Positions 1-64,000 of a stretch of 64,000 nucleotides of DNA are shown one piece after another. How positions within the stretch are numbered: the stretch's first letter is position 1; the number at the start of each line of letters is the position of its first letter. The stretch is from the IMG/VR virus record IMGVR_UViG_3300035181_000357, positions 146,612-210,611 of that record. One strand, 5' to 3'. The notes under the pieces were generated by a model. That model ran no database searches and was not told the DNA's origin. It saw nothing but the letters and a program-made list of their open reading frames with translations. The translations under genes were made by a program, and so were the position numbers.

Positions 1-696
1 ACCTTTCTTCAGTCTCTCGCTCGGGAGCTCGGGAGGCTTGAGTACAGGGTGAATTATTCTTTAGTAGCCAAAGATACTCAATATCTAACACCTTCTGATG
101 TTAAGAGAATATATGAAGATCCAGCATATATTAACAAAGAATATCCAACAGCAGATCAGTATGATAATGACTACAAGAACTTGGTGCTAAGGGTTGTGTC
201 AGCCCACGCCCTCGGATCCACTACTAAGTCTGTCGAGGGTATTATACAAGCATACACTGGGTATGCCACAGAAGTTAAGGAATTATTTAAGGTAGTGGGC
301 CAGGGGATATATGACATCTCTGACAAGAACTCCATAAATATTAGTATATCTACTCCTTCTGGCGATTTATCGAAGGCTATCCAGATTATCACTAAAGATT
401 TGATAGCAAGCATCATGCTTGCTAAGCCAGCTCATATCGGGATAAATCTATCGACTGTCTTCACAGAAGGTCCTGATACAATTACCAGTAATATAACTGA
501 TGAACTGACTATATACTTTAAGTTACCGGAGGATGATCAATTGGAGAACGAATTCATTGTTGGACCATTCATTGACAAGGCACAAGAAGAATCTCTACTG
601 GCTGGTGGAGCATTAGGTCAAGGTCTGCTGACACCTCGTCAGAATACAGTCTGGGAAATCAAGTCTGACACATTGATCGGGTTGGATATAGACTAA
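1..696 (+). CDS. Probable baseplate/virion structural protein, 5'-partial
   Basis: Frame is open from base 1 (TFLQSLARELGRLEYRVNYS...). G-[ST]-x-x-[SG] ... KPAH pattern resembles baseplate wedge proteins; next to a tail-collar-like gene. Confidence 0.5.
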   Translation, partial: TFLQSLARELGRLEYRVNYSLVAKDTQYLTPSDVKRIYEDPAYINKEYPTADQYDNDYKNLVLRVVSAHALGSTTKSVEGIIQAYTGYATEVKELFKVVGQGIYDISDKNSINISISTPSGDLSKAIQIITKDLIASIMLAKPAHIGINLSTVFTEGPDTITSNITDELTIYFKLPEDDQLENEFIVGPFIDKAQEESLLAGGALGQGLLTPRQNTVWEIKSDTLIGLDID

Positions 697-723
697 CTTT
701 TCTGTCTATTAATAGAGGATTGT

Positions 724-1395
724 ATGAAGATTGGATATGTGGCTAGTAGAAAAGGAGAGATATCCCTGTTCTTAGACATGGGTGGTTCTCCTTATATCCA
801 GGTGTCTCTCGATCCATCTATTCCTCAGATCCCCGGAGTAAGTATCAGGGTCCAGGTTAAGGATGACTCAGAGTTTCTAGTAATATCAAAAATGGCAGTA
901 ACCACTCTTTTAGAGGAAGTAACTGCATTTCTAGTTGGTCAGAACGTATCTATGGATGTGGTAAAAGAATTTAGTGCTAATGCATTAAAGGCCCTAGATA
1001 AGAATTTTGAGGAAAAAGATGCAAAACCTATACCTGAGAGCGCAGTTCTTCTTAATAAAATATTGGAATCTGAATCCTCTAAATTATTTGAGATAGAATT
1101 TGATCTTCCTGAAGCTTTCTTTGACGATGTTTACAAGAATGTAGTCACAGCGTCAGGGACTGAATATCGTAGAACGGATCGAGCCAAGCCCTATAAGCGA
1201 GAGCATGGTATAAAGATGGAAGATATCCCAGATAGTATAGATCCTAAGAAGGTTATAAAGAAGTATCGAAATAATATTTATAAGCACACACCATCTAAGA
1301 ACTATATCCTAACTTATGATATAAATGGTCGTCCAACAGGGATGGTTGAAGCACCCAAATCTCCTATGAGATTTAAATCTAAACTACTGAAATAA
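724..1395 (+). CDS. Hypothetical late protein ending in RFKSKLLK
   Basis: 223-aa ORF with AGAGG SD and upstream TATTAATAGAG motif. Confidence 0.7.
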   Translation: MKIGYVASRKGEISLFLDMGGSPYIQVSLDPSIPQIPGVSIRVQVKDDSEFLVISKMAVTTLLEEVTAFLVGQNVSMDVVKEFSANALKALDKNFEEKDAKPIPESAVLLNKILESESSKLFEIEFDLPEAFFDDVYKNVVTASGTEYRRTDRAKPYKREHGIKMEDIPDSIDPKKVIKKYRNNIYKHTPSKNYILTYDINGRPTGMVEAPKSPMRFKSKLLK

Positions 1396-1404
1396 AGGAT
1401 TGAT

Positions 1405-1965
1405 ATGAAAGAGAACATGACAATAGAACTCCATGGCCACATTAAGATCTTTCATAAGAACGATCCATCTGTCGTACTCTTCGACGACCATAATACGATC
1501 GTCGTTGGTGTCAAGAGTTTGTTCTCTAGATTAATGGCAGATAGCCTTGAACCCGCCTATGGGATATGGGGATTAGCTATTGGATCAGGTAACAGTGCAT
1601 GGGGAGATAATCCTGGTGCTGCTACCGGAACGGAATGGCAGTTAGAGAATGAGACGAAGCGTAAGAGACGCCTCGTTACTAGATTCTTGGACACGAATAT
1701 GAATCCTGTAGTAGGATTCACAGATACAGTAGAAGTTCAGACACTATATAACGCTACTGATGATGGGATTACCACTCCTATTAGAGAGATGGGATTGATT
1801 GGTGGTGGCTCTACCTCTGGGGCAACAAATATGTTAACAGCCCCATATTGGGATCCATCCACAAAGTTAGCTAACTCTGTTACGTTGATCAACTATAAGA
1901 AGCTACCAACCTTTAATATGCCTTCTGGTATTGATTTGGTCTTCTCCTGGATAATTCAATTCTAA
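1405..1965 (+). CDS. Tail-collar/baseplate-type structural protein
   Basis: N-x-I-V ... AIGSG ... LENE ... IREMGL ... NYK ... W-x-I-x-F pattern typical of phage tail-collar fibre-like proteins. Confidence 0.55.
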   Translation: MKENMTIELHGHIKIFHKNDPSVVLFDDHNTIVVGVKSLFSRLMADSLEPAYGIWGLAIGSGNSAWGDNPGAATGTEWQLENETKRKRRLVTRFLDTNMNPVVGFTDTVEVQTLYNATDDGITTPIREMGLIGGGSTSGATNMLTAPYWDPSTKLANSVTLINYKKLPTFNMPSGIDLVFSWIIQF

Positions 1966-2071
1966 GAACAGTTACTTCCTAGATCTAAGTGAATCCTCTT
2001 ATCGAGTATAATATGAGTATCGAAATAAGACCCTAGAAATATTACACTTTTGTATATTTCTAGGAGAGATT

Positions 2072-2497
2072 ATGAAGAAGCAAGATGAAGTTTTTCGTCA
2101 AGTTCAAACAGAAATTTCTAGTATGTTAAAGAGAGATGGTGTCCTCGATAAAACACCCTACGTTGTACTAGAAATCATAGATAGACTTAAGACGGTAACA
2201 GATTGGGAAGATCGAGATCGAACCAAGACTATAGCCAAGTCTATCAGAGAAATAGTAGAGATATGTATTAAAAATCCCAAGGCGAAGCCACCATCCAAAC
2301 CTGTGGCACTTAAATCTATATACGAGGATGCTGAATCGTTCGGAGATGAATTCGATGTTCATCCAGAATTAGAAGTAGATTGGGATAGATCCAAGTCTGT
2401 GGAGAAATACTCTAATACAGAACTCGGGTCTGCGAAGAAGAATCTCATCAGATCAGCTCGAAGAGAAGAGAAGAAGAAATTAAGAAAAGCTGGTTAA
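2072..2497 (+). CDS. Hypothetical protein
   Basis: 141-aa ORF; GGAGA SD overlaps a long hairpin (2032-2064). Confidence 0.65.
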   Translation: MKKQDEVFRQVQTEISSMLKRDGVLDKTPYVVLEIIDRLKTVTDWEDRDRTKTIAKSIREIVEICIKNPKAKPPSKPVALKSIYEDAESFGDEFDVHPELEVDWDRSKSVEKYSNTELGSAKKNLIRSARREEKKKLRKAG

Positions 2498-3345
2498 CCT
2501 TTGTGAATGTGCATCTGCCTAAGATGTTCTTTAGCCTCAGCTTCTGTTCTATGGCTGGAGATTATCTTATCAGTCTCATGTGATTTAACACACCATTCAG
2601 CTAGTTCACCTTTCGAATTTTTATGGCCAGGGCATTTCGTAACAAAAGATAATTTTATCTTAGCCTGTAGTAACTTAGATGCAAACTTCTTTCTTAGTTC
2701 TTTCATGTGCTTCTTACGAGCTAGTAGCTTTCTGAGTATCTCTTGTTTATTTGATGGTCCAATCTCAAGGACAATCTTCCTTATCGAAGCATCTGGAAGA
2801 GATAGGACTTTATCGATTGAGTCCCTGATCTCGTGTTTACTCATCCCGTTGAATACACTATGTGCTGTCTCATTGATATCAGCGTCTCGTAACGATTCTA
2901 TCTCTATTACCTGGTCTCCAAATGCTGGGCCCTTTTTCTGACCCTGTGCTCTATAGTCAAGAGAACCACCTGGGTCGATTCTGTGGACTACTCCGAGTTC
3001 CTTGTCTAGAAGCATGTTGTCATAATCGAGACCAACAACATCCCAATTAGCTAACCATGCATCTACAGCGAAGGCGTCCTTGCCAGAAGCGAGTTCAGAT
3101 ACATCGTAACTAGGTGCTAGGTTTGAATTCCATTTTGATGCAATACCAAGTTGCCCACTTATCTGAACTAACTTAGCTTCTGGGACATGGACACCAGCAA
3201 GCTCGTATAGCTTGTAGGCCAATAACTCATTCCTCATCCTATCTTCATTAGATAGAAATTTTATGTACCACTTCATACCTTCTTCATCCTGGTATAATCC
3301 ACCAGGATTAGAACCCATCTGGTCCTTTAACTTCTTCCAGGCCAT
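2494..3345 (-). CDS. HipA/PI3K-like atypical kinase domain protein
   Basis: GSNPGG loop, WYIK lysine, NELLAYKLY helix-C Glu, DAWLANWD catalytic loop, IDPGG Mg-binding motif. Confidence 0.7.
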   Translation of the reverse strand: MAWKKLKDQMGSNPGGLYQDEEGMKWYIKFLSNEDRMRNELLAYKLYELAGVHVPEAKLVQISGQLGIASKWNSNLAPSYDVSELASGKDAFAVDAWLANWDVVGLDYDNMLLDKELGVVHRIDPGGSLDYRAQGQKKGPAFGDQVIEIESLRDADINETAHSVFNGMSKHEIRDSIDKVLSLPDASIRKIVLEIGPSNKQEILRKLLARKKHMKELRKKFASKLLQAKIKLSFVTKCPGHKNSKGELAEWCVKSHETDKIISSHRTEAEAKEHLRQMHIHKG

Positions 3346-3478
3346 ATCTACCTCTATAATAGGAGATAGAAATCTATTTTAAAGATATATCCTGAGTGTG
3401 ATAATGTAGAAGTCCTGGTTGAGCTCCGATTAGAATATAGGAGTACTAATCTATACCCTAAGTCCCTGAAAATATGGC

Positions 3479-4054
3479 TTACTCAAGATTTAATGCTAGG
3501 AGGATTATTAAATAACCAGTAATGTCTTTCAATGTGTCTTCTAAAGGCTCATAATCAGAACTGATATTCTTCGCTGACATACTAAAATATCTACTAATCT
3601 TCTCCCAGATCCTAAATTTAATACCAGGATAGCCTGAATTTCTAAAGGCCTGTCCATAATCCTCACTCTTCGACACTAAAATCTGCATCATATTATCCAA
3701 TCCAATATCTTTACCGAATTGAAGACTGTATAGCTCCTGCACATCTTTGATATAACTGAATAGGAATCTCTGACCAGGAAGTTCATCGCTAGCTTCCATG
3801 ACTTTGAATCGTTCTAGGATAATCAGAGATAGGGTCTCTTCTCGGGTAGAAGGATTGGGTAGAGTAACAAGACTAGATATATTGGCACCACCAATGAACC
3901 CTCTTGATATGATTAGACCAGTACACCCCATAGGCTTGTAATAATCATCTTTCTGGTTGTCAACGAAACTTCTAGTCATAGATAGAGTAAGTTTCCAATC
4001 ATGGGAAATCTTCTGCATCGTGTTGTAAACTTGCTTATAAAATCCCTGATTCAT
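3479..4054 (-). CDS. DUF1599-like (nucleotide-modification-associated) domain protein
   Basis: C-terminal K-x-x-DYG ... RIWEKISR ... EPLEDTLKDITGY pattern. Confidence 0.6.
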   Translation of the reverse strand: MNQGFYKQVYNTMQKISHDWKLTLSMTRSFVDNQKDDYYKPMGCTGLIISRGFIGGANISSLVTLPNPSTREETLSLIILERFKVMEASDELPGQRFLFSYIKDVQELYSLQFGKDIGLDNMMQILVSKSEDYGQAFRNSGYPGIKFRIWEKISRYFSMSAKNISSDYEPLEDTLKDITGYLIILLALNLE

Positions 4055-4076
4055 ATATCTCTCCTCATCTATGATA

Positions 4077-6014
4077 CTATTTTATAACGCCAGTCTCGAA
4101 AAGAAATCTACTAGGAGTTACGGTCATATAAGATTGTCCTCGTTTGATTGTAAGAGGTACGCATATGACGAGATTGTCTCTAGCTCTTGTAACAGCAACG
4201 TAGAACAGACGTCGTTCTTCTTCAATCTCAGATTCAGATTGACTCCACATATGGGGGATAGACATCTCATAAACGTTAGCTATATATACTTGAGCCCATT
4301 CTAATCCCTTACTACTGTGAATAGTAGAGATCGTAACCTTACCATCACCATTATGTTGTTCTGGGACCATATCTTTGTCATTCATGGTCATCTGAAATAC
4401 CACATCTTCCATGGTAATACCTGGACTAGACTCTTCTAAACCAGCAAAAATATCTTCCAGTCTCTGAATGTTAGTAAGTTTCCACTCGCATTGATTCTTA
4501 TCCTTCTTATATCGTTCTTTCACAATCTCATGATATTTAGTAAATTTAATGATAGCATGGAAAGCAGCAAGCGGTTTCATTTCGACGCTTAGAGTGTGCT
4601 CTAGAAAATCCAGGTACATACCCATCTTTGCATGATTATACTTACGAGCACCTAGGATCATATTCCCATCAAAATGTTCAACAGCTACTTTTCTCATCTT
4701 TTCTATAGCAGAATCTCCGATCCCACGCTTAGGAACTGAGACTGATCTAGTCATAGCCTGAACATCCTTAGGATTTACCAGGAGTCGCATAAAACTTAGA
4801 ATTTCTCTAGCTTCTAGGGATTGAAGAAGACCTCTCCCACCTTTGATCGTGTATGGTACACGACATCTAACCAATTCTGCTTCAATATCGTCTATCTGAG
4901 ATGCTGATCGGACTAGGATCGCAGTATCCTTGTAGGCTACTTTTCCTTTTAGTAACTGATTACGTCCCCATATCTGTTCTGCCATCTTGGATGCGTTCTC
5001 TCGAGCACTTATCTCAGACATAAGTCGGATAGTACCTGTCTCACCCTTCTCACCACGATCACTCTCCATTTTAAGAGGAATGGTATCGATCATCTTGCTT
5101 TGGATCAGGTTGGCATACTTAACTACCTGAGGTACAGATCTGTGGTTACGCTGTAGTTTATAGAGAGATGGGACTAATCCTCTCCAGTTCCTGGAAAATT
5201 CTAACAAGATCCCAGGACTAGCACCAGAGAAACCATAGATGGATTGGCTAATATCTCCAACCACATATATGTTCTTGTTGTCTTCTCGAACCAGGAGGTT
5301 GACGAAAGCCCACTGAACTATGTTGGTATCCTGTGACTCATCCATTAAGATGTGATCGAACTGAAGCCCGAGCTTTCTGGCCCAATCCTTATCTGTCTTT
5401 CCTCGTTGAACCACGAGATGCAGCATATCATCAAAATCTACTACAGACTGAACAGTTTTCTCTTTCTCGTATTCTTCCCAGACTCGCATCTCTAGGTCAC
5501 CAACTGCGTGATAACCACCATGGGCTATTTTAGCCCTTTCTCGAACTTCGTCTGTATACTCGGAAGCAAACCCAACACCTCGTGCTCTATGGTATTGAAT
5601 CTTTTCTATTACTTCCCAGTTTTTAATCACTTCTCCTAGTTCCAACCGGAGAACGATCTTGTTGATCATCTCCTTCTGGTTCCACTCGTCTAATGGGGAT
5701 ACTTTATCTGACAACCCGAACCCAGTTGGATCCTTCCTAATAGCAGATAATGCTAGACCATGGATCGTAGAAACTCTAGGCTGTACAATATGGACATGTT
5801 TTGGATCATATCCAAGACGATCCTTTAACTCAGTAGCAGCTTTATTTGTAAAGGTGATAACCAGAATCTTATTAGCAGGTATTCCTTGATCTATTAGATG
5901 TTTTACACGAGCTGTTAAGACTCTCGTCTTACCAGAACCCGCACCACTATTAATACAAGCTGGGACATCTAAAGGATGCTCTACAGCTTGCTTTTGTTCG
6001 TCATTCAACTTCAC
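4077..6014 (-). CDS. uvrD: UvrD/PcrA/Rep SF1 DNA helicase
   Basis: GAGSGKT, TFTNKAA, DESQD, GDISQSIYGFSGA, NHRS, STIHSSKGLEW, EERRLFYVAVTRA. Confidence 0.95.
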   Translation of the reverse strand: MKLNDEQKQAVEHPLDVPACINSGAGSGKTRVLTARVKHLIDQGIPANKILVITFTNKAATELKDRLGYDPKHVHIVQPRVSTIHGLALSAIRKDPTGFGLSDKVSPLDEWNQKEMINKIVLRLELGEVIKNWEVIEKIQYHRARGVGFASEYTDEVRERAKIAHGGYHAVGDLEMRVWEEYEKEKTVQSVVDFDDMLHLVVQRGKTDKDWARKLGLQFDHILMDESQDTNIVQWAFVNLLVREDNKNIYVVGDISQSIYGFSGASPGILLEFSRNWRGLVPSLYKLQRNHRSVPQVVKYANLIQSKMIDTIPLKMESDRGEKGETGTIRLMSEISARENASKMAEQIWGRNQLLKGKVAYKDTAILVRSASQIDDIEAELVRCRVPYTIKGGRGLLQSLEAREILSFMRLLVNPKDVQAMTRSVSVPKRGIGDSAIEKMRKVAVEHFDGNMILGARKYNHAKMGMYLDFLEHTLSVEMKPLAAFHAIIKFTKYHEIVKERYKKDKNQCEWKLTNIQRLEDIFAGLEESSPGITMEDVVFQMTMNDKDMVPEQHNGDGKVTISTIHSSKGLEWAQVYIANVYEMSIPHMWSQSESEIEEERRLFYVAVTRARDNLVICVPLTIKRGQSYMTVTPSRFLFETGVIK

Positions 6015-6064
6015 ATGAACTCCATTATCAGAACTTCTTACCTTTATGTTAGTGAGGTAGTTTA

Positions 6065-6916
6065 ATGATAGCCTTCTCAGTCGGGAAACAGCTTGGAAAT
6101 GGTGATTTGAGTATCAGTGTCAGAGACACAGAGGGAAAACCACAAGTCCCTTCTTATATATCATACTCAATTTTCAACGTTTCTGGGAAACAACCTTCTC
6201 TTGTCTCTGATCCTAAAGCAACTCCTGCTCCTGGTGTAGGGACTGGCCAGTATTGGGTTAACATGACTATTCCAACCTCGTGGGTCGCGGGGGATTACAG
6301 GCTTGTTTGGTACCTTCAACAGAACCCTGATACCATTGAAGTCTCCATATATGAAGACTTCTCTATTGTACAAACCAATGCTATCTCCTCCTCATTAGAA
6401 GCACCAAGTGTGTTCATGAGTAAACGTCTTGGAATAACAGAAAACTCTGCAAATCTAGTGATGATGGTCAGAGAATTACTATCTGATACTAACCCTGACA
6501 GAAATTACCACTTTAGACCACCAACAGCTGGTAAAGTAGTAGCAGGGTTCACCCAGAGAGTTGGATATATCTGGACAGATCAAGCTATCCTAAGATTCTT
6601 AAATCTAGCAATAGCTAAGATAAACAGTGGGAACCCAAAGAATTTTTACAGCTTCACCATTGATAACATCCCCGATAACTGGTATCAGGCTGCTGCATTA
6701 GGTGCTGCTGCTAGTGCCTTGATGGCCGAAGCTATTAGATGGAATGCAGAAGAATTCAGCTACTCTCTGAACGGGGTCAGCTTGGATATCAATAAAGCAT
6801 CCAGCTATCAAGGCCTAGCTGAATCTTTCAGAACGGAATTCAACGAATGGATAATCCCACTCACTGCAAATCGCCCAACAAGTATGGGTCTACGTCAACC
6901 TCGATGGCTAATATAA
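6065..6916 (+). CDS. Probable virion structural (head-completion-like) protein
   Basis: Ig-like beta-rich N-terminus plus helical C-terminus with YSLNGVSLDI; structural context. Family not certain. Confidence 0.45.
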   Translation: MIAFSVGKQLGNGDLSISVRDTEGKPQVPSYISYSIFNVSGKQPSLVSDPKATPAPGVGTGQYWVNMTIPTSWVAGDYRLVWYLQQNPDTIEVSIYEDFSIVQTNAISSSLEAPSVFMSKRLGITENSANLVMMVRELLSDTNPDRNYHFRPPTAGKVVAGFTQRVGYIWTDQAILRFLNLAIAKINSGNPKNFYSFTIDNIPDNWYQAAALGAAASALMAEAIRWNAEEFSYSLNGVSLDINKASSYQGLAESFRTEFNEWIIPLTANRPTSMGLRQPRWLI

Positions 6917-6927
6917 AGAGGAGTACA

Positions 6928-7017
6928 ATGTCATACATAAAATTAGTAGCCGTCATATTATCTCTTCTAGTTTTAATTGGGATGTCAATACTACATGGTG
7001 TCTTTAAGAGAAAGTAA
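6928..7017 (+). CDS. 29-aa membrane peptide (MSYIKLVAVILSLLVLIGMSILHGVFKRK)
   Basis: GAGGAG SD 4 nt upstream; single hydrophobic helix. Absent from the ORF track. Confidence 0.55.
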   Translation: MSYIKLVAVILSLLVLIGMSILHGVFKRK

Positions 7018-7210
7018 ACGCTGGCAAGACCAGACTGGCTGAAATAATCTAAAGGTTAATATGTGTAGAACGAATGAAAATTGTACTCCTGATACTACTC
7101 GTAGTAATACTATACTCGAAGCTAATGGATTATATCTGGCCACCTGGTTCCAGAATGCTCGTCAGGTCTAGAAAGAAACGATTTAAGAAGTCTACTTTAA
7201 GGTATAAACG

Positions 7211-8434
7211 ATGGCGGCTCAAGGCCTAATGGTTCTAAATTCAGCATTCTTCGGATCTAGAGATCTATTTTGGATCGATGATCCAGATCCAGATGTTAGT
7301 GGATATAATGTTTATAGAGCACAAGATTCTGTTGGGCCATGGACTAGAATCAATATAGAGATCGTCCCTGGTCATACATATAGGGATGAAACAACACTCC
7401 TTAAAATCTCATATAAAGTTAAGGCAGAGGATTGGGTAGAATTCGGTGAATATGGAAGATATGGATTTCGTGTACCAGAAAAGTCAATCTATTCAGACAT
7501 AGCTAAGGGTCGTGCATTCTTAGCCACATCTCCTGATGATGTAGAACTGACAATAGCTGGTGAGAAGATCAGACCATCACAGGTAGAAGGTTTGGATGGA
7601 ACTGTATGGATGCCTCAGACTTCCGTTCTTAAAAGAGATGGTGGAAGAACAGAAACTAAATTAGGCCCAGCTCTTACAAAAGATCTAGATATCCAGGTTG
7701 TATATAGGACTCTACAAAATTATGTAGATATCTATCAAGATATGACTAGAACGTACTACTGTGTCGTTCCAATAAATTCATTAGGACAAGAGACTGAATT
7801 CCCTGGTGATCATGAAATAGTCAATACCATGGAAATCGATAAGATGGACTATATGCAAGCAGAGATGGTCAGGAGAAATGCCTGGCTATTTGAGCAGGTA
7901 GCAGAACCTGCTTATCTGATGCTTCGTAGAACGAAGGGTCTTCCTTGTGGTTGTACAGATGTAGATACTAAGCAACCTAGAACTGGCTGTAAAGTATGTT
8001 ATGAAACAGGTATTCAAGGTGGTTACTATGGACCTATTGATATTCTGTTTGTTGACCCAGACACTGAAATCAGTAGAATGATTGATGAGAATGGTGTTAA
8101 AGTAGAGAGGAAATCAAGGTCATACCTAGGACCTTCACCGATTGTCCAGAATGGTGACCTGATCATCAGAAGAAATGGTGAGAGAATGACGATAGGTAAT
8201 GTCACATATAAGTCACCAAGAGGTGTTTTACTTCAACAAGAATTCGATGCCATATTACTTCCTTCCAGAGATACTAGGTACTTTATTCCAGTTTATAAGG
8301 ATTATGAACAAGTAATATACGATCCGTCTACGGATGCAAAGGGTAATGAGCCTGTCACTTTACCAGACACTGGGTGGGAGAATCCAACTATCCCAGCAGG
8401 TAGAACTGTCACCTTTAAGAGGATTCAAGCATGA
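7211..8434 (+). CDS. Probable virion structural protein with Zn-binding motif
   Basis: FN3-like N-terminus (DVSGYNVYR) and CxC...CxxC motif. Confidence 0.5.
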   Translation: MAAQGLMVLNSAFFGSRDLFWIDDPDPDVSGYNVYRAQDSVGPWTRINIEIVPGHTYRDETTLLKISYKVKAEDWVEFGEYGRYGFRVPEKSIYSDIAKGRAFLATSPDDVELTIAGEKIRPSQVEGLDGTVWMPQTSVLKRDGGRTETKLGPALTKDLDIQVVYRTLQNYVDIYQDMTRTYYCVVPINSLGQETEFPGDHEIVNTMEIDKMDYMQAEMVRRNAWLFEQVAEPAYLMLRRTKGLPCGCTDVDTKQPRTGCKVCYETGIQGGYYGPIDILFVDPDTEISRMIDENGVKVERKSRSYLGPSPIVQNGDLIIRRNGERMTIGNVTYKSPRGVLLQQEFDAILLPSRDTRYFIPVYKDYEQVIYDPSTDAKGNEPVTLPDTGWENPTIPAGRTVTFKRIQA

Positions 8435-8958
8435 TAGATTTCGGAAATATATGTGAGGGAGATGTTCTCCTATTCAAGAAGAATATTAAATATAAGATAT
8501 CCTTAGTATCCAAGGTTATACGCTTGATACAGGGAAATGAATATGTACATGCCGCTATAGTAGTTTCAGTAGTTCCAGGGCTTACACCGTTAGTAGCTGA
8601 GGTTGATTCTGATTTTAAGTCTAGGGTAGTACCTGTCTCCGTTTCTATGGAACGAGGAACTCCTGATGTTTATAGACTATCTACAACATATACTTTCAGA
8701 TCGAAGTCTGCATACACTTACGCTCTAGACACTGTAGGTCAAAAGTATGGATATTCTAGAATCGTGGATTCTGCTATAAACCACTTCTTAGGGAGATTCG
8801 ATCATGCTTATAATTACAGAGCGTGGTTCTCACCCGATACTAAAGATATCTGTTCTACACTAGTATCTAAGATACTAAATATAGGATTTGGTGCTAAATA
8901 TGATAGATTTAGTGAGCCTGATGACTACTGTAAGTCACCATTTATAAGAATATCCTAG
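8431..8958 (+). CDS. Permuted papain-like NlpC/P60 (YiiX/YebB-like) enzyme
   Basis: GDVLL, YVHAAIV (His), GQKY, ICSTLV (Cys), EPDD. Confidence 0.75.
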   Translation: MIDFGNICEGDVLLFKKNIKYKISLVSKVIRLIQGNEYVHAAIVVSVVPGLTPLVAEVDSDFKSRVVPVSVSMERGTPDVYRLSTTYTFRSKSAYTYALDTVGQKYGYSRIVDSAINHFLGRFDHAYNYRAWFSPDTKDICSTLVSKILNIGFGAKYDRFSEPDDYCKSPFIRIS

Positions 8959-9003
8959 CATAGAACGAGGTCTAGAGTATTACCTTAAAGGGGAAGATAT
9001 ACT

Positions 9004-9558
9004 ATGACTTGTATTGTCGGGATGGTAAAAGATAACAAGGTATGGATCGGTGGTGATTCCGCAGGGTCAGACAACTCATCTATCTGTATTCGTAGAGACC
9101 CAAAAGTGTTTAAAAATGGCCATTTCTTAATCGGTTTCTGTGGAAGTTTCAGATTTGGTCAGTTACTACATTATAAGTTCACCCCACCATTAAACTCTGA
9201 AGAGAAAGATGCTTTCAGCTTCATGGTGACCGATTTTGCTGATGCAGTTAGAGAATTAGCGAAAGAACATGGTATCTTGAAGATAGAAGATAATGTAGAA
9301 GAGTTAGAAGATATCCAACTCTTAATAGGATATCAAGGAAGATTATTCACTCTCGAAGAAGATTTTCAGATTGGTGAAGTAGAGAATGAATACTATGCGG
9401 TTGGTGAAGGTATGGATCTGGCATTGGGATCTATGTATACTACCAGTAGACAGAAACGTGGATATACACCAAGGAAGAGGCTCGAGATGGCATTAGAAGC
9501 TTCAGCACTCTTCTGTAAGAGCGTGGCTCCCCCGTTCGTTATATTAGGATTACAATAA
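9004..9558 (+). CDS. HslV/proteasome-like Ntn-hydrolase peptidase
   Basis: N-terminal MTCIVG (Thr1 nucleophile), GGDS, KVF, YYAVGEG. Confidence 0.75.
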   Translation: MTCIVGMVKDNKVWIGGDSAGSDNSSICIRRDPKVFKNGHFLIGFCGSFRFGQLLHYKFTPPLNSEEKDAFSFMVTDFADAVRELAKEHGILKIEDNVEELEDIQLLIGYQGRLFTLEEDFQIGEVENEYYAVGEGMDLALGSMYTTSRQKRGYTPRKRLEMALEASALFCKSVAPPFVILGLQ

Positions 9559-9788
9559 TGAAAACTATGAGTTTCTATGAAATTTCCATAAGATTTATAA
9601 AGAGTTACTTTGATGGGATAACTGTTGAAGTAGGTCAAACATGGAGAGATCCAGAAATAGATACATTCAATCTAGATTTTGTTATTGCCGAGATAGATAA
9701 GAATAGAGTATATCTAAGAAGTTCGTCATTCGTGAGAACTAATAAATCTATCCGACATCTAAAGACATTTTATGATTTCGTGAAGTAA
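9558..9788 (+). CDS. Hypothetical protein
   Basis: Translationally coupled (TAATG) 76-aa ORF. Confidence 0.55.
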   Translation: MKTMSFYEISIRFIKSYFDGITVEVGQTWRDPEIDTFNLDFVIAEIDKNRVYLRSSSFVRTNKSIRHLKTFYDFVK

Positions 9789-9846
9789 TAATGAACTGAA
9801 GGACTTTGAACCCTTCTAATCCGTCGCCTCCGGGGACAAAACAAAT

Positions 9847-9866
9847 ACTCGCTTAACGAAAGGAGT
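9847..9866 (+). promoter_or_regulatory. ROSE-like RNA thermometer hairpin on hsp20 SD
   Basis: ACTCGCT-taacgaa-AGGAGT: U(U/C)GCU motif with bulged G opposite the SD, directly before a small heat-shock gene. Confidence 0.7.
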
Positions 9867-9870
9867 CATT

Positions 9871-10293
9871 ATGACCAGATACCGAGTAGATATCTTTAAC
9901 CAACTCGATCCCTTCTTCCTAGGTTTCGAATCCATGTTTGACCGCTTCGATCATTTCTTTGGAGCAAAGCAAGGTAGCTATCCACCTCACAATGTTGTAG
10001 AGGTTGGAGCTAACAAGTTCGATATTGAGATCGCTTTAGCTGGCTTTAAAAAGTCAGATATTGATATCTCTGTCTTTGAACACAATTTAACCATTAAACA
10101 CGTCAAGACAGAGAAAACTGAGGATGACGGTGTACGATATCGTGGGATCGCTAAACGCGAATTCACCAAGATCTTCACCCTATCTGATGCGATCAATGTT
10201 ATTGGTGCTGAATTAGAAGATGGTCTGTTAAAGATTCATCTCGAGAAGATTGATCCTACGAAAACTGCTGCTGTAAAAATTAACATCAAGTAA
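9871..10293 (+). CDS. hsp20: Small heat shock protein Hsp20 (IbpA-like)
   Basis: SYPPHN, EIALAGF, YRGIAKREF, AELEDGLLKIHL. Confidence 0.93.
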   Translation: MTRYRVDIFNQLDPFFLGFESMFDRFDHFFGAKQGSYPPHNVVEVGANKFDIEIALAGFKKSDIDISVFEHNLTIKHVKTEKTEDDGVRYRGIAKREFTKIFTLSDAINVIGAELEDGLLKIHLEKIDPTKTAAVKINIK

Positions 10294-10312
10294 CTTCGAA
10301 GGGTTCAAAGTC

Positions 10313-10337
10313 AAAGGCCACCAATTGGTGGCCTTTT
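10313..10337. terminator. Bidirectional intrinsic terminator
   Basis: AAAGGCCACC-aatt-GGTGGCCTTTT between convergent genes. Confidence 0.85.
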
Positions 10338-10366
10338 TCATTACTAATTTTCAAGAAGATCCATTA

Positions 10367-11572
10367 CTAACTTCTTACGTAATATTTCCCACCTGCCACA
10401 GTCATGTTATCTGAGAAGATGACGTGCTCTGGGATAGCTTGCTTTAAGAATGTATCGACATGCCAGACACAGAAGCTTTGATGACTCTTATTCATTCTCT
10501 CTTGATATTCAAAGTCAATCTTAGCCATACAACCCATGACGACCCAGTGAATAGGTCCCATAGTAAGGTTGGCAGTTGATCTCATATCAGTACGATGTGT
10601 ATGACCACTGCATCCAGACATTCCGAATCCGTTATCACCATGATGATCAACCACAACAGTGTTGTAGTATACTTTGAAGTTGTTCTTGATCTCAGTACGA
10701 ACATCAGCTGGTTTGAAAGCTGCAAAGTCGATTCTGGATACTAGGTTGATTTCAAATTCGTCTAGGCCTAGGACCTTGGAAAGTGAAATACCCATTAGAT
10801 CCATGAGGGGTCTGATTTGAGGGCTACGATCAGCCATATACTTCATAATCCTGAGATCATGGTTCCCGATTACAAAATCGATTTGAGTGTTCGGACAAAC
10901 CTTACGCAGTGGCTTGAAGATGTGATCCCTGACATAGTCAAAGGCTTCTTTCAAGTTCATCTGTCTTGGATCATTCGTAAATCTGCTAAATTCAATCTCA
11001 TCAAATACGTCGCCAGCAAGAACGATAGTATCTGGTTTCAATCTGGCAGCAACATCCAAGAACGTCTTCCAACAGAATGTATCTAGTTGCTTATCATGTA
11101 AGTCACTACATACCATTACCGTCTTATATCTCTCAGAATCTTCGGGACGCTCGTACTTGCCCAGGTAAGGTTGAACTTCCATTTCGAAGAAACCTCGATA
11201 TCTGTCAGTAGCCGCATGACGAGCTATATCTTTCTCGATCTGAGCTGCACCTCTATGTAAATCCAACCCGGCCTTACGTCTAAATTCTTGGAAGGTTCCA
11301 AACTTGTTGGACCAACAACGATCACTATACTTTCCATGAATTCGATAGAAATCTCGAGTTATGTACTTGTATGGATTCTCGTCTTTTACTTTTCTAAGAT
11401 CTTCGATCAGATCCTCGGACTTTGCAGTCGGATCATATTTCTTAGAAAGTTCAGATAGAAGAGCTTGATGTGATTGGGATCTTTTGGATTCAGCGTCTAC
11501 ACGCTTCTGTTCTAGTTTCTCTGGTACAATCTTTTTTGATGCCACTCTCGTTCTCCGTGAAAGACTTCTCAT
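10367..11572 (-). CDS. Calcineurin-like metallophosphoesterase with N-terminal extension
   Basis: SDLH, GDVFD, GNHD, HH, GHTH motifs. Confidence 0.85.
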   Translation of the reverse strand: MRSLSRRTRVASKKIVPEKLEQKRVDAESKRSQSHQALLSELSKKYDPTAKSEDLIEDLRKVKDENPYKYITRDFYRIHGKYSDRCWSNKFGTFQEFRRKAGLDLHRGAAQIEKDIARHAATDRYRGFFEMEVQPYLGKYERPEDSERYKTVMVCSDLHDKQLDTFCWKTFLDVAARLKPDTIVLAGDVFDEIEFSRFTNDPRQMNLKEAFDYVRDHIFKPLRKVCPNTQIDFVIGNHDLRIMKYMADRSPQIRPLMDLMGISLSKVLGLDEFEINLVSRIDFAAFKPADVRTEIKNNFKVYYNTVVVDHHGDNGFGMSGCSGHTHRTDMRSTANLTMGPIHWVVMGCMAKIDFEYQERMNKSHQSFCVWHVDTFLKQAIPEHVIFSDNMTVAGGKYYVRS

Positions 11573-11731
11573 AGGACCTTGAAGTTAGGAAATAGTTCGT
11601 GGTCCCCAGTTAGAAGACTAATAGCTCAAGGCAGTGGATTCTGGGATAAATAATCTGCTAGGACTATAGGAAATAGACTTAATAGATTGTCCATTATTAA
11701 GATTGTTTGGTAATCTAGTTTGGAGGTAACT

Positions 11732-12379
11732 GTGCTCAGAGATTCTCTCAAACCCAGAATTGAAGAGGCTTCGGCTTCTAAATCCTATGGTCCAGAGATT
11801 CTCCACGGTCTCATCGAGAAAGAATCCACGTACCGACCCGATGCTGTGTCAGAGACTGGTGTTCGAGGTCTATGTCAATTGACCGAGGCTACAGCGAAGG
11901 AAGTCATCCAAAAACATGGTCTGAAAATGCCGATATCAGCTATCTTAAAACCTGAAAATCAGGTGTTGTTAGCAAGTTTGCGTTTAGAAGAGATGATTGG
12001 ACGAGTGGAAGCCAGGTATCCCAAGCTGTCTGAAGAAAAACAACTGGAACTCGCTCTTCATGCCTACAACGCTGGTTACTCAGCCGTTACAACGGCAGTA
12101 TCTAAAGGTGGGATAAAGGGTTTCAAGCAGTTCTTGCCTAAGACTGCTGATAAGAAATATGCGATGAAAGTAATGTTCCACAGTAAATCCTGGAAAGTAG
12201 GAAAGGTCCAGACCCAGGTTCCCACACCAAGGATTACGATCGCTCCTGAATTTTACCACTTCCTCCCATTCTTGACATTTTTATTTTTAGTATTCTACTT
12301 TGCTAAGAAGTATCAGACTACTGGTATCTTCGAGGTCGAGCCATGGGATTTGAAACAGGATGTGTTGAAGACGCTATAA
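11732..12379 (+). CDS. Lytic transglycosylase (SLT) with C-terminal membrane segment
   Basis: IEKES, GLCQL, AYNAG; hydrophobic FLPFLTFLFLVFYF. GTG start after GGAGG preferred over 11720. Confidence 0.85.
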   Translation: MLRDSLKPRIEEASASKSYGPEILHGLIEKESTYRPDAVSETGVRGLCQLTEATAKEVIQKHGLKMPISAILKPENQVLLASLRLEEMIGRVEARYPKLSEEKQLELALHAYNAGYSAVTTAVSKGGIKGFKQFLPKTADKKYAMKVMFHSKSWKVGKVQTQVPTPRITIAPEFYHFLPFLTFLFLVFYFAKKYQTTGIFEVEPWDLKQDVLKTL

Positions 12380-12645
12380 TCCTCATCCATCAGATGAAGA
12401 GTGAGTTTCTCGGTGATCTGGAAGGGCATAATAAGTTAGCTAACGAGGTGATCGCTACTCTCCGAGTAGAAGGCCCACGTATAGAGAAAAATAGAGATGT
12501 ATTAGGGATCATAAACTTCCAATTGGTGAGATTGGCTGTATGTATACCAGATGAATTTGATGATCATCCACTGGTAGAGAAATTCAAGGACAAGGTGCAG
12601 GATCTCTGCAATTGTTATGATGGTGGATTGGATTCCGGGGACTAA
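12343..12645 (+). CDS. Hypothetical protein
   Basis: 100-aa ORF; start uncertain. Confidence 0.5.
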   Translation: MGFETGCVEDAIILIHQMKSEFLGDLEGHNKLANEVIATLRVEGPRIEKNRDVLGIINFQLVRLAVCIPDEFDDHPLVEKFKDKVQDLCNCYDGGLDSGD

Positions 12646-12674
12646 AGAACTTTAGATCTCTTATGTAGAGAGTT

Positions 12675-13499
12675 TTGATGTTCAAATCCCAGTTACTTAA
12701 GACAGCTGCTCCACCAGATCTTAATCCTAAGATCAGATATGTCTATCTCGGTGCGGAAGCTGCCAAGCTGATTCGTGATCTGGAGAAATGTAAGGGTAAA
12801 TTCCTAATACTTGAAGGTGTAGCAGGAGTATCCTCCAGCGCAGGTATCTTCCACAGCTTTGGAAATATAGATGTCACAATTCCATATAGAGAATTCCTAT
12901 CGTTAAATAACGTGGAAAGAGTAGACTATAAGGATCATGACGACATAGTAAAGAATACAGCTATGTTCTACTCCAGGATTGTTGATGGTGAGTTGGTCGA
13001 AGCAAATTATTATGTCATCAGGGGAATTATATCATCTGTCCTATATGATAAGATGGATTCAGGAAAATTAAAATATCTAGCTAGTAAAGATTTCGATGAA
13101 TGGCATGAAGTATCTAATGGATATCGCTGGACAGACCACCATCAATCTACTCTACAAAAGATGCTCCGGAAGACTTCATTCGACAGTGTTAATGAATTGG
13201 TATGGTTTATTTTGATGTTCCTAGAACGAACTCTAAAATGTTGGGATCAATTTACAGACAAAGATATCAACAAGATTGAAGAAGTGTTGAGATCTGGGGT
13301 AAAGGATAAGATAAGACAGAGTACTGGATATACAGGTGAAAAAGAACTGATCATTATGGATAAGAGATTGGTGTTACCTCATGGGACTTCAATACACCAT
13401 CTATATAATAAGATCATAGCACAGGATGGTAGTGGATATCTATTCGAGAAACTAAGAAAATTTGGAATAACCATGCCTGACGGTGACGACGATGTTTAG
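12675..13499 (+). CDS. Hypothetical protein, paralog A (starts MFKSQLLKTAAPP)
   Basis: Colinear similarity to 13483-14373. Confidence 0.8.
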   Translation: MMFKSQLLKTAAPPDLNPKIRYVYLGAEAAKLIRDLEKCKGKFLILEGVAGVSSSAGIFHSFGNIDVTIPYREFLSLNNVERVDYKDHDDIVKNTAMFYSRIVDGELVEANYYVIRGIISSVLYDKMDSGKLKYLASKDFDEWHEVSNGYRWTDHHQSTLQKMLRKTSFDSVNELVWFILMFLERTLKCWDQFTDKDINKIEEVLRSGVKDKIRQSTGYTGEKELIIMDKRLVLPHGTSIHHLYNKIIAQDGSGYLFEKLRKFGITMPDGDDDV

Positions 13500-14373
13500 A
13501 TCTAGTCTCTTAAAATCAGCTGCTCCTCCTAAGATGGATAAGAGGATAAAGTACGTATACCTAGGTCCAGATCATAGAAAATTTCTTAGAGATCTTCTAG
13601 AATCCAAGGGACGAAATCTCATCCTAAAGGGTGTAGTAGGGGTTTCCACAAACAAGAATATACTACATGAGTTCGGTGACTTTGGTATGACAATGCCATA
13701 TCAAGATTTTCTGAGACTCAACAATGTTGAGAGAATCGACTACAATAATCACAATGAGATAGTAAAGAACACGAACATGTTCTATAACAGAATGATCCAT
13801 GGGTTCTTACAAGAGGCTAGTCCGAGTATCCTTAGCAATATCATGTATAGTATCCTAGGTGGTCTAGCTAGAGCATCTGAGATGAAAGACCTATATAAGG
13901 TATTAAATCCACGAAAACTTATCCCGCCATTTGCTGAATCCGGGTATTACATTCAGACCTTCTATAAAGATTTCTGTGAACTGGTTGATACCACATCATT
14001 CGATAGTATAAATGAACTCGTATGGTTCACCATGATGTTCTTGGAGAAGACGTGGTCAGCATGGAAGAAACTAACTCAGAAAGATATAAATCTTATAGAA
14101 AAGACCATAAGATACATAGTCAAGAAAAAGATAAAGGATGACGCTGATGCGTTCGCTCACGAGGAAGAAATTTTGATCATGGATCAGAAGCTCGTAGTAC
14201 CTCGCGGTACGAAGATAGAAAATGGCCTCGGATACATCTTGGGTGGTAGGAAAGATCTAGATATTTTGATGGCAAAATTGAAGCAATTTGATCTCGTCTT
14301 AGAAGAAGGTGAGATGCTTGAACTCGAGATCCGAGTAGAGAATAATAAGAAGACATTGTCTTTAGCCAAATAG
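13483..14373 (+). CDS. Hypothetical protein, paralog B (starts MFRSSLLKSAAPP)
   Basis: Shares YVYLG, LNNVER, IVKNT.MFY.R, TSFDS.NELVWF and E.L.IMD..LV.P.GT with the upstream ORF. Confidence 0.8.
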   Translation: MTTMFRSSLLKSAAPPKMDKRIKYVYLGPDHRKFLRDLLESKGRNLILKGVVGVSTNKNILHEFGDFGMTMPYQDFLRLNNVERIDYNNHNEIVKNTNMFYNRMIHGFLQEASPSILSNIMYSILGGLARASEMKDLYKVLNPRKLIPPFAESGYYIQTFYKDFCELVDTTSFDSINELVWFTMMFLEKTWSAWKKLTQKDINLIEKTIRYIVKKKIKDDADAFAHEEEILIMDQKLVVPRGTKIENGLGYILGGRKDLDILMAKLKQFDLVLEEGEMLELEIRVENNKKTLSLAK

Positions 14374-14401
14374 CCTCTGGTAATTACTATCTGAGGTATA
14401 T

Positions 14402-14797
14402 GTGTGTAAATGGTCTAGAGGGTTTGACGTAGCATCTGCTGCAGCTAAGCATTCTAATGCTCCATTCACTCGTGTACGTATGGGTGCCGCACTGTTTAGT
14501 GGTTCAAGATTGGTGAGTCTTGGATTCAATACCTATTACAAATCACATCCAGATCACCATGCACATGGTAGGGTAGGCCGTTGTTTCGAGAACATCCATG
14601 CAGAACAAGGTGCTCTGATCAAGAGAAAGCACTATGAGGATACTAACCTTATTATGTATGTGTGGCGGGAACTTGAATCTGGTCAGGCGGCTAGTTCCAA
14701 GCCTTGCCCGATGTGTATGACCTTAATGACTAAGGCTGGTGTGAAAAAGGTTAGATTTATGGAAATTGACGGTTCCTGGGCTGAAATCAAACTTTAG
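14402..14797 (+). CDS. CMP/dCMP-type zinc deaminase
   Basis: IHAEQ and SKPCPMC motifs. Confidence 0.85.
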   Translation: MCKWSRGFDVASAAAKHSNAPFTRVRMGAALFSGSRLVSLGFNTYYKSHPDHHAHGRVGRCFENIHAEQGALIKRKHYEDTNLIMYVWRELESGQAASSKPCPMCMTLMTKAGVKKVRFMEIDGSWAEIKL

Positions 14798-14830
14798 TTA
14801 CCCAGAACAGTAATTCTTACGTAATCTATT
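14798..14830 (+). promoter_or_regulatory. Early-type promoter TTACCC-N18-TAATCT
   Basis: One of 10 copies sharing an exact 18-nt spacer (see findings). Confidence 0.75.
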
Positions 14831-14838
14831 CCAGAGCG

Positions 14839-15102
14839 ATGATGCTCATCTCCACGAGGAATCCCATGCAGAAGCTGGTCAATCCTATCCTGATCGCCAA
14901 CAAGCCTGAGACCTTCACTCCCTACCAGGTTCGCCAGGTCCAGAAGTTGTCTGAGAAGTTCCAGATGGTTTCGATCCCTGAAGCCGACCTGAACCGTACC
15001 CAGAAGGCTCCCCTGTCGGTCCTGTTCTACGACTGCAATGGGAAGCTGAACCTGTACCGCATCGGCCAGCATAACGTCCTCGGGAAGCGGGTTACTCGGT
15101 AA
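14839..15102 (+). CDS. Hypothetical protein
   Basis: 87-aa ORF with C-ending codon bias, behind promoter. Confidence 0.65.
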   Translation: MMLISTRNPMQKLVNPILIANKPETFTPYQVRQVQKLSEKFQMVSIPEADLNRTQKAPLSVLFYDCNGKLNLYRIGQHNVLGKRVTR

Positions 15103-15127
15103 ATCTACTGTTCAGAACCCCAATTCA

Positions 15128-15160
15128 TTGTCCAAAACGGTAAGAATCGCGTAATCTAGT
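15128..15160 (+). promoter_or_regulatory. Early-type promoter TTGTCC-N18-TAATCTAGT
   Basis: Motif followed by GGAGG SD and ATG 15177. Confidence 0.8.
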
Positions 15161-15176
15161 GTTCTGGAGGTGTTAA

Positions 15177-15863
15177 ATGGCTAAGACTGCCGTGATCGAC
15201 GTGTTCGGTGCTGCCCCTGTGGTGCCCAGCAAGAGGAAGGCTGAAAAGGGTGAAAAGCCTGGTATCGAGTCCGGTGTGGCTCTCGCCAAGGTCGCCGCCA
15301 TCGACTTCATCATGAAGTCTCTGAAGGGTGTTCGCGAGACCTACGAAGGCATGCTCAAAGACGAGATGCTGGACAAGTTCGTGGAAACTGGCCTGGCTGG
15401 TCAGAAGCGTCCAGACAACTACCGTGGTGTGAACGGTAAGGGTGAAGCTAGCTGCGAGATGCGCAAGCGTTCCACGGCATCACCTCTGTCGGATGATGAA
15501 GTGTCTGAGCTTGCGAAGCTCGGCATCGAAATCAAGCTGGAAACCGTGCAGGAAGAGATGTTCGTGTTCAACGCTGAAGTGCTGAAGAACCCTGAACTTC
15601 GGGCCAAGATCTCGGCAGCTTTCGCCAAGATCGACTTCGGTGACATCCAGCCCATCTCCAAGATCGAAGCCCAGCAGAAGTACGTGGCCTCTGAGGAAGC
15701 GATCGAGGAAGTGTTCAAGAAGTCCAAGACCCAGGCGATCGGCTCCAAGTTGCTGTCGATGCTCACGACCCTGGCGGTCAAGAGCAAGTGGAATGGTAAT
15801 AAGTCTGATGCCTACGCTCTCCTCGCGGAAGAGGACAGCATCACCTCGGTCACTCTGTCCTAA
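15177..15863 (+). CDS. Hypothetical protein
   Basis: 228 aa, strong SD and codon bias. Confidence 0.8.
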   Translation: MAKTAVIDVFGAAPVVPSKRKAEKGEKPGIESGVALAKVAAIDFIMKSLKGVRETYEGMLKDEMLDKFVETGLAGQKRPDNYRGVNGKGEASCEMRKRSTASPLSDDEVSELAKLGIEIKLETVQEEMFVFNAEVLKNPELRAKISAAFAKIDFGDIQPISKIEAQQKYVASEEAIEEVFKKSKTQAIGSKLLSMLTTLAVKSKWNGNKSDAYALLAEEDSITSVTLS

Positions 15864-16447
15864 TGTTCTACCCTCCTCGTCCAGAGAAGGCTGTCGATCC
15901 ATCCGAGTTGGGGCGATTTGAATCACTCGGATGGATCGGTCAGTTCAAGAAGAATGGTACGTACACTGTACCGGATAGAGAGAAGGTCTACACGAGGCAT
16001 CTCGAACCTCACAAGTTGTGGAACCCAAACGACAGCAAGGCGATGACAGAGATCCGAAAGATTCCTGGGATCACTCTCTGTTCCGAACTCCTTCATAAGA
16101 AGGTTAGTGGTGGAAGCCAGGATACTCTGTACATACATGACATCCTCGTCATCAACAACGAAGATCTCGTTGGAGTATCCTACGAAGACAGGTACAAGAT
16201 GCTGTTGAATTTGTTCGTATGGAAAGATGAAGGAAACCCTGACTATTTTGTCGTAAACAAGAATCTATGGATCAGCAAGTGGATCTACAAAGGTTTCCTG
16301 AAAACGTTCAATGCCATGACCAATCCTGAAGATGAAGGTTTGGTTCTGAAGAATCCCAAAGCCAAACTGGCTTTCTGTGGTAAACCAGGAAGTAACAGTA
16401 GTTGGCAGATTAAGTGTCGCCGACCCCATAAGAATTACAGCTTCTGA
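15863..16447 (+). CDS. Minimal ATP-dependent DNA ligase-like nucleotidyltransferase core
   Basis: QFKKNG (motif I), SELL (III), IHDIL (IIIa), EGLVLK (IV), WQIKCR (V); no OB domain. Confidence 0.75.
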   Translation: MFYPPRPEKAVDPSELGRFESLGWIGQFKKNGTYTVPDREKVYTRHLEPHKLWNPNDSKAMTEIRKIPGITLCSELLHKKVSGGSQDTLYIHDILVINNEDLVGVSYEDRYKMLLNLFVWKDEGNPDYFVVNKNLWISKWIYKGFLKTFNAMTNPEDEGLVLKNPKAKLAFCGKPGSNSSWQIKCRRPHKNYSF

Positions 16448-16512
16448 ATTGACCATTAAAAGTTACCTATTAGAGAAATGACCAAGTAATCTAGTGGGTC
16501 GAGGAGGAAATA

Positions 16513-18660
16513 ATGAAGCTGAGTGGCGTGCAGGAAGCGGGTTCGGTTCAGGTGATGGCACCTGGTGTCCAGAGAACCTTCCAGATCCACAATAACATCA
16601 AGTCCTTCAGGATCCTGTCTGATGGCCTTTACAGTGATAAAATCACTGCGGTTATCCGGGAACTGTCCTGCAATGCCTGGGATTCTCATGTGGCAGCTGG
16701 TAAGAAGACCGTGCCATTCGAGGTCCATTTCCCCACTGGCCTGGAACCCTGGTTCAGCGTCCGTGACTTCGGGATCGGTCTTTGTGAAGAGGACATCTAC
16801 GACCTCTACACCACGTACTTCAGTTCCAGCAAGGACCAGTCGAACGAGTTCATCGGTGCACTCGGTCTCGGTTCCAAGTCTCCCTTCTCGTACTGTGAGA
16901 CTTTCACGGTAACTTCGAACTTCAATGGTTCGAAGCAGATCTTCAGTGCTTTCATCAGCGAAGAAGGTCTCCCGACCATCATCAAGATGCACGAAGAGAC
17001 TACGACTGAAGGCAATGGCCTGGAAGTCAAGTTCCCGGTGAAGCGTGATGACATCAGCAACTTCCACTACAAGGGTGCCAATGTCTTCGAGTTCTTCGAA
17101 GTCGCTCCCAAGCATAATCTCAGTGGACAGCGTATTCCCAAGAACGACTACATCCTTAAGGGTATCGTGGATGGGTGCTGGTGGGGGATTCGTGCTGGTG
17201 CTGGCAACGTTCGTGCCGTCATGGGATCCATCTCCTATCCTCTCGATCTGAGTGGGCATGGTCTCAGCTCTGAAGAGCAGACTGTCGCCGCCTGTGGTAT
17301 CGATATCCAGTTCAATCTTGGGGATCTCGAGATCGCTGCCAGCCGTGAAAAGCTGTCCTTCAACAAGATCACGATCGCCAACGTGACCAAGCGTTATCGT
17401 GCCATTTTCGAGCAGATGAACAAAGAGATCCACGACAAGCTCGATGCCGCTACCACTGTGTGGGATGCTCGCAAGGCTCTCTTCTTGATGACGAATGACC
17501 AGTCGGTTGGTCGCATCGTTCGCAACCTGATCCAGACCAACTCGATCAAGGGCAAATACACCAACTTCGAGTTCGATGGTAGTACCTCTGGATCTTTCAA
17601 GGCCACGGAGTATCCGGAACTGAATGTCATCGGTGTCTCTCCTGCTTCTGGGATCTGGGCCAAGAAGAATCTGTATTCCAGTGACTACAAGGTTAAGATC
17701 GAAGCCTCTAGCAGTCAGCGATTCATCCTGAACGATATGTTCCGTGGTCACAACCAGATCCTCGCTGAACTGGTCAAGGATGGTAGTCGCTTCATCATGC
17801 TGACTCCTCGCAAACTCAAGGATCTCTCGGATGACGAGAAGGTCGAGGCTGCAAAGCTGGCTGCTGAACAGGTCGAGAAGTTCATGGCGAACTTCGAAGG
17901 TGCCAAGCTCGAGAAGATCAGCGACTACCATGATCTGCTTGAAAAGCGTGTCCCAGGTGAAAAGAAGACCCGGATTCGCAAGAACTACTTCCACTACGTC
18001 GGTAATAAGACCTGGGGTGGTTCGTTTGAGCACATCCCCGACGCCGAGTTCGATACGGCTACCGATGGCGATGTCTTGTTCTTCCCAATTCACAACATGA
18101 AGCCAGCCCAGGACCGTATGGAGCAGGAAAGTGCCGAGGATTTCAGCACCTTCATCTATCGGCTTCGTCAGGCCGGGATCATAGGCAAGGATACCAAGCT
18201 GGTCGCCTACAAGGTTCGGGAAGAGTTCGAGATCTCTGAGCCTGAGAAGGATCTGCTCACTTTCGTGGACGAGACTATCGCCAAGAAGCTGACCGATCCC
18301 AAGATCGCTAGCTACTACAACGATGACAATTCCTTCACTGTCCCCGATCTCTTCAACTCCTATGAGATCTGGAACACTCGCAAGGGCACAAAGGGTCAGG
18401 CTTTCTTCGCTACCAAGTTCGGTGCCTTGATGGCCGAATACCGAGAGTACAAGGATGGCCGGGACAAGAATTCTGAATTCATTCGTATGTGCTACACCCT
18501 TGGTATCAAGAAGCAGAAGAGTATGTTCACCAAGGATCTGGCCGATAAGTGCAAGAAAGTTGCCACCAAGTATCCCATGCTCAGTCTTCTCCAAACCTAC
18601 TACATCGCCAACAACCTTGAAATTCTAACCGATTACCTGAATCTCGTTGATTCTCAGTAA
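16513..18660 (+). CDS. rIIA: RIIA-like protein (HSP90-like ATPase N-terminus)
   Basis: LSDGLYSDKITAVIRELSCNAWDSH, VRDFGIGL, GALGLGSKSPF; followed by rIIB. Confidence 0.9.
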   Translation: MKLSGVQEAGSVQVMAPGVQRTFQIHNNIKSFRILSDGLYSDKITAVIRELSCNAWDSHVAAGKKTVPFEVHFPTGLEPWFSVRDFGIGLCEEDIYDLYTTYFSSSKDQSNEFIGALGLGSKSPFSYCETFTVTSNFNGSKQIFSAFISEEGLPTIIKMHEETTTEGNGLEVKFPVKRDDISNFHYKGANVFEFFEVAPKHNLSGQRIPKNDYILKGIVDGCWWGIRAGAGNVRAVMGSISYPLDLSGHGLSSEEQTVAACGIDIQFNLGDLEIAASREKLSFNKITIANVTKRYRAIFEQMNKEIHDKLDAATTVWDARKALFLMTNDQSVGRIVRNLIQTNSIKGKYTNFEFDGSTSGSFKATEYPELNVIGVSPASGIWAKKNLYSSDYKVKIEASSSQRFILNDMFRGHNQILAELVKDGSRFIMLTPRKLKDLSDDEKVEAAKLAAEQVEKFMANFEGAKLEKISDYHDLLEKRVPGEKKTRIRKNYFHYVGNKTWGGSFEHIPDAEFDTATDGDVLFFPIHNMKPAQDRMEQESAEDFSTFIYRLRQAGIIGKDTKLVAYKVREEFEISEPEKDLLTFVDETIAKKLTDPKIASYYNDDNSFTVPDLFNSYEIWNTRKGTKGQAFFATKFGALMAEYREYKDGRDKNSEFIRMCYTLGIKKQKSMFTKDLADKCKKVATKYPMLSLLQTYYIANNLEILTDYLNLVDSQ

Positions 18661-18681
18661 TCCAACCCAGAAGGAGATACC

Positions 18682-19797
18682 ATGTTTCCAATGATCATCA
18701 CCAAGTCGTATATCAATCTCGTGATTGGTGGACGCTCTCGAACGGTGGAAGCTTCCAACAAGTTCTTCCCTCAGCTTCTTGATGCAGTCAAGAACCAGGC
18801 TTGGGAGGCTGTTGATACGCTCTCCGATCTGGCCCAGGCCATCAACAAGGCTGGTGCTGGCAAGGTCGTGGTCGAAGACGGTGTTGTCTTCTACGATGGT
18901 ATGCCTGTCCACAACATCGTCGCCACCAGAATCCTGGACATGCTGGCCGAGGGTTGGACTGTGGATCCTATGATCAAGTTCTTGGAGAACCTGCTCCAGA
19001 ACCCTGTGGCATCTGCCATCGATGAGCTCTATCTCTTCATGGAAGCCAATTCCCTGCCTCTGACTCCGGATGGACATTTCCTGGCCTACAAGGTGGTCAC
19101 TTCCAACTTCAAGGACAAGCAGACCAAGACCTTTGACAATTCGGTCGGTGCTGTCCTGGATATGGATCGTGCCAAGTGCGATCTGGATCGGAACAACCAT
19201 TGCAGTAGTGGTTTCCACTTCTGTGGCTTCAGCTATCTCTGTCACTTCGGTTCTGCCGATGACCAGATCATGATCGTCAAAGTGAATCCCAAGGATGTCA
19301 CCAGCATTCCTAGCGACTACCAGAATGCCAAGGGTCGTGCCTGTCACTATGTGATCCAGGAGCACTACGGCAAGTTCAGTGACTTCTTCGAAGTCGATCG
19401 TCTGGCCACTGCGGCTGTCACCGAGACCAGTGAGATCGAGTTCCTTGCTGTCGAAGGCAATCCCATTCGTAGCCTTCGTGAGCTTCTCGGATTCAGCCAG
19501 CGCGAAGTGGCCGAGTATGCTGGCTACAGCAAGTCAACGCTGTGGAATGCCGAGCAGATCTCCAACACTCCCAAGGTCGAGACGATGGATCGCTGGGCCC
19601 AGGCCATGACCGATCTTCGCAACGAGCGAGACGAGACGAGTGTTCGTAAGTACACCTTCAAGATCGATGAAGCCATTCGCATCATGATCGAGACCCTCCC
19701 AAGCGAGGACGAGGCTGAATTCGAAACCTCCTTGAGTGACTTCGAGCCTGAATACTGCGAGGACTGTGATCAGGATCTCGACGACTGCGACTGTTAA
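18682..19797 (+). CDS. rIIB: RIIB-like protein with C-terminal XRE-type HTH and acidic tail
   Basis: LYLFME, LTPDGHFLAYKVV, CSSGFH, VNPKDVTSIP, KGRAC; HTH LRELLGFSQREVAEYAGYSKSTLWNAE. Confidence 0.88.
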   Translation: MFPMIITKSYINLVIGGRSRTVEASNKFFPQLLDAVKNQAWEAVDTLSDLAQAINKAGAGKVVVEDGVVFYDGMPVHNIVATRILDMLAEGWTVDPMIKFLENLLQNPVASAIDELYLFMEANSLPLTPDGHFLAYKVVTSNFKDKQTKTFDNSVGAVLDMDRAKCDLDRNNHCSSGFHFCGFSYLCHFGSADDQIMIVKVNPKDVTSIPSDYQNAKGRACHYVIQEHYGKFSDFFEVDRLATAAVTETSEIEFLAVEGNPIRSLRELLGFSQREVAEYAGYSKSTLWNAEQISNTPKVETMDRWAQAMTDLRNERDETSVRKYTFKIDEAIRIMIETLPSEDEAEFETSLSDFEPEYCEDCDQDLDDCDC

Positions 19798-19821
19798 GTC
19801 CTACAATCCCAATGACTTCCG

Positions 19822-19843
19822 ATGGGGCCTTAAGTGGCCCCAT
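19822..19843 (+). terminator. GC-rich hairpin after rIIB (probable terminator)
   Basis: ATGGGGCC-ttaagt-GGCCCCAT followed by TTC. Confidence 0.6.
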
Positions 19844-19910
19844 TTCATTGGTTAAGAAATTATCCTGAATGGTAAGAACCCAGTAATATAGTTTCTTGAG
19901 GAGAATCGCC

Positions 19911-20312
19911 ATGATCACCACCATCAGCCGTTCTGACATGTCTGTCCTTCGTTCCGAGGTCAATGCGGCCATCGCCGCTGTCGCCACCAAACATGGTCTG
20001 GTGATGGCCCTGGGATCCGGGAAGTTCAATGAAAAGAACGCTTCCTTCAAGCTCGAGATCTCCACCAAGGATCAGAATACTGGGATGGTGAAGAGCAGGG
20101 AAGCCACCAGCTTCGAAGTCAATGCCCATTTCTACGGCTTCAAGGCCGAGGATCTCGGTACCACCTTCAAATCGAATGGTCGGACTTTCAAGATCACGGG
20201 TCTCAACACTCGTCGTCCCAAGTTCCCTCTCCTGGCTGTCTGTGTGGAAGATGGGCGAACCTACAAGTTCCCTGACACGACCGTCCTGGCCTACCTTGGC
20301 CGAAAGAAGTAA
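19911..20312 (+). CDS. Hypothetical protein
   Basis: ATG after GAGGAG; promoter TTATCC-N18-TAATAT at 19860-19889. Confidence 0.75.
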   Translation: MITTISRSDMSVLRSEVNAAIAAVATKHGLVMALGSGKFNEKNASFKLEISTKDQNTGMVKSREATSFEVNAHFYGFKAEDLGTTFKSNGRTFKITGLNTRRPKFPLLAVCVEDGRTYKFPDTTVLAYLGRKK

Positions 20313-20314
20313 CG

Positions 20315-20671
20315 ATGCTCAAGGTCCTGTTCATCGACGATCAGATCGAGCGTGTGGAAGCTGCTAAAGCGTATCTGACCAGAGAGGGGGACGAATTCAC
20401 CTGGGCTACTGAAGTCCCCAACAACCTCGAAGACTACGACATCATCTCTTTCGATAACGATCTCGGTGTTGCTCCTGAAAAGGATGTCGTGATCCAGTTG
20501 GGTAAGCGTCTGTTCTGTGGTAACTGTTCTCTCGCGAACAAGATCATCACGGTCCATTCTATGAACCCTGTGGCCGCTGCCCGTATTGGAAGCTTGTGTG
20601 AAGGTTTGGGTGCCACCAATGTGGCCATCGTTCCCTTCTCTCGTATGTTGTTAGGTCCCAACCAGTTGTAG
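20315..20671 (+). CDS. Cyclic-phosphate-processing receiver-like domain protein
   Basis: LFIDD, IISFDNDLG, VHSMNP. Confidence 0.7.
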   Translation: MLKVLFIDDQIERVEAAKAYLTREGDEFTWATEVPNNLEDYDIISFDNDLGVAPEKDVVIQLGKRLFCGNCSLANKIITVHSMNPVAAARIGSLCEGLGATNVAIVPFSRMLLGPNQL

Positions 20672-20676
20672 GAGTT

Positions 20677-21480
20677 GTGGTGCACAAGTTCTATTCTGAC
20701 CGTTCCGATAACGATGACCACGCCGATCAGAACGGCTGGAACCATGGTCTTGGTAAGGTTGTTCGCAAGGCCGTTCAGGATCCTGAGGCTACTGCCTACG
20801 ATAGCTTGGATTCCCTTCCGAAGCACGAAAACAACCACAAACGCCTTGGGTACTGGGGACATCGTCGTCCCAACATCCACTGGCGAAAGGTCAATCGTTG
20901 GGTTCTGGCCCAGGTTGGTAGGCATATCGACGATGTCCGTTCTGAGTTCATCAAACTGGCCAACGAAGGTGATCCCTACATCCGTGAACGCCTCGTCTCA
21001 GCTTTCGAATCCAATGTCCCGACCATCCGTGGGCAGATTGAAATCTGCATCAGCAAAGAGGGTGGATGGCCATACCTTGGTCTGGTTACTGAAACCGGGC
21101 ACATCGAAAAGAGCTACTACCGTCGTCGAGATCTGTACATCAATCTCTCTGGGATCATCTGTCAGGTTTCCAACAAGACGTACAAGGAGCTTGAACGCCT
21201 TCAGGAGAAGCAGCGGAAGGAAAGCAACAACAAGGTTATCTGGGTTAATGATGTCCGAGGTTTCATCTGTCTCCGGGATCAGTGGTTCGAAGTCATCTAT
21301 GCTAAGTTGAACTCTGATTTCAATCGCAATCTTCTTAGCCTTGACTGTCTTCTGTGTCGGAAGCTGAAGAAGAGCTGGTATAACTCGCACCTCGAAGTCT
21401 TCGGTCATCTCCACGGTAATATCTACTGTGTCGCCCTTCGGTCTGTGTCTTATCGAGATATCGAAAAACTTCTTGTGTAG
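20677..21480 (+). CDS. Hypothetical protein
   Basis: 267 aa, biased codons, GGAG SD, GTG start. Confidence 0.7.
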   Translation: MVHKFYSDRSDNDDHADQNGWNHGLGKVVRKAVQDPEATAYDSLDSLPKHENNHKRLGYWGHRRPNIHWRKVNRWVLAQVGRHIDDVRSEFIKLANEGDPYIRERLVSAFESNVPTIRGQIEICISKEGGWPYLGLVTETGHIEKSYYRRRDLYINLSGIICQVSNKTYKELERLQEKQRKESNNKVIWVNDVRGFICLRDQWFEVIYAKLNSDFNRNLLSLDCLLCRKLKKSWYNSHLEVFGHLHGNIYCVALRSVSYRDIEKLLV

Positions 21481-21801
21481 TTCTTTTAAATCAAAGACGA
21501 TTCTTTTAAGTTTGCTATGATTGCTGATGAACTTAACTTAACAAGGTGAAGTAATGTATCGTGAACATGATGAAAAAGAATGTAAGAGCTGTAATTGCCC
21601 TGAGCATGGTAAGCCAAATGGTGGGGCAGGAGAGATTACCCTCCTGTTTGTAATCATTGTTGTTGTTGTTCTCTTGTATTGGAGATAACATGGCTGAATG
21701 TAGGCAATGTCAAAATCCTCATCTCAAAAGTCTTCGGATCTCTACATGGTAATGTCTACTACATTATCGAGATATCGAAAAACTTCTTGTGTAGTTCTTT
21801 T
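21450..21801 (+). repeat. 38-bp perfect direct repeat (21450-21487 and 21764-21801) within a decayed duplicate of a gene end
   Basis: TTATCGAGATATCGAAAAACTTCTTGTGTAGTTCTTTT occurs twice. Confidence 0.95.
21554..21688 (+). CDS. 44-aa Cys-rich membrane peptide
   Basis: MYREHDEKECKSCNCPEHGKPNGGAGEITLLFVIIVVVVLLYWR; AAGGTG SD. Confidence 0.5.
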   Translation: MYREHDEKECKSCNCPEHGKPNGGAGEITLLFVIIVVVVLLYWR

Positions 21802-21883
21802 GACTTCGAGTAATAATTATGTAGAACCAAACGGTTCTCTTCCCACAGAGAGTGGGTCGTATTAAAAATACACGGAGAGTGTC

Positions 21884-22897
21884 ATGCATGAATATGCGAT
21901 CGTCATCGGAAGATTTCAACCCTTCCATCTGGCCCACAAGCAACTGCTCGAGAAAGCGTTCGAGGTTGCGAGTAGGGTCATAATTATTTTAGGTAGCCAT
22001 GCAGCTGCCCAAACTTCCAAGAATCCCTGGACTAGTCAAGAACGAATCAAGATGATCGAGTCGGCTCTGACACAAGAGCAGAGTGATCGCATTACATTCC
22101 TTCCAGTCCGCGACTATCTTTACAATGAGAATGTCTGGTTGTCTGAAATTCAGCAGAAGGTTAAGGTGGTCACCAACAACTCCAAATCGGTCGTGTTGAT
22201 TGGTCACATGAAGGATGAGTCAAGCAGTTATCTCAAGACTTTCCCTCAGTGGGAATTCATTGAGACCAAGGCCGCTTTTGATCTGTCTGCTACTGATATT
22301 CGCCATTCTCTGTTCACCACTGAAGGATGGGCTGACTCAGCTCAAAAAGTTCCTCAGAAGGTGCAAAACTATCTGGTCAACTGGTGCCGAACTTCGGACT
22401 ATGTTCGCCTGAAGGAAGAGTACACCTACCTCCAGAAGTATAAGGCTTCTTGGGCTGTGGCTCCTTATCCTGTGACCTTCGTGACTGCTGACGCTGTCGT
22501 GATCAAGTCTGGTCACGTCCTAGTGGTCAAGCGTGGTGGAAATCCTGGCAAGGGCTTGATCGCTCTCCCTGGTGGATTCGTAAATCAGAATGAAAGCCTT
22601 GATGTGGCTTGCCTTCGAGAGCTCAAGGAAGAGACCAAGATAAAGGTCAGCATGGATAAGCTGACCTCTGCTCGTCAAACCAACCACGTGTTCGACCACC
22701 CACAGCGTAGTCTCCGTGGTCGTACTATCACTTATGCCTACCTGTTCGACTTGGGTAAAGAGGGAGACCTCCCAACCGTCAAGGGTTCAGATGATGCCGA
22801 GACTGCTTTCTGGATGCCTATTGGAGATGTATATTCCAATGAGGCTACCTTCTTCGAAGATCATCGCGACATCATTCTCTATTTCCTCGGCCGATAG
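21884..22897 (+). CDS. nadM: Bifunctional NMN adenylyltransferase / Nudix ADP-ribose hydrolase
   Basis: GRFQPFHLAH, KNPWT, SATDIR, PGGFV...RELKEET Nudix box, GSDDA, FFEDH. Confidence 0.93.
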   Translation: MHEYAIVIGRFQPFHLAHKQLLEKAFEVASRVIIILGSHAAAQTSKNPWTSQERIKMIESALTQEQSDRITFLPVRDYLYNENVWLSEIQQKVKVVTNNSKSVVLIGHMKDESSSYLKTFPQWEFIETKAAFDLSATDIRHSLFTTEGWADSAQKVPQKVQNYLVNWCRTSDYVRLKEEYTYLQKYKASWAVAPYPVTFVTADAVVIKSGHVLVVKRGGNPGKGLIALPGGFVNQNESLDVACLRELKEETKIKVSMDKLTSARQTNHVFDHPQRSLRGRTITYAYLFDLGKEGDLPTVKGSDDAETAFWMPIGDVYSNEATFFEDHRDIILYFLGR

Positions 22898-22903
22898 GCT
22901 ACC

Positions 22904-23215
22904 ATGAATTCTCACAAACCTACTCCAACCATTTCCTACAAGGACAACTGGTACCATCACGAATACTATGTCGATGGGAAACAACTCAAGGACATTAGAC
23001 GAGTTGAGATCGGAAAAGAATTAAAGTCATTCGTAGTTCCTGTCAACTCGTTCAAGGATGCTGTGACCTATAACGATATGGGTCATGAATATACGTCATA
23101 TTCAACTCAGTTTACCGTGACCATGCGCGACGAGATGCTTCTGATTCCAAACGAAATCCCTCTATCACGTCTTCTCAGTCTTGGCTTCTTCGTCAAACTC
23201 GTTGATGGTGAATAA
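22904..23215 (+). CDS. Hypothetical protein
   Basis: 103 aa; in frame with the nadM TAG stop. Confidence 0.65.
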   Translation: MNSHKPTPTISYKDNWYHHEYYVDGKQLKDIRRVEIGKELKSFVVPVNSFKDAVTYNDMGHEYTSYSTQFTVTMRDEMLLIPNEIPLSRLLSLGFFVKLVDGE

Positions 23216-23237
23216 ACTTTCCTAAAGGAGAAATACC

Positions 23238-24650
23238 ATGTATAATTATAACTTGATACTAGATTCGGATAGTTACAAAATGTCTCACTGGGTACAATAC
23301 CCACATGGAGATAACTTCAAGACCACTTCCATGTTCTCCTATCTGGAGAGTCGTGGTGGTAAATATGATTTCACCCTTTGGTTCGGACTCCAGTATCTCT
23401 TGAAAGAATACTTGTCCCAGCCCATCACGATGGAGATGGTCGAAGAAGCCAAGGAGATCACTGAACTCCACGGTACTCCCTTCAATTATGATGGTTGGAA
23501 GTACATTGTCGAGAAGCTTGGTGGTCGTATTCCTGTTCGTATCCGTGCCGTCCCTGAAGGAACTAAGGTTCCTATCCACAATATCCTGATGTCCGTCGAA
23601 TCCACTGATGGGAATGTGCCATGGATCGCCAGCCATGTGGAAACCATGCTTATGCGTTGTTGGTATCCTACTACTGTAGCCACTCAATCCAAGACCATCA
23701 AGGATCTTATCCTCAGCTATCTCACAAAGACATCAGAAGATCCTCAAGATGAGATCGCTTTCAAGCTTCACGACTTCGGTAGCCGTGGTGTCAGCTCCTT
23801 TGAATCTGCTGGCTGGGGTGGTGCTGCCCATCTGGTAAACTTCATGGGAACTGATACGATTGCTGGTCTTCTCCTAGCTCGTAAGTTCTATCATGAACCT
23901 ATGGCTGGTTACTCTATCCCTGCTGCCGAGCACAGTACTATCACTAGCTGGGGTCGTGAGAACGAAGTCCAAGCATATCGTAACATGCTCAAGCAGTATG
24001 CTAAGCCTGGTGCATTACTGGCTGTGGTCTCTGATTCCTACGATATCTACAACGCTTGTGAGAATCTCTGGGGTGGAGAGCTTCGCCAGGAAGTCATTAA
24101 CTCCGGCGCTACCGTGGTTATCCGCCCTGACTCTGGTCATCCTGCTACTGTGGTTCTCAAGTGCCTCGAGCTTCTCGGTTCAAAATTCGGCTACACCATT
24201 AATTCTAAGAACTACCGCGTACTCAATAACGTTCGTGTTATCCAGGGTGACGGTGTGAATTACGACTCCATCCTGGAGATCTTGGAAGTTGCCACTCAAC
24301 ATGGTTGGTCTGCCACCAACATCGCCTTTGGTATGGGTGGTGCTCTTCTTCAAATCGTCAACCGTGATACTCAGCAGTTCGCCTATAAGTGCAGCAGCAT
24401 GACTCGTACCTACACTGATGGGCACGAAGAGCAGATTGATGTCTACAAGCAGCCTAAGACCGACTCTATGAAGAACTCTAAGCGTGGTCGGCTGGATCTG
24501 ATCTTGACTGAGACTGGGTATCACACTGTCAAACTCCTTCTTGGTGAACAGGCCCATCCTGCCTCTGCAATGCAGACCGTCTATGAAAATGGTGAGATCC
24601 TGGTTGATGACACCTTTGATATTATTCGTGAGAGGTCCAACCATGTCTAG
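23238..24650 (+). CDS. nadV: Nicotinamide phosphoribosyltransferase (NAMPT)
   Basis: DSYKMSH, LHDFGSRG, AAEHS, VVSDSYD, VIRPDSG, IQGDG, FGMGGALLQ. Confidence 0.95.
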   Translation: MYNYNLILDSDSYKMSHWVQYPHGDNFKTTSMFSYLESRGGKYDFTLWFGLQYLLKEYLSQPITMEMVEEAKEITELHGTPFNYDGWKYIVEKLGGRIPVRIRAVPEGTKVPIHNILMSVESTDGNVPWIASHVETMLMRCWYPTTVATQSKTIKDLILSYLTKTSEDPQDEIAFKLHDFGSRGVSSFESAGWGGAAHLVNFMGTDTIAGLLLARKFYHEPMAGYSIPAAEHSTITSWGRENEVQAYRNMLKQYAKPGALLAVVSDSYDIYNACENLWGGELRQEVINSGATVVIRPDSGHPATVVLKCLELLGSKFGYTINSKNYRVLNNVRVIQGDGVNYDSILEILEVATQHGWSATNIAFGMGGALLQIVNRDTQQFAYKCSSMTRTYTDGHEEQIDVYKQPKTDSMKNSKRGRLDLILTETGYHTVKLLLGEQAHPASAMQTVYENGEILVDDTFDIIRERSNHV

Positions 24651-25548
24651 TTGGAATAAGATCGAGATCAAAGAATCGTCTGAGGGTAATGTCTGGAAGT
24701 TTGTATTCACCAAGGACGATGCCATTGTTGAGGCAGTTCTTTATCGCTATGAGTCATTTGAAGAGAGAACTGTCATTTGTTTTTCTGTTCAATCGGGTTG
24801 TCCCGTTGGTTGTAAATTCTGTGGAACCGGGGGTCACTATGTAAGAAATCTAACAGCAAACGAAATTGCATCCCAAGTTTGGCACATCATCCGTCTAATG
24901 AAGATTGACCCATTTAAGGTCAAAAAATTTCAATTGATGGGAATGTCGATGGGTGAGCCGATGCTCAATTGGGAGAATCTAAAGGAAGCAATTACCCTCC
25001 TAAAAGAGTTCGGATACACTCATGCTCAATACCTAATCAGCACAGTAGGTATCGCAGATCTCGATACATTCAATGACATCATCGGATTTTCTAGAGAGAA
25101 TCCCCAGATCGGTCTTCAATTCTCTATCCACAAGTCTACAGATGAACAGCGAAATAGACTTATTCCATACAAGAATAAGCTGACCTTATATGAACTCATG
25201 GTAGCTGGTGTCAACTGGCATTCTGCAACAGGACGTCCAGTATATCTCAACTATTGTATCGATGGTACCAATAACACAGAAGATGATTTCAATAACTTGA
25301 GGGGTATGTTCAATCCTGAAGTATTTAATTTGACATTTTCTGTGATCTGTGCTAAGAATGAATCTATCAAAGATGCGGCATATCGTAATCTCGATGTCAT
25401 CAATGCTTTCAGTCAGAAATTCCTGGAAGATGGATACAACGTCCGTGTCTTCAATCCAGCAGGTCAGGACGACATCGGTGGTGGATGTGGCCAGTTATTC
25501 GCTGTTCAGAACTGGTTCGAAAATCATAAACACCGTGGGGAGGTTTGA
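24643..25548 (+). CDS. RlmN/Cfr-family radical SAM RNA methyltransferase
   Basis: ICFSVQSGCPVGCKFC, MGMSMGEP, ISTVG, QFSIH, DIGGGCGQL (both catalytic Cys positions). Confidence 0.85.
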   Translation: MSSWNKIEIKESSEGNVWKFVFTKDDAIVEAVLYRYESFEERTVICFSVQSGCPVGCKFCGTGGHYVRNLTANEIASQVWHIIRLMKIDPFKVKKFQLMGMSMGEPMLNWENLKEAITLLKEFGYTHAQYLISTVGIADLDTFNDIIGFSRENPQIGLQFSIHKSTDEQRNRLIPYKNKLTLYELMVAGVNWHSATGRPVYLNYCIDGTNNTEDDFNNLRGMFNPEVFNLTFSVICAKNESIKDAAYRNLDVINAFSQKFLEDGYNVRVFNPAGQDDIGGGCGQLFAVQNWFENHKHRGEV

Positions 25549-25579
25549 GTATAACCTAGTTAGTTCCCAGGAGATATCC

Positions 25580-26227
25580 TTGTCAAAAAATGATGAACCT
25601 ATCCTAATCCCTATCTCCATGGAAAAAGACGAAGAGACATGTAGAGAAGTCTTGTGTAAGTATACTCCCACTATCTACGTCCGTGGTGAGTTTAATGATG
25701 AGATGGTTGAGTCGTTTAGAAAAGCGGTCAACACTATTAAGTATGAACGAAATATTGACATCGCTACCGTAGATATCAGTAGCCCAGGTGGTTCAGTTCT
25801 GTCTCTGTTCGAGATGCTTGGAACCATGCAACAGTCTGGGTTAAAGTATCTCACATACTGTAGTGGACAAGCAGCATCCTGTGCAGCGATCTTGTTATCG
25901 GCTGGTGAACCAGGACAACGATGGATTTCACCGATGGGATCTACCATGATCCATGGTGTTAGTAATTTCTTGGGATATGCACCGTTTGAAGAGCATGTAG
26001 TAGAACAGGAATTTATTGCAAAGACTAACGAGAAGTTGATGCACCTGTTAGCTAAAAATTGTAAGATGCCGTATAAGGGTTTGATGAAGAAGATCAAGGA
26101 TTCTGGTGCTCGTTCTCTATGGCTACTGGCCGAGGATACACTACAACTTGGTCTCGTAGATAAGATCGGGTATCCTGTCGTCATCAAAGAAAATCAGTAC
26201 GCAGTAAAGAATGCTTTAGATAAGTAA
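25580..26227 (+). CDS. clpP: ClpP-like serine protease
   Basis: SSPGGSV, AASCAA (Ser), MIHG (His), WLLAEDTLQLGLVDKI. TTG start after CAGGAG inferred. Confidence 0.8.
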   Translation: MSKNDEPILIPISMEKDEETCREVLCKYTPTIYVRGEFNDEMVESFRKAVNTIKYERNIDIATVDISSPGGSVLSLFEMLGTMQQSGLKYLTYCSGQAASCAAILLSAGEPGQRWISPMGSTMIHGVSNFLGYAPFEEHVVEQEFIAKTNEKLMHLLAKNCKMPYKGLMKKIKDSGARSLWLLAEDTLQLGLVDKIGYPVVIKENQYAVKNALDK

Positions 26228-26235
26228 ATTCCTTG

Positions 26236-26251
26236 TTATACAATTGTATAA
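26236..26251. promoter_or_regulatory. Perfect 16-bp palindrome, candidate operator
   Basis: TTATACAATTGTATAA upstream of the TROVE-HTH pair. Confidence 0.55.
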
Positions 26252-26302
26252 AGTAATAACTTAGGACCTACTCAGGTATTTCGATCAAACAGGAGATCGC
26301 CA

Positions 26303-27823
26303 ATGAGATTCATAAACGAATACACCCAGAAATCAGCTAATACCCCAGAGATCAAGGTCTTCACTGATAAGAGCACATATCACAAGCTAGCGAAAGTAGC
26401 TTTGACTGGTGTACTAAACGGTCAGTACTACAAATCTGAGGACAAGATAGTCAGTGAACTAACTTCTGTAGTTGAGAAGATGGCAATCGAAGATCCTATC
26501 TTCTTGCTAAAGGCAGCTAAGGCTAGCCGTGCCCTCAACATGAAGTTGTTCCCTAAGCTAGCTGTCGCTGCTGTCCTATCGAAGTCACAGGACAAGTCTG
26601 TAGATCCAGAGATCGAAAAGATTCTGGCTACCTACAACCCAAACCAGCTTTTAGAGTTCATCTTGATGTTGAAGAACCGTCAGTATGGTTCTGGCCTGGG
26701 GTCTAGATCACAGAAGCTCGTCGCTCGTGGACTAGCTCGTGTCTCAGCTAAGCGTCTAGAGGATTGGACTCTGTCCGAAGGTTCTAGCCTTAACAGAATC
26801 CTACGTCTCGTTCACCCAACACTTAATCCAGTCGTCAAGTACGTCCTGAAGGCTGATAAGGAAGCAGAGTGGACTGATCGTCAGCGTGCACTCGAGACCA
26901 TCAAGATGCTTCAGCAGAAGAGAGAAGGGGATTACGAGGCTGAGGTAGCAGCATTAATCAAAGTCTACAATCTTCCATTCAATTCTTTGAAGGGTGTAAT
27001 CTCAGCTACCAACAAAGCTGCCTGGGACGAGATCGCAGAGAACATGTCTGTGATCCAGCTCCTAATCAACCTCAAGTCCCTTGACAATATGGGTGTGATG
27101 ACCACTTCTAGACTTCGTCGTCTTCTAGATGCCAAGTTTGTAAAGGGCAAGACCAGGATTCTTCCTTTTGACATCATGCGGCCAATGGCTAATGCAGATG
27201 CTAAGTACAGGGATGTCTTGATCGAGTTCTTGGAGAAGCTAGTCCTAGATCCTATTCCATCCCTTGAGGGTAAGACCGTCGGTCTAATCTTTGACGGTAG
27301 TGGATCAATGGGTGGTCCTAACTATGCTGGTAGCCCATGGATGACTTCTATGGCCTTGGGTCTGCCTCTTATGTCCAGCTGTAATGTAGCTGAGTCCATC
27401 ATCTATTCTACCACTGTCCGAAAGGCTCCAGAGTTCAGAAAGTATGATGGTGCAGAGAACTTCAAGCGTATCTCCGAGGCATTCCCATCTGGTGGAACCA
27501 ACACCGATATGGCGATTGACCACTTCACCAAGAACAACATCGTTGTTGATGTTCTTGTTCTCATCACTGATGAGCAGCAGAACGGCTACAGGTGTGGTGG
27601 ATTCCAGAACGCCTGGGCAAGATACAGAAAGCTTCACCCAGAAGCAGAACTACTTATCGTAAACGCTACTCCATATGAGTGGCACATGACAGAGACTGGA
27701 ACCAATGGTGTCACCATCGTCCAGACTCTGACCCCAGCTGTTTACCAGATGATCCAGTACCAGGGTCAGGATATGGTAGACGTCATTTCCAACATGGAAC
27801 TAGGAGACAGCAATGAAGATTAA
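26303..27823 (+). CDS. TROVE/Ro60-family RNA-binding protein with vWA domain
   Basis: Helical TROVE region (DPIFLLK, GLGSRSQK, LRLVHP) plus MIDAS DGSGSM, GGTNT, ITDEQ. Confidence 0.85.
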   Translation: MRFINEYTQKSANTPEIKVFTDKSTYHKLAKVALTGVLNGQYYKSEDKIVSELTSVVEKMAIEDPIFLLKAAKASRALNMKLFPKLAVAAVLSKSQDKSVDPEIEKILATYNPNQLLEFILMLKNRQYGSGLGSRSQKLVARGLARVSAKRLEDWTLSEGSSLNRILRLVHPTLNPVVKYVLKADKEAEWTDRQRALETIKMLQQKREGDYEAEVAALIKVYNLPFNSLKGVISATNKAAWDEIAENMSVIQLLINLKSLDNMGVMTTSRLRRLLDAKFVKGKTRILPFDIMRPMANADAKYRDVLIEFLEKLVLDPIPSLEGKTVGLIFDGSGSMGGPNYAGSPWMTSMALGLPLMSSCNVAESIIYSTTVRKAPEFRKYDGAENFKRISEAFPSGGTNTDMAIDHFTKNNIVVDVLVLITDEQQNGYRCGGFQNAWARYRKLHPEAELLIVNATPYEWHMTETGTNGVTIVQTLTPAVYQMIQYQGQDMVDVISNMELGDSNED

Positions 27824-28292
27824 TATCGACTGTGGTGTAGAGAAGTATGTCATCAAGATTGATGATGGCGCTGTTTCTTTCAAGAATGGAGATCTGTTCT
27901 TGAAGTCTGATAGTGTCACCATCAATAGGAGTGTCTTCGAACCAACGAAGATCCTAGTAGTTCCAGATGCTGTCAAGACTAAGGGTCAGCAACTGAGAGA
28001 GCTCCGTGTTCAGTATGGCCTGACTCAGAAGGAACTTGCAAAGAAGCTATCACCAAATCCTAGCAGGTTTAGTAATGGTCTCACGGATAAAGACATCTCA
28101 AACTATGAAACAGGTAGGAAAGATGTTCCATTCTGGTTGCTACCACATGCTAAGGAATTGTTAGAAGCTGAGAAAGAGCAATGGGAACTCCGATCAGACG
28201 CGGATGGGTTATTATGTCGTGGGCGCCATTCTCGTCGTGTTCTGTCCAAGGCAGAGATTGGAAAGGCACTAGAGACTTCGAAGAAGCGATGA
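27813..28292 (+). CDS. XRE-family HTH protein
   Basis: LRELRVQYGLTQKELAKKL ... ISNYETG. Confidence 0.75.
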   Translation: MKINIDCGVEKYVIKIDDGAVSFKNGDLFLKSDSVTINRSVFEPTKILVVPDAVKTKGQQLRELRVQYGLTQKELAKKLSPNPSRFSNGLTDKDISNYETGRKDVPFWLLPHAKELLEAEKEQWELRSDADGLLCRGRHSRRVLSKAEIGKALETSKKR

Positions 28293-28534
28293 GTTGGTGG
28301 ATTAAGTTTAAGAAGCTGCTAGGTTTGGAAACGCTAATAGTTCATGGAATGTTCCCGGACGAATATGAACTATTAGCGTACCATATATCCTTCGAATCCA
28401 CTAGAGGGGTATCTAGAAATAGTGCTATTAGAACTTGGGTTCTATCTAGGAACGAGTATTTAAGGAGAAAGAGAACTAACTTTGATTTTGTCGATGCAGA
28501 TTCGAAGAGAAGGATATGGATAGAGGAACGATAA
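28289..28534 (+). CDS. Hypothetical protein
   Basis: ATGA overlap with the upstream stop. Confidence 0.5.
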   Translation: MSWWIKFKKLLGLETLIVHGMFPDEYELLAYHISFESTRGVSRNSAIRTWVLSRNEYLRRKRTNFDFVDADSKRRIWIEER

Positions 28535-28632
28535 TAATGGATAGATAACTAAAAAGAAAATAGCTATTATCAAGAGAAAATTACTATATCCTGCCTTTCA
28601 TTTCGCTGATCCTGTGAGCACTGGGGGATGAT

Positions 28633-28818
28633 ATGACCAGAGATCCTAATGGTAATCTCGAACCACATACTTATCCTGAGTTAGTTGCTATCATCAACGA
28701 TCTAGATAAGAGAGTCCTCGCTCTAGAAACTGAACTCACAGAAGTCAAAAAGATAACTATTTCAGGTGCACGAGAAGCACATGATGTGAGAGTGATGGGT
28801 CCTATGAGGTTCAAATGA
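28633..28818 (+). CDS. Hypothetical coiled-coil protein
   Basis: 61 aa, SD present. Confidence 0.55.
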   Translation: MTRDPNGNLEPHTYPELVAIINDLDKRVLALETELTEVKKITISGAREAHDVRVMGPMRFK

Positions 28819-29165
28819 GTTGGTCATTTATTTCTTCTCCTCCTGGTTGGTGGGCTATCTATTGTCGAGATGGTAATCGAATGGCTATGCCTATCGTCGC
28901 CTGGAGAATGGATACAGATAACCGTGATCCAGAGGATATTTTAAATAATCCTGAGGCAGCTTCTCCATACGGAGAGCCTATGATCCAATCTGGTGATGGT
29001 ATGCTAGAATCAGCGTTTGGTCAAGGTGGATATATTGGCCATGAACTGAAACAGCGATCTGATTTTCGAGATGGTTGGATGTTCGAATATGCAGACTTCA
29101 TTCCTAAAACCAAAGGCATTCTCCGTAGACCTAAGGGTGACTGTATCTGGTGGGAGCTAGTATGA
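28815..29165 (+). CDS. Hypothetical protein
   Basis: ATGA coupling, 116 aa. Confidence 0.6.
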   Translation: MSWSFISSPPGWWAIYCRDGNRMAMPIVAWRMDTDNRDPEDILNNPEAASPYGEPMIQSGDGMLESAFGQGGYIGHELKQRSDFRDGWMFEYADFIPKTKGILRRPKGDCIWWELV

Positions 29166-29497
29166 GAATCTTCGATGTCGTTGCATTCTCAATCATAGGT
29201 ATTATCATGTACTTCATGGTCGCATGGGCTTTATCTGACATGTGCCTGATGCTCTTTGAGAAGTATGATATCAAGGTTCGTAAAACTATACATGTAGCTT
29301 GCTTTGCTGCAATGCCTCTCATGCTAGTTATAGTTACTATCTACGTCATGTATCTGATGATCGTAGGATTTGTGAATATCCTATATATCATTGAAAAGAA
29401 ATATGGCTATTTGATCTTGGTAAATAAGTTCCTTCGATGGATTAAGAGAAAGATCGTTAACTTCTTCAGATTTAGAGGTGAAGATGAACAGGTATGA
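29162..29497 (+). CDS. Hypothetical membrane protein
   Basis: Two to three hydrophobic segments. Confidence 0.6.
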   Translation: MRIFDVVAFSIIGIIMYFMVAWALSDMCLMLFEKYDIKVRKTIHVACFAAMPLMLVIVTIYVMYLMIVGFVNILYIIEKKYGYLILVNKFLRWIKRKIVNFFRFRGEDEQV

Positions 29498-29743
29498 ACA
29501 AACTAGCTACTAGATATGGATTTGGTGGTCATTTCAGATATGTAAAGAATGAAAATCCATCTAATGATCTACCATATCATAACATGTGTACAGTTATCGA
29601 ACTTTCTAACTGTAATATACATAACTAAGTATCCTTTGTCTGGTCTTCAAGGGAGAGTACTACGGTACCGGAGAAAGACCTAAATAATTATTGGATGGGT
29701 AAGAGCCTGGGTTTCCAGGCTCTTATTATAGAGGTTCATATCT

Positions 29744-30001
29744 ATGATTCAAGAATGGGTTCTACAAACCGTCCTATGTGATGATCCAGGAGCTATGGCA
29801 GTAGATTGGGACACTTTTAATATCGGTGTGGTAGAAGATGGGGTATTCAGGTCGATATACAGTTGCTGGTGTCTCCCTGATGCAGAACATCTGTTATCAG
29901 CATTGCGTTGGTATTCCACATTCTCTAAAGATGGTATCATAAAAGAACCTGTACAACCTGTTCCTCAAACAAAGAAACGAAAGAAAGTATCTGATGTATA
30001 A
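29744..30001 (+). CDS. Hypothetical protein
   Basis: Preceded by hairpin 29701-29724 and TATTATAGAG. Confidence 0.65.
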   Translation: MIQEWVLQTVLCDDPGAMAVDWDTFNIGVVEDGVFRSIYSCWCLPDAEHLLSALRWYSTFSKDGIIKEPVQPVPQTKKRKKVSDV

Positions 30002-32441
30002 TCCTTTAACTGGTTTCGAAAATGATCCAAAGGTATCGAATTGTATTCGTGCTTTCGCTGAACATCCAGAGATTGCTGAAGAGATTAAAGCATACTATAT
30101 CCTAGAAAAGGTAGACGATGATGGATATACAGAAGACCGTCATCTCATAGCAGAAACCACCTGGAAGACTGGTGATTTCATTCATTTCACACATAAGATT
30201 GTAGGTAGAGACTTTCAAGATCCATATGAAGGTCACGAAGGTCCTACTGATGGTAGAGATTTTGAAGGTCAGTTTGCTATAATCCCAAAGAAGAGAGCAA
30301 AGAAGATCATAGATTTTCAGAAAGCTTTAGGAAAAGTTACTAAATATAGAAATCTTGAAGATATCCCAAAGAGAGAAGACATGAAGAAGAAATCTAGACT
30401 AGTGACTAAAAAATCTACCGGACCTACTTTGTATTCAAAGTTAGAAGATATCAAAAATGAAATCGATAAATATCTGAAGTGGGATCATGTCAATGACGAC
30501 ACAAATGAAGATATTCCAGAAGACAATATCACTGCCTCCTATAGACTGTATACAAAAGAAGGAATCATCATATTCTCTGTATCAGTCTTTGATAAGACGA
30601 AGAATGGAAATGAGATCTTCACCGGATTCTCTAAGCCAGGATCCGAACAATTTGAGAACACTGGTCTATATAATTTCAACAACGTGAACAAGATGCTGAA
30701 GAATGTAGCTAATGTCGCAGCTACAAAATATCATATCGAGGAAGCACCTGTCGAAGATCTTCCAGAGATGGGTAACGATGATGACAAAGAATTCCTAAAG
30801 TCGATCGGGATTCGTTCTAGTCAGAAGAAGGCATATGCTCCTAATGTAGCTCAGGCAGCTAACACTTTTTTAGAGAAATACATTGGAAAGATTCTGTCTC
30901 CGAGTGAGTTGAAGGAAGCTATATCTTCCGTATCTAGTTCCTGGAAAGATGTAGTAAACTACATGAAAGATTTCAGTTTGATAGTACCTGATGGGAATAA
31001 TTTTAAGATCTTAAATAGAGATATGGTGGATGACATGAAGATTCGTACTGGTTCAAAACATGCAGCAACTAGCCCAACTCCTCCTGGAGCTGCGTTGGTA
31101 TCAGCGATCAAAAATCGTAAACAGAACCCTGAAGATTTCGAGACATTCAAGGCCTTGTTTAATGCCTTTAAAGAAGATTTCAGTGCAACCAGCGGTCAGG
31201 AAGGATGCTACTACATCATGGAGCGTCTAGGATTCTTAGAGAAGGATATAAATCCTCTCTTAGGTTTGGGTAGTACTGGAACTCCTGAAGAGAAGTTCGT
31301 CAGAAATTATTGGGATGAAGTGAACCGTCAGTATGATGAAAAGAAGAATCAAGATCGTACTACCAAGTATGGCCCAGACTTAGTGGCTCTCTGTAAGGAA
31401 GTTTATGCCTACGCAAACCAGCCTGAGAATTACGAGAATGGCTGGGACACGGTTGCAGAAGCTTGGGACCTAGAAGAACTGGCTGAAGAGATTAAGGACT
31501 GCAAGACCTTGGATGAAGCTCTCTCGATTATGAAGCAATACAAGACAGCATCCTCAAAGACTGGTAAGCAGAAACGCTCGAGATTGATGAAGCGCAGAGC
31601 AGGGATCGAGTTAGATTGGGATCCAGCTACCAGAAGAGACATAGGTAGAGAAGAAGCCAGAGCTAGTGACAAGATCCTAAGAGATCTCGGCACATATGTA
31701 GAGAAATTAAAATCTAGCCTGATACAAAATGGTGTATCTCTTGGCCAAGCTCTATCAAACATGAATCTGAAAGAGTTATTCACCTCTACTGACTATACAA
31801 AGAGATCGCTCGGTAACAAGTTGAGATCACAGACAGAACAGTTCCTAAAGAACTATCCAGAGAAGGAACAGAACTTCTTTAAAGAGAATTATGGACAGAA
31901 CATTTCAGATATTCTAAGAAAAGTGGTAAAGACTAGTAATATAGATCCACAGATGTATGATATCAAACCTGATATCTCTCAAGATGTATTGGAGAAGAAG
32001 TCCATGGATGCAGATCGTTACTATGGTGGACCTGACGAGAGTGGTCCAGATCCCGACGAAGTTACACAAGCACTAGTCTCTAAGTTCCCAATGGCTTTAG
32101 GGTTCATTTCTCAGAAGATAGATCCTCAGAGTCCTGACTGGGATATCATGAATAAAGTCAGTGACGAGATGTATCCAAAGGAATTTATCGACAGAGTAGA
32201 GGTTGATCTTTGGGATGGTGATGACGTATACTATTTCGATTATGATGTAGACGCTTCTGAGATTGAGCAGATCAATGCCAATTTCTTGAAGAGACAACAT
32301 GAGTTGGGTTCTACGAATCCTGAACCTCTCTGCAAGCTCGAACTCGTCCCATATCACGAGCTACCCAATAAGGTCATTGAGAAGCTAGAAGAAGACTTCG
32401 AAGACTATGTGGACCTGGATCCTGAACCATGGGTTGATTAA
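29994..32441 (+). CDS. 815-aa modular acidic protein, candidate processed internal head polyprotein
   Basis: Dissimilar modules joined by K-x-A linkers (SQKKAYA, GSKHAAT, YKTASS, RLMKRRAG). Confidence 0.6.
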   Translation: MYNPLTGFENDPKVSNCIRAFAEHPEIAEEIKAYYILEKVDDDGYTEDRHLIAETTWKTGDFIHFTHKIVGRDFQDPYEGHEGPTDGRDFEGQFAIIPKKRAKKIIDFQKALGKVTKYRNLEDIPKREDMKKKSRLVTKKSTGPTLYSKLEDIKNEIDKYLKWDHVNDDTNEDIPEDNITASYRLYTKEGIIIFSVSVFDKTKNGNEIFTGFSKPGSEQFENTGLYNFNNVNKMLKNVANVAATKYHIEEAPVEDLPEMGNDDDKEFLKSIGIRSSQKKAYAPNVAQAANTFLEKYIGKILSPSELKEAISSVSSSWKDVVNYMKDFSLIVPDGNNFKILNRDMVDDMKIRTGSKHAATSPTPPGAALVSAIKNRKQNPEDFETFKALFNAFKEDFSATSGQEGCYYIMERLGFLEKDINPLLGLGSTGTPEEKFVRNYWDEVNRQYDEKKNQDRTTKYGPDLVALCKEVYAYANQPENYENGWDTVAEAWDLEELAEEIKDCKTLDEALSIMKQYKTASSKTGKQKRSRLMKRRAGIELDWDPATRRDIGREEARASDKILRDLGTYVEKLKSSLIQNGVSLGQALSNMNLKELFTSTDYTKRSLGNKLRSQTEQFLKNYPEKEQNFFKENYGQNISDILRKVVKTSNIDPQMYDIKPDISQDVLEKKSMDADRYYGGPDESGPDPDEVTQALVSKFPMALGFISQKIDPQSPDWDIMNKVSDEMYPKEFIDRVEVDLWDGDDVYYFDYDVDASEIEQINANFLKRQHELGSTNPEPLCKLELVPYHELPNKVIEKLEEDFEDYVDLDPEPWVD

Positions 32442-32467
32442 GTCCACTATCTATAGTAAATAGTAAA

Positions 32468-32500
32468 TTGTCTCCTGGTACCATAAAACGGTAATCTAGT
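32468..32500 (+). promoter_or_regulatory. Early-type promoter TTGTCT-N18-TAATCTAGT
   Basis: Matches the family consensus; GGAGG SD downstream. Confidence 0.8.
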
Positions 32501-32523
32501 CTAGTTCCTTTCTGGAGGTAGAC

Positions 32524-33030
32524 ATGCTGTTAATCAACCAGTGTCCAGTTTGTGGTGCTAGCACTCGTGAACATAAGCCTGGTGGAGAATATCCTGGATA
32601 CAAGGAGACTAGGAACCAGTGTCTTGGTTGTGAACCTGGTCGTCCCAAGCAGATCACGATGCTCTATACCACAAGCGATGCTGGCAACAAGCCTTGCTAC
32701 ACCCATTTCAAGGCGTCTTCTGACTATCGAGAGATCCAGAAGCATCTCCGAGAGAACAGCACAACGATGGGTTTCTCCATCCAGTACGCCTACAATCCTG
32801 ATACCAAGCACGTGGTATCAATCATGGTTAAGGGTAAGATGGGCTTGAAGCTTACCAAGAAATTCGTGGAACTCGGATACAGTGAATGGTTCTATTCTCA
32901 TTCTTTCAGTACCAAGAAATTCCTGCTTCCCAGTGGTGAAGTCGTAACCTTGAAGCCTGAGGACGACCTCGACCTCGTGTCAACAACCGACATAATGCCC
33001 TGGGCACGTGCCTTCGGATATGTCAACTAG
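32524..33030 (+). CDS. Hypothetical protein with N-terminal Zn ribbon
   Basis: CPVC ... CLGC. Confidence 0.7.
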   Translation: MLLINQCPVCGASTREHKPGGEYPGYKETRNQCLGCEPGRPKQITMLYTTSDAGNKPCYTHFKASSDYREIQKHLRENSTTMGFSIQYAYNPDTKHVVSIMVKGKMGLKLTKKFVELGYSEWFYSHSFSTKKFLLPSGEVVTLKPEDDLDLVSTTDIMPWARAFGYVN

Positions 33031-33041
33031 GAGAAGAACAA

Positions 33042-33371
33042 ATGTCTGATTACGATGGAAACGATCTCAGTGTCCTCGCTGTCCTCGGAGTGATCGTCGC
33101 TATCCCCCTAACCATTATCACCACAGGATATACTCTTTCTGTGTTGTGGGGATGGTTCGTCCTTCGACTCTTCCCAAGCCTTCCTCCTCTCTCGATTCCT
33201 CTGGCTGTCGGGTTGTCGATGACAGTTCGCTATGTCACCAACCAGAGCTTCGATTGTGCCAAGGACGATAGCAAGAGTCCAGTCGAAAAGCTGATCTACG
33301 CTATCTTCACTCCCTTCGCCACATGTGGATTCGTACTGTTGTTTGGTTGGATCCTCCTCAAGTTCATGTAA
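33042..33371 (+). CDS. Hypothetical membrane protein
   Basis: Three hydrophobic helices, GGAG SD. Confidence 0.7.
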   Translation: MSDYDGNDLSVLAVLGVIVAIPLTIITTGYTLSVLWGWFVLRLFPSLPPLSIPLAVGLSMTVRYVTNQSFDCAKDDSKSPVEKLIYAIFTPFATCGFVLLFGWILLKFM

Positions 33372-33380
33372 GAGGCTACC

Positions 33381-33635
33381 ATGTTCCATGGAAGTACCAG
33401 GAGTGATTTTGCTCTGAGTATGATTCAGGCTCGAGAGATGAACGTGGATCCTGAGATCATGCGATTGCTCGAAGATTTCGAAGCTGCGTACGAACGAGCT
33501 TTCAAGTTTGCGATCGAACTCAAGAAACATAAGAATTTTGAAGACATCGGTGAACTACTCCGGCTTGAACTTTTCGGAGACAAAGAAGCTATCGATGATC
33601 TCTATAAAGAAATCAAAAACCGAAAGAGGGTGTAG
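33381..33635 (+). CDS. Hypothetical protein
   Basis: 84 aa, GAGG SD. Confidence 0.6.
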   Translation: MFHGSTRSDFALSMIQAREMNVDPEIMRLLEDFEAAYERAFKFAIELKKHKNFEDIGELLRLELFGDKEAIDDLYKEIKNRKRV

Positions 33636-33636
33636 T

Positions 33637-34131
33637 TTGAAGAAGTCGCATAAGGTCATCATCCTGGCTGGTATCCCTGGTTCTGGAAAATCCACCTATA
33701 TTGAAGGTCTGATGAAGACTTTCAGTGAAGACATCTCGGTATCTATCGTGTCTGCCGATCACTATTTCATCAAGTACGGTACGTACAAGTATGTGGCACA
33801 TGATATCCCACATGCTCACAAGCAGTGTCAGAACAGGTTCTCTGACGCTCTGGACATGGACGTTGACGTTATCTTTGTAGACAACACCAACATCCTGAGT
33901 AAGCATCGCAAGCCATACGTCCAGGAGGCTCTGGATTGTGGCTATGAGGTTGAGATTCATGCTCTTCCTGCAGATGTCGAGGCTAGTGCAAGTAGGAACA
34001 TTCACGGTGTGGACCTGGATGTCTGTCAGCGAATGTTCGATTCTTTCGATCTGGAGTTTGGAACTATCTACGACCATAAGCGTCAGAAGATTGGGACTAT
34101 CACCAAGGAACAGGTAGGCTTGAGTGGCTAA
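33637..34131 (+). CDS. P-loop polynucleotide-kinase-like protein (AAA_33 type)
   Basis: GIPGSGKST, VSADHYF, VDNTN, RNIHGV. TTG start inferred. Confidence 0.8.
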   Translation: MKKSHKVIILAGIPGSGKSTYIEGLMKTFSEDISVSIVSADHYFIKYGTYKYVAHDIPHAHKQCQNRFSDALDMDVDVIFVDNTNILSKHRKPYVQEALDCGYEVEIHALPADVEASASRNIHGVDLDVCQRMFDSFDLEFGTIYDHKRQKIGTITKEQVGLSG

Positions 34132-34519
34132 ACAGCTATCATGTGGTGTCCTGGTTACACACAAGAATTCACTTCTTCTATGTCATGTAACTGGGACTTA
34201 CAATCGTTGGGATATTCCTAAAGGAATGCCTAATGATGGAGAAGATCACGTAGCTGCTGCTGTTCGAGAACTCAACGAAGAAACAGGGATTGTACTCGGT
34301 GTTAACTACAGAGAGTTGGGTTACACCGAGTACACCAAGACGAAGGATTTGTTCCTTCTCTACCATGAAGGTCTGTACGAAGTATCGGATATGACCTGTT
34401 TGTCGTTCTTTGAAGATGATCGTCCAGAGATGGATGGTTTTAGGTATTTTGATTTTAATGAAATTGTTGGCCACGTCACACCTAATCTGTATAAGGTATT
34501 GACTAAGTTCTTAGGGTGA
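34124..34519 (+). CDS. Nudix hydrolase
   Basis: WDIPKG-x5-E-x7-RELNEETGI. Confidence 0.9.
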   Translation: MAKQLSCGVLVTHKNSLLLCHVTGTYNRWDIPKGMPNDGEDHVAAAVRELNEETGIVLGVNYRELGYTEYTKTKDLFLLYHEGLYEVSDMTCLSFFEDDRPEMDGFRYFDFNEIVGHVTPNLYKVLTKFLG

Positions 34520-34522
34520 GTT

Positions 34523-35614
34523 ATGGAAAGAAAGCTAGTAACTATTAGAGAGATCGCTGCAGTGAATCCTATCCCCGATGCAGATGCCATCGAGGTGGTA
34601 ACTGTAGATGGATGGAAAGTGGTCTCCAAGAAAAATGAGTTCAAGCCAGGAGATCTCTGCCTATACTTCGAGATCGACAGCTTCCTACCTATCAAGCCAG
34701 AGTATGAGTTTCTGCGTAAGAGTAGCTACAAGAAGGTCATCGATGGTACGGAAGGATTCAGACTCAAGACCGTAAAACTGCGTGGTCAGATCAGCCAAGG
34801 TCTGGTTATGCCTATCTCAGAAGATATTCTGAAGACTCTGGCTCCAGTAGCTAGTTCGGATCTCAGGACTCTTCTGGACCAAGATCTCACCGAGTTGTTT
34901 GGTGTGACCAAGTGGGAGCCACCTCTGTCTGCCTGTCTTTCTGGGTTGGTTAAGGGTAACTTCCCATCACATACTCCGAAGTCTGGCCAGGAGCGTATCC
35001 AGAATCTGAAATACTTCTTCGAACTCTATAAAGATGAAGAGTTCGAGATGAGTCTGAAACTCGATGGAAGTTCATGCACTATGTATTTGGATCGAGAGGA
35101 TGTCTTTGGAGTCTGTTCACGTAATCTGGATCTGAAACCAGACGAGAGCAATAGCTTCTGGAAACAAGCCTATATTCATGGTGTTGAAGACAGACTCAAG
35201 ATAATTCATTCTGTATCTGGGTTGAATCTCAGTATCCAAGCTGAATTGGTTGGGGAAGGAATTCAGGAGAACCACGAGAAGATCAAGGGCCAAGATCTGT
35301 ATGTCTTCAATATCTGGGACCAACACCTCGGACGATCCTTGACCCCATCTGAACGACATGCTACACTGGATGCTCTAAACGATCTCCAGGTCTTAGGTTC
35401 CAAGCCACTTAAACATGTCCCTGTAATTGGGTATGAGAAGGTCTTCACCAAGTATCAGACACTAGAAGCTCTCTTTGAATTCGTGGAAAGCCTAGCTGGG
35501 ATGAATCCTGGTGTAATCCTCGAAGGCGTAGTGTTCAAGAGTGTAAGACCTATAAATGGTAGCATTGTAAGCTTTAAGATCGTCAGCAATAAGTACCTTC
35601 TTTCCAAGAAATAA
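34523..35614 (+). CDS. RNA ligase, Rnl2-like (DRB0094 type) with N-terminal OB domain
   Basis: IPDADAIE N-terminus, KLDGSS (motif I), CSRN, QAELVG, FNI, EGVVFK, FKIVSNKYLL. Confidence 0.88.
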   Translation: MERKLVTIREIAAVNPIPDADAIEVVTVDGWKVVSKKNEFKPGDLCLYFEIDSFLPIKPEYEFLRKSSYKKVIDGTEGFRLKTVKLRGQISQGLVMPISEDILKTLAPVASSDLRTLLDQDLTELFGVTKWEPPLSACLSGLVKGNFPSHTPKSGQERIQNLKYFFELYKDEEFEMSLKLDGSSCTMYLDREDVFGVCSRNLDLKPDESNSFWKQAYIHGVEDRLKIIHSVSGLNLSIQAELVGEGIQENHEKIKGQDLYVFNIWDQHLGRSLTPSERHATLDALNDLQVLGSKPLKHVPVIGYEKVFTKYQTLEALFEFVESLAGMNPGVILEGVVFKSVRPINGSIVSFKIVSNKYLLSKK

Positions 35615-35617
35615 GAA

Positions 35618-35647
35618 TTGTCTGATTTACGAATTATTAAGTAACCT
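35618..35647 (+). promoter_or_regulatory. Early-type promoter ahead of the tRNA array
   Basis: TTGTCT-N18-TAACCT. Confidence 0.65.
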
Positions 35648-35985
35648 AATAATGCCCGACGAAGTTTGCCCTGAAACCAAGTTAGAAATTTCTTGTTCAG
35701 AGCCTGGTTGGTTGGGTAATAAGTGAAGTGAAGCGGCTGAGGCCACCCTGCTCTCTGAAAAATCAATAACTTAATGGTATCGAACGCATCCGAGATTCAG
35801 GTCTCCGATGCTGAGATGAAACCACTACCTTTCCTGAATCTTAGAAATAAGGCTGTCGTGAGACTGCCTGTTTCCGTATGATTGCAGGAGGTTCCAACAA
35901 AATGTGGTCGCAGTTTATGGATGAAACTGCAGATATCTAGTATATGCCTGGTTCTCGATGATCCTATAAAATCGAAAACGAATTT

Positions 35986-36101
35986 GATCCCATAGCTCAG
36001 TTGGACAGAGCAACAGCCTTATCGCACTCCTGACCAGGTGGGTTTGGAACTGCATGGCTCTAAGCTGTAGGTCGCTGGTTCGAGCCCAGCTGGGATCACC
36101 A
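35986..36101 (+). tRNA. tRNA (probably Arg-UCU) with 39-nt insert in anticodon loop
   Basis: All four stems and CCA intact; removing 36021-36059 gives loop CT-TCT-AA; A20 present. Confidence 0.8.
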
Positions 36102-36589
36102 AATTGGTTTCTGGATAGTGTGGCAATGCTGATACTGTTGGTTAGACCTGATACCAACAAAATACCGCTTCTAAGTAGTTGTAGCGGGTAGTCGGATAAC
36201 TACTAGACTCCGACATGTTAACGCTGTTGAAGAGTCCATAACACTTGGTAGCATTACCTAAGTGGCGCGGAGTTTGGACACTGTTAGCTAAACCGCCTAA
36301 TGCTAACAAATACATCTTGGGGAATACTCTCCAGTTCATAATGAAAGATGGTAGTAGGATAGAAACGGGCTAACTCCTACATGTTAACGCTGTTGAGTCT
36401 ATCTTGGTGGGCATCGCTCCCACCAAGATAGACTGTTTTACCTCCTGTCTGAATCGCCCTGATCTCGTGGTACCTGAACTTTATGTCCATCTATATCCTG
36501 CAAATGAACTGTAGACATGGCTACCATCAGGGTTTCGAGACTCAGATCATAGGTATAGAATACTGTATTCAGTGGAGTACCACGATCCT
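36102..36589 (+). ncRNA. Structured non-coding block A (tandem motif, long hairpins)
   Basis: No credible ORF; many helices, including a perfect 15-bp hairpin at 36396-36432. Confidence 0.55.
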
Positions 36590-36664
36590 GTGGCCTTAGC
36601 TCAACGGTAGAGCATCGCCCTTTTAAGGCGAGGGTTGTGGGTTCGAGTCCCACAGGCCACACCA
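36590..36664 (+). tRNA. tRNA-Lys(UUU)
   Basis: Canonical cloverleaf, TCGCC-CTTTTAA-GGCGA, CCA. Confidence 0.95.
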
Positions 36665-37030
36665 TCCGAGGTGGGTTAAGCGTCACTGTGATGGCAGTAC
36701 GGATACCCACAGCATAAACTGCATGATGCTGGTCTTTACCTCCCGATAGTAGAATCTCGAAAGAGACTACTATTATACCCGACAAACCATTCCACTACTG
36801 ACATAGTGGAAACATAAATCGGAGCCGTGTCAGCGGTAATGCGGAACATGAACTATTTGTTGCGATAGTCGTGAGTTCGCCGGGAGTTATTAAATCCCCA
36901 TGTGATGGCTCGTATTAGAGCGAAGGATGCGTAAGCACCCAACAGGCTGAAGATAACACAGCGTATCATATGTTTTTGTTTTAGGAGAGCCCTGTCAGAA
37001 CTCTTCGGAGGAGGGTTAGACTCCCTATTA
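36665..37030 (+). ncRNA. Structured non-coding block B
   Basis: Helices capped by GAAA, GTAA and TTCG tetraloops. Confidence 0.6.
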
Positions 37031-37032
37031 AT

Positions 37033-37108
37033 AGCCCTATAGCTCAGCGGTCAGAGCTGACGGCTCATAACCGTCTGGTCCTAGGTTCGAACCCTAGTGG
37101 GGCTACCA
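37033..37108 (+). tRNA. tRNA(CAU), Ile2/Met elongator type
   Basis: GACGG-CTCATAA-CCGTC, CCA. Confidence 0.9.
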
Positions 37109-37109
37109 A

Positions 37110-37568
37110 ATCGTTTACTAGTTCGATTCTAATAAAAACTAGTCGAGGGGGATGGGTGAAGAATGCTGGTCTCAGGATAGAGACTATTCCCATCGGGTGA
37201 GACCTTATCCAATCTCTTCCTGCAGGAGCCGCGTAAAAAAGTCAAAAGAACCTTGGTGCTACACTATGCGCGAGTTATTGATAAAATCAATAGCGTCTCC
37301 TTTATGGATAGCGGTAGGAATTCGCTGCAAAATCCAAGGCTACCCTACTTAGGCATGCGGTAGGGTAAATTTCTCGAAATCTCAGGTTTCGTTGAACTAC
37401 GAAGTAACTGTACCGTAGTGAGGAATCTGTGACAGCGACATGGGTCGGGCCATGGCTGGCGACACCAGCTAAAAAGATGTTCCTGTGGGAAGGGTAACGT
37501 ATACTTTCTTCAGAAGACGTGCCAGTCCGGCTGGTGTCCAGCATGTATCTACCTCTACTGGACTTAAA
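37110..37568 (+). ncRNA. Structured non-coding block C
   Basis: Dense helices and alternative pairings, no credible ORF. Confidence 0.55.
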
Positions 37569-37653
37569 GCTCCCATGGCGGAATTGGTAGACGCTACGGA
37601 CTTAAAATCCGTCGCCTATGGGCATCCCGGTTCGACTCCGGGTGGGAGCACCA
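37569..37653 (+). tRNA. tRNA-Leu(UAA)
   Basis: Class II cloverleaf, CCA. Confidence 0.95.
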
Positions 37654-37832
37654 AACTGTTCTCTGTTACAGTCTTAACAGAGTGGTCCAGGCGGGGAAAT
37701 TCCCCATCCGTAGTCCCTATGCTACAGAAGGTCATAGGGTGGTGGAGGCGGTGTGACCTCGGTCATGCTTCTAGGTGTCGGGTGCGTAAGCAACATGACT
37801 CGAGTCAGATCCTCTAAGTCTGACATATTTCT

Positions 37833-38170
37833 GGGCCTGACAAGGTTTCGACAGGTTGTTAGCTTGGGATTGCGGTGCAGGGACTGGTTGATCAGCAGGC
37901 CAGTATAAAAGCAGATCAAACTTTAATTGCCGAGCCACAGCTCGCACTAGCAGCTTAAACACTGCTACGAGGAACCGCGAGAGGACAGTAGCGGGGAATC
38001 GTCACCACCGTCCTAGTTTCTACTAAGAGTTCGGGTAAGTAGGAGCGAAACTACGCGATCAAACGATAGTAGGCTGTCAGTCGCCGACCTATCGAGACCA
38101 GACTGACTAACCCTGTGAATGACTTCAATACAACTCTTCTTGGACGTGGGTTCGAATCCCACCAGGTCCA
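37833..38170 (+). ncRNA. ssrA: tmRNA, tag AEPQLALAA
   Basis: GGGCCTG..GGTTTCGAC 5' end, T arm, G3.U70 pair, tag ORF 37929-37958; CCA not encoded. Confidence 0.93.
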
Positions 38171-38676
38171 CATCGGTAGACTTCCTAGTTCTTACGGAGA
38201 ATAGGAACATGGAAGTCTACCATACAACCCTCTAAGATAATGGATGGACAAGAGGTAGGAAATTCCCTAGCGATAGGGATTAAGATCGGCGAGTGCCGAT
38301 ATACGGAGGTAGTTATGGCTACTGAACCAGAGGACAACGACGGTCTACTCGGGACCGAGCGTGAATCAGATGAAGAAGGTTGTCCAGATTATGACAAGGA
38401 CGACGACGAGTAACACTGTACCATAATACCGGGGATGGGGACGACAGGCCCATACAAAGCAGATCCATAGTGTAAAAACTATGGGTGATGAAAGTCTGCC
38501 ATGTCAGTTGATTCTCTAGACTGACAAACCTTAAGTTGGATGCAAACGGAAGACGACTCGCCATCGACCCCAGGCACATGGGGAACCACGGCCTTTCCCA
38601 GATAGCGTAGTGGCCCTACGACGATGCGTGGAAGGTGGGATTATTCCCTTAAAAGCACTGTGTCATCCAACTACTT
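38171..38676 (+). ncRNA. Structured non-coding block E
   Basis: Many helices, including long-range GTTGGATG/CATCCAAC. Confidence 0.55.
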
Positions 38677-38754
38677 GATCCCATCGTCTAAACTGGTTTA
38701 GGACAGTAGCCTCTCAAGCTGCAGATCCGGGTTCGAATCCCGGTGGGACCACCA
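38677..38754 (+). tRNA. tRNA-Glu(CUC)
   Basis: GTAGC-CTCTCAA-GCTGC, CCA. Confidence 0.9.
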
Positions 38755-38756
38755 AG

Positions 38757-38843
38757 GCCGAGGTGCCAGAGTGATTGAATGGGCAGGTTTTGTAATCCTG
38801 TAGAGAAATCTCGTCATGGGTTTGAATCCCATCCTCGGCTCCA
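38757..38843 (+). tRNA. tRNA-Thr(UGU) with long variable arm
   Basis: Loop TT-TGT-AA, G1-C72/C2-G71, U73, V-arm GAG-AAAT-CTC. Confidence 0.75.
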
Positions 38844-39011
38844 ATCAAAATTTATTTCATAAAAGTTATCTTCCAGAGATTGTAGTTCGTAATTAATGAA
38901 TTATGTGGTCATGGCCACGCGAATTCCCTTTGACAATTTCATAGAGATCAAGCACACGAGCTCTGCTGTAGAGTCTAACGATTCTGGCACACATGCCGTG
39001 TGTATTTATTA

Positions 39012-39096
39012 GGTAGGGTGGACAATGGTCGTCAAGCGGCTTTGAATACCGTCGCTCCGAGAGGAGTTGCAGGTTCGAATCCTGTCCCTACCGCCA
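39012..39096 (+). tRNA. tRNA-Ser(UGA)
   Basis: Long V-arm, G73, CCA. Confidence 0.9.
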
Positions 39097-39105
39097 ATCT
39101 TTAAT

Positions 39106-39183
39106 GGCCCAGTACGCTAATTGGCAGATGCGGTAAGTTTCAAAAACTTGTGGTTGTCGGTTCGAATCCGACTTGGGCTACCA
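39106..39183 (+). tRNA. tRNA-Leu(CAA), short variable loop
   Basis: TAAGT-TTCAAAA-ACTTG, A73, CCA. Confidence 0.8.
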
Positions 39184-39185
39184 AT

Positions 39186-39274
39186 GGAAGATCGGCACAG
39201 TTGGAGAGGTGCGCCAGTTTGCTAAACTGGTAGATGTAACAGTCTAGAGGGTTCGATTCCCTTATCTTCCGCCA
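39186..39274 (+). tRNA. tRNA-Ser(GCU)
   Basis: CCAGT-TTGCTAA-ACTGG, long V-arm, G73. Confidence 0.93.
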
Positions 39275-39467
39275 AAGTCGTCGCTCGCAAAGCGGAGAGA
39301 GGTAAGTAAGACAGATTAATGGTCTAGAACATCCTGTCAGAGAATACCTTGTAGGTTCAAATCCTACCTTGACAACAATACGCAACGCCATAGAAAAGCC
39401 TTCATCTTAATAGGGATGGGGGGGAAACCCTCGCTGGCTTTTCACCACTTTCGTTGCATTCTTATTA

Positions 39468-39541
39468 CGGTCACTGGCGCAGCCTGGTAGCGCACCTGCT
39501 TTGGGAGCAGGGGGTCGAGTGTTCGAATCACTCGTGGCCGA
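39468..39541 (+). tRNA. tRNA-Pro(UGG), no encoded CCA
   Basis: CTGCT-TTGGGAG region, C1-G72, canonical D arm. Confidence 0.88.
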
Positions 39542-39580
39542 CATCGTGATCTAGACTTAGGTTTAGATCACACAATATCT

Positions 39581-39657
39581 CGGGGTGAAAGTGAGCCTGG
39601 TACACGGTCTGGTTTGGAACCAGAAGATCGTCGGTTCAAATCCGACCTCCCCGACCA
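39581..39657 (+). tRNA. tRNA-Pro(UGG), second divergent copy
   Basis: TCTGG-TTTGGAA-CCAGA, CCA. Confidence 0.85.
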
Positions 39658-39692
39658 ATATCAAACTTTATAATTATATGTAGAGGACTATC

Positions 39693-40049
39693 ATGTTCAA
39701 AGCTAAACTACTAAAGACTGCATCAAGTCCACAATTGACTCTGGCTCAACAAGTCTATGCTCAACATAAGGCAGAGATAGATCCTAAGATTTTCAAGGCT
39801 GCTGACTATGTAGTTGATAATGCTATCGATCTAGATTCTGAAACTGCAGATAATCATCTATTTGGTGATGCTATATTTGAGCCATGGTTTGAAGCCAGCC
39901 CAGAATATCTCAGTATGACAGAAGAATCTGGGAACGAAGATGACGAGACCGATTATATTGGTGGTGTCTGGGAACAAGTTCTGTCTACAAATCCAAAGTA
40001 TAAAGATGTCGTAGCTAAATTTGCTGACATCAGAATCAATGGATATTAA
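39693..40049 (+). CDS. Acidic hypothetical protein starting MFKAKLLKTAS, inserted in the tRNA array
   Basis: AGAGG SD and late-type motif upstream. Confidence 0.75.
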   Translation: MFKAKLLKTASSPQLTLAQQVYAQHKAEIDPKIFKAADYVVDNAIDLDSETADNHLFGDAIFEPWFEASPEYLSMTEESGNEDDETDYIGGVWEQVLSTNPKYKDVVAKFADIRINGY

Positions 40050-40055
40050 TATCAT

Positions 40056-40134
40056 GGAGTGCTAGGGGAGTCAGGCCGTCCCCAGTTGCTTGTCACGCAA
40101 CAGATCACGGGTTCGAATCCCGTGCACTCCGCCA
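40056..40134 (+). tRNA. tRNA-Asp(GUC)
   Basis: GTTGC-TTGTCAC-GCAAC, G73, CCA. Confidence 0.92.
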
Positions 40135-40254
40135 TTCTCTCTAGAAATAGAGGATCATGAGTTGGGTAGAATCCACGTCTGAGGGACGTTAGGTGTCTGC
40201 TGTGCTGCAGCGAGAAACCCCACTAGCAGACCCTGTCTCATGATCAAATATCAT

Positions 40255-40331
40255 GCTCCGTATGCTGAAGTTGTCGAGGCGTTGGTCTGCAAAACCAATC
40301 TTAGCCAGTTCAAGTCTGGCACGGAGCTCCA
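40255..40331 (+). tRNA. tRNA-Cys(GCA)
   Basis: TTGGT-CTGCAAA-ACCAA, U73, CCA. Confidence 0.93.
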
Positions 40332-40360
40332 AATTCGTAATGCCCTTTAGAAGCTTTCAT

Positions 40361-40453
40361 CCACTATAAGGACGTTATCGGAGGTTCGAATCCTCCTCCC
40401 GGAACCAATATCTTATTTTTCATTCCGGGATAGCTTAGTGGCCTAAAGCACGT
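40361..40453 (+). ncRNA. Circularly permuted tRNA-like gene (3' half before 5' half)
   Basis: T arm, TCCCGGA-A-CCA, 16-nt linker, TCCGGGA, D arm, CGT. Confidence 0.75.
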
Positions 40454-40493
40454 AAAAGAGCTTTTTTACTATTTTCATTGCGAAGCCTATTAT

Positions 40494-40579
40494 GGTCCAG
40501 GAGTCCAACGGTTGAGACAGCACGCTGTTAACGTGCCGCTGTAAAAGCACATAGGGTTCAACTCCCTACTGGATCGCCA
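40494..40579 (+). tRNA. tRNA-Asn(GUU) with long variable arm
   Basis: GCACG-CTGTTAA-CGTGC, V-arm GCT-GTAAA-AGC, G73. Confidence 0.85.
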
Positions 40580-40630
40580 TCGGGTAATGATCCCAAGAGA
40601 TATATCAAAGAAGCAAATGAATTTATCCAT

Positions 40631-40718
40631 GCATCAGCGGCAGAGTTGGAGGGCTGCAACGGTCTGTAAAACCGTCGGGTTGATCCCCTAGTAGGTTCGA
40701 GTCCTACCTGATGCACCA
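40631..40718 (+). tRNA. tRNA-Tyr(GUA)
   Basis: ACGGT-CTGTAAA-ACCGT, long V-arm. Confidence 0.93.
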
Positions 40719-40720
40719 AA

Positions 40721-40795
40721 GTCGATAGTGGACGAGGGACGTCCGGGAGTCTTCTAAACTCCATTCTCCGGGTTCGAGTCCTGGTATCGACACCA
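40721..40795 (+). tRNA. tRNA-Arg(UCU), intact
   Basis: GGAGT-CTTCTAA-ACTCC, CCA. Confidence 0.88.
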
Positions 40796-40799
40796 ATTT

Positions 40800-40891
40800 C
40801 CCGGTGTGATGTACGGTTGCATAGGTGGCTTTATACCCCACTCGCGCCAGATTAGCGCCTTGTTAGGGTTCGACTCCCTACGCCGGGACCA
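40800..40891 (+). tRNA. Atypical class II tRNA, anticodon ambiguous (UUA possible)
   Basis: Acceptor, D, V and T arms and CCA present; anticodon arm GGTGG-CTTTATACC-CCACT. Confidence 0.6.
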
Positions 40892-40969
40892 ATTCTTGAT
40901 AACGCCTTCGAATCAGGTTTCATCCATTAAATGAAAAGCCTGTTCATCCTGTTCTTCGTTATCATCCAC

Positions 40970-41043
40970 TGCGCTGTCGTCTAGTGATAAGGCAAGAGAC
41001 TTTGACTCTCTGAACGTAGGTTTGATTCCTGCCAGCGTAACCA
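40970..41043 (+). tRNA. tRNA-Gln(UUG)
   Basis: U1-A72, AGAGA-CTTTGAC-TCTCT. Confidence 0.9.
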
Positions 41044-41165
41044 TCGATTAACTTTCTTTTGAGAGTTCATCAAAATATCATCATCAGTATACTTCCAACC
41101 TGTTGGTAAAATAGAAGGGCTGTTGATGTTAGCACGACTGTTCGACTCAGCCTCGTGCGAAATAT

Positions 41166-41240
41166 GGGCTATAGGAATTAAAGGTTGTTCGCATGACTGA
41201 AAATCATGAGGAGGCGGTTCGATACCGTCATAGCCCACCA
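41166..41240 (+). tRNA. tRNA-Phe(GAA)
   Basis: CATGA-CTGAAAA-TCATG, CCA. Confidence 0.88.
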
Positions 41241-41242
41241 AC

Positions 41243-41322
41243 GTCCGGGTACGCAAATCTGGCAAAGCGACTATCCTCAGAAGGTAGTGACTCTGTGGGT
41301 TCGACTCCCACCTCGGACACCA
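41243..41322 (+). tRNA. tRNA-Leu(CAG), short variable loop
   Basis: CTATC-CTCAGAA-GGTAG, CCA. Confidence 0.85.
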
Positions 41323-41403
41323 ATCAATGCAGATGTACGCTATCTGGTATCTCGGAAATCCTGAAAAGGTTGTGTTTTTAGCACACCGTAACAGGCTTCC
41401 ATC

Positions 41404-41490
41404 GCGGATATGGTGGAACTTGGTAGACACGCAGCTTTGAGATGGCTGTCCCGAAAGGGGGTGGGGGTTCGAGTCCCCCTATCCGCACCA
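41404..41490 (+). tRNA. tRNA-Leu(GAG)
   Basis: Class II cloverleaf, CCA. Confidence 0.92.
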
Positions 41491-41588
41491 ATGTTAGGGG
41501 TTAATGCGGTAGCTGACGCAAGAAACAGTCGCTTCCCCAACATGGAGAGAATCTTGCGTGACTCTCCTCACCTTGTGCGATAAAATAT

Positions 41589-41662
41589 GGGTCCTTAGTT
41601 AAGCGGGATAACTTCTGGTTTGCATCCAGACATCGGGAGTTCGATTCTCCCAGGATCCACCA
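41589..41662 (+). tRNA. tRNA-Ala(UGC)
   Basis: G3.U70, TCTGG-TTTGCAT-CCAGA. Confidence 0.92.
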
Positions 41663-41665
41663 TAT

Positions 41666-41749
41666 GGGGCTGAAGTGACTTTGGTAAGCACACCGTTAGG
41701 GCGTACGCCGAACGGAGGTTATGGGTTCGATTCCCGTCATGTTCCACCA
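41666..41749 (+). tRNA. Ala-identity tRNA-like RNA with masked anticodon (6-nt insert)
   Basis: G3.U70, A73-CCA, D and T arms; arm CCGTT-AGGGCGT-ACGCCG-AACGG. Confidence 0.65.
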
Positions 41750-41755
41750 ATCAAT

Positions 41756-41841
41756 GCATCGGACGCAGAACTGGTTGCTGCCCCAGACTCTTAATCTGGT
41801 TCCTAACGGACTTGGGGGTTCGAATCCCCTCCGATGCACCA
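41756..41841 (+). tRNA. tRNA-Lys(CUU) with long variable arm
   Basis: CCAGA-CTCTTAA-TCTGG, V-arm TCC-TAAC-GGA, A73. Confidence 0.85.
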
Positions 41842-41847
41842 AATATC

Positions 41848-41924
41848 AAGGAGTTGGCCGAGGCTGGCATAGGCGATGGTTTGTGGTACCATACACAGGG
41901 GTTCGAATCCCCTACTCCTGACCA
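41848..41924 (+). tRNA. tRNA-His(GUG), A73 and no G-1
   Basis: ATGGT-TTGTGGT-ACCAT, CCA. Confidence 0.8.
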
Positions 41925-41978
41925 ATTTTTAGGATGTTTTAAACTTCCTGATGCTACTATAGTGAATATGGAGTTTAA

Positions 41979-42977
41979 ATGTCCCATGATAATTATGTCG
42001 TAAAGGTTGGAAACGATTATGTAGAAAGAAGTGCCTTTGTAATCGCTGATTCTACAGATCCTCTTGCTGTTGCTCGTGTTACTAACACTGCTCCTGGAGC
42101 TAGTGATTATGGCGTAGTAGTCAGAATGATCGGTACTGTCTCTGTCACTGGTGGTGGCGGTGGTGCTGTCTATGGACCTTCGTCCCTAGGTGTGGTATTA
42201 TCAAATCCTCCAGTAGCAATTGGTGGAGTTGATGCTGGAGGCTTGTTAAGAGTTATCAGGACTGACGCTGCTGGATATGGGCTAAACATGATTACCAATG
42301 GTACGCAGTTCATGCCCACCATGGATGCTGCGGCTCGTCGTGGTTACATGACTCACACAGATGGTACGAACTCCATGCCAACTGGTGATGCTGTTGCTCG
42401 TGGTATTTATCATCGTATTACGGATGGTGTTACACAAGTGGCCGTTAAAGCAGCTTCGACTGCTGCTGTCGCTGCTGATCCTGCCTTGGTAGTAGCGCTG
42501 TCTCCAAACAATAACACTGCTGCCCTAGCCTGGTTTGAGAAGATCACTGATGGAACAAATACTGCAGCTGTTAAAGCTTCTACTACTGTAGCTGCTATTA
42601 CTGATCCTGCCTTGGTTACGACTCTGAGTCCTAACCTTCCTGTTCCAACGATGAGCACTATCTCATCTGCTGCGACAACGAATGCTACATCTGTTAAAGC
42701 ATCTGCTGGAACCGTATTCAATATCGTATGTTCTAATACTGGTGCTGCTGCTGCGTATGTCAAGTTCTACAACAAGGCTTCTGCTCCTACAGTCGGTACA
42801 GATGTTCCTGTATTTACATTGACCATTCCAGCTTCTGGCTCAGTAATAATCCCTGCATCGTTGATTGGTATTAGATTTGCTACTGGTATTGCTCTGGCAA
42901 TTACCAATTTAGCAGCTGATTCTGATACAACGGCTGTAGTCTTAAATCAAGTCAAAGTAATGACATCCTATATTTAA
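41979..42977 (+). CDS. Ala/Thr-rich repeat protein, probable fibre/decoration protein, inside the tRNA array
   Basis: Repeats ITDG..AVKA(A/S)T..A..DPALV..LSPN and MPT.DA.AR.G. Confidence 0.7.
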   Translation: MSHDNYVVKVGNDYVERSAFVIADSTDPLAVARVTNTAPGASDYGVVVRMIGTVSVTGGGGGAVYGPSSLGVVLSNPPVAIGGVDAGGLLRVIRTDAAGYGLNMITNGTQFMPTMDAAARRGYMTHTDGTNSMPTGDAVARGIYHRITDGVTQVAVKAASTAAVAADPALVVALSPNNNTAALAWFEKITDGTNTAAVKASTTVAAITDPALVTTLSPNLPVPTMSTISSAATTNATSVKASAGTVFNIVCSNTGAAAAYVKFYNKASAPTVGTDVPVFTLTIPASGSVIIPASLIGIRFATGIALAITNLAADSDTTAVVLNQVKVMTSYI

Positions 42978-42995
42978 TAGGATGGTGGTACTACT

Positions 42996-43069
42996 GCGGG
43001 TGTAGCTCAACGGTAGAGCTCCTGGTTTCCACCCAGATGACGAGGGTTCAATTCCCTTCACCCGCTCCA
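42996..43069 (+). tRNA. tRNA-Gly(UCC)
   Basis: GCGGGTG acceptor, U73, CCA. Confidence 0.95.
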
Positions 43070-43080
43070 TTTTTCTCCAT

Positions 43081-43158
43081 AGAGGGTAACGCGAAGTGGT
43101 TGAGCGGCCAGCCTTTCAAGCTGTCGATTAGCGGGTTCAAATCCCGTACCCTTTACCA
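43081..43158 (+). tRNA. tRNA-Glu(UUC)
   Basis: Loop CT-TTC-AA, CCA. Confidence 0.88.
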
Positions 43159-43186
43159 AAGATTCTAAATTTTCGTTGAATTTTAT

Positions 43187-43263
43187 GTCCCCATAGCTGA
43201 GTCTGGCCTTAGCACCGTTCTACGAAAGCGGAGACACTGGTTCAAATCCAGTTGGGGATACCA
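43187..43263 (+). tRNA. tRNA-Arg(ACG)
   Basis: CCGTT-CTACGAA-AGCGG. Confidence 0.9.
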
Positions 43264-43266
43264 ATT

Positions 43267-43341
43267 GCCAGCAAACCCGAATGGTGAGGGGGATGTCTCA
43301 TAAGCATCTTGTCAAGGGTTCGAATCCCTTTGTTGGCACCA
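43267..43341 (+). tRNA. tRNA(CAU) Met/Ile2
   Basis: GATGT-CTCATAA-GCATC, CCA. Confidence 0.88.
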
Positions 43342-43346
43342 CCAAT

Positions 43347-43434
43347 GGAAGATCGCCGAAGTCGGAGCGTCGGAACAGCCTGGAAAGTTGTGGCCGTCAA
43401 AGGCCAGAGAGTTCGAATCTCTCATCTTCCGCCA
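43347..43434 (+). tRNA. tRNA-Ser(GGA)
   Basis: Long V-arm, G73. Confidence 0.92.
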
Positions 43435-43561
43435 TTGAAGAAGAAGAATAAGAATAAGAAGGGTGACCAGAGCGTGATTAATCTGGTTTCATAAAGGTGA
43501 GCTTCCTACATCTTATAAAGATGCACTGCTCGTTACTGTCAGTTCTCAGAAATAAGTTTAT

Positions 43562-43635
43562 TCCAGATTCATTCAAAGGTAGGATGGGAGTTTCTGAAGC
43601 TCTTAATGATGGTTCGAATCCATCATCTGGATCCA
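43562..43635 (+). tRNA. tRNA-Gln(CUG)
   Basis: U1-A72, loop TT-CTG-AA. Confidence 0.85.
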
Positions 43636-43669
43636 TCTAGTGTGTAGCATACATCTATATTTAATCTAT

Positions 43670-43743
43670 TGACCTGTAACTCAATGGCAGAGTAATCGAC
43701 CGATAATCGATAAATGGCAGTTCGAATCTGCCCAGGTCAACCA
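43670..43743 (+). tRNA. tRNA-Ile(GAU) with C33
   Basis: ATCGA-CCGATAA-TCGAT. Confidence 0.88.
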
Positions 43744-43777
43744 ATCCTCTTAGATTTAAATACCAAATAGGAGTAGT

Positions 43778-43918
43778 ATGCAGTTACTAGGTGTGATATC
43801 CATAGTAATCTTCAGCTTATGGTTAGTCTTCAGAAAGAAGAAATGCCATGACTGTGCTAATTCCTTCTGTAAGAATGGGTCTGTGGTGCTAGCGGGAACA
43901 CGCTTGAATGGCATTTAA
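43778..43918 (+). CDS. 46-aa membrane/Cys peptide overlapping tRNA-Ala(GGC)
   Basis: TAGGAG SD; MQLLGVISIVIFSLWLVFRKKKCHDCANSFCKNG... Confidence 0.45.
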   Translation: MQLLGVISIVIFSLWLVFRKKKCHDCANSFCKNGSVVLAGTRLNGI

Positions 43919-43951
43919 GAGTTAAGGGTTCGACTCCCTTCAGATCCACCA
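43877..43951 (+). tRNA. tRNA-Ala(GGC)
   Basis: G3.U70, A32-U38, CCA. Confidence 0.88.
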
Positions 43952-43954
43952 ATA

Positions 43955-44023
43955 CATCCGATATCAAACGGTCAGATACCAGACTTTTAATCTGGAGAGG
44001 CTTGACTCCCACCGGGTGCCCCA
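43955..44023 (+). pseudogene. Degenerate tRNA-Lys(UUU)
   Basis: CCAGA-CTTTTAA-TCTGG intact but T arm eroded. Confidence 0.55.
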
Positions 44024-44039
44024 GTTCTTGTTGGTTCAT

Positions 44040-44114
44040 GGCCCTTTAGCTCAGTGGTAGAGCGGCTTCTTTACACGGAGAAGGTCGGCGGTTCAATCCC
44101 GTCAAGGGCTACCA
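44040..44114 (+). tRNA. tRNA-Val(UAC)
   Basis: Loop TT-TAC-AC, canonical D and T arms. Confidence 0.9.
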
Positions 44115-44118
44115 AAAT

Positions 44119-44191
44119 CGGGAGATAGCTTAAGTGGTAGAGCGGTCTTTGCGCAAGATAGATGGTGCTTCGAGAGCATCTCTCCCGGCCA
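44119..44191 (+). tRNA. tRNA-Arg(GCG), rare isoacceptor
   Basis: Loop TT-GCG-CA, G73, CCA. Confidence 0.7.
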
Positions 44192-44195
44192 ATAT

Positions 44196-44270
44196 GCCTC
44201 ATTAACTCAGCGGAAGAGTTCTGGTCTTCGAAACCAGCAGTCGGCGGTTCGAATCCGTCATGAGGCACCA
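44196..44270 (+). tRNA. tRNA-Arg(UCG)
   Basis: CTGGT-CTTCGAA-ACCAG. Confidence 0.92.
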
Positions 44271-44306
44271 ACTTCGATGTATTATAATGTAAAGTATCTT
44301 TGAAAT

Positions 44307-44385
44307 TGCGGGTGGACTGGTCGGCAATCAGGCGATGTCTCATAAGCATTGTAAAACGGAGGTTCAACTCCCCGACCCGCTACCA
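44307..44385 (+). tRNA. Atypical tRNA-Met(CAU) with 1:72 mismatch and bulged T stem
   Basis: Loop CT-CAT-AA, ACCA end. Confidence 0.65.
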
Positions 44386-44444
44386 AATTTGCAGTACCCT
44401 CTCTTCCAGCTTTATACAGCCGCTAGCTGGACGGCTTTAGCCCC

Positions 44445-45212
44445 ATGTGGGTAGGAGATAGCATGATGCATTATAACAACTCAATCGTAACGATTCTAGA
44501 TGCAAAGACTAAGAATCAATTCCGGGAATATGATCATATAAGACAAGGAAACTTGAGTCAGGTAACTGTCCGAGTTCCTTTTGGATCTGAATATTTATTC
44601 CGTTTTAAATTTCCTGATCAGAAACGTCGTCGGCTTGAGATATCAATCGATGGTACTCTGGTTACAGACAATCTCATCATCACTGATGGTAGTGAACTAG
44701 AGAGATTTGTTGAATCTGATAAAAGATTCAAGTTCGTGGAAGCATCGAATGATGCCGTATCCGATCCAGGTTCTCCATCAAATGGAAAGATCGAGATAAA
44801 GCTCTTTGAAGAATCCCTTCCAATCACCCATCTGACTAAGACCTGGAATGACAACGTTATCTATCGGCCAATCAAAGGTTATCCTGGACCAGGATGTGAG
44901 ATCACATGTTCCTCCTATTCCTCAGATATGAACTTGAATGTCTATAATACTAGTAGCTGCAATGCTTCAAACGTTCTTAGAAGTATGGCATCTAATGACA
45001 TCGGAGCTACGGTAGAAGGATCTAGATCTAAGCAAGAATTTGGATCAACTACATGGCAAGGTGATTCTTTCTGTAGTACTTTCATCTTCTGGATGAAGGG
45101 TAAGCAAAATGATACAAAAGAAGATAAGTTCTGTAGCTCTTGTGGTAACAGTATTCGTAGTGCTGCAGATCGTTTCTGTTCAAAGTGTGGCAACAAAATT
45201 TCTAGAACTTAG
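44445..45212 (+). CDS. Hypothetical protein with C-terminal double Zn ribbon
   Basis: FCSSCG ... FCSKCG; start uncertain. Confidence 0.7.
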   Translation: MWVGDSMMHYNNSIVTILDAKTKNQFREYDHIRQGNLSQVTVRVPFGSEYLFRFKFPDQKRRRLEISIDGTLVTDNLIITDGSELERFVESDKRFKFVEASNDAVSDPGSPSNGKIEIKLFEESLPITHLTKTWNDNVIYRPIKGYPGPGCEITCSSYSSDMNLNVYNTSSCNASNVLRSMASNDIGATVEGSRSKQEFGSTTWQGDSFCSTFIFWMKGKQNDTKEDKFCSSCGNSIRSAADRFCSKCGNKISRT

Positions 45213-45248
45213 AAACACTTAATCGTAAGTGTTATCTAAGAGTGTCGT

Positions 45249-45629
45249 ATGGATTTTGAGTATGGAAGCCTTGATAGGGACATTGATATGGAGCATAGGA
45301 ATCTATGCTCCATATTAGATGATATCACAGAAGCTATCAAGACTCAAGGCCTAATAGAGCCTCTTTTAGAACAGCTATTACACGATAGTGTTATTCATTT
45401 CAAAAATGAAGAAGCTAAAATGCAATTCTATAAGTTCCCTCGTGAAGAATATGAAAGACACAAAGAAGCTCACATTAAACTTATCTCTGTATTCGAAGAG
45501 ATGTTAGAACGCTACACAAATTCTCCTGTGAGGAATTATATCTATTACAGGTTTGTGGATTCATGGCTCAAAAATCATTTCAAGGGCATGGATTCAAAAT
45601 TCGCTGACTTCTTGAATAATAAGAAGTAA
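45249..45629 (+). CDS. Bacteriohemerythrin-like protein
   Basis: IDMEH, HFKNEE, HKEAH, WLKNHFKGMD. Confidence 0.88.
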   Translation: MDFEYGSLDRDIDMEHRNLCSILDDITEAIKTQGLIEPLLEQLLHDSVIHFKNEEAKMQFYKFPREEYERHKEAHIKLISVFEEMLERYTNSPVRNYIYYRFVDSWLKNHFKGMDSKFADFLNNKK

Positions 45630-45641
45630 TAACTAGTTACT

Positions 45642-45717
45642 GGTTCCGAAGCTCAATGGTAGAGCAAGGAGTCTCTAAAACTTCTGGCTGTGGATTCGAA
45701 TTCCACCGGAATCACCA
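45642..45717 (+). tRNA. Amber suppressor tRNA (CUA)
   Basis: AGGAGT-CTCTAAA-ACTTCT, normal D and T loops, A73-CCA. Confidence 0.88.
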
Positions 45718-45834
45718 AATCAAGGGAGAATAGTATGACTGGAAGATCACACCTCTAGGTCCTAGCTCGCTCGCCATGACCTTATAGTATATGTCTGTTG
45801 CTAACTAAGCCTACATATTCTAAAGGAGAAAACA

Positions 45835-64000: not shown

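Follow-up and report, generated by a model that had tools for sequence, protein, structure and literature searches.

A phage CUA tRNA gene in a conserved cassette with a TAG-containing leader and a PTH2-like gene: a candidate stop-codon read-through sensor

The CUA tRNA gene and its array

The stretch of DNA analyzed here, called the window below, makes up the final 64 kb of an IMG/VR virus record of 210,611 bp. Within an array of tRNA genes, a tRNA gene with a CUA anticodon (45642-45717) is followed by a leader mini-ORF with an in-frame TAG (45735-45779), a predicted hairpin (45774-45838), and, just downstream, the gene for a 211-amino-acid protein, P0001 (45835-46470), part of which is predicted to have a PTH2-like fold. 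All four features lie on the plus strand. The source is a very divergent, uncultured jumbo myovirus of 210.6 kb. Its recognizable proteins include a tail sheath and a ribonucleotide reductase, the majority of its large proteins have no PHROG match, and a megablast search of the locus against deposited phages returned zero matches. CheckV puts the completeness of the record at 69%, and thus about a third of the genome (about 31%) lies unseen.

The array comprises about 44 tRNA genes and a tmRNA gene on the plus strand (35986-49042), as predicted by ARAGORN and Rfam. ARAGORN called 41 tRNA and tmRNA genes in the window, and Rfam added three tRNAs that it had missed: a Trp-CCA tRNA at 48968-49042, a third CAT tRNA at 43267-43341, and one at 35986-36101. 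The last of these (plus strand; Rfam, 58 bits) has an insertion of about 40 nt inside the anticodon loop, and its anticodon reads UCU or UAU depending on the point at which the insertion is excised. The tmRNA gene (37833-38171, plus strand; Rfam, 93 bits) has the predicted tag peptide AEPQLALAA. Four plus-strand calls of 86 to 92 nt, Thr-UGU (38757-38843), Asn-GUU (40494-40579), Ile-UAU (40800-40891), and Lys-CUU (41756-41841), have class-II-like long variable arms, which are normally absent from these isoacceptors; the Lys-CUU tRNA resembles the Tyr-GUA tRNA of the array (40631-40718) in its acceptor and D arms. Directly upstream of the array lies an Rnl-type RNA ligase gene (34523-35614, plus strand; PF09414 and a PHA02142 OB domain; phrog_968). 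The array also holds a 332-amino-acid ORF (41979-42977, plus strand) with strong codon bias and relatives at 46 to 63% identity in seven IMG/VR contigs, where no tRNAs were found within 10 kb of these relatives. A 336-kb contig with a relative of this ORF carries 39 tRNAs, none of them CUA, and the sole relative of the tail sheath is on a 58-kb fragment without tRNAs.

ARAGORN predicted the CUA tRNA as a 76-nt gene at 45642-45717 on the plus strand, with anticodon CTA, an encoded CCA end, and discriminator A73. The gene belongs to the Rfam tRNA family RF00005, with a score of 57 bits (cut-off 29; local E = 4.5e-12). At minimum energy it folds into a cloverleaf that has G18G19, a T-loop of UUCGAAU, and a 7-nt anticodon loop, CUCUAAA, in which CUA is flanked by U33 and a purine at position 37, as expected of an amber suppressor. 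ARAGORN labels the gene "Pyl" because of its anticodon alone. Two features are shared with tRNA-Pyl: the CUA anticodon and, in the window copy, a possible 6-bp anticodon stem, which an extra A after position 26 could form by pairing with U44. The body is otherwise unlike tRNA-Pyl, with G18G19, the UUCGAAU T-psi-C loop, two bases at positions 8-9, a normal D-loop, and a variable loop of 4 to 5 nt, and the PylS model TIGR02367 had no match in the 210-kb record (69% complete). The initial annotation had described a CUA tRNA with an ordinary, non-Pyl-like body and a possible 6-bp anticodon stem. The ARAGORN call, Rfam score, and cloverleaf bear out the first description, and the stem is present in the fold but is not conserved, as the homologous tRNAs mostly have 5 bp and only some could form the longer stem.

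We compared the gene with its counterparts in the 13 phage contexts described below. Among these 13 homologous tRNAs, 14 of the 16 pairs in the acceptor, D, and T stems show compensatory double changes, U33-CUA-A37 is invariant (13/13), and A73 is present in 12. No acceptor-stem identity elements are conserved among them beyond G1 and A73 (12 of 13). The closest paralogues in the array, the Trp, Leu, and Gln tRNAs, are only 68% identical, and this comparison gave no amino-acid identity for the CUA tRNA. We scanned IMG/VR for exact patterns of the tRNA body, allowing any anticodon, and of the anticodon arm; these scans returned nothing or chance matches without tRNAs. The pattern of substitutions indicates that the CUA tRNA is genuine and under selection. 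A chance or decaying gene, such as a recent functionless anticodon mutant of a sense tRNA, might be imagined, given that CUA is one base away from several sense anticodons and that the closest array paralogue is so distant. This view is effectively refuted by the conservation of CUA and the cloverleaf, with compensatory changes, in 13 divergent phages, and the locus is also identical in four metagenome DNA runs, whose contigs carry no informative variation. More widely, the locus is near-identical among sediment and microbial-mat metagenome runs; the runs that contain it are DNA only, with no RNA-seq among them.

Code usage in the phage genome

For the entire 210,611-bp record, we built a model of non-overlapping genes under table 11, scored by codon usage. 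It holds 203 genes at 88% coding density, ending in TAA (132 genes), TGA (39), or TAG (32, or 16%). None of the 203 genes in the visible genome has an in-frame TAG, no gap in the model is filled by a TAG-bridged ORF, and the only cases of long coding-strand ORFs linked by nothing but a TAG are two trivial adjacencies (20669 and 22895). We rejected the continuation behind the TAG at 20669, which is low-complexity junk in the wrong frame, and rejected the one at 22895 as read-through, because it is a neighboring gene with its own ATG. A search of the whole visible genome for genes gated by an early TAG gave none beyond controls. No release-factor domain was found in the visible part of this 69% complete record, and the visible genome encodes neither a Glu/Gln-type nor a Lys/Asp/Asn-type synthetase. 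The visible genome thus uses the standard code, and its stops and gene bodies are not those of a genome with TAG reassigned (code 15). Elsewhere, the region at 16000-24000 of the window has a G+C content of 0.47 to 0.51, compared with about 0.40 in the rest, and therefore carries long spurious antisense ORFs. The first 2.2 kb of the record (1-2223, outside the window) contain no convincing ORF under any stop-codon reading.

Recoded phages (crAss-like, Lak, Agate, and other phages; code 15 or code 4) have many in-frame TAGs in late genes, often together with RF2. Their suppressor tRNAs and the tRNA studied here have in common a phage-encoded CUA anticodon, an ordinary body, and, presumably, charging by a host synthetase. 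In contrast to those phages, this one ends 16% of its genes with TAG, has no TAG in gene bodies, and has no release factor that we could find. The tRNA could nonetheless mark progress towards TAG reassignment or be left over from it, or serve TAG-containing genes in the unseen part of the genome, which a 69% complete record could hide. We regard this as distinctly unlikely. The record includes structural genes, with which recoding begins in known cases, and these are free of TAG, the tail sheath among them; TAG is not depleted among the stops; and the cassette is maintained across phages up to 60% apart in protein sequence, all with standard-code neighbors. Suppressor tRNAs do occur in standard-code relatives of recoded phages, where they have been proposed to precede the code change (bioRxiv 10.1101/2021.08.26.457843), but in Lak phages a TAA suppressor persists without recoding of TAA (PMC8346664).

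The tRNA might instead act mainly by extending particular TAG-ended phage or host proteins through programmed C-terminal read-through, with the leader and hydrolase secondary. With 32 of 203 genes ending in TAG, any active suppressor is bound to cause read-through of some, and this view is compatible with the cassette as a dose controller. The extensions predicted behind TAG, however, have a median length of 6.5 codons, the same as the 6 codons behind TGA. The sole long in-frame continuation after a TAG stop on the coding strand spans 21884-23215 (plus strand): a 337-amino-acid NMN-adenylyltransferase (NMNAT)/Nudix-like gene (21884-22897) ends with TAG and is followed two codons later by an in-frame 103-amino-acid ORF that runs to 23215. 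This ORF has its own ATG, and same-frame neighbors are common behind TAA stops too. The authors of the XacN1 genome likewise found nothing behind 18 amber stops (PMC5852040), and it is the leader, not any other TAG-ended gene, that is conserved across the 13 contexts. Extension of particular proteins as the main role is therefore unlikely, if somewhat less so than a link to reassignment.

These results also bear on what the initial annotation had said about code usage. Its conclusion that the genome is not recoded stands. Of six TAG ends that it cited, those at 8958, 14797, 22897, 24650, and 33030 are in the gene model, and the sixth, at 21480, is the end of a listed ORF that the model did not select. 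Its proposal of programmed read-through agrees with the TAG in the 14-codon leader, and finds no evidence among selected phage or host genes, given the equal extension lengths behind TAG and TGA.

The leader, hairpin, and hydrolase-like gene across phages

Two IMG/VR relatives of P0001, at 44 to 47% identity, both have a tRNA(cta) directly upstream. A protein search placed P0001 in a family of at least 67 proteins of about 210 amino acids with no Pfam annotation, and we retrieved the contexts of ten further members from JGI, ENA, Logan, and one NCBI assembly. A tRNA(cta) lies 100 to 430 nt upstream of the P0001 homologue, on the same strand, in 13 of 13 distinct contexts, with homologues at 37 to 70% amino-acid identity. 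Six contexts have the tRNA(cta) without any other tRNA nearby. Neighboring genes there encode T4-like proteins of replication and morphogenesis (gp32, UvsX/RecA, Portal_T4, and rIIB). Given the complete linkage and the six contexts without other tRNAs, the tRNA and the hydrolase-like gene appear to move as a unit, in or out of arrays. Sequence comparison thus identifies the CUA tRNA as the first part of a conserved phage cassette consisting of the tRNA, a TAG-containing leader, and a PTH-like gene. RNA ligase and RlaP genes also lie near the cassette in three relatives (L058, L067, and L069), and in another the PTH2-like gene is directly followed by an ARAGORN-predicted tRNA (L070:4648-4727, plus strand) whose anticodon has four bases (tcaa).

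The leader in the window (45735-45779, plus strand) starts 18 nt downstream of the tRNA, is preceded by a Shine-Dalgarno (SD) sequence, AAGGGAG, read from the sequence (45722-45728, plus strand), and has 14 codons: MTGRSHL-TAG-VLARSP-TGA, with the TAG at 45756-45758, Arg-Ser-Pro at 45768-45776, and the final stop at 45777-45779. A leader lies between the tRNA and the gene in 12 of the 13 contexts, each time with a strong, AAGGAG-like SD before its ATG (12/12); examples are MKKL-TAG-VSTRPP, MS-TAG-TRPP, MVGRTHL-TAG-VDNRGP, MTKRFNNL-TAG-VVPRAP, MTGRNHL-TAG-VPSRSP, and MTPRGLT-TAG-VTRPP. The remaining context (L065) has the tRNA and the gene without a leader, and only an anti-SD-like CCTCCTT follows the tRNA. 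The leaders have 2 to 8 codons before the TAG and 4 to 6 after it, and a purine directly follows the TAG in 11 of 12. The peptide ends in Arg-(Ser/Ala/Gly/Pro)-Pro-stop in 11 of the 12, and in Ser-Pro-Pro-stop, without Arg, in L062.

This C-terminal motif is conserved at the level of the peptide, as in arrest leaders. The Arg codon alternates between CGN and AGA (AGA or AGG when Lak phages, described below, are included), and Pro is encoded by CCA, CCC, and CCG, with CCT as the first Pro codon of L062 and in Lak-B5. Such synonymous variation points to selection on the peptide, for which ribosomes must pass the TAG; the codon pattern therefore indicates that the part of the leader after the TAG is translated. 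The arrangement of an SD-led ATG, TAG, and Arg-x-Pro-stop occurs once in the 210-kb genome, counting both strands, versus 0.25 times per shuffled genome, and no in-frame TAG other than that of the leader is convincing anywhere in the 210 kb.

The end of the leader is predicted to form a hairpin (45774-45838, plus strand) with the SD and AUG of the downstream gene. The 5' arm consists of the Pro and stop codons of the leader and the next 15 or so nt, and the 3' arm covers the SD (45823-45828) and AUG (45835-45837) of the 211-amino-acid gene, with CCAU pairing with AUGG and CCUU with AAGG. Pairing of the leader end with the SD region, the AUG, or both is predicted in all 12 leader-bearing loci. 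Z-scores against dinucleotide shuffles range from -0.85 to -4.86, with seven of the 12 at or below -2.2 and five weak (above -1.6). The 5' arm always starts at least 15 nt after the internal TAG; thus, a ribosome that terminates at the TAG should not open the hairpin. From the ribosome footprint sizes known from the literature, we infer that a ribosome at the second stop should open it.

P0001 (45835-46470, plus strand) is predicted to have a four-helix N-terminal domain (residues 1 to 90) and a PTH2-like C-terminal domain (residues 91 to 211). An AlphaFold2 model from a 36-sequence alignment has a pLDDT of 90.6. Residues 91 to 211 of this model align by VIA-align with Pyrococcus horikoshii Pth2 (1wn2; Z = 10.2, rmsd 2.4 Å over 96 residues) and with Atu0240 (2gax; Z = 8.5), and the next match scores 4.8. 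Foldseek ranks archaeal and human PTH2 structures at the top, with probabilities of 0.92 to 0.99; matches in BFVD are "peptidyl-tRNA hydrolase" models of tRNA-rich jumbo phages (E down to 6e-5), and look-alikes in the ESM Atlas are viral PTH2 clusters. Sequence similarity to PTH2 falls short of family assignment: PF01981 scores 14.5 to 15.5 bits, below its 23-bit cut-off, and matches 3 of 36 family members at E <= 1, with its only six-frame match in the genome falling on the P0001 gene. A profile search of the P0001 family against PDB sequences found nothing, and a word-based search with the C-terminal domain alone found only the P0001 family. Based on the structural model, we assign the C-terminal domain the PTH2 alpha/beta fold. 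The invariant residues of the family alignment include Q107, Q111, H114, E181, D183, and T189, and the conserved K-L-Y-I-I, Q-x-x-H-A, and E-P-D..T-A segments resemble PTH2 motifs.

P0001 therefore appears to share its fold over residues 91 to 211 with archaeal and eukaryotic PTH2 enzymes (e.g., 1wn2, 1xty, and 1q7s), and likewise with the products of single-domain "peptidyl-tRNA hydrolase" genes in the tRNA-rich jumbo phages Myrna, RaK2, and Atu_ph07. It differs from PTH2 enzymes in its sequence, which is below the Pfam cut-off, in its obligatory linkage to a suppressor tRNA and leader, and in its additional N-terminal helical domain of 90 residues. No other part of the family is as highly conserved as this N-terminal domain, which gave no convincing structural match.

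A tblastn search of deposited phages with P0001 gave matches to the C-terminal domain in 15 Lak megaphage records and in two Stenotrophomonas jumbo phages. In the Prevotella phage Lak-B5 (MK250024.1; L072:2347-3300), a tRNA(UUA) lies about 580 nt upstream of the match. The leader MELQHW-TAA-VTCDRGP-TAA begins 30 nt after this tRNA, with a purine (G) after its internal TAA, and is followed by a 127-amino-acid ORF and then the PTH2-like ORF. Lak-A1 and Lak-C1 (L075 and L076) keep the tRNA(UUA) and the in-frame TAA, with Arg encoded by AGA or AGG, not CGT, and their peptide runs on beyond ..RGSP. SD masking would not be expected in the Prevotella hosts of Lak phages. Across these loci, the stop within the leader thus varies with the anticodon of the tRNA, UAG with CUA and UAA with UUA.

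The array of the cultured Stenotrophomonas phage RAS14 (OP752703.1) includes both tRNA(cta) and tRNA(tta), and we found no leader downstream of either. Its PTH2-domain gene (88311-89171; L071:2536-3396) is annotated from a GTG without an SD; 25 codons upstream is an SD-led in-frame ATG, with TAG as its third codon. This single case suggests, from sequence, that the gene could be gated directly by suppression. The RAS14 protein is larger and has a different N-terminal region, possibly HD-like by eye.

These loci bear on two earlier reports of orphan suppressors. The Xanthomonas jumbo phage XacN1 has two CUA tRNAs and the 18 amber stops noted above (PMC5852040), and a TAA suppressor is present in 51 of 51 Lak genomes, where TAA recoding is without evidence (PMC8346664). 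As in our phage, the suppressor reads a codon still used as a stop, and the authors found no targets. Unlike in those reports, a candidate target is at hand here, in the adjacent leader, and the Lak TAA-suppressor tRNA sits in the same kind of cassette, with a leader that has an in-frame TAA and a PTH2-like ORF.

A role outside decoding, in which the tRNA would be a decoy or replacement against a defence nuclease, or an aminoacyl donor or substrate for the neighboring enzyme, and the mini-ORF would be incidental, is improbable. The array, RNA ligase, and tmRNA do fit the tRNA-repair and replacement theme of phage counter-defence (PMC11555353), and the tRNA and hydrolase-like gene stay together even outside arrays. 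A decoy would mimic a sense anticodon loop, however, and a role of this kind does not sit with a leader stop that tracks the anticodon or with codon-level conservation that shows translation through that stop.

A proposed read-through sensor and its relation to known systems

We propose that the CUA tRNA is a functional amber suppressor with the leader UAG as its dedicated target, and that the cassette acts as a read-through sensor. We give this reading a probability of roughly 0.6. The tRNA and the leader-hydrolase mRNA would be produced from one locus, the tRNA would be charged by a host synthetase, and the charged suppressor would compete with release factor 1 (RF1) at the leader UAG. Where RF1 wins, the ribosome would leave at least 15 nt before the hairpin, and the ribosome-binding site and start of the 211-amino-acid gene would stay paired, keeping the gene off. 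Where the tRNA wins, translation would continue for 4 to 6 more codons to Arg-x-Pro-stop, a poor-termination, arrest-type ending. A ribosome held there would cover the 5' arm of the hairpin, which would free the SD and AUG and turn the gene on.

Termination is poor after a C-terminal proline. Because of this, and by analogy with RAPP and SecM motifs, we infer a ribosome pause at Arg-x-Pro-stop. At the known RAPP and SecM motifs, arrest occurs with Pro-tRNA, rather than a stop codon, in the A site (PMC10951233), and an Arg-x-Pro-stop arrest is therefore an analogy.

Once induced, P0001 would act on the acylated or peptide-carrying tRNA(CUA), or on peptidyl-tRNAs from failed termination; we consider these its most likely substrates. 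We favor a negative-feedback loop, in which the hydrolase would keep suppression low enough for the 16% of stops that are TAG. A close alternative is a sensor of release-factor or termination stress that induces a Pth, and the loop could also serve as a simple delay timer. Read-through of other genes genome-wide, among which we found no conserved target, may be a side effect or a further purpose. By holding UAG read-through at a set level, the cassette would allow a phage with 16% TAG-ended genes to tolerate a suppressor. Taken further, the cassette could be a mobile, self-contained circuit with a suppressor tRNA as its regulator, balancing stop-codon read-through against release-factor termination in the infected cell, a broader claim that we hold at slightly less than even odds. 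If true, such a circuit, in its CUA/TAG and UUA/TAA forms, would explain the "orphan" suppressors of standard-code jumbo phages and of all Lak megaphages.

Each component is already known separately: suppressor tRNAs in phages, leaders of the arrest type, and PTH2 genes in phages. Phage suppressor tRNAs have so far been read as tools of code change or as unexplained oddities. What is new is the conserved combination of tRNA, leader, and hydrolase-like gene, in which the leader's in-frame stop follows the anticodon; the full-text literature that we searched gives no account of this combination, nor of a leader stop that matches an adjacent suppressor tRNA. If the model holds, a natural sensor of stop-codon decoding built around a dedicated tRNA would be a new control input for leader peptides. 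It would bear on how phages tolerate and tune suppression, on the first steps of code change, and on compact synthetic parts for amber suppression.

Two groups of known systems come close. The arrest leaders (SecM-secA, MifM-yidC2, the RAPP-motif leaders ApdA and ApdP, ErmCL, and TnaC) share a short upstream ORF ending in Arg-small-Pro and a downstream SD in a hairpin, predicted here, that a paused ribosome would open. Unlike in those leaders, the input here would be a stop codon's decoding by a dedicated tRNA rather than secretion, an antibiotic, or a metabolite, and the pause would be, by analogy, at Pro-stop, not Pro-Pro. The autoregulatory frameshift of prfB (RF2) and vertebrate AMD1 each share with the cassette an element that measures stop-codon decoding; ribosomes that read through in AMD1 come to a pause at a stop further downstream, giving arrest in the C-terminal tail (PMC13025110). 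Those two systems use only cellular release factors or near-cognate tRNAs, whereas the cassette described here has its own cognate suppressor tRNA and, as the gene that would be controlled, one for a tRNA hydrolase-like protein.
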